DNA from: a virus
IMG/VR virus record: IMGVR_UViG_3300017774_005745
Location: 96,001-160,000 of that record
DNA length: 64,000 nucleotides
Strand: one strand, 5' to 3'
This document shows positions 1 through 64,000 of this stretch, in pieces. How positions within the stretch are numbered: the first letter of the stretch is position 1; the number at the start of each line of letters is the position of its first letter. The position numbers and the translations under genes were made by a program. The notes under the pieces are model-generated. The model was given only the letters and a program-made list of their open reading frames with translations, searched no databases and was not told where the DNA came from.

Positions 1-438
1 CTCAACGTTCAGAACAACCGCTTCATCACGATGACCTACCCCATCTACGTCGCCTCTTACACTGGTGGCCCTGCGACGCTGCAAGCGCAGCGCAACGTGT
101 TCGACAACGTCACCGAGAGCGCCATTACCCTCTCGGGCTCTGTTCGAATGTTCGTCAACTACTCGAACAACCAAGTCGGCAGCCACACGAGGAACGTCGG
201 TCGCTACGGCATCGAGGTGTACAACGGGGCTTGGGGCGTCTGGGACAATCGCATCTTCGGTGGCGGTGTCGGTAGTGGCCCGACAGGAAATCTGGGCGAC
301 CTCTACATCGAAGGGGTCGGCGTGTTTCCGGGGACGACGCTCCAAGACGCGAACCAGTACCCGTCGTATCCGCAAGGCCGCAACTGCATCGTCAACCTCA
401 GCACCGGCTCGCGCATCTGCTCGGGCGGCGGGAACTAA
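1..438 (+). CDS. C-terminal part of a right-handed beta-helix (tail spike/fibre-like) protein, truncated at window start
   Basis: Frame 1 is open from base 1 (LNVQNNRFIT...). Asn-ladder repeats (NNRF, RNVF, NNQV, DNRI) are typical of parallel beta-helices. Lies in the virion module. Confidence 0.5.
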   Translation, partial: LNVQNNRFITMTYPIYVASYTGGPATLQAQRNVFDNVTESAITLSGSVRMFVNYSNNQVGSHTRNVGRYGIEVYNGAWGVWDNRIFGGGVGSGPTGNLGDLYIEGVGVFPGTTLQDANQYPSYPQGRNCIVNLSTGSRICSGGGN

Positions 439-439
439 C

Positions 440-730
440 ATGCGCCGAACACTCCTCGTCTTCGCCATCCTCTTCGCGGCTGTTGCATTGGGCCAGTCAC
501 TCCTCGGCGTGCTGTTTCAGTTGGGCGCGCCCGTCAGCACACCGACCTGCGCGGTATCCACCGTCAACACCCTCTACGCCGCAAATGGCGGAGCGGGTCA
601 AGGGGCATCAAAACTCTGTGTGTGTCGCTCTGATGGTGCAGCGACTCCTGCATATCAGTGGTGCAGTTTAACGTTTTCTGGTGCTGCTACTGTCGTATGC
701 GCAGGTGGCTCAACTACTGTATGCCCGTGA
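440..730 (+). CDS. Small secreted Cys-rich protein (signal peptide)
   Basis: ATG at 440, just after the upstream stop. MRRTLLVFAILFAAVALG looks like a Sec signal, followed by 6 Cys. The track start at 65 is an overlap artefact. Confidence 0.7.
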   Translation: MRRTLLVFAILFAAVALGQSLLGVLFQLGAPVSTPTCAVSTVNTLYAANGGAGQGASKLCVCRSDGAATPAYQWCSLTFSGAATVVCAGGSTTVCP

Positions 731-767
731 ACTTCTATTGATGGCTAACGAAATACAGTGAGGACTC

Positions 768-1817
768 ATGGCAACTCCAATCACATGGGCTCTATATGAC
801 AATGCAGGGGCTCCTCTCCTTGGAGCTACTCCGACCTTTGTCGATTTCTGTCTAAGGAACGGAACAGTCGTATCTCCTGCGCCAACCATCATTGAGCTCG
901 GAGGAGGTCTCTACGGTTTCCAACCAACAGACCAACACGAGCAACAGGGTATCTGTTACCTCATCAACTCAGGAGCAGGCGCAAACCCATCGAGACTCGC
1001 AGGTGGGATTGGTCTCTCAAGCATTCCATTCTCCGTATGGTTCCTGGAAGATTCCGGTAATGCCCTTTGGACGGGTGCTCCTCCAACCATCACAGCAGGC
1101 AATTACAGGACGCTGACCTCTACTCTCACTGCTCCTGCGATTGTTGCTGCAAGGTCTTACCTCTTCTCTCTCACGCCTCCTGCGGCCGAGTCAGCGCTTG
1201 GCGTTACTTTCCTTGCCAATTCTCCAGTAGGTGCTTTCCCAGACTTCATTCAAGACACCATCACAGCAACTCCGCTTCCTGTCTCAACGACGGCAACACT
1301 GGTCACTACGAGCGGTGGTGCAGGTTCTACCGGAGGAACAGGAGACGGGATTCCAAGTGCGGAGCTTGAGCTCAATGCATTCGTAGCCCAGGTTCGGGCG
1401 TTCATGCGTGACTATCCTGAGCTCAATAGACTCATTGCCGGAGAAGAGTCTTCAAATCGCCAAATCGTCTGGGCTGTCTTCGATGCTCTCGACGACTACA
1501 ACTCAACTCCGCCTTTCTCTGGGAATACCATTCGAACTTTCCCTTCCAAGAGCCTCCTGGTTCGTGCGACAGTGTTGAGTCTTTTGGAGTCGATTGGCCT
1601 GCTTCAGACGCGAAATCAGCTCTCATTCTCTGACGGTGGACTCCAGGTAGGAGTCAGTGATAAAACACCGTTCATACAATCTTGGATTCAACTCTTCAGA
1701 AACTCCTACGAAGAGAAGAAAATGCGGATGAAGGTTGCCATCAACATCGAATCAGCCTGGGGTGGCGGTATCAACTCTGAGTTCCGCTTCATCAATAACT
1801 TCTACGGAGAATGGTGA
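768..1817 (+). CDS. Putative head-tail adaptor (neck) protein with an N-terminal duplicated beta domain
   Basis: RBS GAGGA. The C-terminal helical part (RDYPELNRLIAGEES...RNQLSFSDGG...DKTP) resembles large-myophage neck proteins as I recall them. The N-terminal part resembles the start of 12748..13500. Confidence 0.5.
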   Translation: MATPITWALYDNAGAPLLGATPTFVDFCLRNGTVVSPAPTIIELGGGLYGFQPTDQHEQQGICYLINSGAGANPSRLAGGIGLSSIPFSVWFLEDSGNALWTGAPPTITAGNYRTLTSTLTAPAIVAARSYLFSLTPPAAESALGVTFLANSPVGAFPDFIQDTITATPLPVSTTATLVTTSGGAGSTGGTGDGIPSAELELNAFVAQVRAFMRDYPELNRLIAGEESSNRQIVWAVFDALDDYNSTPPFSGNTIRTFPSKSLLVRATVLSLLESIGLLQTRNQLSFSDGGLQVGVSDKTPFIQSWIQLFRNSYEEKKMRMKVAINIESAWGGGINSEFRFINNFYGEW

Positions 1818-1826
1818 GGATACATC

Positions 1827-1970
1827 ATGGCGGTCGCTCTCAAGTCTCGAACCTTTAGCAGCATGCAGCAACTGAACGCATTTGCTGCGGCTGTTCCGAA
1901 CAACGTCACCACTGTTGTTCAAATCGTCCACGACGCTTCCAGCGGTAAGTGGGTTCTCTTCTACACCTAA
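1827..1970 (+). CDS. 47 aa hypothetical virion-module protein (MAVALKSRTF...KWVLFYT)
   Basis: GAGGA RBS, ATG at 1827, TAA at 1968-1970. Fills the gap between neighbours; below the ORF-track cutoff. Confidence 0.75.
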   Translation: MAVALKSRTFSSMQQLNAFAAAVPNNVTTVVQIVHDASSGKWVLFYT

Positions 1971-1979
1971 GAGGCACAG

Positions 1980-2744
1980 ATGGTCTCCAAGTCCGCTGGG
2001 CTTAAAGATGTCGCAAAGGCCGGTATTCAAAGCGCCATCGATTACGTCAAGAACAACCCCCATGACCTTGCTGGAATGGTGGGAGGTGCTGCACTTGCCT
2101 CTCTCGGTACTTATCTGGCTAGCCGTCCTGGTAAGGGCGGTCGTTCTATTGACCAGGGAAAAGCCGCCCCACGACTGAAGGCTAAGAAAGACGAAAGCTT
2201 CGTAAGTGGGATGGGACGTATTGTTTCGAACACAAGAGATGACATTGCAGACCTCGCCGCCAAACATCCATTCTCTGCTGCTCTCTCTTCTGTTCCCGCA
2301 GGTGCCGCTTTTGGGAAGATGGTTGCAGGAAAAATCAAAGGAGCCTCTATGAACTCAGACCTTGAGAAGTTCGCTGAAGCGTACGGCCGTGAGATGGCTC
2401 AGAAGCAACAAAAGACCTATGATACTCTCACAGAGTCTCTGATGAAGATGGCATCTCTCGGAGAGCTCGCTGGCCAGGCTGGAAAGGCCATCATGAACTC
2501 GAAGGCAGGAACTCGTGCAGGAGTTGGTGCAGCCATCGGTGGTGCCAAGTACCTCATGAGCAACGACCCGAACAAGGGCGTTGGGACACTTGCTGCTGAT
2601 GTTGGTGGTGGCGCTCTCGCAGGGCTCGGCGCGAAGAGAGGCGTATCCGCTCTGGCAAATGCTGCGAAGACAAACAGCAATGAGCACATCAAGAACTTTG
2701 GCCAGGAGATGGTCAAGGGAATGCGCTCCAAGTCTGGAGCCTAA
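1980..2744 (+). CDS. Gly/Ala-rich basic protein with glycine-zipper segments (candidate internal head/ejection protein); possible nested start at 2349
   Basis: GAALASLG, GVGAAIGG and GGGALAGLG segments. Internal AAAGGAG-N5-ATG in frame at 2349. Contains K-x-A motifs (KSA, KFA, KMA). Confidence 0.55.
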   Translation: MVSKSAGLKDVAKAGIQSAIDYVKNNPHDLAGMVGGAALASLGTYLASRPGKGGRSIDQGKAAPRLKAKKDESFVSGMGRIVSNTRDDIADLAAKHPFSAALSSVPAGAAFGKMVAGKIKGASMNSDLEKFAEAYGREMAQKQQKTYDTLTESLMKMASLGELAGQAGKAIMNSKAGTRAGVGAAIGGAKYLMSNDPNKGVGTLAADVGGGALAGLGAKRGVSALANAAKTNSNEHIKNFGQEMVKGMRSKSGA

Positions 2745-2746
2745 TC

Positions 2747-3211
2747 TTGAACTCCTTCCACCTATCAGTGTCCTCTTTGTTCCTCTCTCTGAAGGACTCC
2801 CTCCTAGGTGCAGGTGCGTCCGTTGTGCGAGAGCAATCAGTGGTTGACGCCACCTTTGAGCTCGATAGTGCGTTTGTGCGTCTTCGAATGAAAGACTTTG
2901 GGCTCGTTAAAGCGATTCAACTCAGTGTCGGCCCGAACGAAGAGCGGCTCTCGATGGAGGACAGAGATCCCAGGTACTGTTTTCCATTCCTCGTAGACGC
3001 ACCAGCTGATGAAGTGTCTTTGAACACTCACTGGAGTTCTGAGTCCCGGATCCTGGGTCTTGTCATCAGCGGCGGCGACTCTAAGAAGTACAAAGGAACT
3101 ATTGATACCTACTCAAAGTCTTTCGTACTCGTTCACTTCGACCCAGTGAATCCTCATGTCGAGGGTGACTTCTTTTCGGCGGGAATTCAATTCATGAGAT
3201 GCGGAGCGTAA
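2747..3211 (+). CDS. Hypothetical protein
   Basis: TTG start right after the upstream stop; co-oriented and gap-filling. Confidence 0.65.
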   Translation: MNSFHLSVSSLFLSLKDSLLGAGASVVREQSVVDATFELDSAFVRLRMKDFGLVKAIQLSVGPNEERLSMEDRDPRYCFPFLVDAPADEVSLNTHWSSESRILGLVISGGDSKKYKGTIDTYSKSFVLVHFDPVNPHVEGDFFSAGIQFMRCGA

Positions 3212-3218
3212 GTGTACC

Positions 3219-4949
3219 GTGGCAGACAGACTCCCCATCGATGCAAACGTGATTGGGTATTGGGGATTCGACGAGTCCCTTGAGACTGACATTGCCCTCG
3301 ACGAGTCTTCGTACTCTCGAAACCTCACAGTAACTTCATCCCCCTCCATCGTTCTCGGCAGAGTAGGAAACGCCAGGTCGTTTAACGGCTCTTCTTCTTT
3401 TGCCTCTCCTGCGAGCTCTGCGCCTTTTAGAATTACGGGCGTACTGACGCTGGTATCGTGGGTCAGGCTCACGAACTACAACTCGGGTGGCAGCACGCTG
3501 AGCACTATTGTCTCGTGCGGCGGCCCACTCACTTCAGACAATCTGCTGTACGGCCTCTACGTCGACCTCAGTGGTCGAGTTGTCTACAAGCACGACTCTG
3601 CCTCTGGAGTGGTCGTTGTTCGAACCCCTGCTTCCTCGATCAAGACTGGTCAGATTTACAGCATCTCGATGACAAGGTCGGTCTCCGGACCTAATCAACT
3701 CATCGACATCTACATCGACGGAGTCTCGAAGACACTTGAGGTGACCGTCAACGGCTCTCCTTCCTCTCTTCCAGTACCGCCCCCTCTCTCTAATGCCTCC
3801 GCCTCTCTGAACATTGGTAGGTCTTTGAGAGAGACTGACTCTGCGTACCTGGATGGGTCGCTGGATGAGATTTCCATCCACGATATTGCACGGTCTGCGC
3901 AGCCGTACCTTCTCGAAGCGTACTTTCGAATCGCACTCAGCAACGACTTGAGTCGACTCACCTACTTCGACAACATTCTCTCTATCTCGTCATATGAGAT
4001 GAATGCGGGCGTTCGTTGGTGGGCGTATGAGAGAGACAAAGACCTCTACGTAGTCAAAGAGTCTCCCTTCGGGAACTTCCTCCCAGAGGTCAGACTCACG
4101 ACGGTAGGAGGAGGAGCTGCCTCGCTAACAACGAAGCCGGAGCTCTTCTACGATGAGACGACTGATACTCTCTACGTGTTCTTCGCTTCCGGAAATCGCA
4201 TATTCAAGCTGACTGCGCAGTCTACTGATGACGCAGCCACCATCAACATGCCATTTACGGCAGACACGGGTGGCATCATCAAGACGGTTGATAACGTCGA
4301 AGGCGGGAGATTCGGAAAGGGGGGTCCCGTTGACTTCACATTCCCTTTCTCGACTATTGATAGACAACCGGTGAAGCTAGGTCACACAGAGCCAACCGTC
4401 TCTTTCGGATTCGGAGGCTCACAAGACCTAAGCATTACGTCTTCTCCTGTTGCTCCCAGTATCGCATTTGGGTCTTCTCCTACTCTCGGTTTTGGAGTAG
4501 TTATTGGCGCGTCTTCTATGGTCGGCATCTCTGGATTCCGACTCTTCGATAGCTCTGGACAGCGCACCGTTCTGCTGACCTCTCCAGTACGGATTCCAAA
4601 TGATGGCCGTTTCTTCGTCGCTATTCCATCTCGTATTGCTGGAACGAGATACACTGCAGAGACCTTAGGACAGTTCGGACGTCCTACGAGGGCGTTCTCG
4701 AACACCATAGAAGACCGCCTCACTTCTTCTATTGACCGTTTCCCTCTTATCTCTATTGGAGATAGCTTCGACGGGCAGGAGCCGGTCCAAGCCGGGTTTG
4801 GAGGTTCTAACCAAACCTTCATAGACATCTCTTACATCAATAGAACTCCGGTTAAGTTCGCGTTTCAAGAAGAATCTCCCTCCCTAGGCCAAGGAGGAGG
4901 ACTCTCTGGGTCAATCTCATCAACGGGAAGAGGGAGCGTAGTGATATGA
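3219..4949 (+). CDS. LamG/concanavalin A-like jelly-roll domain virion protein
   Basis: GYWGFDE...GNARSFNGSSS...TLVSWV...YIDG...IG...LDGSLDEISI is the LamG-like signature. Confidence 0.8.
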   Translation: MADRLPIDANVIGYWGFDESLETDIALDESSYSRNLTVTSSPSIVLGRVGNARSFNGSSSFASPASSAPFRITGVLTLVSWVRLTNYNSGGSTLSTIVSCGGPLTSDNLLYGLYVDLSGRVVYKHDSASGVVVVRTPASSIKTGQIYSISMTRSVSGPNQLIDIYIDGVSKTLEVTVNGSPSSLPVPPPLSNASASLNIGRSLRETDSAYLDGSLDEISIHDIARSAQPYLLEAYFRIALSNDLSRLTYFDNILSISSYEMNAGVRWWAYERDKDLYVVKESPFGNFLPEVRLTTVGGGAASLTTKPELFYDETTDTLYVFFASGNRIFKLTAQSTDDAATINMPFTADTGGIIKTVDNVEGGRFGKGGPVDFTFPFSTIDRQPVKLGHTEPTVSFGFGGSQDLSITSSPVAPSIAFGSSPTLGFGVVIGASSMVGISGFRLFDSSGQRTVLLTSPVRIPNDGRFFVAIPSRIAGTRYTAETLGQFGRPTRAFSNTIEDRLTSSIDRFPLISIGDSFDGQEPVQAGFGGSNQTFIDISYINRTPVKFAFQEESPSLGQGGGLSGSISSTGRGSVVI

Positions 4950-5497
4950 GCTATAAAGTCGAAGAGGTCACCAATCAGGTCCTCCCTCCCTTCTTGAATG
5001 CAAGGAAGACTCTCGCCGTTCCTGGTGGTCTGCAGATTCGAGGAGAGTTTGAGATTGTCTGTAGAGAGGCTAACGGCGAGGACGTTTGGTCAGTTAAGCA
5101 ACCGAACCTACTGACAGACTATGGTCGTCGGTTTTGGATGGAGAACCGCTATTCGAGCGCGAGGATTGCCTTCTCTCAGTCTACCGAGCCTCCGAACTCT
5201 ACGAGATACGCCATTACCTGTGATGCGTCTAACTCACTCGCATTTACATCAGTCGGACTAGCGCCTACTAATGATGTTGTTACGTTTACAAAAACGTTCT
5301 CTACTACGTTCCCTTCTCCTCCTCCTGTGACTCGTACATTGGGCTCTATTCTACTCTGTACGGCGTCCACTAACCTCGATACCAATCTTGGAATCTACGG
5401 AGTATGCGCGTACGCTGTGCTCACTCCTGCGAAGACACAGACAACCACTCAAACACTTGAGGTTGTTTACCGTCTTTCGATGACACCAATCTCTTAA
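4946..5497 (+). CDS. Baseplate/tail-fibre-attachment type structural protein
   Basis: NLLTDYG near the N-terminus and KT-x(5)-LEVVYRL at the C-terminus resemble tail-fibre proximal (collar-like) domains. ATGA coupling. Confidence 0.5.
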   Translation: MSYKVEEVTNQVLPPFLNARKTLAVPGGLQIRGEFEIVCREANGEDVWSVKQPNLLTDYGRRFWMENRYSSARIAFSQSTEPPNSTRYAITCDASNSLAFTSVGLAPTNDVVTFTKTFSTTFPSPPPVTRTLGSILLCTASTNLDTNLGIYGVCAYAVLTPAKTQTTTQTLEVVYRLSMTPIS

Positions 5498-5508
5498 GGA
5501 ATGCTATC

Positions 5509-8500
5509 ATGTCACCAAAAGACATTTTCGGGTTTCTCAGCGTTGTTTCCCAAAAGCCCGGAACACGAGACCCTATTCAAATGGGGAATGTCTCCTTTAA
5601 GGACGTCCTACGAAGGCGCTCTCTTTCCTTCTGGAACAACAATACGGGCGCTTCCAACGACCCCGTCATTGGGTCATGTCCATTTAAAATGGATGGCTTA
5701 GTATCTGATGATACTACGGTTGGTCATGGATTTTTCAGAGAGATGCAGTCGGTTTTCTTTACTAGTCCGTTGGCCTACCCATTGAATCCGAGTGGGTCGA
5801 CCGTTGGTACGAGTACATACGACTACTCTAAGTTCCGAGCCACTGGGGTTCTAACGACCATACCAGCTACAGACGTTCCACGTGTCATTGGGTCACTGCT
5901 CCTACACGATAATCTCTCTGTTCCCACAGGCCTCTCAAACTGGGGAGCTGGGAACTCACTCGCTGCACTTAATGATGTTCCCAAGACGTTCACTCAGATT
6001 GGAACAGTCTACCTCCATCCCGCGTATGCAACGGGAGTAACTGTCTCGACTTCTATTGGTCTCTCATACGTTACATTTACTGGCTCTTCCATCTTCGACC
6101 TTCCTCGGTTTCAGCCGGGCGGCGGATTCAACCTCATTCGTCTTCACACTGGGTCCGACGCAGGCTTTTACTTCATCCATCACGTTGACTTCTTGAATAA
6201 CCGTCTCTACCTAAGATGTCTCGACGGTTCGATGTTTGCTGCTATCGCAACGAATGCGTCCGTTGGTACTACTATCGCCCCAGGCCGAAGAGCATACTTC
6301 AACGAAACGTCCATTATTCCTCTGGGAACTGGGACTGTGGCGGTTGGCGGTACGTTCGTGCCGGGTGCTGCTCGTGATAGTTTTATCATGCGCATCGTAT
6401 TTGATAAGACAGGCTCGACAGAAGCGGCAGTTGCGACCGAACAACAGGGAAGCTACTACGTGACCATGAAGCCGTATACCCACGGCGATGGTATCGTTGC
6501 GACGAATCAAGAGGATTCAGGATCGGCTCTCTCTGGCGCATTTGCTGCGCAGGGCAGCGCTGTTGTGCCCTTCAACTTTCAATTCTTTGATGGAGGCGCA
6601 AGTGCTATTACTCTCGACGAAAGTGCCCAGCGAGTCTGGTTTGGATATACGAACGCATCAACCCAATCTGGGATCGCATGTTGGAGATGGAAGACCGTTG
6701 AGAGCTTCCGAGAGGTAGCAAACTATCTTGGAACTGCAGGACATGCTTCCTTCTTGACTCCGGCAATTACCTTGGGCGCTGGTGACTTCATTCGAAGTGC
6801 GCACACTGGTTCCACGGGAATCAACTACTTCATCATTGGGCACGCAACAAGCGGTAACGGCGGTGTGGTTGTTATCAACGCCAACCTGACAACATCTCAG
6901 TACCGATTGGCACAGGGTATTCCAAACTCGAACCTCTCTGGTGGTGCTCTCGATAAGAGCCGTGCAAGAACCGGAACCGCAGCAGATACGAGCACCAACG
7001 GGGCCAATCAAATCACATCGGCGTCCGGTGCATTTACTGCTGCCGATGTCGGACGCTGCATCTCTATTACAGGGGCAACAGGAGACAACGGCACTTACAA
7101 GATTGCGACGATTGTCTCCGGTACTCAGGTAACGGTCACTACTCCCGCAGGAGGGGCAGTCACCTTTACGACTCAAACCGGTGGTACGTTCCAGATTGGC
7201 GATCGCCTGTACTTGATGTTCAATAACAACACTACAGGGGCAGGTCAGATCAACTTCATGGAGTCTCTTGCTCCTGGAGTGTTCCACACGCGAGCAGTAT
7301 CCATGACGAACGGCGCAAACTGCAACGTTCAGATTAAGCCCGGAGAGCCCTGTAGAGTAGACGTCGACCCTTCTACTGGAGACGTGTATTGGCTCTCCAA
7401 CGACACTCAGCAACAGATTAATAAGTATCTCCCACTGACGAACACTCACGAGTTTAGAACAATTGCAGACGTTGCGTCTCCCTCTGGTCAAGTAGGTACA
7501 GTTGGTACGATTACGACCTTCACCGCTGTGAAGGTAAATCCGAAGTTTGATGAAGTCTGGGTAGGTACAGACCAGGGCCACGTGAAACTCGTCAAGAGTG
7601 CGTTCACAGGGGCTAACTACAAGCGGTACTTTGGAAACGACAGTGCAAACTATGCGAACCCCACTGGATTCCCACGCGGGGATGGAAGCGCATCAGCCAG
7701 CGGACTGAGCGGAGCTCAAGATACGCGCCACGTTCGATTTTATGCCATTCGTGTAGATGGAAGAGTTATCTCTGGGTTGATGTCTGTGAGTGGGCAGAAC
7801 GTAGATTTGGCTCACTACCACCGAGACGGTGACCTCTTCGTAGCTTCGGATGCGATATCTTCTACCTCCGCGCTCACGTCGAACATGATCGTCGATTCTT
7901 ACGGTCGGTGGTTTATGTGCTGCCCAGGACAGGCAGGACAATGGAGATTCTCCTTCGGTGGACACGACATCCACTACCAATGGGACAACGCAAATACACG
8001 TTGGATCCCTCTAGAGATCGCGCCATCGAACCTTCCAAATAAGAGTGTCTCAGATACGTTCTCTCCAGGTCTGACCTCCCGCCCCATTCACTCGACAGCT
8101 GAGCCTGTGTTGTATGGAGTAACTGTTCAGTTCAATCGACAGGGAGGAGCTACTCCGCCAAACAATGAGTTCCTTGGTCGTGCAGGTCAGACGGGTGTGG
8201 CCAGGACGGACGGTTCAACAACATCTGGACTCAGCACGTTCAACGGTTCGAGCTTCGTATCTGGAGACGTCGGGAGAATTCTCAGAATCGAGTCGGGCGC
8301 AGATGCTGGTATGTACAAGATTACCGTGTTTACCAGCTCTACCTTAATTACTATCTCCAGAATGAACGGCACTGCCGTATCTGCTGCTGCAACTGCAAGC
8401 TCTCTGAGCTACTCTGTTTGGGACTTGGGTGCTGTTGGCTCTACTGCAGGACCTGAGGATGCCACCGTCTTGTTGGCAAACGGATTCTCTAAAGACAATA

Positions 8501-10767
8501 CACAAGACCTACTGGGCATATCTTACGAGAGCTACTTCTTCAAGGCAGCTTTCGCGGATAACACCGACAGCATTAAGTTCTGTATCCCTACTAAGATTGG
8601 AGTCTCCGGTTCTTCTGGGTCCGAGGTCTACTACGAGACCTTCACTCGTACTGCGAGCCAGTATCAGCCATCAATCGGACAGCACCGTGCTCTGCCCGGT
8701 AGTCCTTTTACGAATGGTGATGCCGTTATCGATAACTTTATCGATAAGGCAAACAATGGAGCAGGCGGGAGACCTAATATCGCTCCTGCCACTACTGCTT
8801 GGAACGGCATTCTTGCAAGTACGGTCCACGGTGCTTCTCTGATGGTCGATCTCGGAGCGGACGCGGACGTCGGATACGTCGTTGTTCGTTTTGCAGGAAA
8901 CGTATTATCAGGTGCTAATACTGCATTCAGCAGCGGTTTTAATGCGTCGCTCTTCAATGACCCGGCGTCAGGAGGAGCTCCTATCGCTTCTTCTGTCGTG
9001 AGAACAAGCGGCACCTCAACCGTAAACGGAACCCTCGATGTATCAACCATTACACTCACCTCAGGCGACTTCCTGGGAGCGACTGTTGTTGGGTTGAACA
9101 CAGACGGAGTCACTGTTGCAGGGTCCAGCACATTCACCGCTGGAGGGGGCACCTTCCTGGCATCTCATGTTGGGATGATTCTTCAGATTACTACTGGGTC
9201 GGACGCGGGGTCGTACAGAATCCTCACGGTCGGTGGGGCTACCTGTACGATTGAGAACCTCAATCAAACCAGCCGCCAGTGGGTCGCCTCTGCTTCATCC
9301 CTGTCATACAACATCAGGGACGGTGTGCGTCCTTACGATAAGATCTCTATCCCAAACAATGCTGCTCCGACGTATGAGCTCGCAATTGAGCGACTCCTAA
9401 CGACTACGTCTGCTCAGGTACGCACCCCGCCACATGCCACGTTCTCAAACCAAAACTGGCAAGTGATGGTTCCTTCTTGGAATCTCGTCAAGCGTCTTTC
9501 CTTCAGCACAGACGCAGCACCGCCTGACGTTAAGAATAATGGAACCTGGATGTCTGTCGATGGACAGGAGACGGGCGTATTCACGACTCAGAAGATGTAC
9601 TTCGACCTCACCGACCTCACATCCGGTCAAAGAACAGGCAGGTACTGGAAGTTGAATCTTCAGCCTCGTTTCGAGAGTGGTTCCGGAAGCTATACGTTCA
9701 CTATCGTCGATATGGAGTTCTTCAACACTTCAGGAGTGCGACTGAACACGGCCCCATACCTCTTCTCTGACCAGGCTTGGAGTAACCCAGACTTCCTGTC
9801 GAACCACGTCCATAGAGTCGACTTCATTCAAGCATCCAATACCGCAGTAGGTGGCGCTTTCAATGGGAACGCCTCACTGAGTACACTTGGAGTCGTCACA
9901 CTCTCAGGTGGGAACAAGTTCCTGGGATTCCAAGTAAGAACGGACTTTACAGACGGAAACCCAATCTCTGGCGGTAACACGTTCATCTCCTCATCAGCTG
10001 CATTCACAACAGCCGATGTTGGGAGATTCATTCGAGTCACCTCTGGAGCCAACAGCGGGGTGTTCTATAGAATTGTAACACGTGTCTCGGCAACTCAAGT
10101 AACCGTCGCTCTGCCTTCGGGTACTGCGGTCTCCTTTGGCGCTACAGAGACAGGCATTCTATTCGCCATCCACGAAGGGATTGCTAATGGTGGGTCGGCT
10201 CCTGACTACATCAACTTTGGTGCAGTCACAGGAGCAGACGAATTCACCATTACCTCCGTCAACGACGCTCTTACTCAACTAACCGTTGCCGAAGTCGGAT
10301 TCCCTGCACTCACAAGCGTTGCTTTTGAGATCCGTCGTCGAGGATTCGACACAACGTCAGCCACTACAGACGCAACAAAGACAGCGAGACTCGTACGACC
10401 GAATACTACTTACCCAGTTCAGTCTGGAGACGTCGCTCACGACTCTAGAGGTGCTCTCAGATTCTTTACTGAGGATGTCGGAGCTGCTGCAACTCGTTCT
10501 TCTGGTTCGATTACGGGCGGCAGCGGCGTATTCACTGGGACTCTATTCAGTCAAGACGACGTTGGTAGGATTCTGACCATCACTACTGGAGTGAACGTAG
10601 GCTCGTACCGAATCTCTGCATTCTCCAGCGCGACCTCAATCACTGTCGTAAACCTCATCACCGGAGCAGCAGTGTCATTCACAGCAGATGCAGGACCGGT
10701 GACCTACCGAATCTACGGCGAGCGTAGATTCCGTCTCGCAAAGTACGTCTACTGTCTAAAGGCATAA
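5509..10767 (+). CDS. 1752 aa virion fibre/baseplate protein with at least 5 copies of a ~70-80 aa beta-rich repeat
   Basis: Repeats of TDG..(S/T)F....F...DVGR.I.I..G.D.G.Y.I near 7.0, 8.2, 9.1, 10.0 and 10.5 kb. T/G/S/A-rich. Confidence 0.7.
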   Translation: MSPKDIFGFLSVVSQKPGTRDPIQMGNVSFKDVLRRRSLSFWNNNTGASNDPVIGSCPFKMDGLVSDDTTVGHGFFREMQSVFFTSPLAYPLNPSGSTVGTSTYDYSKFRATGVLTTIPATDVPRVIGSLLLHDNLSVPTGLSNWGAGNSLAALNDVPKTFTQIGTVYLHPAYATGVTVSTSIGLSYVTFTGSSIFDLPRFQPGGGFNLIRLHTGSDAGFYFIHHVDFLNNRLYLRCLDGSMFAAIATNASVGTTIAPGRRAYFNETSIIPLGTGTVAVGGTFVPGAARDSFIMRIVFDKTGSTEAAVATEQQGSYYVTMKPYTHGDGIVATNQEDSGSALSGAFAAQGSAVVPFNFQFFDGGASAITLDESAQRVWFGYTNASTQSGIACWRWKTVESFREVANYLGTAGHASFLTPAITLGAGDFIRSAHTGSTGINYFIIGHATSGNGGVVVINANLTTSQYRLAQGIPNSNLSGGALDKSRARTGTAADTSTNGANQITSASGAFTAADVGRCISITGATGDNGTYKIATIVSGTQVTVTTPAGGAVTFTTQTGGTFQIGDRLYLMFNNNTTGAGQINFMESLAPGVFHTRAVSMTNGANCNVQIKPGEPCRVDVDPSTGDVYWLSNDTQQQINKYLPLTNTHEFRTIADVASPSGQVGTVGTITTFTAVKVNPKFDEVWVGTDQGHVKLVKSAFTGANYKRYFGNDSANYANPTGFPRGDGSASASGLSGAQDTRHVRFYAIRVDGRVISGLMSVSGQNVDLAHYHRDGDLFVASDAISSTSALTSNMIVDSYGRWFMCCPGQAGQWRFSFGGHDIHYQWDNANTRWIPLEIAPSNLPNKSVSDTFSPGLTSRPIHSTAEPVLYGVTVQFNRQGGATPPNNEFLGRAGQTGVARTDGSTTSGLSTFNGSSFVSGDVGRILRIESGADAGMYKITVFTSSTLITISRMNGTAVSAAATASSLSYSVWDLGAVGSTAGPEDATVLLANGFSKDNTQDLLGISYESYFFKAAFADNTDSIKFCIPTKIGVSGSSGSEVYYETFTRTASQYQPSIGQHRALPGSPFTNGDAVIDNFIDKANNGAGGRPNIAPATTAWNGILASTVHGASLMVDLGADADVGYVVVRFAGNVLSGANTAFSSGFNASLFNDPASGGAPIASSVVRTSGTSTVNGTLDVSTITLTSGDFLGATVVGLNTDGVTVAGSSTFTAGGGTFLASHVGMILQITTGSDAGSYRILTVGGATCTIENLNQTSRQWVASASSLSYNIRDGVRPYDKISIPNNAAPTYELAIERLLTTTSAQVRTPPHATFSNQNWQVMVPSWNLVKRLSFSTDAAPPDVKNNGTWMSVDGQETGVFTTQKMYFDLTDLTSGQRTGRYWKLNLQPRFESGSGSYTFTIVDMEFFNTSGVRLNTAPYLFSDQAWSNPDFLSNHVHRVDFIQASNTAVGGAFNGNASLSTLGVVTLSGGNKFLGFQVRTDFTDGNPISGGNTFISSSAAFTTADVGRFIRVTSGANSGVFYRIVTRVSATQVTVALPSGTAVSFGATETGILFAIHEGIANGGSAPDYINFGAVTGADEFTITSVNDALTQLTVAEVGFPALTSVAFEIRRRGFDTTSATTDATKTARLVRPNTTYPVQSGDVAHDSRGALRFFTEDVGAAATRSSGSITGGSGVFTGTLFSQDDVGRILTITTGVNVGSYRISAFSSATSITVVNLITGAAVSFTADAGPVTYRIYGERRFRLAKYVYCLKA

Positions 10768-12585
10768 ATGGCAGTCTCCTCCATCACAGGCATTACCCGA
10801 GAGGGTCAGCCGATTGAGATGGCCTCCTTTAGGAGGTCTGGAGTTGTGCATTTTGTTTGGAACTCCGAGGTAAACTTCTCTCAAAGAAGACTACGCTGGA
10901 AGCCACACGACGCCGCAGACTTCACAGAGGTGTTTGGGAATCTCGTAACAGACTTTCGAAACATCGCCGCTGCCTATATTCCCTCTTCTGACTCCCTCAT
11001 CATGGCTTGGGATGATAACAGTGGAGGAAGCGGCGTTGAGAATAGTAGACTGTTTGTCGCGCGATTCAATCCAACAACTGGCGCGCTTCTCTCAGGACCG
11101 ACTCTACTGGGTCCTGGGACCCGACCTCAGATGCTGTACAGGAATGGAGTTCAAGGAAACTCCGTCGTACTCGTCTCCTTCCTCTCCAAGACAGACGATG
11201 TTCTCGTTCGTATGACTACCGATGGTGGTTTGTCTTGGACTGGAGGCTCTCCGGTTCTCGTGAACAAAGTAGCGCAGACGACATTCCTTGAGGCTGTGTC
11301 ATACGGTTCTAATCACCTCTCCATCGCTCAGCTCGGAGGAGACAGCAGGAAGTTGGCGGAGATTTCGGCTTTCTCTCGAACACGCCCAATCATGTCGATT
11401 GTTAAACATCCCTCTGTAGCCAATCAGTACTTCATCGGAGAGCCATCTCGAATCACTTCCGTACCTCAGAGCGATAATCTACGTGGAGGCATGGTACTGC
11501 TTCCTGATAACTCTGCGATTATCAAAGTAGATGGGGATGCGCAGGGAGTGAGTGATAGTATCGGAGGAATTGCGCTTCTCACTGTTACGGGAACCGCTTT
11601 CTCTGTGGCTGCCTCTGCCGGTCCTACGGTCGGAACAAACAGAAATAGAATTGTTCAGTACTCGCTCACACCGTCTATCTCTGCCAACGCAGACCTTGAC
11701 GCGAGCCTCCCTGCGGTATCTCTCGCAACCTCTTCTTCATATGCATACGTTGCTCAGTCGGTTGATTCAAACCCAACAGGCGGGCAGCTCAAGGTCATCG
11801 ACCTCTCTGCTCTATCAACACAGAACGCATTCCTGACCGGAATCTCTGGAAGAGCCGTGGCGGTTGCTAACTTCCTCTCCCCTCGGGTCATCTTCGCAGC
11901 AACAACGGAATCATCCATTCAGCGAATCCGTGTCTACTCTGAGAATGGTACAACTCCCACTCTCCTCATAAACGCAAAGCTCTTGCTTCAGGCGAGCAAC
12001 ATCACAGTAGCCCCACACCCTACAGAAGCACTCTGGGCATTGCTGTACGTTTCTAATCAAAATCGAATGTCGATTATGGAGTATCGGGGAGCTGCCTCTC
12101 CCCTTCGAGTGCTCGACACGATTACTCTCGTAGGTGGAGGAGAGTTCCTGTCTGTCGTCAGGGCCGCAAATGGGAATCTCGTCGCAGCGGCTGGCTCTGC
12201 AGGAATCTTAGTCTTCAGCCCAATCGGGAAGACTATCGCTCAGCTCAGGGTATCTCCTGTAGTCGTACAAGATTGGCAGCCCCAGGTTGCGGTGAGCTTG
12301 AACCAACTCGTCAGGCCGACGGCCGGAAACAGATTCTCCCAGAACCGCTTCTACTTCATATGCACAGGAGCAGGCACCACCGCTGTATCTGAGCCTTCTT
12401 GGGCATTCTCTGGGTCAATTACAGATGGTGGCGCAACTTGGACCGCAGTGGCTGCAAGAGATGGTATTGTAACTGGCGTTGCATTGGATGAGACTCTTAA
12501 GCGCATCTACGGTGTGGGTCTTGTTGGTGGCTCTTCCAATACCCAAGGACGGGTATGGGCACTCGAAGCGAGAGGACTCATCTAA
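10768..12585 (+). CDS. Beta-propeller-like virion protein with an Asp-box and a W..Y...CT.AGT...EP.W..TDG..W module
   Basis: TTDGGLSW is a BNR/Asp-box. WQPQ...FICTGAGTTAVSEPSW...ITDGGATW is a module common in phage tail proteins. Confidence 0.6.
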   Translation: MAVSSITGITREGQPIEMASFRRSGVVHFVWNSEVNFSQRRLRWKPHDAADFTEVFGNLVTDFRNIAAAYIPSSDSLIMAWDDNSGGSGVENSRLFVARFNPTTGALLSGPTLLGPGTRPQMLYRNGVQGNSVVLVSFLSKTDDVLVRMTTDGGLSWTGGSPVLVNKVAQTTFLEAVSYGSNHLSIAQLGGDSRKLAEISAFSRTRPIMSIVKHPSVANQYFIGEPSRITSVPQSDNLRGGMVLLPDNSAIIKVDGDAQGVSDSIGGIALLTVTGTAFSVAASAGPTVGTNRNRIVQYSLTPSISANADLDASLPAVSLATSSSYAYVAQSVDSNPTGGQLKVIDLSALSTQNAFLTGISGRAVAVANFLSPRVIFAATTESSIQRIRVYSENGTTPTLLINAKLLLQASNITVAPHPTEALWALLYVSNQNRMSIMEYRGAASPLRVLDTITLVGGGEFLSVVRAANGNLVAAAGSAGILVFSPIGKTIAQLRVSPVVVQDWQPQVAVSLNQLVRPTAGNRFSQNRFYFICTGAGTTAVSEPSWAFSGSITDGGATWTAVAARDGIVTGVALDETLKRIYGVGLVGGSSNTQGRVWALEARGLI

Positions 12586-12737
12586 TGGCTGACGCATTCG
12601 TATCCTTGGCTGCTCTTCAACCGCTCCTCCCTACTACCTCTAAGGGAGGGTCCTCCAATGCATCTGGCACTGTCCAGCCGAGCCCTCCTACTGGTATCTA
12701 CGGGGTAGTTAGGAATATTGGCGTAAAGACCAAGTAG
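12585..12737 (+). CDS. 50 aa hypothetical protein
   Basis: TAATG overlap with the upstream stop; GAGGA RBS. Confidence 0.65.
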   Translation: MADAFVSLAALQPLLPTTSKGGSSNASGTVQPSPPTGIYGVVRNIGVKTK

Positions 12738-12747
12738 GAGCTACCCA

Positions 12748-13500
12748 ATGGCTGTCACATTTCCAGCAACGAAGAGATACTTCGTTACTTTTCGAAATTC
12801 AGATATCGGGCTTCTTCCTACTTGGGTTTACTACCGAAGAGCGGACACTCTCGTCTCCCTCCTCCCAGGCCCCGCATTCACTGAGCTCTCGAATGGTACG
12901 TACTACTTCGATATCACATTTTCGTCTGCCACGAGCCCAGACATTATCTTCCTCATCGATGGTGGTGTGAGCATTCCAACGGAAGAGATTCGATACCAAA
13001 CCTCGATGGCAAGTCCGAAGGACTTGTTCCTTGACCAGCCCACATCTCAGTCCGTTACCGATGTCTGGAGTGACACGACCGTGTACGGTGCGGGTACGAA
13101 GGGAGAGAAAGTCGACTCTATCGTAGGTACTAACGTTGCCGCGATTGCTGATGCAGTTTGGGATGAGGCACTTGCAGGACACCTAACTGCGGGCACAGCC
13201 GGAAGAAAACTAAGCGACGCAGCATTGACCACGGATGTCACTACATCTCAGACAGCTATTACGACTTCGCTCGGTGCTCAGCTCACGAGAGCTCTCGGGC
13301 TCATGCATGAGAACTCTGTCCTCGACCAGACTATATTCGATGGTCAGAACAATCTCACGAATGGTCGTCTGAGATTGTACAGCACGAAAGCCAACGCGCT
13401 CCTCGCAGGAGGTACTGGCCTTCTTGAGACGTACACCATTACTGCTTCGTACATCGGAGACAACGTCCAGACCTATACCGTAGTCAGGGAGGGGTCATGA
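12748..13500 (+). CDS. Virion structural protein
   Basis: RBS AGGAG. Contains IADAVWDEALAGH, a motif seen in phage structural proteins. N-terminal P.F.EL..G.Y.F domain shared with 768..1817. Confidence 0.6.
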   Translation: MAVTFPATKRYFVTFRNSDIGLLPTWVYYRRADTLVSLLPGPAFTELSNGTYYFDITFSSATSPDIIFLIDGGVSIPTEEIRYQTSMASPKDLFLDQPTSQSVTDVWSDTTVYGAGTKGEKVDSIVGTNVAAIADAVWDEALAGHLTAGTAGRKLSDAALTTDVTTSQTAITTSLGAQLTRALGLMHENSVLDQTIFDGQNNLTNGRLRLYSTKANALLAGGTGLLETYTITASYIGDNVQTYTVVREGS

Positions 13501-14408
13501 TTGAAGTTACTAAACTCATTGTTCGCTCCTTCACTCTCGACTACCTGGACCTCTTCTGGGAGATCTCTCCAGTTGCAGGACCGTCCGTAGAGAACAAGCC
13601 CCACGAAATCTACGACTACGATTTCTACATCCTTCGTTCTGAAGCTCCGATGGGTCCCTTTGAGCAAATCGGAGGCCCATTCAGAGACACTTATTCGTTC
13701 AGAGATTCGCGTGTGAATCTCATGCATAAGTGGCGCACGATGTACTACAAGATTCGAATCATTCACAGGCCTACTGGAGAGGTCTACGAAACTCCGTCTA
13801 CGAATAGTCAGGACCCAGAGCCTGACCTTATTGCGAATGAAGTCAATAGACAGGAAGACGTCCTCTTTCGTGAGTTCATTGGAAGACGCTCCTGGTTGTT
13901 TCCAGTACGCACCTTTGGCCCCGTCTGTACTTGCATCGATCGAGTTCTCGGAAGACGTACTCGCTCAAACCACTCTCTGTGCTTTGGTACCGGGTGGCTT
14001 GGTGGGTATATGCATCCAGTTCAGATATTCATTCAACTCGACCCCAACAGCAAGCAAACCAACCTCAACTCTCTCCAAGAGCAACAGCCAAGCAACACTA
14101 TTGCTCGAATGATCTCATTCCCTCCTGTATCTCCCAGAGACGTCATCGTCGAATCAGAGAATAAGAGATGGAGAGTCGTGTCTGTTACAACGACTCAGCG
14201 TCTCAGGTCAGTCCTCCATCAAGAGATATCTCTTCATGAGATTCCAAGAGGGGACATTGAGTATGACCTCCCGGTAAACATCGATTCTAGAACCCACGAG
14301 CCGTCTGCTGTGCGAAACTTTACGAATCCTCAAAATGTGGAGAAGCCAGGTGACTACCAGGACATTTTCAGATTCTTCGGACAGGCGAGAGGCACGAACG
14401 GTCGCTAG
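13497..14408 (+). CDS. Putative neck stopper/head-closure protein with a Zn-binding loop
   Basis: CTC-x(12)-HSLCFGTGWLGGY..P resembles the CxC...CxxCxGxG loop of large-myophage neck proteins. Located upstream of the terminator-like and sheath genes. Confidence 0.55.
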   Translation: MIEVTKLIVRSFTLDYLDLFWEISPVAGPSVENKPHEIYDYDFYILRSEAPMGPFEQIGGPFRDTYSFRDSRVNLMHKWRTMYYKIRIIHRPTGEVYETPSTNSQDPEPDLIANEVNRQEDVLFREFIGRRSWLFPVRTFGPVCTCIDRVLGRRTRSNHSLCFGTGWLGGYMHPVQIFIQLDPNSKQTNLNSLQEQQPSNTIARMISFPPVSPRDVIVESENKRWRVVSVTTTQRLRSVLHQEISLHEIPRGDIEYDLPVNIDSRTHEPSAVRNFTNPQNVEKPGDYQDIFRFFGQARGTNGR

Positions 14409-14697
14409 GAACGCATTCCAGGACGAGCTTTTGAAGATTGCCATGTCTGAGGCCCGTAAGAGCAAATTAAAGAACTTTGCTAAATCTACCGCGACTATCG
14501 CAGCCGGTGCTGGTGTTGGGTATGGCTCGGCGATGTTGGCAGAGAAGGCGTTCTTGAAGATGATTGGGAGTAGGTTTAGTACTCTTCCTCAGTCTCAGCA
14601 GAACAAGATTCTCGGAGCGGCTCTTGGTGTCAGCTTGGCCGGTTCATACGTCGCTAGAAACTGGTTAGACAAAGAGAGAGCAAAGGCAAAAGAATGA
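14335..14697 (+). CDS. Small membrane-active protein with the F-x-D-E-L-x-K-I-A motif and two glycine-rich hydrophobic helices (true start uncertain, probably near 14400)
   Basis: NAFQDELLKIA, then ATIAAGAGVGYG and ILGAALGVSLAG. Stop overlaps the next start. Confidence 0.65.
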   Translation: MWRSQVTTRTFSDSSDRREARTVARNAFQDELLKIAMSEARKSKLKNFAKSTATIAAGAGVGYGSAMLAEKAFLKMIGSRFSTLPQSQQNKILGAALGVSLAGSYVARNWLDKERAKAKE

Positions 14698-15494
14698 GTG
14701 TGAAAGTACAGACAGGTCTTCCACAACCTCAAGGAGCCGGAGAAGACCCTCTCTTTCACTACACACGTCTTTTCGTTAAGTTCCTTCAATTGGCTTTTGC
14801 CACCTTCGAGAAGGGCAACTACCAGTGGTCAGAGGACAGCGCCCTTACGGATATTGTCATCTCTGACCAAGCAACCATTGCAAGAGATGTCATTGAGAAG
14901 CGGCCTGCCATCATCGTGACTCGTGGCGCAGCCTCATTTGGTAATATCTCTCTCGACCAATTCTCTGGACCTGGTCCTCTTCCGAAGGGCGGAGGAGATA
15001 TGACCTATCCAAACTATGACCCTGTGAGTGGCACGAAGAGGTACACGGACCTCGTTGCTTGTACGATGACGTACAACTGCCTTTCGAAAGAAGGCCTTGA
15101 GGCTCAGAGACTTGCGTGGATTTCGATGATGGCGACTCGCCGTCTTAAGCGCTCTCTCATGAAGGCAGGGCTCCACCGAGTAGGTGAAGACATTCAAGTC
15201 GGAGCCGAATCTGCACCAGGGATGATTGTCCCGAATGAGTCCGACACTGAGATTGTCATGGTCTCCGTCTCAGTACCCTTCTACTTCCAAGACTACTGGT
15301 CTGTGGGTCCTCAAGACAAAAAGCTTCTCAAACACATCGACCTGGCCTTAACGTCTGAACTCAACTTTCCGGCTCAGGGAGCCGTGCAGATACGTAAACC
15401 AGGGATGAATGGAAGAGTCCTGAACTACGATAAAACACTTTCTCTCGTGCAAAGGGTGCGTGTTAGTTCAGGCACTCCGAAGCCTCGGAAATAA
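14694..15494 (+). CDS. Putative tail terminator/tail completion protein
   Basis: Immediately upstream of the sheath. KRPAIIVTRG motif and an alternating beta pattern (TMTYNCLS, VSVSVPFYFQDYW). Confidence 0.55.
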   Translation: MSVKVQTGLPQPQGAGEDPLFHYTRLFVKFLQLAFATFEKGNYQWSEDSALTDIVISDQATIARDVIEKRPAIIVTRGAASFGNISLDQFSGPGPLPKGGGDMTYPNYDPVSGTKRYTDLVACTMTYNCLSKEGLEAQRLAWISMMATRRLKRSLMKAGLHRVGEDIQVGAESAPGMIVPNESDTEIVMVSVSVPFYFQDYWSVGPQDKKLLKHIDLALTSELNFPAQGAVQIRKPGMNGRVLNYDKTLSLVQRVRVSSGTPKPRK

Positions 15495-15511
15495 TCAAAA
15501 AGGAGACTCAG

Positions 15512-18500
15512 ATGGCAGAGCTCATTAGACCCGGTGTTGAAGTAATCCAGTCTTTCCGGACAGCATCCCCGTCCTTCGTTCGCCCAACACTTGTTCCGTG
15601 TGTTGTCGGTCCTGCATTTGAGGTCTTGAATGTCCTCAATTCAGATGGGACCATCAACTCAAAGGCAAAGCTCGGTGCCTACGACCAGATTGGTAGAACA
15701 GTAACACAGTCGGGCTTCCCCGACCCTCGTGGGAACGTGGATGAGCTCGACATCATCGAGTCGTCCATTCGTCCATTCACTCTTGCGGGTGGTTCGCTTT
15801 CTGAGCTCTTGATGGACCCAGGTGAGGCATTCCTGGCAACGAGCCACACTGCCTCCAAGGCCGCCATTGAGACCGCCGTGTTCAACGGTGTAACTGGTCT
15901 CGCAATCGTAGGCAAGGTTGTTGTCATTGCCCTCGACCAGCCAGTTGCAGCAGCCACTACGAAAGACGTCACCATTACCTTCACGGGTACTGGCCTCAAT
16001 CTGACGTCGGCAGAAGCTGCTGCGCAGATTAACGCAGCACTCGGTCAAGACGTTGCAACCGTTGTCGGCTCTGCCCCAAATGACAAGGTCCGTATTACGA
16101 CCAAGAAGGCGGGTGCTGCGAGCTCCATTACTGTTCGTGCCGGTGGCTCTGCGAATACCCTCCTCCAGATTGGTTTCTCTGGTGGCTCTGCTGCCAATGA
16201 GGAGCGTGTTGAGGGTTCTGGCTACCGTGCTCAGGACGATAACAACAACAATACAACCAGCCCATGGATTGAATTCTACCGTGGCGCTTACCTCTTGAAT
16301 GGTGTTGATACGGTCTTCGTTGCCAAGGCTGGTCTTATCAACATCGAGACTGCGGCATTCGTGAGCGCAAAGGCAGCCGCTATTACCTTTGGCTCGACTG
16401 GCACCGTCCCACTTATCGCAGGAGACTACTTCCTTGCTGATGGTGTGAAGGTCAAGAGCGCAGAGATCATGAAGGTCGAGCTTGGTAGATTCCGTCTCGG
16501 AACTATCAACACGACTCTCTCAACCGCAGATAGCAATGGTCGCTACACTTCAAAGGTGTACGATGCCGTTGAAGTTGAGACGCTCTTTGACGCAAACCCA
16601 CTTGCTCCTCAGTATGTGTACTTCAAGGCAACTGGCCTTGATGCAACCGTCCTTGCTCCAGTTGCAGCAACTCTGACTGGGACTACTCTCGGCACTGCAG
16701 CGACCTCTGGTATCGTAACGAGCGGTGTCATCTCCGTTCCGGCCGCTCTTGCCGGTCTGACCATCGAGTACGTTTCGACCATCGCTGGTGTTGAGACGAC
16801 AGGGACATTCACATTCACTGGTGGTCCATTCGCGAATGCTGCTGCGATTGCTGCTGCAGTTGGAACGAACATCCCAGGAGTCACTGCGACCGACTCTACG
16901 GGTGCTCTTCGTTTGACGACCACCACGACTGGTCGTCTGAATGCAATCAATGTCAAGGCAACTGGAACTGCGAACGCTGCGCTGAACTTCAGCACCTCAG
17001 TGGATACGGTAGGAACGGGAACTGATGTCGAGTTTACGGACATCCCTGCCAACCTGCTGACCGTGTCTCAGGTTGTTCCAACTCTGTCCCTAACCGGCAC
17101 TTCAATTGTCATTGAAGTCTCGACGGACTCTGGAGCAACATGGCCCGTGACTCGCACACATGCCTTCGTTGGTGAGCATGCCTCGTTGGTTGCTCTCGCA
17201 GCCAACATGCAGGCAGACGCTGGATTCGCAGGAACTGTTCTTGCGGTTTCTGTGTCTGGTCTTGAGATCTCCATCAAGAGTGTTGCAACTGGGCAGAACA
17301 TCGCAATTCGAGTTGGAGCTGCTTCGACTGCTCTTGGCGCTGGCAAGCTTCAATATACCTCTCTCCAGCAAGACTCTGGAGAAGAAGAACTGAACGGCCA
17401 GACACTTCGAGTGAAGTTCGATAAGAATCCTCGCATCTACGAGGTTACCTTCTCTTCGAACAGCCTCGACTTGGCTATCTCTGACTTGAACACGGCAGTT
17501 GGTGCTGTCGTAGCTTCCAAGGCAGGAGCTGGTCTCGACACTCTGAAGCTGACTTCCCCTCTTGCTGGCTCTGCTTCGGAAGTCTTGGTTCTTGCGGGGG
17601 CTGCTGCGACTGCATTCGGTCTCTCCACTTCAGCCACTGCAGGCTCAGGTCGTCCATTCCCAGACGCATACCTGAACAGCGTCAACAACCTCGTAATCGG
17701 TTCTCAGATTCTCCGTGACCAGGTTACGGGCTACCCTCTTGACCCTCTCACCAACCTGAGCGACTTGTACATCCAGTACAAGGGCCTGCGTAAGGATGTG
17801 TCTGCGGTTGCTCAGATTGCCGGTGTTCTGAGAATCCCAGACCAGGCCACTCTGACTGCTGTTCTGGACCCTCTCACTGAAGAGAACCCGCTTGGTCTGG
17901 CTCTCTTCATGTGCCTCATCAACGCTCCAGGTCTTGAGGTCAAGGGACTTGGAGTCGATGAGATTTCAGCAGCAGCTCCAGAAGGCACCGAGGCTGCTTA
18001 TGCTCGTGCCGCGTCGATGCTTGAGTCTGAAGAGGTGTATGCACTCGCTCCTCTGACTCAGAATGAAGTTGTTCACAGCATCTTCGGAACCCACGTGGTT
18101 GCCATCTCTGCCCCTGAGCAGGGAGGCGAGCGTATCGTTTTCATCAACAAGGCGATGCCGGTTCGTAAGAACCCAACTGTGGCTGCTTCTGGAACAAAGG
18201 CAAACAGCACTGCGACCTCTAACCAAATGCTGTTGGATGTGAATCCAGCCGCAGGTCTCGTTGCTGCTGGTAAGAACCCAGCCTTGCCATTCACTGCAGC
18301 AGATGGCGTCTACATGGAGTTCGAGGTTTCAAACGAGCTTCGTCGGTACAACGTATCCAGCGTGTCTGGCTCTCTTGCGAACTTCCGTACGACATTCGCA
18401 AGCGGAGAGAACACTGATGGGTTCTTCTCGACAACTGCACTGACGACTACGGTCATCAATGCCTCGTGGTCGCTGAAGGTACGTGGCGTCTCCATCACGG

Positions 18501-19165
18501 TGCCAGGCTCCAACCCCGCTCGTCTTGATTACAGCCTCGTTGCTGAAGTGGTTGCAGAAGCGAATGCTGGATTCAAGAACCGTCGCCTCTTCTCAGTGTT
18601 CCCAGACACCATCAAGACCACTGTTGCTGGTGTTGAGAAGAGCTTGCCTGGTTACTACGCCTGCGCAGCTATCTCAGGAATGGTGGCGTCTCAGCCGCCA
18701 CAGCAGGGATTCACGAACTTTGGAATCTCTGGCCTGACTGGGGTGGTTGGCACTGAGAAGTTCACCAAGAAGCAGCTCAACACGATGGCAGGTGGCGGAA
18801 CGTACATTCTCATCCAAGACGTACAGGGTGGGCCAGTAACGAGCCGTCATCAGGTCTCCACGGATGGAACGAGCATTGAGACTCGTGAGCTCTCCATCAC
18901 CAAGGTGGTAGACTTCACTGCGAAGTTCCTGCGTGCCTCAATCAGGAAGTTCATTGGTGTTCAGACCATCGATGACCAGTTCCTCGATACCATTGGAACC
19001 ACCATCCAAGGTATCTTGAACTTCCTCGTTGAGACTGGCGTCTTGAATGGTGCTGAGATTAACAACATCCTCCAGGATAGCGACCAGCCAGATACCGTGT
19101 TGGTGGATATCACTCTGGATGTTCCGTACCCAGCAAACTACATCCGTCTCACCCTGGCTGTCTAA
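15512..19165 (+). CDS. Tail sheath protein (1217 aa, enlarged by inserted repeat domains)
   Basis: N-terminal RPGVEV; C-terminal sheath core (LNTMAGGG.YI, ELSITKVVDF, DTVLVDITLDVPYPANYIRLTL). RBS AAGGAG. Confidence 0.9.
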   Translation: MAELIRPGVEVIQSFRTASPSFVRPTLVPCVVGPAFEVLNVLNSDGTINSKAKLGAYDQIGRTVTQSGFPDPRGNVDELDIIESSIRPFTLAGGSLSELLMDPGEAFLATSHTASKAAIETAVFNGVTGLAIVGKVVVIALDQPVAAATTKDVTITFTGTGLNLTSAEAAAQINAALGQDVATVVGSAPNDKVRITTKKAGAASSITVRAGGSANTLLQIGFSGGSAANEERVEGSGYRAQDDNNNNTTSPWIEFYRGAYLLNGVDTVFVAKAGLINIETAAFVSAKAAAITFGSTGTVPLIAGDYFLADGVKVKSAEIMKVELGRFRLGTINTTLSTADSNGRYTSKVYDAVEVETLFDANPLAPQYVYFKATGLDATVLAPVAATLTGTTLGTAATSGIVTSGVISVPAALAGLTIEYVSTIAGVETTGTFTFTGGPFANAAAIAAAVGTNIPGVTATDSTGALRLTTTTTGRLNAINVKATGTANAALNFSTSVDTVGTGTDVEFTDIPANLLTVSQVVPTLSLTGTSIVIEVSTDSGATWPVTRTHAFVGEHASLVALAANMQADAGFAGTVLAVSVSGLEISIKSVATGQNIAIRVGAASTALGAGKLQYTSLQQDSGEEELNGQTLRVKFDKNPRIYEVTFSSNSLDLAISDLNTAVGAVVASKAGAGLDTLKLTSPLAGSASEVLVLAGAAATAFGLSTSATAGSGRPFPDAYLNSVNNLVIGSQILRDQVTGYPLDPLTNLSDLYIQYKGLRKDVSAVAQIAGVLRIPDQATLTAVLDPLTEENPLGLALFMCLINAPGLEVKGLGVDEISAAAPEGTEAAYARAASMLESEEVYALAPLTQNEVVHSIFGTHVVAISAPEQGGERIVFINKAMPVRKNPTVAASGTKANSTATSNQMLLDVNPAAGLVAAGKNPALPFTAADGVYMEFEVSNELRRYNVSSVSGSLANFRTTFASGENTDGFFSTTALTTTVINASWSLKVRGVSITVPGSNPARLDYSLVAEVVAEANAGFKNRRLFSVFPDTIKTTVAGVEKSLPGYYACAAISGMVASQPPQQGFTNFGISGLTGVVGTEKFTKKQLNTMAGGGTYILIQDVQGGPVTSRHQVSTDGTSIETRELSITKVVDFTAKFLRASIRKFIGVQTIDDQFLDTIGTTIQGILNFLVETGVLNGAEINNILQDSDQPDTVLVDITLDVPYPANYIRLTLAV

Positions 19166-19219
19166 GCCAGGGAGTCGCAGTACCAAGCTAAACAGCAGTA
19201 ACCCAAAAGGAGCATCACA

Positions 19220-19831
19220 ATGGCTACTCAGACGACTCTCTCCGTTCGCGACCGCTCAGTTCTCCGTGCCCTCGGCAAGGCTGGTGACATTCTTGCTCGT
19301 GCAGCAAACGCAGCCATCTCCAATGATACCAATCTTGGACGTGCTGCTCTTGTTGCCGGTGGCACCAACGTAGCCGCGAAGGGGACTACTGATGTTCACG
19401 CGGCAGTTGCGTCGAACGCAGTAAACCTCTTCCCAGGTCCAATCACCAATCCGGCAGTTCCTCGTAACCTGCGGGCAGTGTTCGCGGCTTCCTACGATGG
19501 TGGAAACATCACCGTAGTTGGTACGAACCAGTTCAATGTTGCCACGACTGAAGTCATCGTTGCTTCTGCTGGTGCTACTGTTGTTGGTGTGAAGGTCTTC
19601 AAGACCATCACCTCAATCACCAAGGCAACGGTTGGTGCGACTGCGAACACCGTGTCAATTGGAACTGGCGACCTCCTTGGCATCGTCCCAGTGCCTCAGG
19701 TTGGTAGCCCTGTTCTCCTGGCTGTAAACGGAGTCGGTGAGGCTGTCACCTTCGACGCGACTTACAATGCATTCACCGCAACCAGCATTCCAAACGGTTC
19801 CCGTTCTTACGTCTTGACGGTGAATCTGTAA
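19220..19831 (+). CDS. Virion structural protein between sheath and tube
   Basis: ITNPAVPRN...G.ITVVGT...E.I...G.KVFKTITSI...SIGTGD.LG pattern seen in phage structural proteins. Strong RBS. Confidence 0.55.
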   Translation: MATQTTLSVRDRSVLRALGKAGDILARAANAAISNDTNLGRAALVAGGTNVAAKGTTDVHAAVASNAVNLFPGPITNPAVPRNLRAVFAASYDGGNITVVGTNQFNVATTEVIVASAGATVVGVKVFKTITSITKATVGATANTVSIGTGDLLGIVPVPQVGSPVLLAVNGVGEAVTFDATYNAFTATSIPNGSRSYVLTVNL

Positions 19832-19836
19832 GCCAC

Positions 19837-19882
19837 TTGGAGTGATTGAACTGGGCTACGCTTCGTAGCCCAGTAACTCCAA
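19837..19882 (+). promoter_or_regulatory. Extended RNA hairpin directly 5' of the tail-tube RBS
   Basis: ACTGGGCTAC/GTAGCCCAGT inner stem plus TTGGAGT/ACTCCAA outer stem, ending at the AAGGAG SD. No U-tract. Confidence 0.6.
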
Positions 19883-19892
19883 AGGAGACATC

Positions 19893-20624
19893 ATGCCGTC
19901 AACAGTAACTAACTGGCAGCCATACACCCAGAAGATCGACAATTCCGCATTGAAGGAAGGTCGATTCGTCTCTGGTGCGTTCACCATGATTGCGGCTGGT
20001 CCTCCGAGACTTGCCGCTGTTGGAGGTGTCACAGCAGCGGCTCAGAGCTTTGGACAGAAGAACTGGGCTGTTCCCATCGGTATTGTCCAGAACTTCAACT
20101 TGAGCCACAACAGAGCCTTTGCCCGGTTCTTTGAGCTCGGGTCTGAGCGTTCTTACTTCATCTCAGGCAGAACAGTGGCTCAGGCAGGCTTTGGACGTGT
20201 TCTCTATCACGGTCCATCTCTGCTTCGAGTTCTCTACTCGTTCTATGCTGATTTGATTCCTCCGACACTTGTTCCAGCGTTCCCGCCAAACATCATTGAC
20301 CAGAACATCTCTGCTCAGGTGGCGAACCAGCACAACGTGAAGATTCCTCCAGGCTTTGAGAACATCTATCTCAACCTGGCTTCGGACCTCTTCTCTCAGC
20401 CTTGTGGTCTCTTGGTCTACATGAAGGATTCCAACGAGAGCACGGTCGGTGCTGTATACCTGGAAGAGACCTACGTCCCGTCTCACACCATTGCAACAGA
20501 TGCTCAGGGCGTTGTTGTTCAAGAGCAAGTCGCTCTTCAGCCTGAGCGTGTGGTTCCAGTTGCTGTCCAGGTTCCCCAATCAGTCCAGTTGAACTCAATC
20601 CTGGCTGAGGGTGGGGCAGTCTAA
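19893..20624 (+). CDS. Tail tube protein
   Basis: IGIVQNFNLSHNR...FELGSERSYFISGR motif typical of large-myophage tube proteins. Downstream of the sheath. Confidence 0.8.
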   Translation: MPSTVTNWQPYTQKIDNSALKEGRFVSGAFTMIAAGPPRLAAVGGVTAAAQSFGQKNWAVPIGIVQNFNLSHNRAFARFFELGSERSYFISGRTVAQAGFGRVLYHGPSLLRVLYSFYADLIPPTLVPAFPPNIIDQNISAQVANQHNVKIPPGFENIYLNLASDLFSQPCGLLVYMKDSNESTVGAVYLEETYVPSHTIATDAQGVVVQEQVALQPERVVPVAVQVPQSVQLNSILAEGGAV

Positions 20625-20653
20625 GAGCTAAAGTTTTGCAAGGGTGGCAACAG

Positions 20654-20684
20654 AGAGGAGACCCCAGCGTATGGGGTCTCCTCT
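20654..20684. terminator. Bidirectional intrinsic terminator between the convergent tube and csp genes
   Basis: AGAGGAGACCCCA-gcgta-TGGGGTCTCCTCT, a 13 bp stem. Confidence 0.8.
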
Positions 20685-20690
20685 TTGCAT

Positions 20691-20900
20691 TTAGACTGGG
20701 GTTCTCGTCACTCGAACTGCTTGAGGGCCTTTAGCCCCCTCTTCCAGTTCGAACTTGACGCGCTCACCCTCTGCAAGGGAGCGGAATCCATTCATTACAA
20801 TACCGCTGTGGTGGACGAAGATGTCATTCCCGCCACTGTCCGGCTTGATGAACCCAAACCCCTTTTGGTCGTTAAACCACTTCACTGTTCCCGTCATCAT
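20691..20900 (-). CDS. cspA: Cold-shock domain protein
   Basis: [15 protein letters not shown] (RNP1) and DIFVHHSGI (RNP2); 69 aa. Confidence 0.97.
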
Positions 20901-21016
20901 TGTTTCAGTTCCTTGAGTAGACGCCTAAGAGCGCCTCTCATTGTCCTCAGTAAGCCCTGTCGTGCAAAGAGAAAGGCTGACCCCTTTCGAGGCCAGCCTT
21001 CACTCTTCATCGGTCT

Positions 21017-21514
21017 TTACGAGGAAATCGGAACCGCCAGGAAGGGCACAGGAGCAGGCAGGACGGTGTGCTTCCCGTTCTTCTCCTCAGAGGCCTCTGC
21101 CTTGACCGCCTCAGGGGCTTCCTCGATCTTCGGGGCCTTGGCCGCCTTTGGGGCCTTCGGAGCCTTCTCAAAGGCCTCTGCGGTCTTCACGACGTCCTTG
21201 CTGGCAATCAGGAGCTTATCCGATACGACCAGCATGATTTCGTCGATCTTCCCACGGAGCGCAGCGTTGCTCGTGGTGATGCTACCAAGACGCTCCAACT
21301 GGCTGGTCAGTTCGTAGGTACCGATAGCGCCCTGACCCTGGAGTGCGGGAGACTCCGCATGCTGGGTGAATGACGATTCCACCGCCTGCACTACTTCCTG
21401 GACGTCGTTCTCTGCGATGTTACGGCGAGTGTACTTCCGCTTCGCCTTCACTTCAGTCTTCGCAGGACGGCCAGCCTTCTTCATCTTCGCTCTGTTGTAC
21501 ACGCCACGGGGCAT
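21017..21514 (-). CDS. Lys/Ala/Pro-rich putative DNA-binding (histone-like) protein
   Basis: KKAGRPAK (AT-hook-like), KRKYTRR, KAPKAPKAAKAPK. High GC3 codon bias. Confidence 0.55.
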   Translation of the reverse strand: MPRGVYNRAKMKKAGRPAKTEVKAKRKYTRRNIAENDVQEVVQAVESSFTQHAESPALQGQGAIGTYELTSQLERLGSITTSNAALRGKIDEIMLVVSDKLLIASKDVVKTAEAFEKAPKAPKAAKAPKIEEAPEAVKAEASEEKNGKHTVLPAPVPFLAVPISS

Positions 21515-21625
21515 TTGATTTCTCACTTGCAGTTTAGAGTTCAACTTCTGTTTGCTTCTTCAACACTGCTTTCTCGCCGACGAACAAGAAGATACTCTCT
21601 GAAAAAAAGAATGCAAGTACCTTCT

Positions 21626-21811
21626 TCACTTTTCTTCTTTTATCTCGATTGGAAGACGTTCGAGATAAGATTCAATGATTTGAGTGACCAATGCACTCAT
21701 GGGTACGTGCTTTCCTCCATTCGCCTCTTCGACCTCTACTCTCAAGTCCTTGAGGCGATCCATCAACTCTCTCTTTATCTTTACTTCCAATCTTGAGTAG
21801 AATCTGGGCAT
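21626..21811 (-). CDS. Ribbon-helix-helix type DNA-binding protein (61 aa)
   Basis: RLEVKIKRELMDRL...MSALVTQIIESYL strand-helix-helix pattern; ATG at 21811. Confidence 0.6.
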   Translation of the reverse strand: MPRFYSRLEVKIKRELMDRLKDLRVEVEEANGGKHVPMSALVTQIIESYLERLPIEIKEEK

Positions 21812-21892
21812 TGCTATTATCCTGAAGACGAGTAGTATCCCTAACTTGTGATATGCCCTACAGAGGGCCGTTAGTTTCCTAAAGGAAATGGT

Positions 21893-22219
21893 ATGAGCCA
21901 GGACGATTCGAATCAAGACGAGACCGTCACTGTAGACCGATTGGTTACAGGAGACAGGCCCTCCCTGTACTTCGTCGGAATGGCTGCCGCGAATGCCATC
22001 CGAATGGATGAAATGGCTGTGTTCATGGTTGATGCGCTTGGCCGTGTGCTCTTGATGCCTCCCTCCTCCATCCAGGTCATTCACAGGCCTAAGGTTAAAG
22101 AGGAAGAGCTCGACCAGATGTCGGAATCAGTCGCTATCAACATTCTCCTGAAGCAGGGGGAGTCTGAAGAGTCGATAACGTCTTACCTGTTCCAACGCGC
22201 ACAGAGGGGAATTGACTGA
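21893..22219 (+). CDS. Hypothetical protein
   Basis: RBS AAAGGA; divergent from the RHH gene. Confidence 0.75.
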   Translation: MSQDDSNQDETVTVDRLVTGDRPSLYFVGMAAANAIRMDEMAVFMVDALGRVLLMPPSSIQVIHRPKVKEEELDQMSESVAINILLKQGESEESITSYLFQRAQRGID

Positions 22220-22467
22220 TGTCATTACGGGTATGCGATTACGAACCCTGCGAGAGTCTCCAGCAAGCCATTCAAAAGCTCGTGGTTGTTCCCTCTCGTC
22301 AGGATACGTTCAATCTCGTTGTAGTCTCTAAAGGCCGTCCAATTAGGACGTTCTTCTTGCCTCTTACCTACTGTCCATTCTGCGGTAGTCGTATCGAGGA
22401 TGAGTGGGTTGAGAGCTTCCTCACTCATTCTCCACTGAGGTCGAGGAGGGTTAAGAAGGAAGACTGA
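22219..22467 (+). CDS. Small Zn-ribbon-like protein
   Basis: CDYEPC...YCPFCG; TGATG coupling. Confidence 0.7.
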   Translation: MSLRVCDYEPCESLQQAIQKLVVVPSRQDTFNLVVVSKGRPIRTFFLPLTYCPFCGSRIEDEWVESFLTHSPLRSRRVKKED

Positions 22468-22481
22468 TAAGAGCTAACAAC

Positions 22482-22503
22482 AGGATGGCCTTTCGGCCAT
22501 CCT
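22482..22503. terminator. Bidirectional terminator hairpin
   Basis: AGGATGGCC-tttc-GGCCATCCT between convergent genes. Confidence 0.75.
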
Positions 22504-22509
22504 CTTCCG

Positions 22510-22995
22510 TTAGGAAGCTTGCGTCGCTGTCAACTTCTCGCCCAGATTGTGGGTGAGCCCCTCACTGCTCTTCGGCTTCACAGGCTCTCCTTTGGTGAGG
22601 TCCTTGAGCGGCGGGAACGGCCTCGGCCGACCAGAAGCCGGAACTGGGCTCTGGGTCGGGCGCTGTGCGTTCTGTTTCGCTGCGGATGCCCTCAGCCTTG
22701 CTGCGGCCTCAGCTCTGACAGCCTTGGCCGTCTCTTCTCTCCCTTGAAGCTCCAACAGCCTTACCGCTGCCTCCCTCTCACGGATCTCGATCTCCTTCTT
22801 CGAGAGCGTGATGTCCTTCTGAATCTCCTCCTCCGTCACTGGCATTCGCCGATGCTCGACCTGGAACTCCAAGTCTTTCTTCTCGGCAAGAATTCGCACC
22901 AGCTTTGCTGTCTCGTGGAGCACATCCTTTGCCTTGCTCACGAGTTCAACAATTTCCCCAACCAACGAATCCACCATCGGTCCCTCAATCTTCAT
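22510..22995 (-). CDS. Coiled-coil hypothetical protein
   Basis: GGGAG RBS before the ATG at 22995; E/K/R-rich heptads. Confidence 0.7.
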   Translation of the reverse strand: MKIEGPMVDSLVGEIVELVSKAKDVLHETAKLVRILAEKKDLEFQVEHRRMPVTEEEIQKDITLSKKEIEIREREAAVRLLELQGREETAKAVRAEAAARLRASAAKQNAQRPTQSPVPASGRPRPFPPLKDLTKGEPVKPKSSEGLTHNLGEKLTATQAS

Positions 22996-23219
22996 ACACG
23001 CACTCCCCTCGACTACTCGCACGTAGGGAGACTAATTTCTCCCTACTTCAACTTATCTCCTTGATTCACGCCTTCCTGCGAACTCCAGGGTCAGACGTTT
23101 TGCAGCCATTTCTTGCTTGAACTTCCACCAAGCAAGCTCCCTCTTCACCCACGCATAGAGTCTCCCCATCTCGCTCCTTTTGTTGGTTGTTTGATTGAGT
23201 CCTGGATGACTCTAATAGG

Positions 23220-23390
23220 AAAAAAAGCACAACCTTGGTGCGTGCAAGGTTGTGCTTACCGTTTCAGATTGCCTTCCACGAGTGAGGCTCTTCTGCATCT
23301 CGTTGGGAGGAGGGGGAGAACCAAAGAGTCCAGTCAGAGGTTCCCACTCTATAGAAGAGAGAAAGATGAAACGGTCTAAGTTCTTTCTTC
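23220..23390 (-). ncRNA. Candidate ~170 nt small RNA with a C-rich anti-SD segment
   Basis: Lies between a motif promoter (23397-23426) and a 13 bp terminator with a U7 tract (23220-23257). No RBS-led ORF. Contains UCCCCCUCCUCCC. Confidence 0.4.
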
Positions 23391-23396
23391 AATACT

Positions 23397-23426
23397 CTTA
23401 TCCCCACAAGCTGCGCCGTTTTGCAC
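23397..23426 (-). promoter_or_regulatory. Recurrent phage promoter-like motif GTGCAA-N18-GATAAG
   Basis: One of about 11 copies of (G)CAA-N18/19-NATAAG upstream of - strand units. Confidence 0.6.
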
Positions 23427-23429
23427 TGT

Positions 23430-24191
23430 CTAGAAGTTCACGTCGAACGTGATGGAAGAGGGAACCTCTTTCCATATCTTGATGGTTTTGAGGTCTTCGT
23501 ACGTGATGTCGGAGATCATACGCAGAATGTACTTCTTCACCTGCGAGGCCCTCAGGATTTGGAAGTTGTTCGAACCCCACGAGACGAGGATGCTCTCTTC
23601 CTCCGTCGGCACTGGGATCGGCTTCGAGGCCACGGGAGCTTTCTTCTTCTTTCTCGAACCTCCCCGAGTCTTGATGCCGTTCAGTTCCTTTGCAATGCGA
23701 AGAGTCTCGCAAAGGTACTGACTGTCCATCGACGTACCGAACTCGGCCTTGATTGCGTCTTGAGCTGCTCGCGTAGTGATGGCAGGGTTCTTATCCACCA
23801 GCGTGTTCAAGAACGCCTTCTTACGATCAAAGAGGTCGGGAGGAGGATACTTCGTGAGGTACTTCTTCGGGGGCGCTGCTGCAGGGGGAGGTGCCACGAC
23901 CTCCACAGCAGGTGGTTTGGCTTCCACTGCCTCAGCCTTGGGCTCCACTACTGGAGGAGCAGCTGGTGGCATCGGAGTCAGAATCGGGAACACCCTCTTC
24001 ACAGGCTCCTTACTCGGAATGACGCTTGGAGCGGTCTTTACGTCCTGATGAACTTGCCGTCGAATACCGCTGATGAGAGGTCGACTGAAAGGAGCTCGAA
24101 TCTTCGCGTCTCCCAACATTCGAGCACATGCGTCAATAGACGCATTTGGATTCTTCTTGAAGAACTCTGCTATCAACGCACGTTGGTCCAA
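23430..24191 (-). CDS. Basic, Pro/Ala-rich linker-containing hypothetical (possible DNA-binding) protein
   Basis: TTG start with AGGAGG RBS; two similar small helical domains separated by a PAAPP linker; KKKK run. Confidence 0.7.
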   Translation of the reverse strand: MDQRALIAEFFKKNPNASIDACARMLGDAKIRAPFSRPLISGIRRQVHQDVKTAPSVIPSKEPVKRVFPILTPMPPAAPPVVEPKAEAVEAKPPAVEVVAPPPAAAPPKKYLTKYPPPDLFDRKKAFLNTLVDKNPAITTRAAQDAIKAEFGTSMDSQYLCETLRIAKELNGIKTRGGSRKKKKAPVASKPIPVPTEEESILVSWGSNNFQILRASQVKKYILRMISDITYEDLKTIKIWKEVPSSITFDVNF

Positions 24192-24245
24192 GGTACTTCC
24201 TCCTTTTTACTCAAATTGAGTAGTGAGGCAGATTGCCTCTAACGT

Positions 24246-24275
24246 CTTATATCGCTCCTTCTTACTTAATTGCCC
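24246..24275 (-). promoter_or_regulatory. Recurrent promoter-like motif GGGCAA-N18-TATAAG
   Basis: Matches the consensus; upstream of 23430..24191. Confidence 0.6.
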
Positions 24276-24513
24276 CGAGTACGAGGACGTATACGGCAAG
24301 AGCCAGAACCGCAAACCACATCAACGTGTTTAGCCTTGTGATGGTATCGATGTGTTGCTGCTTTAGCTTGTAGAGATTGTACAGCGCCCGCATGTGCTCA
24401 GCGAGCTGTCTTGCTCCGAAGGAAGAGATAGGCTGCCCAGCGAGGAGCTTATCCATCCACTCATCGTGGTTCTCCTCGAAGTCCTTTTCGAGTGCCTCTC
24501 GGTCCTCTTTCAC
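24262..24513 (-). CDS. Hypothetical membrane protein
   Basis: GTG start in a GTGA overlap; C-terminal TM helix LMWFAVLALAVYVLVLG. Confidence 0.65.
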   Translation of the reverse strand: MKEDREALEKDFEENHDEWMDKLLAGQPISSFGARQLAEHMRALYNLYKLKQQHIDTITRLNTLMWFAVLALAVYVLVLGAIK

Positions 24514-24833
24514 TTCGATGCCTCTAGGAAACAATCCATACACACCTTCACAGTGACTGGGACGAGGTGTGCAGAACTCGGAGAGACCCACACTCCCTGC
24601 CCACAGACGTCACATACCGCAGCCTCTGTGGCATCGATAACTGCCCTCGGCATCCTACTGGGAGTCATCATCGGGTTCTCGAATGAGGTGCCGTTTCGAG
24701 CATTCACCTCATACACAATCTTACTGAGTACTTTGATTAACCTGGAGTTGTCCGCAGTGGGTTTTATCTCTACGACTTGCGGCTCAGTGAAGGGGTCGCG
24801 CACCGCGTAGTCAGCTACTTCGTCACTCTTCAT
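24510..24833 (-). CDS. Hypothetical protein with two CxxC pairs
   Basis: CDVCG...CMDC. Confidence 0.65.
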   Translation of the reverse strand: MKSDEVADYAVRDPFTEPQVVEIKPTADNSRLIKVLSKIVYEVNARNGTSFENPMMTPSRMPRAVIDATEAAVCDVCGQGVWVSPSSAHLVPVTVKVCMDCFLEASK

Positions 24834-25188
24834 TTGAGGGTCTCCATAGAAAACAAGGGGACAGACCGCCGATAACAACCTCGAACCCAATCTTGGGAAG
24901 GTACTCAGCGAATCGTCTATTCACGACGCTCTCGACGTAGATGGGAAGAGTTGGGTACATCTTCCTCACTCGCTGGACACATCGAGTGAAGGTTCCAACT
25001 CCCTTCTTATCGACCTCCATTGATGCGAAGTCGATAACCGGAAACGTCAGCTTACCGTCTAGAGCCCTTCCGGATACTCTTACGTACAGGGTATTGAAAC
25101 CCTTCTCTCGAACGTGGGCCCGCGCAGGTATCATGCTTCCTGGAGGCTTCGAGAGGTTTGTCTCAAGGAACTCGTCAAGTGTCTTCAT
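24823..25188 (-). CDS. GNAT-like (acetyltransferase-fold) protein
   Basis: IDFASMEV.KKGVGTF (motif A-like) and YVESVVNRRF..YL.KIGF (motif B-like). Confidence 0.5.
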   Translation of the reverse strand: MKTLDEFLETNLSKPPGSMIPARAHVREKGFNTLYVRVSGRALDGKLTFPVIDFASMEVDKKGVGTFTRCVQRVRKMYPTLPIYVESVVNRRFAEYLPKIGFEVVIGGLSPCFLWRPSNEE

Positions 25189-25450
25189 CTTCACTTGGTG
25201 ACTTCCTTCCAATTCGGATGGTGCCCTTGTGGACCTTTCCACCATTCTCATGGACCTCGAAGCTGTATTCCGGAACTGGAATCGGTGTAATTCGAACTTC
25301 TCCAGCGTTTGTGAAGACGAGACGAAGAGCTTCAGCAAATGACTCTGCCTTCACTTTCTGTGGAGCTTGTTTATCAATCTCAATCTTGAACGTTCTTGGT
25401 GCCACTTGCTTCTCTTTCTTGAAGTCGTGGATTGCACGAATCGCAGTCAC
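25175..25450 (-). CDS. Hypothetical protein
   Basis: Co-oriented ORF overlapping its neighbours. Confidence 0.6.
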   Translation of the reverse strand: MTAIRAIHDFKKEKQVAPRTFKIEIDKQAPQKVKAESFAEALRLVFTNAGEVRITPIPVPEYSFEVHENGGKVHKGTIRIGRKSPSEDEDT

Positions 25451-25568
25451 ACTCGTATCGCAGTAGTTTCCTCATAGGTCTGCTCCTCAGGAGCACTGTT
25501 ACGACCATCCCAATACCGTACAAGAATCCTACGCCTATGAACGTGATTGTCTTCTTGAGAGTTTTCAT
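25380..25568 (-). CDS. Small membrane protein
   Basis: AGGAG RBS; TM segment ITFIGVGFLYGIGMVVTVLL. Confidence 0.6.
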   Translation of the reverse strand: MKTLKKTITFIGVGFLYGIGMVVTVLLRSRPMRKLLRYECDCDSCNPRLQEREASGTKNVQD

Positions 25569-25602
25569 GCTCCTATAGGAGCACCCTCAGATGTCAGTGG
25601 TG

Positions 25603-26088
25603 TTACGTTACCTCTCCCTTTTGGTGATCTTCGTTGATGGCAACATCACCATCATACACGTTGCAACGGCCTCCATCGAACCAACGCACCATCGGCCCAG
25701 AGTTGCTCTCATGGAAGTTCGCTGGTTGATACACAACACCCTTGGCACCCTTACGAACCTTTGCCCCGTTGATGTCGAGCTCTCTGAGCGAGGAGACGAT
25801 ATCACCACGACGAAGGTCACCTACCTGCACGATGTCTCCGCTAATTGCGGCTGAGAGCTCCGGAAGCTTCTCAAGCAGGTGTGCCTCTACTTCTGTCATC
25901 ATCTTGACCTTCGCAAGCATCGGCTTCATCTCAAGGGTGAATTTCGAGATGACTGAGGCGTACTGGATGGCCTTCCTCTTCCAGTCGATGGCTGCTTGCT
26001 TCCACTTCGTTGCTTTCTCTTTCTGGAGTTCGAGCTCCTTCTGAATTGGGTCAGTGTGCTTCTTGATTTCAAGGTCTTCAAGGCTCAT
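25603..26088 (-). CDS. Hypothetical protein (coiled-coil N-terminus, SH3-like beta C-terminus)
   Basis: GAGGA RBS; LRRGDIV...KGAKGVV...VRWFDG. Confidence 0.7.
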   Translation of the reverse strand: MSLEDLEIKKHTDPIQKELELQKEKATKWKQAAIDWKRKAIQYASVISKFTLEMKPMLAKVKMMTEVEAHLLEKLPELSAAISGDIVQVGDLRRGDIVSSLRELDINGAKVRKGAKGVVYQPANFHESNSGPMVRWFDGGRCNVYDGDVAINEDHQKGEVT

Positions 26089-26500
26089 TGAGTTTTCCTC
26101 TGAGTATCTTCAACATCTCGTCTGCCGCTTGGTGGCCTCTTTCGAGGTTGGAGTCTCGAATTGCTTCGAAGCCCTCAATGCATCGAAGGATGATTTTCTT
26201 TCTCTCCTCTTCCACCTTCTCAATGTAAGCGAGGGCCGTACTGATGTTCCTTCGCTCAACGACGCGACCCCAGTTGCGCCCATCGTGAGCAACTCCATCG
26301 AGTAGGTCGAGAGCTGCTCTCGTCTTCACGTCCATACTGTGCTCCTTCCCTCTTTCTGGAACGTCGTATTCATCCCGAACTGCGTCTTTCAGGATGAGCA
26401 AGATGTGATCTCTCTCTAGAGTACGAGGACAACTCTCAAGCCACTTGATGTCCTCTTCAATGAGTTTTGCGTATGCCTCTCGCGTCAGTCTTCCGCTCAT
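26078..26500 (-). CDS. Hypothetical protein
   Basis: ATGA-coupled, co-oriented. Confidence 0.7.
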   Translation of the reverse strand: MSGRLTREAYAKLIEEDIKWLESCPRTLERDHILLILKDAVRDEYDVPERGKEHSMDVKTRAALDLLDGVAHDGRNWGRVVERRNISTALAYIEKVEEERKKIILRCIEGFEAIRDSNLERGHQAADEMLKILRGKLNEP

Positions 26501-26670
26501 GAAGTCCTTCCATCCAGGTCTTCTAGATAGGCTTTATCGTCGTCTGCCCATACACGCAGGTGTCGACCGCATTGACATGTAACGAGTGTACCATCCTCCC
26601 ACTCGCCGTCTTCGTTCGATGGCAATGTCTCGCACGGTTCTTCGCACCAAGGACAGTCGAGGTAATTCAT
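26497..26670 (-). CDS. Small Zn-ribbon protein
   Basis: CPWC...CQCG; ATGA overlap. Confidence 0.65.
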   Translation of the reverse strand: MNYLDCPWCEEPCETLPSNEDGEWEDGTLVTCQCGRHLRVWADDDKAYLEDLDGRTS

Positions 26671-26897
26671 CGTTGGCTCCCGCAGGTGGGGCAAGGGTTG
26701 AACCAGTCTCCATCTCTGTCGTTGTAGCCACCGCTACGACCGACGTGCTTACACATGGTAGTGTACGCTGTGATGGCAACTTGGAGCAGATTGATTTCTT
26801 CTTGTCGCTCTTTGATGAGATTGCGGAGCTTGTCCACCTCTCTCTTGAGCTCTCCATCATGGAGACCCGTCTTGATGTTGAATGTCAGCTCAGCCAT
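26667..26897 (-). CDS. Hypothetical protein
   Basis: Coiled coil followed by CKH...CPTCG. Confidence 0.7.
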   Translation of the reverse strand: MAELTFNIKTGLHDGELKREVDKLRNLIKERQEEINLLQVAITAYTTMCKHVGRSGGYNDRDGDWFNPCPTCGSQR

Positions 26898-27102
26898 GCT
26901 CTCTCCCAGTCTCTTTGGTGTCGCCCTTCAGGGCTGCGATCTGTTTCTCTAGTTCAGCGATGTACTTCGCGTTCTCTTCGAGCTTGGTCCATACATCGGG
27001 ACTTGCCCATACGACGTACTCTTCTCCTCCATAGGGGCCATCACGGTCCCAGAACTTGTGAACTGCATCGGACACCCCGATATTACGAACAGACCTGTTC
27101 AT
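26890..27102 (-). CDS. Hypothetical protein
   Basis: ATGA overlap with the upstream ORF. Confidence 0.6.
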   Translation of the reverse strand: MNRSVRNIGVSDAVHKFWDRDGPYGGEEYVVWASPDVWTKLEENAKYIAELEKQIAALKGDTKETGREHG

Positions 27103-27506
27103 TGCCTTGCCTTTACCCATGATTCGAAGAGAGCAAGCTCTCCTACTGCACGGGAGTGGTTGCTTCCAAAAGAGAGAGCAAGTGCGACTGATGCCATGTA
27201 CTCCGCTCTCATTTCACGAATTGCTTCTTCATCCATCTCCGCATCATCCATGAGACGACCTTCCCAATGCCTCCTCTTTGGTTGATGGGTTTGGAGCTTG
27301 TCTTGGAAGACCTTCTCGAAAGAACGCAGTGCTGCTTGAGCGTTATTTGCGATAATGTTCTGATTGTACTGGTCTTTCTCCTCTGATGGGTCTCTCCCAA
27401 AGAACCCATCACCCGCGTTGTCGCACATGCCTGCATGGTCCTTCTTCAGCTCACACTGAATGTTCCAGGCCATGGACCACTTAGGGCACCTATCCTTCTT
27501 CTTCAT
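27099..27506 (-). CDS. Hypothetical protein
   Basis: GGAGGA RBS before the ATG at 27506. Confidence 0.65.
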   Translation of the reverse strand: MKKKDRCPKWSMAWNIQCELKKDHAGMCDNAGDGFFGRDPSEEKDQYNQNIIANNAQAALRSFEKVFQDKLQTHQPKRRHWEGRLMDDAEMDEEAIREMRAEYMASVALALSFGSNHSRAVGELALFESWVKARQ

Positions 27507-27828
27507 TGCTTTCCTCCATTGGGCCTGGATGGTCGCAGTCGGCGTAGTGCTTTTGACACTCATCGCACCATGGCTCTCCACAACAATCACACTCGCTACA
27601 CTCTGCAGCGAGTTTCATTGGGAGCTTCTCTCTTTGCAATCGGAGAGCTTCATCGATGAGCGCCTGCCTCTGTGGCTCACGCTTGCCCTTGAGGCAGAAG
27701 CTACAGACGAATGAAGACTCACTGAGCCTGTGCTTCTTGCAGATTGGGCAGAGCTTCCTGGATGGATCGAGAGTGAGCATCTGCTCCTCTTGACGTACGC
27801 TAATCACTCTGTCGAGGAACTTATTCAT
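27490..27828 (-). CDS. Cys-rich hypothetical protein
   Basis: CPIC, CSFC, CSECDCCGEPWCDECQKHYADC; ATGA-coupled to the radical SAM gene. Confidence 0.7.
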   Translation of the reverse strand: MNKFLDRVISVRQEEQMLTLDPSRKLCPICKKHRLSESSFVCSFCLKGKREPQRQALIDEALRLQREKLPMKLAAECSECDCCGEPWCDECQKHYADCDHPGPMEESNEEEG

Positions 27829-28607
27829 TCATCGGCTCCGAATAGGACAGTCGCTCCAATCGCTCGTTTGTGCTCCATCGAGAGATTACTCTCCAGCCCA
27901 CACTTGTTGCACTTCATCTCAATCAGAGACTTTGTGAGCTGTTCAGGAGTAGAATCGACATCTCCGATTTTGAAACAGTTGCGAGTCTCACCCGCCATCA
28001 TGGACCCGTCACTTGAGATGCTTGGGCTGCAGTGGCCTGACATACCAACTGCAGCACGTGACCGCATCACAGCAATAGCCTTTCGGATATCGCCCAGACT
28101 GCGAGTAGCAGAGCGGAGATTGAAGCTCGAAGGAGCCTTCTTCGTAGGGAGTTCGCTCTTCTTGCCCACGTATCTGCCGAGTGGGAGCATTGCTGTCAGT
28201 GAGTCTACGTATGAGATTCGAGAGTCCTCCACATGCTCAATTTGAGAAGGGTAGAACCTCTTATCGTTCGTCACCTGAATGAAGAGCCCTTTCCACTCAG
28301 GACGTAGGATACTTTCCCTGAGTTCCTTGTTCGCAATCCAACTCCCATTGCTGATGAGGATTGGAATGAGACCAGAACTGAAGACATCTTGGATAAGCGT
28401 CAAGATGTCTGGGTGCTCTGTCGGTTCACCACCACTCAAGAGGATGTTTGGTGGACATCCAATGCCCCAGGCTTCTGCTTCTACTTTAGCAGTAAGCTGG
28501 AGCGCTTTGAGAAACGTCTCTCTCGTCATGTGCTTCCCAGCGACTGTCGAATCCTCCATGCAGTGGCTGCAGCCCATTGAACAGTAATTCGTTACCTTGA
28601 TGAGCAT
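27825..28607 (-). CDS. Radical SAM enzyme with a twitch/SPASM-like C-terminal tail
   Basis: CSMGCSHC (CxxxCxxC), SGGEPTEHP, ISNG; C-terminal C..SI..DG......NC..IG...CNKC. Confidence 0.92.
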   Translation of the reverse strand: MLIKVTNYCSMGCSHCMEDSTVAGKHMTRETFLKALQLTAKVEAEAWGIGCPPNILLSGGEPTEHPDILTLIQDVFSSGLIPILISNGSWIANKELRESILRPEWKGLFIQVTNDKRFYPSQIEHVEDSRISYVDSLTAMLPLGRYVGKKSELPTKKAPSSFNLRSATRSLGDIRKAIAVMRSRAAVGMSGHCSPSISSDGSMMAGETRNCFKIGDVDSTPEQLTKSLIEMKCNKCGLESNLSMEHKRAIGATVLFGADE

Positions 28608-28614
28608 GTAGCTC

Positions 28615-28917
28615 CTAGTGCTTGTAGTGAGTGTGCTTTGGCTTGGTCCTGGACACGTGACCCTTCGCCTTGAGGTCAAACTCTTTCGCGTCCTCCTTCG
28701 TCAAGAGTCTGTTCTTGTACTTCTCGAATGCTTCCATACCCACTTCATCTGCAGGCCACGAAGGTCCAGCGCCCTTTACTTCTCCACCTGGATTGATGCC
28801 GAGAGCATGTGAGCGCTCAATTGCGTCCACGAAGCTCTCAGCCTCGATGAGAACGCCACCAAGGAACTGCGAGCCCCTTGGAAGAGTTCCGTCTGCAAAG
28901 CTCAACCACCAGAACAT
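28615..28917 (-). CDS. Conserved phage hypothetical protein
   Basis: WWLSFAD...FLG...GINPGGEV pattern; AAGGAG RBS. Confidence 0.7.
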   Translation of the reverse strand: MFWWLSFADGTLPRGSQFLGGVLIEAESFVDAIERSHALGINPGGEVKGAGPSWPADEVGMEAFEKYKNRLLTKEDAKEFDLKAKGHVSRTKPKHTHYKH

Positions 28918-28927
28918 ATGCATCTCC

Positions 28928-29257
28928 TTAGAGAACTTCATATTCAGTGACTTCGAACAGCACCTTGCCGTCCTGAGATGATTCGAGAATGACCCTGCTC
29001 CCGAGACGCAGCACCGTATACATGTCAATCTCGGTTAAGAGCTTGTCGCCATCTGAGCATTCGAACACCAGCTTCTTTGTCTCTTCGTTGTAGTCGGGGT
29101 CTCCGAAGAACTTCTTCCCATTCCACGTCCCCGTCATCGGAGGCCACGGGTATGGCAGCGTGCTTGGGTCGAAGATGGTGTTTGAGTCGTTCTTCATTGG
29201 GAGGAAGAGGTAGACCGTCTTGTTGTTCTTGTCAGAGAGCTCGAATCGAACAATCAT
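28928..29257 (-). CDS. Hypothetical protein
   Basis: GAGGAG RBS; first gene of a unit. Confidence 0.75.
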   Translation of the reverse strand: MIVRFELSDKNNKTVYLFLPMKNDSNTIFDPSTLPYPWPPMTGTWNGKKFFGDPDYNEETKKLVFECSDGDKLLTEIDMYTVLRLGSRVILESSQDGKVLFEVTEYEVL

Positions 29258-29474
29258 AAGTGCTCCTCAATTTGAGTGAAAGAAATGCTTCAGTGGAAGG
29301 TGTATTTCACCATCAGCTCAAGCCCTAAACAGCATCACGAAGATGCACGAAGTACATCAGTGTTGGTCAATCCGGAAAGTCTAACTGATTACTCTCGTTA
29401 CTACTCTTATGCCACCAGAAACAGCATATTCTGAAGCTAAAAGAAACACTCTTGAATGAGTGTTTCCTTCTTCT

Positions 29475-30233
29475 TCAGCGCATCCCAATTGAGACTGGAA
29501 ACGGGACCTTCGGAAGAGATGCAAACGTCAACTCAACTCCAGTGCCTGCTGCGTTGTTCGACATGCACTGAAGAATGAATTGTCCTCCTGTTGTTTGCGA
29601 CCGAATCATTCTCGATGTTGCATTGAATCGTCGAGGAGTGATTGGTTGAACTGCCTTGAGCACTTGTCCATTTGGGTCGTTTGCTTCTTGGTAGCACCCA
29701 CTCGGAAAGTGCAAAGACGGGAAGAGCACAAACGCTCTCCCACTGCATGCGGGCCCATCAAAGTAGATTGCCTCTCTGATGGGATTGAGTTGAGAACCGC
29801 CATCAGTGACTGGGTCCCATTCCATCGTGGCAACGCAGTTAGAGCTTTGAACGAAGACGCTTCTCAAGCTCTCTGTGTTTCCATTGAACATTGCAAACCC
29901 GACAACACCACCATCTGCCGAGTAGAGCGTGGGGGATGCTGGAGTATCGCCTTGGAGGCCTCTCTCTCCTCGGGCTCCGTTATCTCCTTTGACGCCCTGA
30001 ATGCCTTGCTCTCCCTGAGGACCTCTCGTACCGGAGACGCCTTGAGTGCCTTGGGGCCCTGTAGAGCCCTCAGGACCGTTTGCGATGAAGGCTCTTCCTC
30101 CATCGATGTCAGTCAGCCACACGCCTCCTGCCACTTGCTCGACGATGATGCCCGAGGTGACGTTGTTAGACTCGACGGGGCCAGCACCAGCACAACCGAG
30201 AAACAACACAACAACGAGAATTGAGAAACGCAT
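29475..30233 (-). CDS. Collagen-like repeat lipoprotein
   Basis: MRFSILVVVLFLG-C lipobox; about 14 consecutive Gly-X-Y triplets (GPEGSTGPQGTQG...GERGLQG). Confidence 0.8.
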   Translation of the reverse strand: MRFSILVVVLFLGCAGAGPVESNNVTSGIIVEQVAGGVWLTDIDGGRAFIANGPEGSTGPQGTQGVSGTRGPQGEQGIQGVKGDNGARGERGLQGDTPASPTLYSADGGVVGFAMFNGNTESLRSVFVQSSNCVATMEWDPVTDGGSQLNPIREAIYFDGPACSGRAFVLFPSLHFPSGCYQEANDPNGQVLKAVQPITPRRFNATSRMIRSQTTGGQFILQCMSNNAAGTGVELTFASLPKVPFPVSIGMR

Positions 30234-30284
30234 GGTCATCTCCTTTTGAGAAAGAGGGTGAATTCCGTCTTTCACTTCAATAGG

Positions 30285-30315
30285 CTTATGACCACCGATT
30301 GTTGGTTAATTGCTC
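30285..30315 (-). promoter_or_regulatory. Recurrent promoter-like motif GAGCAA-N19-CATAAG
   Basis: Matches the consensus; upstream of the collagen lipoprotein gene. Confidence 0.55.
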
Positions 30316-30324
30316 TTAAGGGTA

Positions 30325-30365
30325 AAAAAGAGAGACCACCCGAGGGGGGGATCAAGTAGTCTCTC
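30325..30365 (-). terminator. Intrinsic terminator with a long C-rich loop
   Basis: GAGAGAC(TA)...(TG)GTCTCTC followed by U6 on the - strand. Confidence 0.7.
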
Positions 30366-30379
30366 TTGCTGCCGACTGC

Positions 30380-30583
30380 TTAGGCAGCCTGCTTCTGCGC
30401 GTTGGGCACTTCCGCCTTGGCGTTGATCTCCTTCTTCTTGGAGTCCTCGCGCCAGTCGTGAAGCGCGCTGTTGGCGCTGATGACCAGGGACTGCGTGGCC
30501 ATCGCCACGACAGTGCCTGCGGCGACCTTGCCTGCGAAGATGAGGTTGGGCTTGATGCTGTTCCAAATCGAGGCGAAGTTCAT
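30380..30583 (-). CDS. 67 aa highly codon-biased hypothetical protein
   Basis: Own promoter motif, AAAAGGAG RBS and terminator; very high GC3. Confidence 0.8.
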   Translation of the reverse strand: MNFASIWNSIKPNLIFAGKVAAGTVVAMATQSLVISANSALHDWREDSKKKEINAKAEVPNAQKQAA

Positions 30584-30651
30584 GTGTCTACCGCTCCTTT
30601 TCACCCACGAAGGGTGTGAAGACAAGGTTGAATTACCCTGGCTTCAAAACA

Positions 30652-30682
30652 CTTATACCGGGTCTTTTGGCATATTTGCCAG
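30652..30682 (-). promoter_or_regulatory. Recurrent promoter-like motif TGGCAA-N19-TATAAG
   Basis: Matches the consensus. Confidence 0.55.
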
Positions 30683-31117
30683 TTACTGGTCCCTCCCATA
30701 GACAGGCTCAAATACATAGCCTTCTGGGAGCTCTTTTACCCTCTTTTGGGCCTCTTCCCGGATGTAGCTGTCTACCACCTGATGGGCCCTCAAGACGTCA
30801 AATCCTGCAAATCGGAACTCGAACATGATTTGCCCACTGACGGTATAGAACCATGCTTCTTTGATTCGAGAAGGCGCCTTCCCCTGCCTGAAGCGGTCGA
30901 AGGTGTATGCGACCTGAATAGGTACCCACTTCTCCATGAGCAGCCGAGCGGTGAACTCGGCCACTCTTTGATTCGTCTGTTCACCCTCTCCCCAGATGAG
31001 GACGAGTCTGGTTATCTCTCGAATCACCTTTGGGGCGAGAATGATGTATTCCAAACGCAGACGAAGCTGAGTGTAGAGGAAGAGAAACGTGCCTGAGAGA
31101 GTCTGGAATGTGGTCAT
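30683..31117 (-). CDS. Hypothetical protein (possibly leaderless mRNA)
   Basis: ATG lies 5 nt after the GATAAG element at 31123-31128; no SD. Confidence 0.7.
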   Translation of the reverse strand: MTTFQTLSGTFLFLYTQLRLRLEYIILAPKVIREITRLVLIWGEGEQTNQRVAEFTARLLMEKWVPIQVAYTFDRFRQGKAPSRIKEAWFYTVSGQIMFEFRFAGFDVLRAHQVVDSYIREEAQKRVKELPEGYVFEPVYGRDQ

Positions 31118-31184
31118 TGATTCTTATCCCATGCAATGCACTCAAATGTAAAAGACAAGAGGTTTACAGCCTCTTGTCCTTACT

Positions 31185-31772
31185 CTACGCCTTCGCCTTC
31201 TTGAGCAGAAGCGCAAGCACCTCAGCATTGGTGTTGAGCCCGCTCTTCACCTTGAACGCAGCCCATCGAGGAACGAGGTCTGATGCCTCGCTCTGCGTCA
31301 TGTGGATTGCGATGAGGCGCATCCTGCTCTCCGGAGAAGCCAGCTTCTTTCGCAGCTCCGAAACCGCGAACTGAAGCTCTTCCGTGGTTGTCTTGTTCTT
31401 GAACGCCAGCTCGACGTTCTTGCCGATGTTCTTCTCATCGCTCAGACGTCCGAGCAAGTCCATCTTGGTCGTAGAGAGTCGATACTTCGAATCCCACTTC
31501 CCCTCGAATTCCCCCTTGTAGAACAGCTCCCAGAGCCGTTCCATTCGAGTGGCCCACTGCACGGAGATACCGAGGACCTTCTCGGTATACTCCACCCAGT
31601 TGGAGGCGTACAGGTGGAGGAGAGGGACATCAGGGGAGGCTTTCAAGCCCTCGTTGCGCATGCTCCAGAGCAGGCTGGCAAGGCCCCAACCCGTGAGGTG
31701 CATCTCCTTCACCCTCTTCAAGAGGGCCTTGTGAGTGCTCACTGCGTACTTCTCGGGATTGGGCTTGCTCAT
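31185..31772 (-). CDS. Hypothetical (helical, possibly DNA-binding) protein
   Basis: ATGA-coupled; strong codon bias. Confidence 0.75.
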   Translation of the reverse strand: MSKPNPEKYAVSTHKALLKRVKEMHLTGWGLASLLWSMRNEGLKASPDVPLLHLYASNWVEYTEKVLGISVQWATRMERLWELFYKGEFEGKWDSKYRLSTTKMDLLGRLSDEKNIGKNVELAFKNKTTTEELQFAVSELRKKLASPESRMRLIAIHMTQSEASDLVPRWAAFKVKSGLNTNAEVLALLLKKAKA

Positions 31773-32182
31773 TTGAAGAAGCCCTCCAAAGGCGCAGTGA
31801 GGCCACCAACACGGATGAAGCCAACGACGGCCTCCCCTTCCCTCCTGATGTTCAGCTCGGCATCAAACCCGAGCAGCTCCAGAAGCCCATTCAAGAGCTT
31901 CTGCTCTTCGGCGCGAAGACCCGTGGAGGACAGGAACAGCTTCGGACCCTGTTGCCTCTTGGTGTACTTCCGCTTCTTGGGGCTGTCCTCCTTCTTCGAC
32001 TTCTGCAGCCACTCCAGTCGCGCCTTGTTGTGGACTGAGCGCGCGAGGACGAAGTTGTGGGGAACGAGGAGCTTGAGAGAGTTCTCGAAGCTCGGAAACC
32101 GGCCGAGATGGTCAGCTTCGGTGAACAGCACCTCTTTTCGACGATTCGCGTCCTGCGATGAGAGTCTGGTTCTCTTTGACAT
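31769..32182 (-). CDS. Basic hypothetical protein
   Basis: SD hairpin leader; KKRKYTKR patch. Confidence 0.7.
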   Translation of the reverse strand: MSKRTRLSSQDANRRKEVLFTEADHLGRFPSFENSLKLLVPHNFVLARSVHNKARLEWLQKSKKEDSPKKRKYTKRQQGPKLFLSSTGLRAEEQKLLNGLLELLGFDAELNIRREGEAVVGFIRVGGLTAPLEGFFK

Positions 32183-32431
32183 AGTGCGCCCCTCCTAAGG
32201 GGATGAGGAAGTGAAAGTACTTCCTCTAGGCTTCTTATCCCTGCTTTCTGTGTCTCTTTGGTGTGAGCTCAGGTAGTGGACTAAGTTTATAGATATATAT
32301 AAATTATAAACCCTCTACCCCGAGCTGTGCTGGTGTTAAACCGCATGCAAACCCGCCGCAAGGATTGCTTTACGTGGCTGCCCCCATCCCTATTACCAAC
32401 GAGGGCAGCATTAATCTTATAGATAACTACT

Positions 32432-33349
32432 TCATTGCTGAGTTGGGGTCTTGATGAGGCCTCGCTCCTTGGCGGAGTCCAACAGCACCTGCAGCATCGC
32501 GCCAAACTCTGGGATAGCTTGAATCGCGGAAAGGCATCTCCCACAGAGTCTCAGCGTATTGAATGCAGCATGCTTCCCCAATCGCTCAGTGCCTGTTGAG
32601 GAGTGAAGACTGAGCTTCTTGAAGGTCTCGCCACAGCCAATACATACCTGTTGTGAGAGTTCCTTCTTCTGTTGAATGGCGGCAAGACGGCGAAGCTCTT
32701 CATCCCGCTCTCTGTCCAATGCAAGTGCGATTTGGTGGTCATTCTCAAAGCGCTGGCGGGCGTTGAGCTCTTTACACCTCTTACAGGGAGGTCTTTTGTC
32801 TTCCTTCGGCTCTGCGAACGGCCCTCTTTGATCGTACTCATGCGTCTTCCAAACAAACAGGTTCAAATACTGGCGCATTGACCCATTTGCTGGATTGAGC
32901 TCATGAATGTCTGAGTCTTGGAGGCAAAAGGGTCCGTTATGCGCATAGCCAGACAGGATGTGGCGTTTGTCCTCGAAGTCCTTTGGAAGGAGCGCCCGAA
33001 TCTCTGGAATGCCCTTACAGGCACGACAGTGCTTGAAGTTCGTTCTCTGCCCGCAGAACTCACAACTCACCCATTCTGTGACGAGGACACCCTTCTTGAG
33101 CTCAAGCTCAACGAGCTTCTTCAAGGCGGTATGTCTGTCTCGAAATGCGCTCACATCGACCAAAACGCCAAGAAGCCCGAAACGATGATGGAGGTCTTGC
33201 CCACTCATGGTCTCAGTCACATCCAAGTACTGCTTGAGGCGATTCTCCTTGGTCTCATAGACGATTTGATACGTGCTCGCTGGAGCTGGTGGAAAGGGAA
33301 TCTTCGTTCGAAAGAACGCGTCCCTCATGGCTTTAATCTTGTCGTTCAC
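32432..33349 (-). CDS. Multi-Zn-finger protein, paralog A
   Basis: CEFC, CRAC, CKRC, CIGC, LCGRC; GTGA-coupled. Confidence 0.75.
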   Translation of the reverse strand: MNDKIKAMRDAFFRTKIPFPPAPASTYQIVYETKENRLKQYLDVTETMSGQDLHHRFGLLGVLVDVSAFRDRHTALKKLVELELKKGVLVTEWVSCEFCGQRTNFKHCRACKGIPEIRALLPKDFEDKRHILSGYAHNGPFCLQDSDIHELNPANGSMRQYLNLFVWKTHEYDQRGPFAEPKEDKRPPCKRCKELNARQRFENDHQIALALDRERDEELRRLAAIQQKKELSQQVCIGCGETFKKLSLHSSTGTERLGKHAAFNTLRLCGRCLSAIQAIPEFGAMLQVLLDSAKERGLIKTPTQQ

Positions 33350-34044
33350 GTATTCCCCCTTCGTTTGATGACATCACGGCCATAAGCATCATCCAGCATC
33401 ACCTGGAGGAAGTTCTCGAACAGCGGCCCAGTTCGCAGGCGATCGATACATGACCCACAGAGCTTCAGGTTGTTGAACGAATCAGGGGTAGAGGGACTAC
33501 AGATGTCATTATGCGCCTTGTTCAGGGACGCCCGATGGAGCTTGAAATAGGGGAAGTTGCACGCTCTACAGACATTCACAGTCTCTGCCTCTTCTTTCTT
33601 CCTGGTCTCTTCTGCCTCTCTTGACTCTTGTTGTCTGGCTTCTTCGTTAAGCGACATTTGCCTGAAAAGCGCCTGCTCAATGACGCGAAAGCCAGCAGCA
33701 CAGTCGTAACAGCGTGAACGACGTGGGTCTGTCTTTGGAGAAGGAGCCCAGAGGTACTTGAAGAAGTAATACTCCCAAAGGCTCAATGCGATGTTCGTCC
33801 TGAAGAGTGTTTCCTGGATGCAAACCGCTCCCCAAGGGACAAAGACGGGGTTCAGTCCAACCGCTCTCGAATAGGTCATAGGCGGGACCTTCGGAGGCAT
33901 CATGTGGATGAACTGCTCGAAGTTGTCCGGGAGCGAAGCCCTGATTGCTGGGAGCGCAGCGCAAAAGCTGCAAGTAGTTCCAACTGACCCACTGTACCAA
34001 CCACATTCCTTACACTGCAGGGGAGAGAGTTCCTTCGGTTCCAT
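33346..34044 (-). CDS. Multi-Zn-finger protein, paralog B
   Basis: CKEC, CSFC, CYDC, CRAC, LCGSC. Start at 34044, downstream of the GATAAG motif at ~34072. Confidence 0.75.
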   Translation of the reverse strand: MEPKELSPLQCKECGWYSGSVGTTCSFCAALPAIRASLPDNFEQFIHMMPPKVPPMTYSRAVGLNPVFVPWGAVCIQETLFRTNIALSLWEYYFFKYLWAPSPKTDPRRSRCYDCAAGFRVIEQALFRQMSLNEEARQQESREAEETRKKEEAETVNVCRACNFPYFKLHRASLNKAHNDICSPSTPDSFNNLKLCGSCIDRLRTGPLFENFLQVMLDDAYGRDVIKRRGNT

Positions 34045-34342
34045 AGGGTAGAGTTCCTGCCTTTCTACCCTCTTATCCCCTAACTCCTGATTCTTTCTAA
34101 AAACGCGAACCGCCAGGCAACGAAGGACGAGAGCCTCACATGAGAGGAGAAGCAATAGAAGGAGGGAAGGATAGAGGAGAGCTGCCAGTATCTCTATACC
34201 CACCTTGAGTTACCCCTATACCAACCTGAGGTACTCTGTGTTCTGAGCATCGTTTCTACATGCCAGGCCACCTCTGATGGCCCATTCAGATACGCTATAG
34301 GCCTGAAGGCTAAAAAGAGAGCTATCCAAGCCTCTCTTTGCG

Positions 34343-34684
34343 CTACTTGATGAGTTCCTCCAAGCACTTGTGAATCTGCAGCAGCTTGGAATAGCCCATC
34401 GAGACCTCTTCCAACGCCTGCTTCACGACTGCGTTCTTCTCCTTTGGGTCAGTCATGAGGGCGCACAACACAGAGGCTTCAAATCCCGCCTTTGAAGTGT
34501 ACTCCATGCACTCCTCAGCCATCTCTGCGATGGCATCAACTGCGTTCTGCCTGTTGACGCTTTCAACCTCATACTCCTTGGCATCGGCCCAACGAGCGAT
34601 AGCAACATCACCCGTTGCTTGGACCTTCTCCATCATGGCGTGAATCTGCACCAACACATGCTTTACAGCCTCTTCGTGGTTCAT
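34343..34684 (-). CDS. Helical hypothetical protein
   Basis: AAAGGAG RBS; own promoter motif. Confidence 0.8.
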   Translation of the reverse strand: MNHEEAVKHVLVQIHAMMEKVQATGDVAIARWADAKEYEVESVNRQNAVDAIAEMAEECMEYTSKAGFEASVLCALMTDPKEKNAVVKQALEEVSMGYSKLLQIHKCLEELIK

Positions 34685-34728
34685 CGTGTGTTTCTCCTTT
34701 AAGGCGCAAAAGACTCTCAGACATCAGT

Positions 34729-34758
34729 CTTATCCCCTCGCCCTCTCGCCTATTGCTA
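34729..34758 (-). promoter_or_regulatory. Recurrent promoter-like motif TAGCAA-N18-GATAAG
   Basis: Matches the consensus. Confidence 0.6.
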
Positions 34759-34954
34759 GGGCTAAGTCATTTTCAATAGGCCCCAGGAAGGGGGACACAG
34801 TGGTACCCTAGTTATGGGGTCATTTTTGGAGGCCCCCTCTTTGAGCCCGTGAAACAGACCCCCACCCTTTAAAATTTTCTTGGGGATTTAGAGAGCCCTG
34901 CCGTCGTTCCAATACCAATGGGGGCAGGCGCTACTTAGAGGAGGTTTAAAAGTT

Positions 34955-34980
34955 AAAAAACTGGCCCCATGCTGGGCCAG
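34955..34980 (-). terminator. Intrinsic terminator
   Basis: CTGGCCC stem followed by U6 on the - strand, 9 nt after the stop of 34989..35315. Confidence 0.8.
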
Positions 34981-34988
34981 CTCTTCCT

Positions 34989-35315
34989 TCACTTCCCCCA
35001 GACTCGAACGACCAGGGCCGCAATCTCAAGCTGGCTCATCCCAGCAAAGCGGAGCATGTTGCCTCCACGGGCGGCGATGCCTGCGATGATGGGGGTGGTG
35101 AAGTAGCCATTGCCGTACATCTTCTCAATCAGCATAGCTCGGTGGAGCATCAGCTCTCCAACTTCGAGGCTGGCTCGGCGGGAGGCCTCTTCCTTCGTGT
35201 AGAGGAGCTTCCCGACATGAGCCCCAATCCGGATGGCGGTGGGGGCATACATCAGCTCAGTCACCCGAGCGGCAAGGACAGCGAGGAACGTCTGGAACGG
35301 AGTCAAAGTAACCAT
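34989..35315 (-). CDS. Hypothetical protein (monocistronic, high GC3)
   Basis: AAGGAGG RBS; own promoter and terminator. Confidence 0.8.
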   Translation of the reverse strand: MVTLTPFQTFLAVLAARVTELMYAPTAIRIGAHVGKLLYTKEEASRRASLEVGELMLHRAMLIEKMYGNGYFTTPIIAGIAARGGNMLRFAGMSQLEIAALVVRVWGK

Positions 35316-35365
35316 GTGAGTATCCCTCCTTAGGGGGCTGGAGAACGAATGTTCCCCGATAGATA

Positions 35366-35395
35366 CTCATACCGACGATGCCCGTATAATTGCTT
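35366..35395 (-). promoter_or_regulatory. Recurrent promoter-like motif AAGCAA-N18-TATGAG
   Basis: Near-consensus copy. Confidence 0.5.
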
Positions 35396-35435
35396 TAAAG
35401 CTAATAAAAGACAGCTTTTAGGGCTGTCTTCTACC

Positions 35436-35846
35436 TTACTCCTCCTGCTTCGGTTGCCTGTTGTGGAATGCGATGATTGCTTCCATCCCCTCGTTTCGGT
35501 TGGTGAACGCCTCGAAGACCATGTTGTAGATGGTATCGAGAATCATCTCTTCCGCTCTGTCTTGGGCACGGACACTGCTGGATTCGGTCTCGATGTCCTC
35601 TTGACCATTACAGTCGATAATCCGAATCTCCCATGCATCGAAGGTCTTCTCTTCCTCACTCCAGGTAGGGACAATCTGGAATTCCCAACCTCCGACGGGA
35701 AGCTCAAAGAGAAGGTAGCCGCTACTATCGTTCCTTACCCAGTCAAAGCCATTCGCAGCCAGCGCAATGCCTCTGCAGAGTTCCCAGTAGTAGTCTGAGC
35801 CTTCTGCATACTTCTCTTCGTCTTCTTCTGTTGCTTCAGACGTCAC
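35436..35846 (-). CDS. Acidic hypothetical protein
   Basis: GTGA-coupled. Confidence 0.7.
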   Translation of the reverse strand: MTSEATEEDEEKYAEGSDYYWELCRGIALAANGFDWVRNDSSGYLLFELPVGGWEFQIVPTWSEEEKTFDAWEIRIIDCNGQEDIETESSSVRAQDRAEEMILDTIYNMVFEAFTNRNEGMEAIIAFHNRQPKQEE

Positions 35847-36346
35847 AGCGACTCCTTGATGTGCTTTTTCATCTTCTCGTACATGTTGAACAAGAAGTAC
35901 GTCATCCGGTGGTCCCAGCCGGTGTTACCGGGTGTGTCGAGGTCGCGGTGTTTCAGGTACGTGGCCAACAGTCTGTTGACCTCTACCCTGCGCTCTTGCC
36001 GCATGAGCAGCTCGTTCCTGGCCTTCTCCAGCTCAGCGATGCGCAGGTTGAGTGCCTGCCCTTCTTCCAGGAGTGAGATGAATTGCTCGACATCCTGGAT
36101 GCCTTCCCTCTTCTCCTTCTGATACTGGTCCTCGATGGCTTGGAACGAGAACGGCTTGTCGTTTGGGTTCTCTGCTGGCACCTTCACTCCTTTGACGTGT
36201 GCGGCTTCTTTGAGAAAGGCAGTCTCTGCCTGTGTGAATCCCTGCGCCTTCGCCTGTGCGGCGAAGGACATCCACATCTCTTCGAGGTTTACTGTCTTTC
36301 CTTCTCTCTCTTTGAGCAGGTCTTCTTGAAGCTCTTCCAGAGTCAT
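35843..36346 (-). CDS. Coiled-coil hypothetical protein
   Basis: ATGA overlap at 36343-36346. Confidence 0.7.
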   Translation of the reverse strand: MTLEELQEDLLKEREGKTVNLEEMWMSFAAQAKAQGFTQAETAFLKEAAHVKGVKVPAENPNDKPFSFQAIEDQYQKEKREGIQDVEQFISLLEEGQALNLRIAELEKARNELLMRQERRVEVNRLLATYLKHRDLDTPGNTGWDHRMTYFLFNMYEKMKKHIKESL

Positions 36347-36624
36347 GCGGTTTCCCTCATGTACTCTTTCTCCAAGTCCATGTCGTACGACCCGTAGACC
36401 GGATGACACGCACCGCAGGGCACTGGCTGCCATCCCCGCTCCGCCGTCTTGCTCTTGTAGGGGTCACCCGTCTTGATGCCCGCGTTGGTCACTTCCCACA
36501 CCTCGTGGGCCATCTCCCTCTTGTAGAGCTTGTTTGCTCTCTGAAGAATCTTGTCTCTGCGGCTCCACGAGCCAAAGAGGTGAAGCTTCTTCTTCGACAT
36601 CACTGCGTAGACCGTTCTCTCCAT
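36343..36624 (-). CDS. Hypothetical protein
   Basis: AAAGGAG RBS before the ATG at 36624; motif promoter at 36664-36693. Confidence 0.7.
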   Translation of the reverse strand: MERTVYAVMSKKKLHLFGSWSRRDKILQRANKLYKREMAHEVWEVTNAGIKTGDPYKSKTAERGWQPVPCGACHPVYGSYDMDLEKEYMRETA

Positions 36625-36786
36625 GGTGGAGCTCCTTTGGGCTATGCGTTCTACTGCCTTCTTCTTATCCCCTGGAGCCTCTTGAAACTGCCCCCGTTGC
36701 ATATAGAACGAGAGCACCTCAAAAAATAAATTCGTCAAGGGCGGATAAGCTAAAGAAAAGCACACGTAGCGACGTGTGCTCTCCTC

Positions 36787-36960
36787 TTAGTGCAGACCGT
36801 TGATGTCCCGGATGAGGTTCTCCGCATCCATCTGAATGCGATGGACGTCACTGTTCGTCGCAGTGTTTTTCCACTGAACATGACGAGCCATGAAGCTCGC
36901 AGTCTTGAGGAGGAAGTACAACGCTCTGAATGCGAGCCTGCTGTTGTCCGTTGTGATCAC
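36787..36960 (-). CDS. 57 aa hypothetical protein (MITTDNSRLAFRALYFLL...)
   Basis: GTG start with GAGG; gap-filling; below the track cutoff. Confidence 0.55.
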   Translation of the reverse strand: MITTDNSRLAFRALYFLLKTASFMARHVQWKNTATNSDVHRIQMDAENLIRDINGLH

Positions 36961-36967
36961 GGCAGCC

Positions 36968-37183
36968 TCAGGTCTTCACGATGACGAGTTCAGGGAGCGT
37001 GACCTGCTCCCCCTTCTTGAACGCCTCCATCTCCGTCGAACTGAGCTGGAGCAGGAGGGAAATCCGAGCGTTCAACCCGACGTACAGCTGCAGGGTGTCC
37101 GCGTATGAGGCAGGGATGTTGGTGTACAAGGAACCTCCGTTCTTGTACGCCACGGTGACGGTCAGCTTTTCGGTTGACGGCAT
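36968..37183 (-). CDS. Hypothetical protein
   Basis: AAAGGAGG RBS; motif promoter GAGCAA-N18-GATAAG at 37240-37269. Confidence 0.75.
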   Translation of the reverse strand: MPSTEKLTVTVAYKNGGSLYTNIPASYADTLQLYVGLNARISLLLQLSSTEMEAFKKGEQVTLPELVIVKT

Positions 37184-37269
37184 ACAGCCTCCTTTAAACG
37201 GGGTGAGAACCAAGAGAATGACCTTCTCGATTCAACCTTCTTATCCCGCTCAAAGGAGGCTTTTTGCTC

Positions 37270-37764
37270 TCACAGTGGCGTCTTTTCGATGCTGCCGGTG
37301 GTGGTCGTCGTTGACGGCCCCTTACGCAGCGTGTTCTTCAGACCTGCTCTGGCGATGGCATCATCGAGGTTTGCGTTCACTGTCTTCATCAGACCCTGCA
37401 GAAGCTTTGCATCGTTGTTGGAATCGGCTTCTGACATAGCCCCGATGTGTTCGAAGAGCACCTCCAGAGAGGGCTCGATTCCGACGTGAATACACGCCTC
37501 CCAGAGAACCTCATCCAGGTAGAAGACCTGTCGAAGAGCCAGGAGACCCGTGTAGACGGAGGAAAGCTTCGGCACTGCTACTTCTGCCAGATACACCTCG
37601 ACAGATACGTTGCTGGCATCGGCTCCTGCTTTGACTGCCTCCGGAGAGTTGTCGACCTTGAACTTCTCTGGGTGTGCTTCGACCATCCTCAGAAGCACAG
37701 CTCGAAGCGCAACAAGAAAAGTATCCCTGTTGCGTGCGATGTCAGCGGATGACAGAGGGCCCAT
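37270..37764 (-). CDS. Hypothetical protein
   Basis: TAATG-coupled. Confidence 0.75.
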   Translation of the reverse strand: MGPLSSADIARNRDTFLVALRAVLLRMVEAHPEKFKVDNSPEAVKAGADASNVSVEVYLAEVAVPKLSSVYTGLLALRQVFYLDEVLWEACIHVGIEPSLEVLFEHIGAMSEADSNNDAKLLQGLMKTVNANLDDAIARAGLKNTLRKGPSTTTTTGSIEKTPL

Positions 37765-38162
37765 TAGCAGCCTCGGAACTTCTTCTCTTCCTTCGGAACC
37801 TTGGGCTGCTCTTCGGGAAACGCCGTGTCCATGAACTCGTAGACCTCTTGAAGCGTGATGCTCTCGAAACCAAGCGTCTTGAACGCGTTGGTGACCGTCT
37901 CGTTGAGGACGAGGACCTGCTGCAGGAGGACCTTGTCCAGGAAGTGGTCGGCGAACTTCACCGCGTACTCTGCCGTCCTGGTGTCAGGGTGGAAGTGTCC
38001 TGGGTTGTGGAGGGACTGAAGAGTGATGCTGTTCACGAGTGCGGCGTGAAGCTCCGCCGCCTTCTGATGGTAGGGCATGGTTCTGAAGTTCTTCCGCGCG
38101 ACTTCCTTCGTGTAGGGGTCCGTGAGTGACTGTTGTTTGTTCTGGACGAGGAGGCTCTGCAT
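37764..38162 (-). CDS. Hypothetical protein (strong codon bias)
   Basis: High GC3; co-oriented. Confidence 0.75.
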   Translation of the reverse strand: MQSLLVQNKQQSLTDPYTKEVARKNFRTMPYHQKAAELHAALVNSITLQSLHNPGHFHPDTRTAEYAVKFADHFLDKVLLQQVLVLNETVTNAFKTLGFESITLQEVYEFMDTAFPEEQPKVPKEEKKFRGC

Positions 38163-38240
38163 GTGATTGCTCTTTCTCTCTCAGGATGAGAGTCCTGCGG
38201 GGTGGGTACTTCGAGGGAAGGTATGTGAGCGCAATCAAAG

Positions 38241-38270
38241 AGGCGGCCCCAGTTTCCCAGGGCCGCCTCC
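38241..38270 (-). terminator. GC-rich hairpin/terminator
   Basis: GAGGCGGCCC/GGGCCGCCTC 10 bp stem; weak U-tract. Confidence 0.55.
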
Positions 38271-38462
38271 AACTACGCTTTAGACTAGTTTTATTTGGTT
38301 TAGGTACAACTGTTGGCTTACAGCTATGAACTATGACGGGTTCTCCGAGACGTTTTATTATTAGACGCGACAGCTACCAAGCCTGCCTTCGAGCATTTCC
38401 AGACTCTCATTTCTCGGCAAACGTCTAAATCCGAGACGCATCTCCAGAACCATACTCTGGAA

Positions 38463-38876
38463 TCAGATTACAGTACTACGGAGTAGAAAACGCATGTACT
38501 CCTCCTTTGGGACTTTCTTGAGGAAGGAATCACCCATGAACGCTTTGTCTCTCCTTCTGTTGTTTTCGATGGAGTTATTCAGCAGGGCTTCGCTGAGGGT
38601 GAGTCTTGTCTCGAAGTAGCCCGGAGACACGCTACGGTGTTTTCTACCGTCGTGAGGAGCTCTCGGAATGGGCCACGAAACCAGGGGAACCAGCCGAGAC
38701 CGTACCTTGTAGCTCTGTGCCACATCCGCAAGGACCATGCATCGACTACACACCTTGAGCTTCAGTTGGAAATCGAAATGAGTGTGTAGTGCATCAGGAA
38801 CGTTCGACTGCTGGTTCATGAGGATGTCGAACGCTCTACACATGAAGAGCGGGTTGAACCGACTACTCAAAGTCAT
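38463..38876 (-). CDS. Hypothetical protein
   Basis: GGAGG-like RBS; follows 38884..39285. Confidence 0.6.
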   Translation of the reverse strand: MTLSSRFNPLFMCRAFDILMNQQSNVPDALHTHFDFQLKLKVCSRCMVLADVAQSYKVRSRLVPLVSWPIPRAPHDGRKHRSVSPGYFETRLTLSEALLNNSIENNRRRDKAFMGDSFLKKVPKEEYMRFLLRSTVI

Positions 38877-38883
38877 GAACACT

Positions 38884-39285
38884 TCAGACCTCCACGCGGT
38901 AGTACGGCATCCCTCCAGGAAGCGCGGGCCACATCTCCTTGGGCATGAGGCAGGTGACCTTCTTGGTGGCCATTCCGAGCACCATGAGAGCCTCCATGTC
39001 GTGGTGCTCTCCCCACTGCTCACCATCGAACCGCATGCAGGCTCGGAGGAAGGACATTCCTCCACCCTTGGTTGCGTAGAACTCTTCGGGGAGCTGTCGA
39101 AGCAGCGTCTCGATGTCCTTCGACTTCTCTTCGAGCCGAGAAGGGTGAAGAGCGAAAGCGTGGATGACACCAGGCACCAGCACGGACCCTTCCGGAGGTC
39201 TCTTGGAGTGGGCAAGTTCCTCTTCGTTGTACAGGCAGTACATGAGGATGTTTTCCACATTCTTCGACGTGAGTTCGATGACCAT
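38884..39285 (-). CDS. Conserved phage hypothetical protein
   Basis: GGGMSFL.AC...GEQW..H..ME.L..LG...W..LPGGMPY motif widespread in phages; GGAGG RBS. Confidence 0.8.
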   Translation of the reverse strand: MVIELTSKNVENILMYCLYNEEELAHSKRPPEGSVLVPGVIHAFALHPSRLEEKSKDIETLLRQLPEEFYATKGGGMSFLRACMRFDGEQWGEHHDMEALMVLGMATKKVTCLMPKEMWPALPGGMPYYRVEV

Positions 39286-39331
39286 TTCTTACCTCCCAAG
39301 TAGGGAAAGAGAAGTTTGATTACCTCTCAAA

Positions 39332-39577
39332 CTACTTATACTCGTGATTTGCGATGTTTTTGATGAATCGCGAACCACACGGAAGGCACATGTAGAAAGG
39401 ACGATGACCTGTCAGAGGATACATTCCTCCGTACATGGTGGGACTCCTTCCAGAGTACATCTGAATGTCTACTGAGATGTAGGGGTCTCGGACATGACGC
39501 TTTCCTTCGAGTCCTGGGACGTCGACGAACGTATCTACGAACTCCTTCTGACACACCGCACAGGTTCCCCCACTCAA
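39332..39577 (-). CDS. Small Zn-finger-like protein
   Basis: CAVC...CLPC. Confidence 0.6.
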   Translation of the reverse strand: MSGGTCAVCQKEFVDTFVDVPGLEGKRHVRDPYISVDIQMYSGRSPTMYGGMYPLTGHRPFYMCLPCGSRFIKNIANHEYK

Positions 39578-39708
39578 TTGAGCATCCGAATGCAGTACAT
39601 CCGTGAGTGTCCTTCTGCTTCACACTCTTTGATGAGCTCGGCCTCGTTCCAGATGAGGAGCGCGAGGACGGCAATGACGATAATCGCAATGATGATTGCG
39701 AAGAGCAC
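39574..39708 (-). CDS. Small membrane protein (start uncertain)
   Basis: VLFAIIIAIIVIAVLALLIW TM helix. Confidence 0.5.
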   Translation of the reverse strand: MLFAIIIAIIVIAVLALLIWNEAELIKECEAEGHSRMYCIRMLN

Positions 39709-39709
39709 G

Positions 39710-40240
39710 TCAGTGACTTTTTTGAGGAGTGACTTTCGGGATTTCAAGCAGAAAACTCCAATCTCTGTCCTTGAGCGTGTTCCCAAGGAATTTCTTGAGG
39801 ACTCTTTTTACCTTCCAAACGCCTTTTCGCCAATCTTTCCCTGAGCGCATCTTCTCGTAAGGGTCTCCTCCCCATACATAATGATGCCTTTGAGAACGTT
39901 CTACGGCTTCCTGAACGTTGGGAGAGATGCGTCTTGCAAGCGCGAGCTCTAATTGAGCGACTCCGCAATCCTCTCCTTTTGTAAAGTCGTTTAGAATCAA
40001 ATGGGACGCTTCGTGAAGGACATCGAGCACGTCTTCCATCGACCTCACTCCAGATGGATGGATAGGGAGGAAGACGAACTGATGAATCTTCTGGATGCGA
40101 ATCGCTTCTGCGTTGCTGGGTGCTGCTCCAACGCTAAAATGCTTGATACCTTCGATATCTCCGTCGTACTCAACGAAGTTGACGTTGAAAGTGAGAAGAA
40201 GTGTCTTCACCTTTTTGAGGTACTTTTGATGTTTATGCAT
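39710..40240 (-). CDS. Hypothetical protein; HEASH resembles an HExxH metallopeptidase motif
   Basis: VLHEASHLI followed by E..V..LE; weak support. Confidence 0.55.
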   Translation of the reverse strand: MHKHQKYLKKVKTLLLTFNVNFVEYDGDIEGIKHFSVGAAPSNAEAIRIQKIHQFVFLPIHPSGVRSMEDVLDVLHEASHLILNDFTKGEDCGVAQLELALARRISPNVQEAVERSQRHHYVWGGDPYEKMRSGKDWRKGVWKVKRVLKKFLGNTLKDRDWSFLLEIPKVTPQKSH

Positions 40241-40247
40241 AATGAAA

Positions 40248-40273
40248 GAGGGGCTCTCAATTGAGAGCCCCTC
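40248..40273. repeat. Perfect 26 bp palindrome centred on AATT
   Basis: GAGGGGCTCTCAATTGAGAGCCCCTC, downstream of the Bro-N gene. Confidence 0.85.
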
Positions 40274-40291
40274 TTCATCCTTTCAGAACGC

Positions 40292-41518
40292 TTACTTCGT
40301 GCTGGGGTTGTGCTCGCGGTAATCCGTGGGCTCCGGCAGTGTGTTGATCTCACTCTGCGTCGGGAACCCGAGTGCCTTGAGAACTCCCGTCACCACACTC
40401 GGACTCCAGTAGTTGCGCCACACGAACTTGCCGTCTTCCATCACGAACCAGGTCGTCATTCCCACGCCGAAGATGCTGAAGACGGGGAGGTTCTCCTTGT
40501 CGAGGAAAGTTGCGATTCCCTTGAAGTAGCCTCCTCGCTCCTTGATGAGCTTCTGGATTTGAACATTGGGCAGCTCGTGTCCGAGGCCATTCACGAACTT
40601 CTTGATGGGGTCTCGCACCTGGTCTGCCGTCTTGTTCACGAGGTTGCCGATCTCCTCCGCAGAGAGGTAGTCGGTGAAGTTCGGGTGCTTCTGGTGACCA
40701 GTGAGGAAGAACCCACGAATCTGGTCGAAGTTCGGCGTGAGCGAGGACGCCTGGACGTTCGACACCGGAACCATCTGCGTGGCGTCCTTGTACGAGACAC
40801 GACCGCTGACGGTACCGATGTTCACGACGTCCCTGAGAGACTCTGCCTTGTACTTCTGGAGCTGAGTCTCGCGAACGGAGTCGAGCGTTGCTCTGATGTC
40901 GGCCTTCGAGAAGACATTCCACTTCTTCCCGAACTCCAGCGTCTTCATGAGCATGTCGAGCGCCGTCTCCCCCTTCGGAGACACGTCGAGAGTGAGCTGC
41001 TTTGCCTTCGGAGCAGCACGCACAGCGGCTTTCTTGACCGTGGGAGCGCTCTTCTTGGGAGCTGACTTGGGAGCAGTCTTCGTGGCCGGAGCAGCGACGA
41101 TGGTCTTCGTATCGTTCTTTTCGGACATGGTTTCCTCTTGTGAGTTTTGCTGGGGGACGACGTCTGGGATCTGAGCGAGCAGCTCTTGGCGAAGCTTTTC
41201 TGCAACTTCGGACTTACTCTTGAAGATGACCTTCATCACACCCTTCATCGTGAGGAAGCTCATGGAGTTTGCAGAGCTGGTGTCGAAATCAGGCAGAAAC
41301 TTTCTGATTTGCGCCAGGTACAGGGCGTCGAGAATGATTTTGTCATCCTTCTCGAACTCATCGGACCACGCCCCTGAGATGTGGTCAGAGAGCTTCTGAC
41401 CTTCCTTGGTGTACCCCAACACATTGCCGATGACTTTGGTGGGGGTAACCCAGACACCCGAGGGCATCTGGATGAACTTGATGCTGATGACTCCGAAATT
41501 CACTTCTTTTGTACGCAT
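40292..41518 (-). CDS. Bro-N (antirepressor-like) domain protein; possible nested start at 41128
   Basis: N-terminus W..TKVIGNVLGY...I...W.DEF...SFLT.KGV.KVIFKS..A.KLR resembles Bro-N. Internal GAGGA-N4-ATG in frame. Confidence 0.65.
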   Translation of the reverse strand: MRTKEVNFGVISIKFIQMPSGVWVTPTKVIGNVLGYTKEGQKLSDHISGAWSDEFEKDDKIILDALYLAQIRKFLPDFDTSSANSMSFLTMKGVMKVIFKSKSEVAEKLRQELLAQIPDVVPQQNSQEETMSEKNDTKTIVAAPATKTAPKSAPKKSAPTVKKAAVRAAPKAKQLTLDVSPKGETALDMLMKTLEFGKKWNVFSKADIRATLDSVRETQLQKYKAESLRDVVNIGTVSGRVSYKDATQMVPVSNVQASSLTPNFDQIRGFFLTGHQKHPNFTDYLSAEEIGNLVNKTADQVRDPIKKFVNGLGHELPNVQIQKLIKERGGYFKGIATFLDKENLPVFSIFGVGMTTWFVMEDGKFVWRNYWSPSVVTGVLKALGFPTQSEINTLPEPTDYREHNPSTK

Positions 41519-41553
41519 GAATCAGCCCCTCCTTAGGGCTTCAGGTGAGACTA

Positions 41554-41760
41554 CTACTTGGGGCTGACACGGCCTGATTTCAACTGTTTTTTCAACGCTT
41601 TGTTCTCTTTGATGAGCTCCGTGACCCTGTCGATCCACCCGATTTCGATTTCGATGGCGATTTGGACGAGGGCCTGTTTGACGACGGGGCGGAGCTTGAG
41701 GTTGTAGATGCTTGAGTAGATTTCTTGCTTTCGCTTTCGAGTTTGCGAACTGCTATACAT
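41554..41760 (-). CDS. Hypothetical protein
   Basis: GGAGGGG RBS; good codon usage. Confidence 0.65.
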   Translation of the reverse strand: MYSSSQTRKRKQEIYSSIYNLKLRPVVKQALVQIAIEIEIGWIDRVTELIKENKALKKQLKSGRVSPK

Positions 41761-41945
41761 TTTGTATCCCCCTCCAGGCAGCCTGCTTCGTGTTCGACGC
41801 AGAAATAACCGGTCCCCTCACAGTCCTCGCAGTCGACTGTTTCTGGTTCTTTGCACTTACAGGAGAGGCTGGTCTCGAAGCAGCCGTCGCAGCGAGTGCC
41901 TCCTCCATTACAGTCGAAGTGATCCTTGATGACGCACTTTTTCAT
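41592..41945 (-). CDS. Cys-rich hypothetical protein (Ser-rich tail overlaps the downstream gene)
   Basis: CDGC, CKC, CEDCEGTG (DnaJ-like CxxCxGxG). Confidence 0.55.
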   Translation of the reverse strand: MKKCVIKDHFDCNGGGTRCDGCFETSLSCKCKEPETVDCEDCEGTGYFCVEHEAGCLEGDTKCIAVRKLESESKKSTQASTTSSSAPSSNRPSSKSPSKSKSGGSTGSRSSSKRTKR

Positions 41946-42256
41946 TAGTACCCCAAGAACTTCTTGCGAAGTTCGACGAACACTTCGAGTTCTTCGTTGT
42001 TTGGTTTCTGGTCAGCAAGCGCCCCTGCGAGCCTCGTGAAGTCGAGGTTGAGGAGCGTGTTGGGATTCGGAAGCTGGTTGGTCCAAATCTTCAGAAACGC
42101 ATCGCACTCTTCTTTCGAAGCACCCGCCTTGGTGAGAACACGTCGAAGGCGGATACCCCTCACAAGCTTACTGGCCTGTGCTTGCCCCTTGGCGTCGCCT
42201 GCGAGGTCCTGAGGGAAGAACTCATCAACAACCCTTCCCTGCTTGGAGTACTTCAC
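41945..42256 (-). CDS. Hypothetical protein
   Basis: Coupled, co-oriented. Confidence 0.7.
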   Translation of the reverse strand: MKYSKQGRVVDEFFPQDLAGDAKGQAQASKLVRGIRLRRVLTKAGASKEECDAFLKIWTNQLPNPNTLLNLDFTRLAGALADQKPNNEELEVFVELRKKFLGY

Positions 42257-42762
42257 TGGCGTGCCTCCTGGGGCTTTGGGGGCTTCGTCATGATGATTCT
42301 GTGCTTGCCGACCTGTTCCTCGTTGATTACCTGGACGATGGCCATCGCGTTCTCCTCATTTGGGTGAGGATTGAAGGTCCAATCGTCTGGTGCCCCTTTG
42401 AACCCAAAGAAGTACGCGATAGCTATCATCGCAGTAGGGGTCGGGAATCCGAAGGCAGTGGCCACCGTGAGATGGCGCAAATCGACTTGGATTTCCGTCA
42501 TCGGAGTTGTTGGATCGTCCGCACTCTGTGAGAGTGCCTTGATTCGATCGACGGTGAAACAGATGTAGTACTCGACCGTCACGCCACTCGGGTCAGCAAG
42601 AGGGACAACTCTGGAGTGTTCTTTGCCATCCAGAATACCAGCAAGCTTCTGCTGAGTGCGGGGTTGTGTTGTATCGAGAATGTTCTCCTCTCGATTCGAG
42701 TACTCTCGAAGTTCAGCGAGAACAGGTTCGGCAGGACTTCCTCGAATGATGGCAAAATGCAC
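42253..42762 (-). CDS. Hypothetical protein
   Basis: GTG start, AAAAGGAG RBS, conserved leader hairpin. Confidence 0.75.
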   Translation of the reverse strand: MHFAIIRGSPAEPVLAELREYSNREENILDTTQPRTQQKLAGILDGKEHSRVVPLADPSGVTVEYYICFTVDRIKALSQSADDPTTPMTEIQVDLRHLTVATAFGFPTPTAMIAIAYFFGFKGAPDDWTFNPHPNEENAMAIVQVINEEQVGKHRIIMTKPPKPQEARQ

Positions 42763-42826
42763 GACCTCTCCTTTTGACCCACGAAGGGTCTAGATGAAGA
42801 CAGGATGTCTTCTGTTTTCTTATACC

Positions 42827-43330
42827 TTACTTCTTGCTCTTCTTCGATGGGCCGTAGTCCTTGGAGCTGAACTCCTTGAACCTCAGTTCCATCTCTTTGT
42901 TGAGCCTTCTCCAGATAGCAGGACTGATGAGAAGTTCAATCTCTCTCGAAGAGCTGTAGTACCTTCTCTGGACTCCAATCCAGATGCCCGCCTCTTTGTA
43001 GATTCCTTTTGCCCCGAAGACAGGACCAACTCGGAAGTCTAGTTTCTGACCGGCGCTATCTACGAGGTCAATCTGTGTATCGCGAACACCTTCAGGGAAG
43101 AAGTCTCCCCAAACTCCCTTATCCACTTTCGGAGCCTTATCGTACTGCTCCTTTGCCTTCGGATAGTACTTCTTCCAGGCTGCGTCTTCGAGCTTCCGAA
43201 GTGGGCCGCATGCGGCAATCGCATCGTCCCACTCCTTACGGCGCTTATTGTGCTGCTCCATCTTCCTTTCGAGCTTTGTCAGTTTTACCTTTTCGCTTGC
43301 TGGCTTCGAGCTCTTTGAGTCTTTGGTCAT
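42827..43330 (-). CDS. Hypothetical protein (start 43330 or 43261)
   Basis: Co-oriented ORF. Confidence 0.65.
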   Translation of the reverse strand: MTKDSKSSKPASEKVKLTKLERKMEQHNKRRKEWDDAIAACGPLRKLEDAAWKKYYPKAKEQYDKAPKVDKGVWGDFFPEGVRDTQIDLVDSAGQKLDFRVGPVFGAKGIYKEAGIWIGVQRRYYSSSREIELLISPAIWRRLNKEMELRFKEFSSKDYGPSKKSKK

Positions 43331-43517
43331 GATTGCTTTTCCATTGCATGAACTCGACGAGCATCCAATGGACTCGGGTCCCGACTTCCTTGGACCCTCC
43401 CATAACGAATCCCTCGACGAGCTGTGAGACAAAGTACCTTTTGAATTTATCGTAAGACCAGAGAAGGAAGTCCTCACTCTCGTCTTTGTATTCTAGTTCT
43501 CTACTATAGATCGTCAT
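43245..43517 (-). CDS. Hypothetical protein
   Basis: AAGGA RBS before the ATG at 43517. Confidence 0.6.
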   Translation of the reverse strand: MTIYSRELEYKDESEDFLLWSYDKFKRYFVSQLVEGFVMGGSKEVGTRVHWMLVEFMQWKSNHDQRLKELEASKRKGKTDKARKEDGAAQ

Positions 43518-43719
43518 CGTCCTTAGTCTCCTGCTCTTTGACTTTGGGGAGTTTTTCGTACGCCTTACAGAAGGCGCATCCAGCACGATGCGCTGCTGCT
43601 GCATGCCGTGCTGAAGGGTAGTCGTCTATGTAGGGGTCATGCTCTTCGTAGTGCAGTCGAAGAGCATGCATTGCGATGTCAATCTGAGCGTCTGGCCACT
43701 GGATTAGGTGTCGAGCCAT
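43504..43719 (-). CDS. Hypothetical protein
   Basis: Co-oriented; CAFC. Confidence 0.6.
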   Translation of the reverse strand: MARHLIQWPDAQIDIAMHALRLHYEEHDPYIDDYPSARHAAAAHRAGCAFCKAYEKLPKVKEQETKDDDDL

Positions 43720-43955
43720 TCGATTTGAGTTCTCCCCTCGTGTCCGTGGATGTTCTCTACCACTTGGATAGAGTCGTACACGTTGACCGCTCCGTAGTGG
43801 CTGAACCAGGTCAGCGCGATCTTACCTCCGCTGAACATGACGCCCTCTGCGACGATTCCTGTGCCGCTCGTCCCAGTGGCGTCTTCCATTCTGTTGAGCA
43901 CGAATCGCTTGGCGAAGCACTTCTTGACTGTCGGTGTCTTTGTTTGTTCAGTCAT
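43704..43955 (-). CDS. Conserved phage hypothetical protein
   Basis: R.ED.TG.SGTG.VAEGV.F..G...W...VY.S...IHGH.G.T.I.W family motif. Confidence 0.8.
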   Translation of the reverse strand: MTEQTKTPTVKKCFAKRFVLNRMEDATGTSGTGIVAEGVMFSGGKIALTWFSHYGAVNVYDSIQVVENIHGHEGRTQIEWLDT

Positions 43956-44067
43956 TGAGCTCTCAGAAAGTCTACGGTGTACATGAGGGCAGGCTGAGGT
44001 CCCAGCAGAAGGAAAGCGATCCCGAAGAAGAGAATTGCCTTGAGGAACTTCCGTAGGATGTCAGACA

Positions 44068-44259
44068 TCAAACCTCTGCTCCCGAGTACAGGGAGTCCTG
44101 GCAGTTCTGGCACGTCTTCGAGCGTGCGTACTCTCTCTTCGAGACTTCATTCTTGAATGTGAACGGAGGAGTCTTTCCGCACATAGAACAGTTGTCTGTG
44201 TTCTTGTTGGAGGACTCTCTGGTTTTCGCCTCATCCAGGATTTTCTGAAAATCACCCAT
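44068..44259 (-). CDS. Small Zn-finger protein
   Basis: CSMCG...REY..S.TCQNCQD. Confidence 0.7.
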   Translation of the reverse strand: MGDFQKILDEAKTRESSNKNTDNCSMCGKTPPFTFKNEVSKREYARSKTCQNCQDSLYSGAEV

Positions 44260-44653
44260 CGTGAAAGTCACTGTCTTCAATGATATCTCCATGTCCGACA
44301 GTAAGGAGGGCATCCTCTACTCTCGAACGAAAGTCTGAGACCCATTTCGTCTGTGCTTGGGTCGGTGTTGAGGTTTCGACGTCGAGCCACTCCCCGAGGA
44401 GTTTCTCAAGTCTGGTTTCTCTTCTCTTCACTTCCAAAAGCTCCTGCGCGAGCCTCTCCCTCTCTCTGAATATTCTCCCGAGAGCCTCTTGAACTGCGGA
44501 GACAAGTCGGTCATTCGTCAGACCGAGTCGAACCATCTCAGAGTGAGGATGACATGTCGGAACAACAGCAATGACTGTTCCGTCCTCTCCTCGGATGTAT
44601 GATTCTTTCGTCGCTGGGAGGTGGCACTTTGGATATGCGCAGGGGTGATCCAT
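44252..44653 (-). CDS. Hypothetical protein
   Basis: CAYPKC...CHPH, then a coiled coil. Confidence 0.65.
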   Translation of the reverse strand: MDHPCAYPKCHLPATKESYIRGEDGTVIAVVPTCHPHSEMVRLGLTNDRLVSAVQEALGRIFRERERLAQELLEVKRRETRLEKLLGEWLDVETSTPTQAQTKWVSDFRSRVEDALLTVGHGDIIEDSDFHDG

Positions 44654-44673
44654 GCCTACTTCTTACTACGAAT

Positions 44674-44958
44674 CTAAACCGCTGCATCCATCGCAGATTT
44701 CATCCTCTCATACATCTCTACTGCTTCGTTATAGTCTTCCAGGGTCATTGTTCTCATTGACGGGAAGAATGGAAAACCATTGATGGACCTATTTGGCACA
44801 GCCTTCGATATTTCTTCGTATAGGACAGACACTCTCTTGTCCTTCATTTCTTTGAGTATCTTCTTCGACGCAAAGGCAAGCGGCATGAATATGATAGGAA
44901 AGAGCGACTCTTGTCCCTTCGGGATTTGAGTTGAGAACAGATACCTATTTTGGATCAT
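44674..44958 (-). CDS. Hypothetical protein
   Basis: Start at 44958 avoids a long overlap with 44945..45256. Confidence 0.65.
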   Translation of the reverse strand: MIQNRYLFSTQIPKGQESLFPIIFMPLAFASKKILKEMKDKRVSVLYEEISKAVPNRSINGFPFFPSMRTMTLEDYNEAVEMYERMKSAMDAAV

Positions 44959-45256
44959 GCCCTTCGCCACTTCCTTGATTTGTTCCGGAGTCAGGATGTG
45001 GTTTGTTTTTGTTGAACTCTTCGATGACTTTGTTGAACTCTTTTTCGCAGTCCCAGCAGTACTGGAACGAGCCTTGGTACTGACGGACGGCTTTTTCTGC
45101 ATCTGAGAACGCGACGTACGAGACGGAGACATACGGATCACCTGCCATTCTTCCAGGATGTGGATACGGCATGAACCTCGGATTTCTCACCTGCAAGTCG
45201 ATGAGGACTTTGCATCGGTCGCAGTAGAACCCCATTCTGACTTTGTCCCAGCTCAC
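44945..45256 (-). CDS. Zn-binding hypothetical protein
   Basis: CDRC...CWDC; GTGA-coupled. Confidence 0.65.
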   Translation of the reverse strand: MSWDKVRMGFYCDRCKVLIDLQVRNPRFMPYPHPGRMAGDPYVSVSYVAFSDAEKAVRQYQGSFQYCWDCEKEFNKVIEEFNKNKPHPDSGTNQGSGEGHDPK

Positions 45257-45639
45257 GTAACTGTTCTCCCTCCAGGAGCGAGTCCCGGAAGAGTGTCTCC
45301 ATCGAGTCTTGTATAGAGATGAAGAGTGAAGCTGTGCAGATTCACGTAGTCCTCTTCATGAGGGAGCAACTGTACTGCGAGACGTTGTCTACCGATGAAG
45401 AGGTCCTTCACGCTTTTCAGGTCCTGCCACGAAGGCAGCCGATTGGCGTAGGAGAAGCTGATGTGCAGCCAGACTGATTTGTCCTCGAAGTGGTTTTCGA
45501 CTGTCGCAATGACACGAAGACCATCTCGGTATGCAAATGCTTTGGTAATTTCGGGTGGAAGGGGGAACTGAGAAGTGTCTATCTCACTCCAGCCGACGGG
45601 GAGTACTTTCGGAAGTACATCTTGAATGCGGTAGGACAC
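45253..45639 (-). CDS. Conserved phage hypothetical protein
   Basis: WLHISFS...RLPSW.DL..VKDLFIG...Q.LP...YVNLH..TLHL family motif. Confidence 0.8.
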   Translation of the reverse strand: MSYRIQDVLPKVLPVGWSEIDTSQFPLPPEITKAFAYRDGLRVIATVENHFEDKSVWLHISFSYANRLPSWQDLKSVKDLFIGRQRLAVQLLPHEEDYVNLHSFTLHLYTRLDGDTLPGLAPGGRTVT

Positions 45640-45647
45640 TACTCTCC

Positions 45648-45893
45648 TTAGAGGGGCCCTCCTGGCGTCTCCTTTCCTTCTTGAGAGCGCGTAGCAGAGC
45701 CAATGGGGTGGTAAGCTTCATCTTTGTTAGTAAGCGTGGAAGACGACCCAAGCTCTTTTCCAGAAGTGAACTTCTTGTCTTTTCGAACGACCTTCGGACC
45801 GTAGAGTGCCTTGTATTGCTTCTCTGAGAAGGCAGTCTGTTCTGCAATCTTTACGAGCTCATCGGCGAAGGCAGCAAAGGTCGTTCGGAGCAT
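45648..45893 (-). CDS. 81 aa basic protein with the N-terminal F-x-D-E-L-x-K-I-A motif
   Basis: MLRTTFAAFADELVKIA... Confidence 0.75.
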   Translation of the reverse strand: MLRTTFAAFADELVKIAEQTAFSEKQYKALYGPKVVRKDKKFTSGKELGSSSTLTNKDEAYHPIGSATRSQEGKETPGGPL

Positions 45894-45896
45894 TAC

Positions 45897-46481
45897 TCAA
45901 TTATACTCATCCCTCTTCGGAAGGCCACGATAATCGATAACTTCGAAGTTATTGGCCTCGACTGCATCTTGAATGAGCTTCATGAATCCCGTCGACTCCT
46001 TAACGAGTTCGTGGACGGTTTTATGCGCTTCCAAGCTCGACTTCGTGCTGTTTGCCGTCTTGACCATCTCAACGACGGTCTCTGTGACTTTCTTTGTCAA
46101 AACCTCACAGATAAGTCCGCCTTTGTCGTCCTCCTTGCTCGTCTTTGCGAGGGCCATGACAGAGGCCTGTACGTACGAACGCAGAAGCGCATCGAAGCAT
46201 GGATTCGAGCAGAATCCCTTCAGGATGATTCCATCGTCCAGTGCTTCTTCGTCGTCCTTGATGTCCTCGACTCCACGAAGAATCATCTCAATCGACTCCT
46301 TCATGAACTCCTCTTTGTATCCTTGCGCCTCCGCCTCTTTCAGGAGGGACTCGAAGTTCTTGCGAGAGTTCTCCTGATGATGCTTCGCAGCATCAGGAGG
46401 CATCTTCTCTCCAACAGTTTTGAGATACTTCTCGTGCGCAGCTTCGAGTGCCTCAAGGAGGGCAGGTTTTTCGTTTGCCAT
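45897..46481 (-). CDS. Helical hypothetical protein
   Basis: AGGA RBS before the ATG at 46481. Confidence 0.75.
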   Translation of the reverse strand: MANEKPALLEALEAAHEKYLKTVGEKMPPDAAKHHQENSRKNFESLLKEAEAQGYKEEFMKESIEMILRGVEDIKDDEEALDDGIILKGFCSNPCFDALLRSYVQASVMALAKTSKEDDKGGLICEVLTKKVTETVVEMVKTANSTKSSLEAHKTVHELVKESTGFMKLIQDAVEANNFEVIDYRGLPKRDEYN

Positions 46482-46503
46482 AGATGTTCCTGTGATTGGT
46501 TGT

Positions 46504-46578
46504 AAAAAAAGAAGCAACCTACAGGGGGAGGGGAGGACCCGTAGGTTGCTTCCGGGGACACCTATACGAGGGTCCCGC
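46504..46578 (-). ncRNA. Candidate ~75 nt two-hairpin small RNA or attenuator with a C-rich anti-SD loop
   Basis: Follows TGG-CATAAG (46586-46594). Hairpin 1 GGGAC/GTCCC; hairpin 2 is a 12 bp stem with loop GGGUCCUCCCCUCCCCCU, then U7. Confidence 0.4.
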
Positions 46579-46585
46579 TATATTC

Positions 46586-47407
46586 TTATGCCACCGTATT
46601 CGTGGAGTCTTCCGATGGACGAATCATACCAGTAAAGAGTCCAGTGAGGGTAAAGTCTTTCCTTCCTTCATCGACCTGGTCTTGACGGTCCCACAGCAAG
46701 GTGCCGCTCTCGTCCTTCGAAGGCTCGAACGTCAGGATGGTGCTCTTTCGAAGCTTTCCCGTCTCAAGGTAGACCAGGATGGCGTCTTTTCTTGGGATTC
46801 TTTCCATGATGTGCGACGGGATTTCTACCTTCGAGATGTCCGCGCCATCCTCAATCTCCATCCCCGCCAACTGGAGAGTCGCCACGGTAGCCGCTCGAAC
46901 GTAGGCTTCGTCGATCTTCAGAAAAGCGACTGCACTTGTCTTTTTACAGAGGTATCGGAGATACGCGGCAAATATCTCTTTTGGCTTCGCCTTGACCACC
47001 TTACACAGTCCATCGACTACCTTTGCATCAATCTCCTCTTTGTCTTTGAGGTTGAAGATAGAGGCAGCGGCGACCCTCATGCTTTCGATAGACGCCTGAA
47101 TGTCCGTGCTGCCCTTCATTACGAGGGGCACCATCGAGAGGAGCATTTCATTTGAGTACGTGTTCGGAACGAGAAGACATGCGATGCCGCCAGGGTCAGC
47201 CGCAACCTCATCGTCGGTGACCTTTGCGAACGAATCGGGGTCGACCAACCAGCTCCTCACCTCAGGGGGAATCTCCATCTTCCTGCTTACGACGAAGCTC
47301 ACAGGAACGATGGACTTCTTCTCGTTGAAGAGCTCCTTTGCCCTTCCGACGAGATGCTCTTGGAACTTCAGGCAGTCCTCAAGTACGTCCTTCTTATTCT
47401 CGAACAT
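46586..47407 (-). CDS. Hypothetical protein
   Basis: 273 aa ORF, co-oriented. Confidence 0.8.
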   Translation of the reverse strand: MFENKKDVLEDCLKFQEHLVGRAKELFNEKKSIVPVSFVVSRKMEIPPEVRSWLVDPDSFAKVTDDEVAADPGGIACLLVPNTYSNEMLLSMVPLVMKGSTDIQASIESMRVAAASIFNLKDKEEIDAKVVDGLCKVVKAKPKEIFAAYLRYLCKKTSAVAFLKIDEAYVRAATVATLQLAGMEIEDGADISKVEIPSHIMERIPRKDAILVYLETGKLRKSTILTFEPSKDESGTLLWDRQDQVDEGRKDFTLTGLFTGMIRPSEDSTNTVA

Positions 47408-47417
47408 AGTGTTCTCT

Positions 47418-47990
47418 CTAGCGACGAGGGCGCTTTCCCTTACTGGTGTCGCTGTATTTGATTCGCTGTCCGTCTTTGTATTCTTTTCTTTCCTTCTTTG
47501 CCTGGGACTTCGAGACGTGCGACGTATGCACTTCGTTGAGGAAGTAAGTCGAGGCTACTACGACCTTGTCCTTCTTGGAGAGATGGACGAGTTGGATTCC
47601 GGCTGACTGCGCAAACTCCGTAATCTTGACGTCTCTGTACAATTCTCCAAAGACGATTCTCTTGATACCGGCATTTGCGATGAGCTTGAAGCAGTACCAG
47701 CAGGGACTGGCGGTGACGTAGAGGTCAGACCCATCGATACGAACCCCATTCTTAGCTGCTTGAATGATGGCATTCGCTTCTGAGTGAACCGTGCGTACGC
47801 AGTGGTCATTCTCCATGAGACAGCCCACGTCAGAGCAGTGAGGTTGTCCAGAGATACTCCCATTGTATCCGGTAGAGAGAATCATCCGGTCTCGGACGAT
47901 AACGGCTCCCACTTGTTTTCTCGGACAAGTTGCCCGAGTCGAGACAGTGGTAGCTACTTCCATGAAGAACAAATCCCAAGAAGGTCTCAT
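47418..47990 (-). CDS. dCMP deaminase (ComEB-like cytidine deaminase family)
   Basis: RATCPRKQVGAVIV, STGYNG, HSEANAI (HxE), SPCWYC (PCxxC). Confidence 0.95.
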   Translation of the reverse strand: MRPSWDLFFMEVATTVSTRATCPRKQVGAVIVRDRMILSTGYNGSISGQPHCSDVGCLMENDHCVRTVHSEANAIIQAAKNGVRIDGSDLYVTASPCWYCFKLIANAGIKRIVFGELYRDVKITEFAQSAGIQLVHLSKKDKVVVASTYFLNEVHTSHVSKSQAKKERKEYKDGQRIKYSDTSKGKRPRR

Positions 47991-48181
47991 TCTGGACTCG
48001 GCAGTCCAAAGAGGAAACCAGGACCATTTCCTTCTTCGTCTCTTGAGACTTCGACTTTGCTTCCGTCATTCAAGGTGAAGAATGGAAAACCATCCCCATT
48101 GACTCCGGTCTTGACGATCTTTTTCCCCTCCAAGTGCTTCATGTACTTCTTCATGTACTCGTTTCTGCTTGTCATCACCAT
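47987..48181 (-). CDS. Hypothetical protein
   Basis: V..DEEGNGPGFLF motif; ATGA-coupled. Confidence 0.65.
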   Translation of the reverse strand: MVMTSRNEYMKKYMKHLEGKKIVKTGVNGDGFPFFTLNDGSKVEVSRDEEGNGPGFLFGLPSPE

Positions 48182-48489
48182 GTGCTGGACTCCTCGAACC
48201 AGAGAGATGCCAAATACGCGACGCTCGCTTCTTTGTGTTCGTGCTTAGGCTCATACGAACGTTGGATTGCCGAGAGATGACGAATGGCAGTGACGAGGTC
48301 GATGTCTTTCTTCGACACCAGTCCCGTAGTATTCAGACCGTTGAAGAACCACGAACGTTGAAACTGTAGCCACTTGTTTTGGCTGTTCCTGTTTCGAAAT
48401 TCTTCAGGAATCTCTTCATACTTCGGCATCAGGTGGGACACAGATGCAGGAAACACCTCCAAGGCCCGTGTGATTGGTTGCGGCGTCAT
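48175..48489 (-). CDS. Conserved phage hypothetical protein
   Basis: MP.YEEIPEEF...WFF.G...SYEPKHEHKE..VAYL.S.WF motif. Confidence 0.75.
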   Translation of the reverse strand: MTPQPITRALEVFPASVSHLMPKYEEIPEEFRNRNSQNKWLQFQRSWFFNGLNTTGLVSKKDIDLVTAIRHLSAIQRSYEPKHEHKEASVAYLASLWFEESSTW

Positions 48490-48815
48490 GATTTTTTATC
48501 CTTGAGTTGTTTTCCGAGCGCAACTCCCATCGCAAACGCTTTGTCTGGGCCTGGGAGAGTCTTACCGAAGATGGGGTGTTCGACGTTGAACAACTGGATA
48601 GTCTTATCCAGCGTCTCTTGGTCGCAGTAGCCAGTGAGGTAACCGAGAGTTTCTGAGAACTGGTCCTCACTCCAATCGAAAGACTGCATCGTCATCTTCT
48701 TGAAGAGATCCGTTTCCTCCTTACCGCATTGCATCGCCGCGTCGAACCAACTTCTCAGATTCATGAGAATGTTACTCTTCCACAACATCCTCTTTCTCTT
48801 CTTCTCTTCACTCAT
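48486..48815 (-). CDS. Hypothetical protein
   Basis: ATGA-coupled. Confidence 0.7.
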   Translation of the reverse strand: MSEEKKRKRMLWKSNILMNLRSWFDAAMQCGKEETDLFKKMTMQSFDWSEDQFSETLGYLTGYCDQETLDKTIQLFNVEHPIFGKTLPGPDKAFAMGVALGKQLKDKKS

Positions 48816-49099
48816 GGTGGTGGAAGCCCCTCATCTCCGAAGTGGATGTCATAGACAACGATGTCTTGATGGATTGCTTTGTGCGTTTCGTACATCTCAA
48901 TTCGATTCACCCAGTGAAAACCAGGAAGGCCCCAGAGGGTGTTATTTGAAGATCCTTCAACGATAGTAAGAATGAATTCGTTCTTACCGGAGGATCTGAG
49001 CTTCACTGCGTGCTCGTGGGTGATTGGCCCTTTACACGGACCAAACTCCCTCAAGAAGGTACTCAACTTCTTCTTCATGGGTTTGAACGAAAGTGACAT
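48812..49099 (-). CDS. Hypothetical protein
   Basis: ATGA-coupled downstream. Confidence 0.65.
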   Translation of the reverse strand: MSLSFKPMKKKLSTFLREFGPCKGPITHEHAVKLRSSGKNEFILTIVEGSSNNTLWGLPGFHWVNRIEMYETHKAIHQDIVVYDIHFGDEGLPPP

Positions 49100-49110
49100 G
49101 TTAATGAAAA

Positions 49111-49146
49111 AGACGGAGTGTACACTAATTAGTGTACACTCCGTCT
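49111..49146. repeat. Perfect 36 bp palindrome with nested AGTGTACACT palindromes (also terminator-like)
   Basis: AGACGGAGTGTACACTAATTAGTGTACACTCCGTCT; U-tract on the - strand side. Confidence 0.9.
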
Positions 49147-49164
49147 CTCCTTCATGCGGGAGTG

Positions 49165-50664
49165 TTACTGCTTGGACGCCAGAGACGCAGGAAGCGTCTT
49201 GGACAGTTCCTTGGCGACCTTCGAGACGAGCTCGGCAGGAATGACCTTGTCGAGGTTCGGACCGTACGACGCCAGAAGCTGACCGACCGCGACTTCTTGA
49301 CCGATGGCCCTTCCGAAGATCTCCATCGCGGAAGGTTGCGGCTTGGTGTTGGGGTTGAGGAGCTCCATCTGCGAGAGCATCGACTTCGCTGCCTCGACGA
49401 GGTCCTCATCCGTCAGCTTGAAGCTCTCCGAACCCTTCGTGCGAGTGACAGCAGCCAGCTTGCTGCGCTCGACCACTTCTCGGATGATGGCAGGAATCTT
49501 CCCCTGCAGCATGTTTCCGACGCCATCGAGGTTCGTTCCCTCCTCGATGAGACCGCGACCGTACAGGCGAACCAGACGGGTGACCGCGACGTCGTCAGGA
49601 GGACGAACGGGAATCACGGCATCGAGACGACCCGGACGGAGCATGGCCGGGTTGATGAGCTCGACGTGGTTGGTGGTGAGGACGACGATGATCTCCGACG
49701 ACTTCGTGTCGACGCCGTCGATGGTGTTGAGAATGCCGTTCATGTCATCCGAACGACCTCCCTTGAGCACCTGGTCGATGTCCTCGGCGAAGATGACAGC
49801 CGGACCGTACTGCTTGGCGAAGAGAATCGCACGCTGCAGGTCCTTCACCGTCTCCAGGTAGATGAACGTCCACCCGTTGTTGACTGCCTTCTTGGCGCTG
49901 ACGTACGCCGTGAGCGTCTTGCCGGTGCCGTACGGGCCTTCCAGCAGAATGCCGCGCTTCAGGGGGATGGAGAGCTCCCGGCACTTCGAGGTGAACTCGA
50001 TGGGAGTGAACACCGAGTTCTGCACCATCGTCGCCACGTCCTTCGAGAACACGAGCTCATCTTCCCGCACCTTGCTCGTGTCGATGAACTTCGGAGCGTG
50101 AGCCGTGGGATCGAAGTCCTCCGGGCTGATCTCCGGGAACGAGACCTTGATGGCCTTGGCCTTGTAGATCGACTCTTCCTGGACGATCTTGCGAGTGGCA
50201 GCGGCCAGGTCAGAGACTTCCTTCTTGAATCGCTGCTTCACTTCACCGCCGATGATGAAGATCTGGCGACCCTCCTTGATGCCCGTGTACGTCACGAGGT
50301 ACCCATCGACGCCGGGGATCTGCACCCGTCCCCACGGAACCTGAACCGTCTCCTCGTGGGAGATGGCCACGCCGATCATCGTCGGCGGCTTGGGCCCGAA
50401 GAACCCAGGAGTCGGAATCATCCCGACGAAGCCGTACTTCCTGGCCATCGCCTTGTGGAACGCGAACGCACCATCGAGCGGGAACGCATCGACCTGCTCG
50501 TTGATGGCGACGACTCGCTCATCTTCGACCTTCATCCTGCGGAGCCACTCGATGCCCTCATCCATCGACATGCCTTCAGGCAGGGTGATCTGACTTCCAC
50601 CACGAACGACCGACATGTCCTTGAACTTCGTTTCCACTTTGGAATCCTTCAATGCTTCAGCCAT
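49165..50664 (-). CDS. AAA+ ATPase (classic AAA clade, FtsH/Cdc48-like ATPase domain, no protease domain)
   Basis: Walker A GPYGTGKT, Walker B IFAEDID, sensor TTN, SRH AMLRPGRLD; very high GC3. Confidence 0.95.
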   Translation of the reverse strand: MAEALKDSKVETKFKDMSVVRGGSQITLPEGMSMDEGIEWLRRMKVEDERVVAINEQVDAFPLDGAFAFHKAMARKYGFVGMIPTPGFFGPKPPTMIGVAISHEETVQVPWGRVQIPGVDGYLVTYTGIKEGRQIFIIGGEVKQRFKKEVSDLAAATRKIVQEESIYKAKAIKVSFPEISPEDFDPTAHAPKFIDTSKVREDELVFSKDVATMVQNSVFTPIEFTSKCRELSIPLKRGILLEGPYGTGKTLTAYVSAKKAVNNGWTFIYLETVKDLQRAILFAKQYGPAVIFAEDIDQVLKGGRSDDMNGILNTIDGVDTKSSEIIVVLTTNHVELINPAMLRPGRLDAVIPVRPPDDVAVTRLVRLYGRGLIEEGTNLDGVGNMLQGKIPAIIREVVERSKLAAVTRTKGSESFKLTDEDLVEAAKSMLSQMELLNPNTKPQPSAMEIFGRAIGQEVAVGQLLASYGPNLDKVIPAELVSKVAKELSKTLPASLASKQ

Positions 50665-50770
50665 GGATTGAACTTCCCCTCAGTATTCGTTTCACTTGGA
50701 AAAAAGAAGACACTACAGAATGTAGTTGTACACGCTCCAGTTAGGAGTTAGAGCTCTCTTGAGCTTAATT

Positions 50771-50801
50771 CTTATATCTACAAATCGACTATTTCTTGCT
50801 C
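50771..50801 (-). promoter_or_regulatory. Recurrent promoter-like motif GAGCAA-N19-TATAAG
   Basis: Upstream of the AAA+ gene. Confidence 0.6.
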
Positions 50802-51105
50802 ACTGTGAGCTCAGAACTACAGAGGCAGTTCTGTTTCTTACGGGCGGGTCTTGAGTGGGAAATGGCGTTACTCCATTTACCTCTTCGAGTGCAGGCCTGA
50901 GCCGGTCTCTCACGTCTGTGAGAGTGGCGAGACATTCAGCACCCGTGTACGTCGACTTTTCTGCAATTCCGACTGCGTGTCGAACAGTAGCGTTCGCGAC
51001 TTCGATCCTCTGTCGAAGTACGACGTTCTCAACGACGAGAGCCGCGAGAACTGCTCCAAGAAGAAGATACCACGCCTTTACCGCTAGAGTTTTGAGTGTC
51101 TGCAC
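50800..51105 (-). CDS. Single-pass membrane protein with a coiled coil
   Basis: WYLLLGAVLAALVV TM segment; GTG start with GGAG. Confidence 0.6.
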   Translation of the reverse strand: MQTLKTLAVKAWYLLLGAVLAALVVENVVLRQRIEVANATVRHAVGIAEKSTYTGAECLATLTDVRDRLRPALEEVNGVTPFPTQDPPVRNRTASVVLSSQ

Positions 51106-51370
51106 TTTCAGGCTCCAGTTCGAACTCTCTATCGATGTACGACATAGCATCTTTCCAGCCTTCTCGGTATCGCTCTGCTTCTTTCTTTAGAACGGATCTC
51201 CATTCTTCTTTTGGAGTTTCTTTTCTCTGTCTCAGCAGAGCGATCTTTGCGTCTGACTTCCCTGTGTACATGTGAGTAGGGGAAGTCATCCACTCTCCCG
51301 TTCCCTCATCTTTTCTTTGGAGGACGAAGATAGCTGTCTCCAAATCCAGAATCGAATCTCCTGTGTCCAT
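51029..51370 (-). CDS. Hypothetical protein
   Basis: GAGGA RBS before the ATG at 51370. Confidence 0.6.
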   Translation of the reverse strand: MDTGDSILDLETAIFVLQRKDEGTGEWMTSPTHMYTGKSDAKIALLRQRKETPKEEWRSVLKKEAERYREGWKDAMSYIDREFELEPESADTQNSSGKGVVSSSWSSSRGSRR

Positions 51371-51479
51371 TATTTCCTCTTGCAACTTTTTACGAACGGC
51401 GTACTCTACGTCAGACTCGCGGCTTAGAGGTTCTCTGGTGAGTCCTCTATTGGATGATGGGAGGGCCTCTAAGCTGCGG

Positions 51480-51797
51480 TCATGTGTCTCTGGCTTCTTT
51501 GTATGTGGCTTGGACTGGGTCGAACTTCTCTGCTTGCTTCTCCTCGACTCCCCGGAGCTTGAGCATCTTCTCAGAGAGGATGTCGAAGTCTCCGTAATAC
51601 ATCCCGGCGTAGTAGACCATGTCTTCGTGGACTGCAAGGAAGGCATCGTCTCCTTCCGGAAGGCCGATTCGAACATTACAGAGATAGGTGACTTGCACCC
51701 ACTCAAGAGGCCCCAGAAGGGGCCCATCTTTTCCCCAGTCCTCCATGTCTTGTTCTGGATCTTCTCGACCGTGGAAGAGGTGAAGGTAAACGCTCAT
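51480..51797 (-). CDS. Conserved hypothetical protein
   Basis: YLHLFHGR.DP.QDM.DWG..GP..GP motif; ATGA-coupled. Confidence 0.75.
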   Translation of the reverse strand: MSVYLHLFHGREDPEQDMEDWGKDGPLLGPLEWVQVTYLCNVRIGLPEGDDAFLAVHEDMVYYAGMYYGDFDILSEKMLKLRGVEEKQAEKFDPVQATYKEARDT

Positions 51798-52339
51798 TTC
51801 TTCTTTGCGCCTTTCTTAGCCAATTTGGCCACCTTCAGTTGCTGTTTGTTGAACTTGGCTTCTTGCTCCTCAAGCCAGTCCCAACTGTTCATCTGAGAGA
51901 TTCCTGTGGCGGTGATGAAGAGTCCCCCACCACCGAACTCGTTTACTCTGCTCTTGTCGCACCAACTCGCCCAACTGAGGCTAATTGATTTGTCTGGGTG
52001 GAACTTCTTCAAGTACGCCTGAAGCAGGAGTTCTACTTCTGAAGGGTCAGCCGCTTCTTCCGACTCGAAGTAAATGGTCTGCTTTGCTTCATCTCCTACG
52101 TACGAGACCGTAAAAGACACGAAGTCTCTGAAGTCGTCGATTGTGCCCGCAATGGGGCCGAGTGCTTCTTTGAGTCCCTGGAGCTCTTTGAATTCCTCAG
52201 GACTCTCTTTCGGGTCCGGATTGTCCTGGTACAGCTCTGCGTAGTTATTCAACTTCAGAATCATGTCTTGCATCCAGAGTTTCTCCTCTTTGGATGCAAA
52301 CTCAATTCCGATGCACCACTGCGTGTAGTTGTTCGCCAT
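51794..52339 (-). CDS. Hypothetical protein
   Basis: AAAGGAG RBS; motif promoter TGTCAA-N18-GATAAG at 52375-52404. Confidence 0.8.
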   Translation of the reverse strand: MANNYTQWCIGIEFASKEEKLWMQDMILKLNNYAELYQDNPDPKESPEEFKELQGLKEALGPIAGTIDDFRDFVSFTVSYVGDEAKQTIYFESEEAADPSEVELLLQAYLKKFHPDKSISLSWASWCDKSRVNEFGGGGLFITATGISQMNSWDWLEEQEAKFNKQQLKVAKLAKKGAKKK

Positions 52340-52433
52340 CGCCTCTCCTTTCTAAATCGTTGGTCCGTATAGTACTTATCCCACCGTACACTGATAACTT
52401 GACACCTCGATTTGAGTGTGGTGACTTCGCAAA

Positions 52434-52730
52434 ATGGAAATCGCCTACGTCGGAGATGAGTACGTCGCTTGGGTACCGTTCTTTGAGAAGCGTCTGAGTC
52501 TGCTCCCAAAGCAGAGTGGGCTGCTCTTTTACTCGGTCTTCTGGAGTCCCAGCTTCAACGGTAAGTGCCAGGTACTCAACTTTGTCCTCGGGTTGCAGAA
52601 AGACGCCGGGCTGACGAGAGACGTTGGGGAGGCGCTTATTCAGCAAGTCCTGAAGGATGCTCCCATCAATATGGTTCCATTTACTCCGAACGTAACGGTG
52701 TACGTGGGGAGCCCTGGACCCGCCCTGTGA
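52434..52730 (+). CDS. Hypothetical protein, divergent from the accessory block
   Basis: 98 aa; GTGA-coupled to the HTH gene. Confidence 0.65.
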   Translation: MEIAYVGDEYVAWVPFFEKRLSLLPKQSGLLFYSVFWSPSFNGKCQVLNFVLGLQKDAGLTRDVGEALIQQVLKDAPINMVPFTPNVTVYVGSPGPAL

Positions 52731-52921
52731 CCAAAGTACTCAAGAACCTCATCCGACTGCGGTCGAAGCGTATGACGCAGTCAGAGCTCGCCAGGAAGCT
52801 CGGGGTGTCTAGACAGCAGGTCTACAACATCGAGAGCGGTAGACAGGGCCACCCATCCATTCAAACCATTGAAAGGTATGCTAAAGCGGTAGGTGCTAAA
52901 ATTCTTGTGGTTCCTCGTTGA
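52727..52921 (+). CDS. XRE/Cro-type helix-turn-helix regulator (64 aa)
   Basis: MTQSELARKLGVSRQQVYNIESG...PSIQTIERYAKAVG. Confidence 0.92.
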   Translation: MTKVLKNLIRLRSKRMTQSELARKLGVSRQQVYNIESGRQGHPSIQTIERYAKAVGAKILVVPR

Positions 52922-52946
52922 CAAGTCCCCTCGTAGTACATACTGT
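52918..52946 (+). promoter_or_regulatory. Sigma70-type promoter
   Basis: TTGACA-N17-TACTGT; ATG 8 nt downstream with no SD (possibly leaderless). Confidence 0.65.
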
Positions 52947-52954
52947 GTCTGTAC

Positions 52955-53290
52955 ATGCCCACCGACGATAGAAACCCGCTCCTCATTCCAAGCGCCAAAG
53001 AACCCGTTCGTCAAAGGGGCTGTCCCGTCTGTAACTCCGATCGATTTGTCGGGAGAAATCTCGGAGGGATGATAAAGTGGACCTGCCACGCATGCGGGAA
53101 CATCTGGCACGGCGGCCTTCCACAGCAGCCAGAGGATCCGACGGTCCCAAAGGCTCCCGTCGACCCAATGGATAAGCCCGTCATGGACTTCGTGAAAGAC
53201 AAACAAGGAAATGCGGTAGAGGTTCGCAGGAGAGTGAATCTTACTCCTGAGTTTAAGAAGGGTCTTCCAATTCCAGAAGGAGAAGAATAA
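52955..53290 (+). CDS. Zn-ribbon protein
   Basis: CPVC...WTCHACG. Confidence 0.75.
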   Translation: MPTDDRNPLLIPSAKEPVRQRGCPVCNSDRFVGRNLGGMIKWTCHACGNIWHGGLPQQPEDPTVPKAPVDPMDKPVMDFVKDKQGNAVEVRRRVNLTPEFKKGLPIPEGEE

Positions 53291-54135
53291 TGACGGACGA
53301 GAAGAGAGAGACTGTTGTATTCGGTTCAAACGAAATCAGCGCAGAGCAGAAGAGTGCGTACCAGGCGAAGATTGCAGCAGCGAAGTCTGGTATCAATTCT
53401 CTGAAGGGTGTCGACCCCGTCGGAGGAGAGAAGACCTCGATGCCCGACTTCGCTAAACTTCGCGAAGCCAACTCGGCGAAGAGGTCAAACTCTCCATGGG
53501 AAGAGGGAGTCAATCCCCGTCCTCCTGGTTCTCCTATCCTGAGCCCTCATACTCAGCAGCAGCTCCAGCAGATTGCAGCAACTGCCCCTGCAGAGGCTCC
53601 GAAGAAGGAAGAGCCTGCTCCTGAGAAGGAAGAGGTGAATGTCTTTGATGCGCTCGACTTTGATGGGATGAAGAAGAACGAAGCAGAGCGTCTGCTCGAC
53701 AATAAGAAGAGACGCGAAGACATCGAGTCACGCTGTGAGCCGATGAAGTTCGAAGACCTCCTCTACAAGAATGAAGTTCGCCAACGCGTGCCTATTCTCG
53801 AAGGCAAGTTCGAGCCCCTCTTCAGGTCTTTGACTCCCTCTGAGTCTCTCTTCGTCAAGAAGTTCATTGCGGAAGAGCAGTCTGTCTCTGACCAATACTT
53901 GATGGAGAAGTACAGCCTCTGTCTTCTCACGGCAGCTCTGGTCGACATCAACAACAAGCCGCTCCCAGACCATCTGAACGCAGACGGTGACGTCGACAAG
54001 ACCCTCTTCCAGAAGAAGCTCAAGGAAGTGATGAAGAAGTCTGGCTACATCATCGCCGACTTGTCGCTGAACTACCAGTGGTTCGACATTCGCGTGAGGA
54101 AGCTCATTTCGCTCGACGGCGTAAAAAATGGCTAG
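53290..54135 (+). CDS. Putative tail assembly chaperone (gpG-like)
   Basis: Ends VKNG* over a slippery A-AAA-AAT heptamer with an overlapping -1 ORF; acidic/helical. Confidence 0.65.
   Translation: MTDEKRETVVFGSNEISAEQKSAYQAKIAAAKSGINSLKGVDPVGGEKTSMPDFAKLREANSAKRSNSPWEEGVNPRPPGSPILSPHTQQQLQQIAATAPAEAPKKEEPAPEKEEVNVFDALDFDGMKKNEAERLLDNKKRREDIESRCEPMKFEDLLYKNEVRQRVPILEGKFEPLFRSLTPSESLFVKKFIAEEQSVSDQYLMEKYSLCLLTAALVDINNKPLPDHLNADGDVDKTLFQKKLKEVMKKSGYIIADLSLNYQWFDIRVRKLISLDGVKNG
54123..54129 (+). other. Programmed -1 ribosomal frameshift site (A AAA AAT)
   Basis: X-XXY-YYZ heptamer in the correct frame. The -1 frame is open to 54563 and lacks its own RBS. Confidence 0.7.
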
Positions 54136-54563
54136 AGTCCGCAGAGGGTTGGGTAAAGGCTAACCTCCTCTACGACTTCGCTCTTAGTTCAGGTCGCCTT
54201 CCCTCTCCGGACTCCATCAGAGAAGCACTGTTCATCTCAGTTTGGTGGAGACGACAGGAAATAGAAGCATCAAAGCTAAGAGTCCTTGCCCAAGGCCTTG
54301 CAGCTATCTCAGACGCAGGTAATCACCAGGTCATCTCTGAAGCGTACAAAGCAGCCATCGAGTCACTCTTTCCTCACACAGCCAAAGCAGCAGAGCCGAA
54401 AGACAGAGCGTTGCTCGACAAGATGGAGAAGGAAGTCAAACAAGGTCCTCTGTTCTTTGCGCCCATCTCGATGTCTTCAGCAAAGGCCTCAATCAAGAAG
54501 ATGAACGTTCCAGACGACTTCAAAAAGAAGCTCAACGAGAAGTCAAAGAAGAGAAATAAATGA
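54123..54563 (+). CDS. Frameshift extension (gpT-like) of the tail assembly chaperone
   Basis: -1 frame KKWLESAEGWVKANLLYDF...; no credible independent start. Confidence 0.6.
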   Translation, partial: KKWLESAEGWVKANLLYDFALSSGRLPSPDSIREALFISVWWRRQEIEASKLRVLAQGLAAISDAGNHQVISEAYKAAIESLFPHTAKAAEPKDRALLDKMEKEVKQGPLFFAPISMSSAKASIKKMNVPDDFKKKLNEKSKKRNK

Positions 54564-54922
54564 ACCTTCAACTAAAGAGTTTCTCACAGGATGTTGACCT
54601 CGCCGAACCGGACAAGATTCTGTACTACCTTGTCTTCCAGACTGAGTCCGGGAACGCGATTCGTCTTCCTGTGCAGAAAGAGACCACTGAAGAGCTAATC
54701 CGATTGGTCTACAAGAAGAAGATTGCTGCTGCAGAGGAACCGTCTCCAGAGCCTGAGGCAGTTCCCGAGGAACCTCGCGAAGAGACGGATGAGGAGTATG
54801 ACGACGACATGGCGTTCGATGAGAATGGCGACCCCATCGAAGCTGCGAGCGTCTTCCAGGACGAGGCCCCTTACGAGGAGCAGGAAACTCCAGAATCAGA
54901 GGAAGAGGTTCCTTCTCTATGA
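54560..54922 (+). CDS. Acidic hypothetical protein
   Basis: E/D-rich C-terminal half. Confidence 0.75.
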   Translation: MNLQLKSFSQDVDLAEPDKILYYLVFQTESGNAIRLPVQKETTEELIRLVYKKKIAAAEEPSPEPEAVPEEPREETDEEYDDDMAFDENGDPIEAASVFQDEAPYEEQETPESEEEVPSL

Positions 54923-55368
54923 TGATTCGGTCACTCTGTAACTCCTGCATGCAGCCATTTGAAATCTCAGTAGAGGTAGCTGAGGTTTCTTTGGTGAAGG
55001 AGATTACGGATGACGCGGGCCTGTTCTGTCCATGCCCAAGGCTTTGCGGCGGGAAGATTAACCTCGTAGGCGACGCAACCATCGAGGAGATGTCCAAAGA
55101 TAGACGCCTCAAAGACCCGATGCGTATCTCTGGACGAGAGTTGTACCGTGCCGTAAATGGGTTAGGTCTTCCAGATGAGTTTCCGAACTCTACAGAAGTT
55201 ATCTCATCTTTCATTCAGGGCGGAGTTGAAGAAGTAGACATCGAGGAGTTTCAGGGAAAGTTCTTCATACACGAACTGAAACTCAAGAACGGAAGCGTAC
55301 TTCATTTAGGCGCTGGTCTGAAAGGCGCTCAGGTTTTGAAGATTACCCGAGGTTCCCATGGCAGATGA
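54919..55368 (+). CDS. Zn-binding hypothetical protein
   Basis: CNSC...CPCPRLC. Confidence 0.75.
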   Translation: MMIRSLCNSCMQPFEISVEVAEVSLVKEITDDAGLFCPCPRLCGGKINLVGDATIEEMSKDRRLKDPMRISGRELYRAVNGLGLPDEFPNSTEVISSFIQGGVEEVDIEEFQGKFFIHELKLKNGSVLHLGAGLKGAQVLKITRGSHGR

Positions 55369-55702
55369 CGTTCTTGCAGAGGCTCTTGCTCGCGTAGAGT
55401 TCAAGGTAGACCTCTTGATGAAGCACCTGCAGGTCAAGACGCCGCTGCCGATGGCATTCGGTGGGCACACCTGCCCGGCATGCAACACCCCCGTAGAGTA
55501 TCAAATCGACGTCATGAAACAGGTCGTTACTCGAAAGTGTGCCTGCACTACAGGCAAAATCGTATTCAGCATCTCCTTCCCACAGCCTGGAGAATCAAAT
55601 GGCGGAAAAGAAAACAGCACAGGGTCTCCCAACATCGAGGGAGCTCTCAAAGACTTCGAATACATCCTTGGAAATGACAACAAGAAAGGTAAAGGCGGCT
55701 AA
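55358..55702 (+). CDS. Zn-ribbon hypothetical protein
   Basis: CPAC...CAC. Confidence 0.65.
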   Translation: MADDVLAEALARVEFKVDLLMKHLQVKTPLPMAFGGHTCPACNTPVEYQIDVMKQVVTRKCACTTGKIVFSISFPQPGESNGGKENSTGSPNIEGALKDFEYILGNDNKKGKGG

Positions 55703-55868
55703 GTTCGTCAATGTTGCCATGGTTCAATGGATTGATGACGATGGGGTTGAGCACGTGAGTCTCGCAGTGGTTGGAGACAACAACGTCCAACTCATCAACC
55801 CCCAGGTCGTTGGAATGGCGGGCTCGTGGTTGAAGACGGGTATCTTCGAGAAACTGAAGGGTGAGTAA
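55599..55868 (+). CDS. Hypothetical protein
   Basis: GGAG RBS before the ATG at 55599. Confidence 0.65.
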   Translation: MAEKKTAQGLPTSRELSKTSNTSLEMTTRKVKAAKFVNVAMVQWIDDDGVEHVSLAVVGDNNVQLINPQVVGMAGSWLKTGIFEKLKGE

Positions 55869-56246
55869 ATGGACATCACGAAACTGAAGCCTCGCCGAGA
55901 TTGGACCCTCGTTCTTGCTGACCCGAGAAGAGTAGCAACGCAGGGCGGTATCTTCCTCCCCGGTCATGAGACCGGCGTTGAGAAGGTCACAGAAGGTGCT
56001 GGCCTCATCATCGCCGTCGGCCCCGGCGAGAAGAACGCAGGTCTCAAGATTGAGAAGGGTGACCGTATCCTCTATCGAGCGTTTCTGAAGCACGCGAATC
56101 GGATGGAGACGGACGAGGTATGGGAGAATGGGGAAGCAAAGTGCTACTTCCTGATGAACTCTGATGATATACTCGGAGTGATGGCTCCAGGAGTTGACGT
56201 TGGTGTATTTTCCGGACGCCCGGAAAATCGAACGGAAGGAAGATAA
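55869..56246 (+). CDS. groES: GroES-like co-chaperonin
   Basis: LKPRRD.TLV, TQGGIFLP mobile loop, IIAVGPG, KGDRILY, DDILGV. Confidence 0.92.
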   Translation: MDITKLKPRRDWTLVLADPRRVATQGGIFLPGHETGVEKVTEGAGLIIAVGPGEKNAGLKIEKGDRILYRAFLKHANRMETDEVWENGEAKCYFLMNSDDILGVMAPGVDVGVFSGRPENRTEGR

Positions 56247-56248
56247 CC

Positions 56249-56692
56249 ATGGCTTGGATTGTGCTCGACCTCGATAACACTCTTGTCCAGAAGCAGCAGG
56301 ACCCAAACACCGGCATGGATGTGACTTCCCTCGTCGATGGCTCTGTAGAGGCAATGCAGCAACTCGCCTCGGAAGGTCATCGACTCACTGTCCACACTTC
56401 GCGCTTCGCTCCAATGCCGGACGCACGAAGGAACCAACTCAGAGAAGAGATTCACGCTGAGCTTACTGGCTTTGGATTTCCTGAGATGGAAGTCTGGACT
56501 GGAACAACCAAGCCCGACGCTGACATCTTCATTGGCGGCAATAACGTCTCATTCGAAGGGGATTGGGGAATGGCTCTCGCCCATACTCAGTCCATGCTCG
56601 AAGCCCGTGGCTTGGTCGAGATTCCGATGGACGACGGGATGATGCCTGAAGAAGGGTATCCCGAAGAAGTTCCTCAGGAGGAGATTCAATGA
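56249..56692 (+). CDS. HAD-superfamily fold protein (motif IV degenerate)
   Basis: VLDLDNTL motif I, HTSR motif II, TKP motif III; ADIFIGGN where IDD is expected. Confidence 0.75.
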   Translation: MAWIVLDLDNTLVQKQQDPNTGMDVTSLVDGSVEAMQQLASEGHRLTVHTSRFAPMPDARRNQLREEIHAELTGFGFPEMEVWTGTTKPDADIFIGGNNVSFEGDWGMALAHTQSMLEARGLVEIPMDDGMMPEEGYPEEVPQEEIQ

Positions 56693-57249
56693 ACTCGACG
56701 ATGATGAACCCCAAGGCGTGGGTTGAGGTTGTTCCTGATTACATCAACAACGAAGGCCAGCGGTCCGCAGCGAACTACCTCAAGGCAGCTCAGCAATTCG
56801 AAGTCGAGACGAACCCTCGCTACGTGAAGGGTCACGACAATGACCCGAAGAACGGAGAAGAGACGTACTGCAACATCTACCTCTGGGATGTGACCAAGGC
56901 GATGGGTGTTGAAGTGCCTCACTGGGTTGACCTCGCCACTGGGGTGGAAGTCCCTATGGGGAAGGGAAAGGAGCTGAGCGCCAATGGCGTCGTTGACTGG
57001 TTCACTACTCACGGAATGGCGCACCAGTGGATGCAATGCTCGAAGATGAAAGCAATGCTCCGTGCTTCCATTGGGTATCCTTCTGTCGTTCTTTGGAAGA
57101 ATCCAGGCGCTATCGGACACGTGGCAATGGTTCTCCCAGGAGTGGACTTCACTCACATTGCTCAGGCAGGCAGCGTGAACTTCTTTGACGGAGACTTGAA
57201 GAGAGGCTTTGGGAGTGCCGGTCCCTTGCTCTTCTTCACGCACGACTAA
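56689..57249 (+). CDS. CHAP/NlpC-P60-like Cys-His amidase (candidate peptidoglycan hydrolase)
   Basis: TYCNIY.WD (Cys), ELSAN...W, IGHVAMV (His), IAQAG. Confidence 0.65.
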   Translation: MNSTMMNPKAWVEVVPDYINNEGQRSAANYLKAAQQFEVETNPRYVKGHDNDPKNGEETYCNIYLWDVTKAMGVEVPHWVDLATGVEVPMGKGKELSANGVVDWFTTHGMAHQWMQCSKMKAMLRASIGYPSVVLWKNPGAIGHVAMVLPGVDFTHIAQAGSVNFFDGDLKRGFGSAGPLLFFTHD

Positions 57250-57392
57250 TGAACGAGAGAGCGCGTCTGAACGTCAGAATCCCCGCTGACCTTCTTGAGT
57301 GGGCAAAGAAGTACGCCAAGAAAAAGAATACGACCGTCACTCAACTACTCATTGATTTCTTGACGAGAGAACGAGAGGCGTCCAATGGCTAA
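57249..57392 (+). CDS. 47 aa ribbon-helix-helix protein
   Basis: RLNVRIPADLLEWAKKYAKKKNTTVTQLLIDFL; TAATG-coupled; below the track cutoff. Confidence 0.8.
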   Translation: MNERARLNVRIPADLLEWAKKYAKKKNTTVTQLLIDFLTREREASNG

Positions 57393-57936
57393 CCCTCCCT
57401 CCATTGGAGACTCGAAGACGAAGTTTCAACGTATTCGACAGATGTACGACTTGCCGACGGATAGAGAGTCAATCGTAAAGAGAGTCCAGTCCATCCTGGA
57501 ACTGGGAGGGGTTCAGAAACTCTCCATCGAACTCGGCCATCCGATTCAAGTTGAGCGGTTGATAAAGCCAGGAGCAGAGACACCTCAAGAGCTTCCAGAA
57601 GAGTCTGAGTTTGCCCGTGCGATGAGCTCTGAGATTACGGACCTTCCTGTCGATGGGTTGGATCCCTTCACGTATCTCTTCAGTGCGTTTCAGACTATCT
57701 CCGCCAAGCAGATGAGAGCAGTTGTCTTCCTGGTCGCGGATACGAATGTCGTCAAGAAGTGGTTGTCCTTGCCGAGCATGGTCGTTCTGACGGAGTTGTT
57801 CGGTGTTCGAGTACACGTAGAATCACAAGTCCCACGTGATGTAATCCTCATGGTCGCAGAAGAGTTAGACACAGACTCGCCGAGTACCTTGTCAGTTCGA
57901 CTCGTAATGGATGATGTAAAAGGAAAGAAGAAATGA
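57385..57936 (+). CDS. Hypothetical protein
   Basis: Co-oriented, coupled. Confidence 0.75.
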   Translation: MANPPSIGDSKTKFQRIRQMYDLPTDRESIVKRVQSILELGGVQKLSIELGHPIQVERLIKPGAETPQELPEESEFARAMSSEITDLPVDGLDPFTYLFSAFQTISAKQMRAVVFLVADTNVVKKWLSLPSMVVLTELFGVRVHVESQVPRDVILMVAEELDTDSPSTLSVRLVMDDVKGKKK

Positions 57937-58466
57937 AACCAATCGTCGAGAAGATTCTAAAGAGCGGGCTCGTTGATAAGGGAATGGTCGAGCTTCTGGA
58001 GAAGTGGGGAAACCTCCCGAACGGTTCATCAGACTTGGTCGACAACGATGCTCTGGTGAATGCGACCCGAGTTCAGCTTCAGAAGATGGCTCAGGAGTTC
58101 GGAGACGCAGTATCAGACCTTCAGTTGATTCGAGAGACTCAGCTGGACCTCGACCGTCTCCGCTGGCCTACGAAGGTCACGATTCAGGAGAAGAACGTCT
58201 TCGACATCCCTGCAGTAATGGACCGAATGGGTCGTCTCTACTTTCGAATTCAAGACGTGAGAGAGGACTGGTTTGTTCCTGGTTACCTCATCACTCGAAA
58301 GCAATTCAAGCCAGAAGAGGGCCTTGAGATGCTCGTTTGGGAGCGGATCCTCGAATCAACCGTACTGTTTACTGGTGAGAGCAAGATCGCAGTTCAAGTG
58401 ACCGTTGCCCCGTCGGAGTTGGTTGAGACTTCCTTGCCTAAGGAGAACGACAATGGCTCAGTGTGA
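57933..58466 (+). CDS. Hypothetical protein
   Basis: ATGA-coupled. Confidence 0.75.
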   Translation: MKPIVEKILKSGLVDKGMVELLEKWGNLPNGSSDLVDNDALVNATRVQLQKMAQEFGDAVSDLQLIRETQLDLDRLRWPTKVTIQEKNVFDIPAVMDRMGRLYFRIQDVREDWFVPGYLITRKQFKPEEGLEMLVWERILESTVLFTGESKIAVQVTVAPSELVETSLPKENDNGSV

Positions 58467-58770
58467 GAACTGTGGCTCCAAGGGCCATGACATGCGGGAC
58501 ATGGCCTCTGACGCCGAGAAGAAGATGTTCATCGGCCCTTGCTGTGTGAGTGCGAACAGCGCTCAGATGTTCGAGAAGTCAGAACTGCACTATGGATTGG
58601 AGATTTCGTCTCACATGGGCGTTCGGGCGTATGCTACGTACAACGGACTTTCCGTTGAGTTCAAGAAGAGCAAAGAGGAGATTCAAACATGGCTCCAAGA
58701 GACGAAAGAGGAAGTCCAGCCGAATCCAGTGGAGAGCCAGACGAGCAGCGAGAGCCAGATCCGGAATTGA
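58453..58770 (+). CDS. Hypothetical protein
   Basis: AAGGAG RBS; CENC...CC. Confidence 0.7.
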   Translation: MAQCENCGSKGHDMRDMASDAEKKMFIGPCCVSANSAQMFEKSELHYGLEISSHMGVRAYATYNGLSVEFKKSKEEIQTWLQETKEEVQPNPVESQTSSESQIRN

Positions 58771-58928
58771 TATCTCCAGAAGACCTCTCCTCTGCCCCGA
58801 AGGACAGCCTCCTTCAAGAGCTTCTGGGATTCAACACTTCAGACATCGAGACAAACTCCCCAACATGGGCGTCGGTATTTCGAAACGAGCAAAAAGATGA
58901 ACCTGAGCCAGACGGAAGTTCGAGCTGA
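58689..58928 (+). CDS. Acidic hypothetical protein (uncertain)
   Basis: GAGGAG RBS; overlaps its neighbours. Confidence 0.45.
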   Translation: MAPRDERGSPAESSGEPDEQREPDPELISPEDLSSAPKDSLLQELLGFNTSDIETNSPTWASVFRNEQKDEPEPDGSSS

Positions 58929-59187
58929 GATTGCGGAGAAGTCTCGCGACCTGGAGGTGTTCGTAGAGGCGCGGAGACTGATTCGACAGAGAGTAATCGA
59001 AGTCTCGGATTCAGAGAGTAGCCTTACTCCGTTGGTACGTTGGTCCGGAACAGATGCAGTGCTTGGTACGCTCGACCTGTGCATCCACTCAATGGAACGC
59101 ACCATCGAAGAGTTGAAGGGTATTCTATCGCGTCTTGACTCCGAGACCCCTTTCTTGAGGCTTGTTGGGAATGAAGAAAAAAACTGA
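58897..59187 (+). CDS. Helical hypothetical protein
   Basis: Co-oriented. Confidence 0.7.
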   Translation: MNLSQTEVRAEIAEKSRDLEVFVEARRLIRQRVIEVSDSESSLTPLVRWSGTDAVLGTLDLCIHSMERTIEELKGILSRLDSETPFLRLVGNEEKN

Positions 59188-59710
59188 AGAAGAAGTCGCA
59201 GAGGCACTCCGACAGTCTCAGATGGTGGAGCCAGTGTCTTCTGATAGGACCTGGTCTGGGTGGGCCTTCTTGTGCAGGCTACTGCCCGGCCAGGAGAAGA
59301 ACTGGCTGAAGACCGTTGAGAACATTCTCCGTTGGGCATCGAAGAGAGACCATACGGAGCTCTTCATTGCTCGACAGTACCTTCTCAAGAACGACAAGGT
59401 CGTGTTCGGTTGGTTCGTAGAGCTGAAAGTCAAGAACGCGAAGGAATTGAAGGAAGCGTCAGACGGCTTCTGCGCTCTACTGAAGCGTTCGGAGAAGGTC
59501 GAGGTTCCGAAGAGGAAGCCATCAGCGAATAGCCCTCGACTGACTGTAGTGAGCTCGTCCAAGGACTCAAAAGGTAATGTGGTCGAAGAAGTAACGATGC
59601 CTTTGCCTAACATGAGCGGTAAAGATATGAACGTTCCTTCCAAGCCTATCTGGAACGAGAATCTCGGAAGATTCGTTGGCGGACAAAAAGGTGCGAAAGG
59701 TATTTCATGA
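59171..59710 (+). CDS. Hypothetical protein
   Basis: GAGG RBS before the ATG at 59171. Confidence 0.7.
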   Translation: MKKKTEEEVAEALRQSQMVEPVSSDRTWSGWAFLCRLLPGQEKNWLKTVENILRWASKRDHTELFIARQYLLKNDKVVFGWFVELKVKNAKELKEASDGFCALLKRSEKVEVPKRKPSANSPRLTVVSSSKDSKGNVVEEVTMPLPNMSGKDMNVPSKPIWNENLGRFVGGQKGAKGIS

Positions 59711-60372
59711 AGCCGACAAGCTTTGACCCATCTATCTCGGAGTCTCACGTTGACTTCGACAAGCTCTCAGACCCTCGCGTCCGTGAGGCTACTGAACGAG
59801 CCCGTAAGACGCAGGATTCGTCCCCAGATGCGCTTGAGAAACGTCTCGGATCCACTCCAGAGATTCGAGCGAAGTACAAGATTGAGGTGATGTTCGACCA
59901 GCATCGAACCTCTGTCGGTCCCAACCTCCTGGGTCTCCAGATTTGGGAGAGCGGGAAGAAGTTCCATGGAGGAGGAGATGAGCTTCTCTATTGGTGCATG
60001 GACACAGAGTCCAACCAAGGGTGCAAGCAGCCCATTCCTGGGAACTTCGTCAAGGGACCTGTAGGAGTCTGTCCCTCGTGCAACAAGGGAATCCTGATGG
60101 AGCGTGCCGCCCACATTCGAGTCCTACGAGTGACTACAAAGGTCCTTGCAGATGAGATTGTGAACGTGTTCCGCTCTCTCAACTCTAACGCAGACATCTA
60201 TCTCAAGTACGCGAAAACGGATGCCCACTACATGGCAATGGCGCGTTCAAAGGGTCCAGATGTAGCGAGGCGTTTGAAGGGTATGCACATCTATCCTCTT
60301 AAGAATATCTTGAAGGATACGTCTTCCGGTGCAGACCTTTCTAACCGTTTCTACGCCTTCTTGACTTCGTGA
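59707..60372 (+). CDS. Conserved hypothetical protein with a Zn ribbon
   Basis: WC...GC...CPSC; ADIYLKY...D. Confidence 0.75.
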   Translation: MKPTSFDPSISESHVDFDKLSDPRVREATERARKTQDSSPDALEKRLGSTPEIRAKYKIEVMFDQHRTSVGPNLLGLQIWESGKKFHGGGDELLYWCMDTESNQGCKQPIPGNFVKGPVGVCPSCNKGILMERAAHIRVLRVTTKVLADEIVNVFRSLNSNADIYLKYAKTDAHYMAMARSKGPDVARRLKGMHIYPLKNILKDTSSGADLSNRFYAFLTS

Positions 60373-60376
60373 CGCC

Positions 60377-61153
60377 ATGCTTCAACCGCTACTCCCATCT
60401 TTCCTCAGCGAGCTTGAGAAGATTGCGGCTGACGGAGATTTGGTTCTGTATCATGGGACCAAGCCCTCCCTCATTCCCAAAATTCTGAAGGAGGGTCTAA
60501 ATCCAGAGATGATGGGCACTGGATGGGAAGGAGCCCCTACCGAAAGGGAAGGTAAGGCAACGTCTCTATCCTCTCTTAGGCACCACGCTGCTGCCTACTC
60601 TGGTCTCGGAGCAAGGTCGGATGGGACAGGCTTCTTGAGCAGCCTCTTCGGTAAGCATCCTGTGTTGGAGATTAGAATTCCGAAGAACTCCGTGCTTCTG
60701 AAAACAATTAAGCAACAGATAGCAGGAGATGGGAGAGGTGGCTTCGACGAATGGCACTCGTCGAAGGTGATACCACCCAGATTCATTAAGAAGCTGTCTT
60801 CGGTGCAAGAGCGTCCCGAGTTCCCGAAGTCTGTCCGTGAGAGATTCTCGATAACCAGTTGGGGTGACTTCGAAGAAGCACTCAAGCGTCCTGCATTTCA
60901 GAGGAAGGCTCTCGCCTCTACCGAAGACCCAAGGCTGAAGTCGTACATCGAGAATCTCTCCCTCCTGCACAATTCAAAACAGACGAAAGCCACCATCGGC
61001 AGTTTCGCGAATCCCGCGAAGGAGTTTGAAATCAAGAAACTCCGGAACGGTCGATTCGGGTGCTCGTGTAACGACTGGAGATACGTTCGGTCGGTTAACG
61101 GGACAGACTGCAAGCACATCAAGAGATACAAAGAACACGTAGGAGCAACGTGA
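60377..61153 (+). CDS. ADP-ribosyltransferase-fold protein fused to a SWIM Zn finger, with the N-terminal F-x-S-E-L-x-K-I-A motif
   Basis: LYHGT....IPKILKEGL, TSLS...AAAY, PVLEIRIP, FDEW...VIPPRFI (H-Y-E/Tpt1-like ART core); CSCNDW...CKHI (SWIM). Confidence 0.75.
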   Translation: MLQPLLPSFLSELEKIAADGDLVLYHGTKPSLIPKILKEGLNPEMMGTGWEGAPTEREGKATSLSSLRHHAAAYSGLGARSDGTGFLSSLFGKHPVLEIRIPKNSVLLKTIKQQIAGDGRGGFDEWHSSKVIPPRFIKKLSSVQERPEFPKSVRERFSITSWGDFEEALKRPAFQRKALASTEDPRLKSYIENLSLLHNSKQTKATIGSFANPAKEFEIKKLRNGRFGCSCNDWRYVRSVNGTDCKHIKRYKEHVGAT

Positions 61154-61154
61154 C

Positions 61155-61742
61155 ATGGCTATTCCTAAGGAAGAGGAACAGGCCAACGCGAACAAGAAGA
61201 GGATAGACGACCTGACGTCTGTTCTTTTAGGGCTCGACCGTGCTTCGATTACAGAGCAGGCGTCCAAAGTCGCCAAGCACATTCAGAAGCCATTTCAGAT
61301 TGTAGTGTGCGGGGCCGCTGGAGCTTCCAAGACTACTTTCTCCAATGCTCTCAGTTCTGTCTTAGATATTCCTTCTTTTGATTTCGATGAGTACATCCAA
61401 GGCGGATGGACACAAGATAAAGCGAAGTACCAGGGTAGGATTCTCGACGGTCTCGACTCTCTCTGGGATGACCTGTCGAAGGCTTGGATTGTTGAGCATG
61501 TAGAAGCTTGCTCTCCTACCTTTCTACGTTCTCTAGACCCTAAATGGGCGATTCACCTACGTCCGGAAAAAGAACAACTGAAAGCAGTTGCGCAGACCCG
61601 AGACTTGGTATCGAATGAGTCAGACGGAGTACGTGCGCAACGAGCGATATCAACTTCCAGAACTTCTCTTACCCACTTCGAGTCCGCCCCAGGTAACGTA
61701 GTTGCTTCCGGTACTGGTTGGGTTCTAAAGGAACTCCGATGA
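61155..61742 (+). CDS. P-loop NMP/small-molecule kinase-like protein
   Basis: IVVCGAAGASKTT Walker A variant, then FDFDEY and WIVEHV. Confidence 0.7.
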   Translation: MAIPKEEEQANANKKRIDDLTSVLLGLDRASITEQASKVAKHIQKPFQIVVCGAAGASKTTFSNALSSVLDIPSFDFDEYIQGGWTQDKAKYQGRILDGLDSLWDDLSKAWIVEHVEACSPTFLRSLDPKWAIHLRPEKEQLKAVAQTRDLVSNESDGVRAQRAISTSRTSLTHFESAPGNVVASGTGWVLKELR

Positions 61743-62626
61743 ACTCTGAAACCTTTCTATCCTTCTCAGACGAGCTTCAGAAGATTGCTGCTCGTCGAGG
61801 GCTAAAAGAAATCAGAAAAGCTGTCGCAGGAGGTAACATCGAGAGAGCAAGCTCTCTTGCAAAGACTCCTGGAGTGCTGAAGCCAACAGCCCACGGTTCT
61901 GAGATTAAAGACCTGGGCCACGGCGGGGAGGGACTGGCGACTATGGTCGCCCACCCTCAACACGGCGTTGCGGTAAGAAAAATCTACAATCCAAATGCCG
62001 TTACTGATAAGCTCGTTGCGCGTAAAGAGCGAGCAGCGGAGCTTACGAAGAACAATCCGAACGTCGCTAAAACATACAGCGCCTCTAACACTCCAGGAGG
62101 TAGCCGTGCCCATATGATGGAGTACGTGCATGGCTCCGAAGTAAAGCCATCTCCTCAGAACTACCAAGCAGTAAAGAACACCCGTCAGTCTCTTCAGAAA
62201 GACCTCAAACGAGGTGGAATGGTAGCTCAAGATGTTCGACCGCAGAACATGATTCAAACTCCCTCCGGTCAAGCAAAGCTCGTAGATTACATCCCAGGAA
62301 AGACTGGTGACTTCGAGTCTGGGAACACCCGTAATCGAGTAAACCAGCAACTCAAGGCGCAGGGACAGTCTACTCTTCCAAAGAGTGCAATCTTAGGCAC
62401 TAACCAAGCTCCAGAGATGCTGAAGGGAGTTTCGTCCCACATGACTTCATCTGGACTTCTCAAAGGACAGGCATTTAGAGGAGCAACTCCTGGACACGCA
62501 ATGCCGCGTGGCAATACCGCTGCGACGAAGGTCACTCCAATGCCCTCTGCCGCCCCTCCAGTCCCTCCTGCACCAGCAGCAAATTTAAATGCTCCAACAA
62601 GGGCGGTAAGAGCTCCTCGAATCTAA
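61739..62626 (+). CDS. Hanks-type (Ser/Thr) protein kinase-like protein with the N-terminal F-x-D-E-L-x-K-I-A motif
   Basis: LGHGGEG Gly-loop, VAVRK, HMMEYVHG hinge, QDVRPQN catalytic loop, KLVDY; Pro/Ala tail. Confidence 0.8.
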   Translation: MNSETFLSFSDELQKIAARRGLKEIRKAVAGGNIERASSLAKTPGVLKPTAHGSEIKDLGHGGEGLATMVAHPQHGVAVRKIYNPNAVTDKLVARKERAAELTKNNPNVAKTYSASNTPGGSRAHMMEYVHGSEVKPSPQNYQAVKNTRQSLQKDLKRGGMVAQDVRPQNMIQTPSGQAKLVDYIPGKTGDFESGNTRNRVNQQLKAQGQSTLPKSAILGTNQAPEMLKGVSSHMTSSGLLKGQAFRGATPGHAMPRGNTAATKVTPMPSAAPPVPPAPAANLNAPTRAVRAPRI

Positions 62627-62759
62627 AAACACCCACATCCATCATCCCATGGTTGGTCCTGTCACCGATGTGGGTGGTCACTTCTTCGTAGAGGTGCGCA
62701 CGTAGTTAGAAGCAACATTCTTCTACTTCCTTTTACCTTTCTTTCTCGGAAATTAGTGC

Positions 62760-63029
62760 ATGAAAACTTTCAAAGAAACACTCGAAGAAGTAAGACGCCT
62801 CAAAGGCAGAAGGATTGTCTTGCGTCATCTCGCCGACCTTTTGGAGAGCGAGTTCCTCGCCGCTTCAGATGAAGCACTACCGAAACATCTCCTACTGTCC
62901 GAAGATAAGGTTCCAGTCAGTGCTGATGTATTTGACAGCGTAGTTGCAGACCTGTTGAGCGAAATAAAAGACATTGAAGACAAAGTTCATGATATCGATC
63001 AACTCACTCTAACGCCCCCTAAGGGGTAA
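62760..63029 (+). CDS. Hypothetical protein
   Basis: Co-oriented, helical. Confidence 0.7.
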   Translation: MKTFKETLEEVRRLKGRRIVLRHLADLLESEFLAASDEALPKHLLLSEDKVPVSADVFDSVVADLLSEIKDIEDKVHDIDQLTLTPPKG

Positions 63030-63042
63030 CACAGGATACACC

Positions 63043-63582
63043 ATGTCAGATTCACGAGCACTCGGGGTTGTCTCACTGAAGAACAATATCGACGCGAAGA
63101 GACAGGCCATTCGTGAAGAGAAGAAGCGCCGCCTGATGAACAAGGGAATTAGCGAGGAGCGCGCTGAGGAGATGGTCTCCATGCAGGAGCATGACAACGT
63201 CTCGGACGAGAAGAAGATTACACGTCTTGAGAACCTCTTCATCCAGACGTTCCAGGGCCTCCAGAGAGACATCCTTGCCCTCCGCCACAATGACGGCGTC
63301 ATTGCAGATGCGATGGACATCAACCTCAAGGCAATGTCCAAGAGCCTGGAGAAGGCAGGAGTCAGCAAGGAGCAGCAGGGCGAGATTATCAAGGAAGTAG
63401 AGATGGAGCTGCGTGAAGAGCAGCGGAAGAAGCTTGAGGCCCAAGAGATGGCTCGAAAGATGTCAGAAGACCAGCTTGAGAAGGAGCGTATGGACGCTCT
63501 TGCGAAGGAAGATAAGGGTCTCCAGACTTCCGAGCCAGAGGGTTCTGAGATTCCGACGGAAGCTTCTGTCTTCGGGGGCTAA
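63043..63582 (+). CDS. Coiled-coil E/K-rich hypothetical protein
   Basis: AGGA RBS. Confidence 0.8.
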   Translation: MSDSRALGVVSLKNNIDAKRQAIREEKKRRLMNKGISEERAEEMVSMQEHDNVSDEKKITRLENLFIQTFQGLQRDILALRHNDGVIADAMDINLKAMSKSLEKAGVSKEQQGEIIKEVEMELREEQRKKLEAQEMARKMSEDQLEKERMDALAKEDKGLQTSEPEGSEIPTEASVFGG

Positions 63583-63584
63583 AA

Positions 63585-63616
63585 AAGAAGGGCCTCCAAA
63601 AGAGGCCCCCTTTCTT
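63585..63616. terminator. Bidirectional terminator between convergent genes
   Basis: AAGAAGGGCCTC/GAGGCCCCCTTTCTT imperfect stem, A-run on one side. Confidence 0.7.
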
Positions 63617-64000
63617 AATCTACTGTAACCGTTCTCTTGTACTCAGTGAGATTGACCATCGCTTCCTGGCCCTTCTCTTCTGCAATCTCGTCGATAGCGA
63701 ACTCGCTCAACGAGGCGAGAACTTCCTTGAGGCCCTCTTTGGCGGCCTCAGTCGAGTTGATGCCAGCCGCACTCTTCTCGAAGTCAATCTTTCCATCACT
63801 GAGGTAGGCGTACTTCTGTTTCAAGTCGTCCAGTACCTTGGTGATGTCTGATTTTCCGAAGTCCAGTGCCTTGAACGTTTCAAAGGCATCAAACAGCGGC
63901 TTGAGATTCTTCGGGTTGAGCTTCCCCTGCTTCTTCAGGAGCTCATTGGCGTGCGCAGCAGCCTCGCCAAGCGCTTTGTGCATCAACACGGCAGTCTCTT
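63615..64000 (-). CDS. C-terminal part of a helical hypothetical protein (continues beyond the window)
   Basis: Frame open to the window end; stop at 63615. Confidence 0.7.
   Translation of the reverse strand, partial: ETAVLMHKALGEAAAHANELLKKQGKLNPKNLKPLFDAFETFKALDFGKSDITKVLDDLKQKYAYLSDGKIDFEKSAAGINSTEAAKEGLKEVLASLSEFAIDEIAEEKGQEAMVNLTEYKRTVTVD

Follow-up and report, generated by a model that had tools for sequence, protein, structure and literature searches.

A minimal protein kinase with a shared N-terminal tag in a 197-kb phage genome: a candidate capsid-packaged effector

We identified a minimal Hanks-type protein kinase, comprising a full N-lobe, alphaE, a catalytic loop and a metal-binding Asp followed by a truncated C-lobe, in a phage with a genome of 197 kb. 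The window analysed here covers 64,000 nucleotides of this genome (positions 96,001 to 160,000 of IMG/VR record IMGVR_UViG_3300017774_005745), and coordinates refer to it (Table 1). The kinase carries a short N-terminal peptide that recurs on unrelated proteins of the same genome and is related to motifs in and around the capsid gene. We propose that this peptide directs the kinase into the assembling capsid and that the enzyme is active and enters the host cell with the DNA; for this whole chain we estimate a probability of roughly 0.45. The initial annotation, made on the letters of the window alone, had described the open reading frame (ORF) as a tagged, eukaryote-like kinase possibly delivered by the virion. 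The idea of an injected truncated phage kinase is less new than this implied, having already been predicted in 2017 (PMC5512222).

Table 1. Features of the kinase gene, its surroundings and further tagged genes in the window
Feature	Position	Strand	Remarks
Tagged protein, 120 aa, Gly/Ala-rich stretch	14335..14697	+	tag 14416-14442; orthologue L010 in a related genome (G001)
Tagged basic protein, 81 aa	45648..45893	-	tag 45843-45869
ART-like + SWIM zinc-finger protein, tagged	60377..61153	+	tag 60401-60427
P-loop NTPase-like ORF, 195 aa, untagged	61155..61742	+	stop overlaps kinase start (ATGA)
Kinase ORF	61739..62626	+	295 aa, basic, pI 10.4, ATG start
Tag FSDELQKIA, kinase residues 9-17	61763..61789	+	nonapeptide class at 8 N-termini in genome
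Family-specific N-terminal helices, AARRGLKEI..., residues 17-42	61787..61864	+	conserved in tagged and untagged relatives
LGHGGEG, Gly-rich ATP loop G60-x-G62-x-E64-G65 (residues 59-65)	61913..61933	+	G60/G62/E64/G65 invariant
VAVRK (residues 77-81), beta3 lysine K81	61979..61981	+	K81 invariant
Catalytic loop D165-V-R-P-Q-N170	62231..62248	+	D165, N170 invariant; R167 kept in at least 90% of sequences
Metal-binding Asp D183 (DFG equivalent, D-Y-I-P)	62285..62287	+	D183, P186 invariant
Basic Pro/Ala-rich disordered tail, residues 250-295	62486..62623	+	pLDDT 53-62, composition
Terminator-like hairpin, two-way	63588..63610	.	ends the + strand block containing the kinase

A kinase core with a truncated C-lobe

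The motifs that had first suggested a kinase (LGHGGEG, VAVRK, MEYVHG, DVRPQN and LVDY) are all present in the ORF, MEYVHG spanning residues 127–132 and LVDY residues 181–184. Thirty-nine homologues were found, and an alignment of 37 sequences (A1) contains nine invariant residues of the kinase core (G60, G62, E64, G65, K81, E128, D165, N170 and D183) in a family whose per-column identity is otherwise only 26%. The alphaC position that pairs with K81 (E97, within model helix 90–102) carries Glu in 33 of the 37 sequences and Asp in a single one. The family profile matches PknA/PknB at E 4.8e-6, and the profile search retrieves only protein kinases (PknA/B, ROCK, Chk1, StkP). Because of the 39 homologues, the invariant residues and this profile match, the original observation stands well beyond chance. 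The Pfam Pkinase model (PF00069) scores 16.1 bits on the kinase, below its gathering cut-off of 31.7, and only five of the 37 family members match it at E <= 0.1 (best, 4.9e-4). The family comprises about 576 clusters at 50% identity and has no annotation of its own in Pfam or PHROG; packaging aside, this is a sizeable kinase family overlooked by their current models.

The sequence departs from canonical kinases in the ways first pointed out, with Gln in place of the HRD His, Arg in place of the catalytic-loop Lys and D-Y-I in place of DFG. Across A1 the HRD His and Arg are absent and the residues before D165 vary (AQ, AA, GK, GH, LA), while the catalytic-loop Lys is replaced by R167 and the F-G of DFG by [YFH]-x-P. 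About eight residues between D183 and a conserved G-[ED]-F stand in place of the activation loop, and the activation segment with its APE motif and the alphaF–alphaI block are absent, leaving only two short helices after G-[ED]-F. The short C-lobe and Pro/Ala tail of the initial annotation reappear in the AlphaFold (AF2) model of the kinase (pLDDT 85.9, pTM 0.76) as a truncated C-lobe and a disordered tail, the last 46 residues holding 11 Pro, 11 Ala and no acidic residue.

The Foldseek check of the fold that had been recommended matched 500 or more PDB entries at E <= 0.001, all of those among the matches listed being kinases, with PknB at 1.4e-7. In VIA-align the model superimposes on PknE with Z 12.8 (rmsd 2.5 over 134 residues), on Rio2 with Z 11.6 and on NleH1 with Z 10.3, 134 of the 160 NleH1 residues being aligned; an aminoglycoside phosphotransferase (Z 11.3), YihE (Z 10.9) and the RNA kinase TkArkI (Z 10.5) follow the same fold, and the best 50 VIA-align matches are all kinase-fold proteins. 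Most structural alignments stop at model residues 190–225. Given the residues invariant in 37 sequences, the PknA/PknB profile match and a model whose best matches are only protein kinases, the proposed kinase nature was borne out, and we regard the kinase fold of the ORF product as practically certain.

PknA, PknB and PknE, the best matches by both sequence and structure, share with the phage kinase the Gly loop, the Lys–Glu pair, the D-x-[KR]-P-x-N loop and the metal-binding Asp; they differ in that the phage kinase is non-RD and lacks the APE activation segment, alphaF–alphaI and any receptor or regulatory domains. In its extent it resembles NleH1 and Rio1/Rio2, which likewise consist of the N-lobe and the catalytic half of the C-lobe without activation loop and alphaF–alphaI. 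The relation to these is one of fold only (13–15% identity), the delivery machinery is another one, and the phage family has N-terminal helices and a tail of its own. NleH and OspG are kinases injected into the target cell, OspG not being among the matches.

The absence of the HRD His and Arg, the altered DFG and the truncated C-lobe could also indicate a pseudokinase, or an internal virion protein of purely structural function, whose fold is kept for binding (as in a basic core protein associated with DNA, for instance) and transfers no phosphate; the high pI of 10.4 and the disordered tail are features of internal head proteins as well. We consider this very improbable, as every residue for ATP binding and phosphotransfer is invariant in so divergent a family and the minimal kinases Rio and NleH, among the matched PDB entries, are described as active enzymes despite the same losses. 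From its conserved residues the kinase is predicted, with good confidence, to be catalytically active, and the family shows how far the kinase fold can shrink with every catalytic residue retained.

Gene neighbourhood and possible substrates

The ATG of the kinase gene lies within ATGA, overlapping the TGA stop of the upstream P-loop NTPase-like ORF, and AAGGA is found 7 nt 5' of it. The pair formed by these two ORFs is also present in a related locus (L004), but the P-loop neighbour is missing in another (L001), and the tagged protein upstream of it is missing in both. This upstream protein gave only weak leads to Tpt1/KptA and PARP, and a search for homologues of its ART-like domain detected none, for which reasons we call it ART-like rather than ART. 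In distant relatives the kinase gene adjoins nucleotide-metabolism, methylase and PARP genes. Some relatives of the kinase are part of multidomain proteins, either behind LigD_N, SNF2 and Helicase_C domains (P0228) or behind an Acb1-like 2H phosphoesterase (P0183, P0188, P0036). P0228 and P0183 lie on short contigs with uninformative surroundings. Five relatives are fused directly to a SWIM module.

These associations raise the question of whether the kinase fold might serve a non-protein substrate (RNA 2'-OH or ends, a signalling nucleotide or a small molecule) within a set of nucleic-acid repair or modification enzymes that would include the P-loop and Tpt1/ART-like neighbours. Consistent with this are the overlap with the P-loop ORF, the weak leads of the ART-like neighbour, the fusions to 2H phosphoesterase and LigD 3'-phosphoesterase domains, the structural matches to TkArkI, the aminoglycoside phosphotransferase and YihE, and the loss of that half of the C-lobe which binds protein substrates. 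However, the sequence profile finds protein kinases exclusively, the best structural matches are protein kinases too, and the D-x-R-P-x-N loop resembles the D-L-K-P-x-N loop that is typical of Ser/Thr kinases. Neither neighbour is constant in the related loci, and polyvalent domains combine regardless of pathway (PMC5512222). We therefore hold a non-protein substrate to be improbable and treat the enzyme as a protein kinase.

The kinase and nine neighbouring genes matched no PHROG family at E <= 0.01, tblastn of the kinase against 50,697 INPHARED phage records returned no match, and a scan of bacterial genome contigs revealed no relatives of the kinase and hence no hint of a host or a prophage. 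A k-mer search for a common promoter motif upstream of genes gave nothing usable, and no promoter class could be defined. In 11.5 kb, where 5.8 sigma-70 sites were expected, a scan detected none, which speaks for an absence of host-type promoters and gives no timing of expression. The late expression assumed in the initial annotation gained no support, and the kinase gene lies outside the blocks taken as structural.

The N-terminal tag and its link to head genes

The tag of the kinase conforms to the consensus [AS]-F-x-D-E-L-x-K-I-A. That it is shared with unrelated proteins is confirmed by its presence at eight N-termini of the genome studied, where the core E-L-x-K-I-[AS] occurs seven times in the ORF set compared with 0.18 expected from shuffles. 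Nine tagged proteins were found in a second genome (G001) and about five in a third (G002); each phage tags the N-termini of about 5–9 unrelated proteins. The DNA pattern of the tag core has eight forward matches in G001 versus none in the control, and a longer pattern has 18 versus none in five further records. Among tagged proteins in IMG/VR are an SNF2 helicase, GNAT, C92/NlpC-P60 and zinc peptidases, DnaJ and many small basic proteins. We are highly confident that the tag is a real signal common to several proteins. Tag copies differ at synonymous third codon positions, which places the selection on the peptide and led us to reject conservation of a DNA or mRNA element. A Sec, Tat or membrane signal was likewise rejected, the tag being too short and acidic. 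A literal text search of 8.4 million papers returned no instance of the tag string.

The tag lies outside the kinase core. Conservation across the kinase family begins exactly after K-I, at AARRG, and the polyvalent forms of the kinase lack the tag. As a point against a loading signal, other kinase lineages have a different helix at this position (LWKEAARAG, ALEKFAARRG). One such variant helix, MFPxGFW...LWKE, was sought elsewhere: a pattern scan of IMG/VR gave 80 unrelated matches, none of them in frame, and no other protein sharing it was found in L002. The tag also occurs within natural fusions, in the orders tag–SWIM–tag–kinase and tag–ART–degenerate tag–SWIM. In the model, the tag and the AARRGLKEI segment form one confident continuous helix (residues 3–30), so the tag may be partly structural.

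Five of the eight tagged genes lie in + strand blocks that hold head genes and large Pfam-less ORFs and that we take to be virion blocks, and one of them is situated between a protease gene at genome positions 87390-88970 (phrog_18299, 8.7e-6) and the capsid gene, which lies within 88990-93854 (phrog_2522, 5.5e-11). A looser motif, [EQ]-K-I-[AS], occurs 11 times outside the tags, and eight of these occurrences fall in four consecutive genes that include the N-terminus of the capsid protein. The head genes of G001 have [EQ]-K-[IV]-[AS] sites at the same positions; as a point against, more distant members of the capsid family have lost the EKIA site that comes first in the capsid protein. All five tag-bearing records that were checked encode this capsid-protein family (36–64% identity). 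Public metagenomes contain more than 2,000 members of it, and the phages that carry it are about 200 kb long where complete.

The tag could nevertheless serve some other common purpose, such as docking to a phage or host hub protein or chaperone, membrane-proximal targeting or turnover, and the kinase could be made during infection and stay in the cytoplasm, as T7 gp0.7 does. The kinase gene sits outside the blocks taken as structural, away from head and tail genes, and beside metabolic genes in distant relatives; several tagged proteins have Gly/Ala-rich, potentially membrane-spanning stretches; and the single helix formed by the tag and the kinase N-terminus fits a role within the protein. 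T7K and JSS1_004, the only experimentally studied phage kinases found in the literature searched, are reported to act by expression in the infected cell (PMC13645617, PMC12345140). Against this explanation, which we consider less probable yet serious, stand the concentration of the looser motif in the capsid protein and its neighbours, the shared capsid family of the tag-bearing records, the likeness of the tagged set to an injected polyvalent repertoire, and the character of the tag itself, whose acidic 9–10 residues appear unlike typical membrane-binding helices or secretion signals. In our judgement there is about an even chance that the tag means capsid loading.

Proposed packaging and injection in comparison with known systems

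Under the packaging model, the tag would play the part of a T4 capsid-targeting sequence (CTS): it would dock the protein to the core of the assembling prohead, and the prohead protease would cleave at its end. The kinase, a basic protein, would thereafter remain with the packaged DNA and be injected together with it. As it has no regulatory activation loop, we propose that phosphorylation of host proteins would set in immediately, ahead of all phage gene expression. If injected, it would to our knowledge be the first phage kinase to act before phage transcription.

More broadly and more tentatively, the 10-residue N-terminal code may bring a variable arsenal of single-domain effectors into the capsids of phages with this capsid-protein family, and double as a prohead-protease site at fusion boundaries. 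The arsenal would include the minimal kinase, the ART-like enzyme, the SNF2 helicase, GNAT, peptidases and small basic or Gly/Ala-rich proteins, and where the tag lies between the modules of natural fusions it could act as the processing site. The composition of the tagged set resembles the domain repertoire of polyvalent injected proteins; functionally, such an address-coded arsenal would correspond to a polyvalent protein whose modules have been separated and addressed one by one. Should the tag indeed signal capsid loading, it would constitute a second cargo-addressing code after the T4 CTS, open to direct test and short enough to be fused to any protein, and a list of hypothetical proteins would become legible as effectors of the first minutes of infection.

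T4 loads the ADP-ribosyltransferase Alt and internal proteins by means of cleavable N-terminal peptides (PMC9026906). The T4 system of CTS cargo (IPI–III, Alt) and prohead protease gp21 (PMC9026906) is similar to the tagged set in that a short N-terminal peptide is found on unrelated, mostly basic proteins, an ART-like protein among them, in that a short motif recurs in the capsid protein N-terminus and neighbouring head genes, and in that the cargo varies between related phages. The tag peptide F-x-D-E-L-x-K-I-A is, however, unrelated to the CTS, and packaging and a cleavage site are predictions here. The presumed cargo also differs in including a kinase, an SNF2 helicase, GNAT and peptidases, and the tag in being present in natural fusions.

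In 2017, Iyer et al. had already described truncated kinases within phage proteins for which injection was predicted: a kinase clade without the C-terminal subdomain was recognized among the polyvalent proteins, for which packaging and injection are predicted (PMC5512222). This Kinase-PolyVal clade (PF18762, PMC5512222) resembles the present family in having lost the C-terminal subdomain while keeping the ATP-binding and phosphotransfer residues and, apparently, in having a Glu just before strand 2 (here the invariant E64, before strand 65–72). Both exist in stand-alone and multidomain forms, relatives of the present family being fused to SNF2 helicase and 2H phosphoesterase, typical polyvalent modules, and early injection is predicted for both. 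They are distinguished by several features: the whole genome has no PF18762 match even at E <= 10, and PF18762 is absent among the Pfam matches of the 37 A1 members; and Kinase-PolyVal is described as having a His-to-Asp insert (PMC5512222), whereas no conserved His or insert appears to precede D165 here. Position 125, the probable counterpart of the Gln described in its last N-lobe strand, is His, with Gln in two sequences. The present kinase is, moreover, a separate small tagged protein and not a domain of a giant polypeptide.

T7K and JSS1_004 disarm defence systems and have many host proteins as substrates (PMC13645617, PMC12345140). The present kinase has no detected sequence relation to T7 gp0.7 or JSS1_004 (PHROGs; INPHARED tblastn) and, unlike T7K, which is expressed early and not packaged, has a recognizable Hanks-type core. 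If the proposed injection is true, it would build on the recent finding that defence systems are widely disarmed by phage kinases. That its targets are host defence or takeover proteins is a speculative assignment by analogy with the T7 kinase (PMC13645617) and, we think, rather doubtful. The kinase is 44–47% identical in a phage whose capsid protein is 84% identical, and such fast divergence is usual for host-interaction proteins.

Kinase fold, family and substrate

We regard the kinase fold of the ORF product (Table) as settled. The kinase motifs named in the initial annotation are each in place in the ORF, the substitutions it listed (HRD His to Gln, catalytic-loop Lys to R167, DFG to D-Y-I) are correct, and its kinase call was right, as the catalytic set is invariant, the family profile matches PknA/PknB and structure searches return kinases. 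The match to Pfam Pkinase is weak (E 0.0077; 16.1 bits vs a cut-off of 31.7). A set of 5.8 billion proteins contained 39 homologues, an exhaustive search (E ≤ 0.001) expanded the family to 576 representative clusters, and none of the records of the INPHARED phage collection matched the kinase. Mean column identity across a 37-sequence alignment is 26%; the invariant positions are G60, G62, E64, G65, K81, E128, D165, N170, D183, and P186, and 33 of the 37 sequences have Glu at E97. This invariance of the catalytic residue set argues for an active enzyme. Compared with solved structures, the alignment profile matched PknA (4.8e-6) and PknB (~1e-4).

The alignment-based AlphaFold2 model was confident (pLDDT 85.9, pTM 0.76). 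Foldseek, one of the checks proposed by the initial annotation, yielded 500 or more PDB matches (E ≤ 0.001), those listed all being kinases. A Foldseek-independent structure search recovered PknE (Z 12.8, rmsd 2.5 over 134 residues), Rad53 (Z 12.5), Rio2 (11.6), and NleH1 (10.3), while a viral structure library yielded kinases only, none of them close. A kinase-fold enzyme with a non-protein substrate is conceivable, given that the structural matches include ArkI, APH, and YihE, that relatives are fused to phosphoesterases, and that a neighbouring gene product is Tpt1-like; all sequences found by the family profile, however, are protein kinases.

In layout, the kinase corresponds to Rio kinases and to NleH1, an injected effector kinase. 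Between D183 and the conserved G-[ED]-F there are about eight residues, which leaves essentially no room for an activation loop; the alphaF–alphaI block is missing, and most structural alignments end at residues 190–225. One clade of kinases, found in phage polyvalent proteins (multidomain proteins predicted to be injected), lacks the entire C-terminal subdomain while retaining the active site, and carries a Glu ahead of strand 2 (PMC5512222). This description fits our kinase. PF18762, the Pfam model for this clade, had no match in this genome at E ≤ 10 and was absent from the Pfam matches of the 37 aligned members; the kinase is therefore filed as a separate family, working like the polyvalent clade. 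Multidomain fusions tie the two together: a 1,682-aa relative has LigD 3'-phosphoesterase, SNF2, and Helicase_C domains, others are fused to an Acb1-like 2H phosphoesterase (n = 3) or carry DUF5661 and DUF6321 (n = 1). Injected truncated phage kinases have been predicted in earlier published work; new here are the kinase family and, above all, the separate, putative address tag. By analogy to the T7 kinase, whose phosphorylation activity disarms Retron-Eco9 and DarTG1 (PMC13645617), and from the Acb1-like fusions, the kinase may have an anti-defence or takeover role. It evolves fast, with 44–47% identity in a phage whose capsid protein shows 84% identity.

Features of the kinase and its surroundings (window coordinates unless indicated otherwise)
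Feature	Position	Strand	Remarks
Kinase ORF	61739–62626	+	295 residues, pI 10.4
Two N-terminal helices	residues 3–30, 34–42		AlphaFold2 model
Five-stranded N-lobe with alphaC	residues 54–128		AlphaFold2 model
alphaE	residues 139–158		AlphaFold2 model
Catalytic and metal-binding strands	residues 161–188		AlphaFold2 model
Two short helices	residues 195–207, 238–247		AlphaFold2 model
Disordered tail	from ~residue 250		AlphaFold2 model
Tagged ART-like + SWIM protein	60377–61153	+	258 aa, same N-terminal tag as kinase
P-loop protein (GAAGASKT)	61155–61742	+	weak shikimate-kinase and AAA_18 matches
Five-gene block	57933–60372	+	conserved; two genes with Cys-rich zinc-ribbon motifs
Terminator-like two-way hairpin	63588–63610		strong; between convergent genes; ends kinase block
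Very large ORF	5509–10767	+	1,752 aa, no Pfam match
Very large ORF	15512–19165	+	1,217 aa, no Pfam match
ORF	3219–4949		Laminin_G_3/concanavalin-like domain, 1.2e-9
Four consecutive head genes	genome 90229–93854 (L016:8230–11855)		just upstream of window; [EQ]-K-[IV]-[AS] clusters

Occurrence of the N-terminal tag

The initial annotation had called the kinase tagged, and the tag is real. FSDELQKIA (kinase residues 9–17) belongs to a class (F-x-D-E-L-x-K-I-A or, in its longer form, [AS]-F-x-D-E-L-x-K-I-A) that recurs at the N-termini of eight ORFs in this genome, three of which have the F at residue 9. The tag core occurs seven times in the ORF set, compared to 0.18 in shuffles and zero for the reversed pattern. 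Third codon positions vary among the copies, and the peptide is therefore the conserved entity. In a related phage genome (G001), nine ORFs are tagged, several of them orthologues of the ones found here, and the tag-core DNA pattern has eight forward matches (control, 0). The literal tag string did not occur in any of the papers searched.

An IMG/VR scan for D-E-L-E-K-I-A recovered 39 distinct complete ORFs whose tag lies at most 25 residues from the start. The form [AS]-F-x-D-E-L-E-K-I-A is found on many contigs, in at least 39 distinct ORFs (loci L102–L215; e.g., L121:766–2925, L179:7155–7916). Among the tagged products are a 720-aa SNF2 helicase, a GNAT, C92/NlpC-P60 and zinc peptidases, DnaJ, and a glyoxalase-fold protein. 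The majority are small and basic, and a Gly/Ala-spaced motif is present in about half. The genome studied here contributes the kinase and the ART-like protein to this repertoire. Gly/Ala-rich stretches in some tagged proteins are potentially membrane-spanning, in keeping with ejection proteins but with other destinations as well.

The tag occurs in other phages with the capsid-protein family of this phage, which was present on all five tag-bearing contigs checked; a longer tag pattern had 18 matches on these contigs (control, 0). The tag is unchanged there although the capsid proteins are only 36–64% identical to that of this phage, which points to a conserved partner. The capsid-protein family comprises 2,134 metagenome proteins (E ≤ 1e-5), many on contigs of ~195–210 kb. 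The present virus record has 196,807 bp and direct terminal repeats and is rated complete; the window covers its bases 96001–160000.

Possible capsid loading

Virion delivery of the kinase is the reading with the best support, its odds being roughly even, and several lines point to the tag as a putative head address. Five of the eight tagged genes lie within plus-strand blocks of head genes and large Pfam-less ORFs, which we take as virion blocks, and one is located between the maturation protease (phrog_18299, 8.7e-6) and capsid (phrog_2522, 5.5e-11) genes. Four of five other checked records with the capsid-protein family have a tag match ~1–5 kb from the capsid gene. The tagged repertoire is very close to the set of domains listed for polyvalent proteins, for which packaging and injection have been predicted (PMC5512222).

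Besides those in the tags, the proteome has 11 occurrences of [EQ]-K-I-[AS]. Of the 11, eight are in four consecutive genes, which account for 1.7% of proteome residues and encode a 355-aa protein, a 120-aa protein, the capsid protein (residues 15 and 24, ahead of the capsid-family-aligned region), and a 133-aa protein; G001 retains these positions. Two copies of [EQ]-K-[IV]-[AS], a candidate prohead-protease site, lie within the capsid protein's first 27 residues. Conservation drops sharply after the tag Ala, a stop that resembles maturation-protease sites and that we liken to T4 internal proteins and Alt, in which capsid targeting is combined with gp21 cleavage (PMC9026906). Conservation across all lineages of the kinase family starts exactly at AARRG, right after K-I, and polyvalent forms of the kinase have no tag. 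Tags mark module boundaries, as processing sites would, because five relatives have the order tag-SWIM-tag-kinase and a degenerate tag separates the local ART and SWIM modules.

Counted against virion delivery are the location of the kinase gene within a conserved block (window ~57.9–63.6 kb), outside the presumed virion blocks, and, in distant relatives, among thymidylate synthase, methylase, PARP, and rIIB-like genes. The tag and the kinase's own conserved segment form one long helix in the AlphaFold2 model, other kinase lineages have different helices at the tag position, and one of the two capsid-protein [EQ]-K-I-[AS] sites is lost in more distant relatives; these also count against delivery.

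Gene setting and neighbours

The kinase start codon (ATG) overlaps the stop (TGA) of the P-loop ORF as ATGA, with AAGGA 7 nt upstream. This gene pair is also found in related phage locus L004 and is missing in L001, another such locus; the five-gene block lies upstream of the kinase in all three phages. No sigma-70-like promoter sites were found in window 52500–64000 (11.5 kb; 5.8 ± 2.5 in shuffles), and a search for a shared promoter motif found none. Both very large ORFs and the Laminin_G_3 ORF probably encode tail or fibre proteins.

The 258-aa protein consists of the tag, a weakly ART-like domain, the degenerate tag RFIKKLSSV, and a SWIM zinc-finger module, which is fused directly to the kinase in the five relatives. 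Leads for the ART-like part, which had no detectable homologues, are weak (PARP, E 0.029; Tpt1/KptA, E 0.051; structure, TM 0.54 to Tpt1). Two loci of distant relatives (L002:15–1448, L003:6697–8133) encode WGR-PARP_reg-PARP proteins, with the architecture of eukaryote-type poly-ADP-ribose polymerases, at a distance of a few kb from the respective kinase gene, and L002 also encodes a DnaJ protein with a weak Pkinase match (13341–14399).
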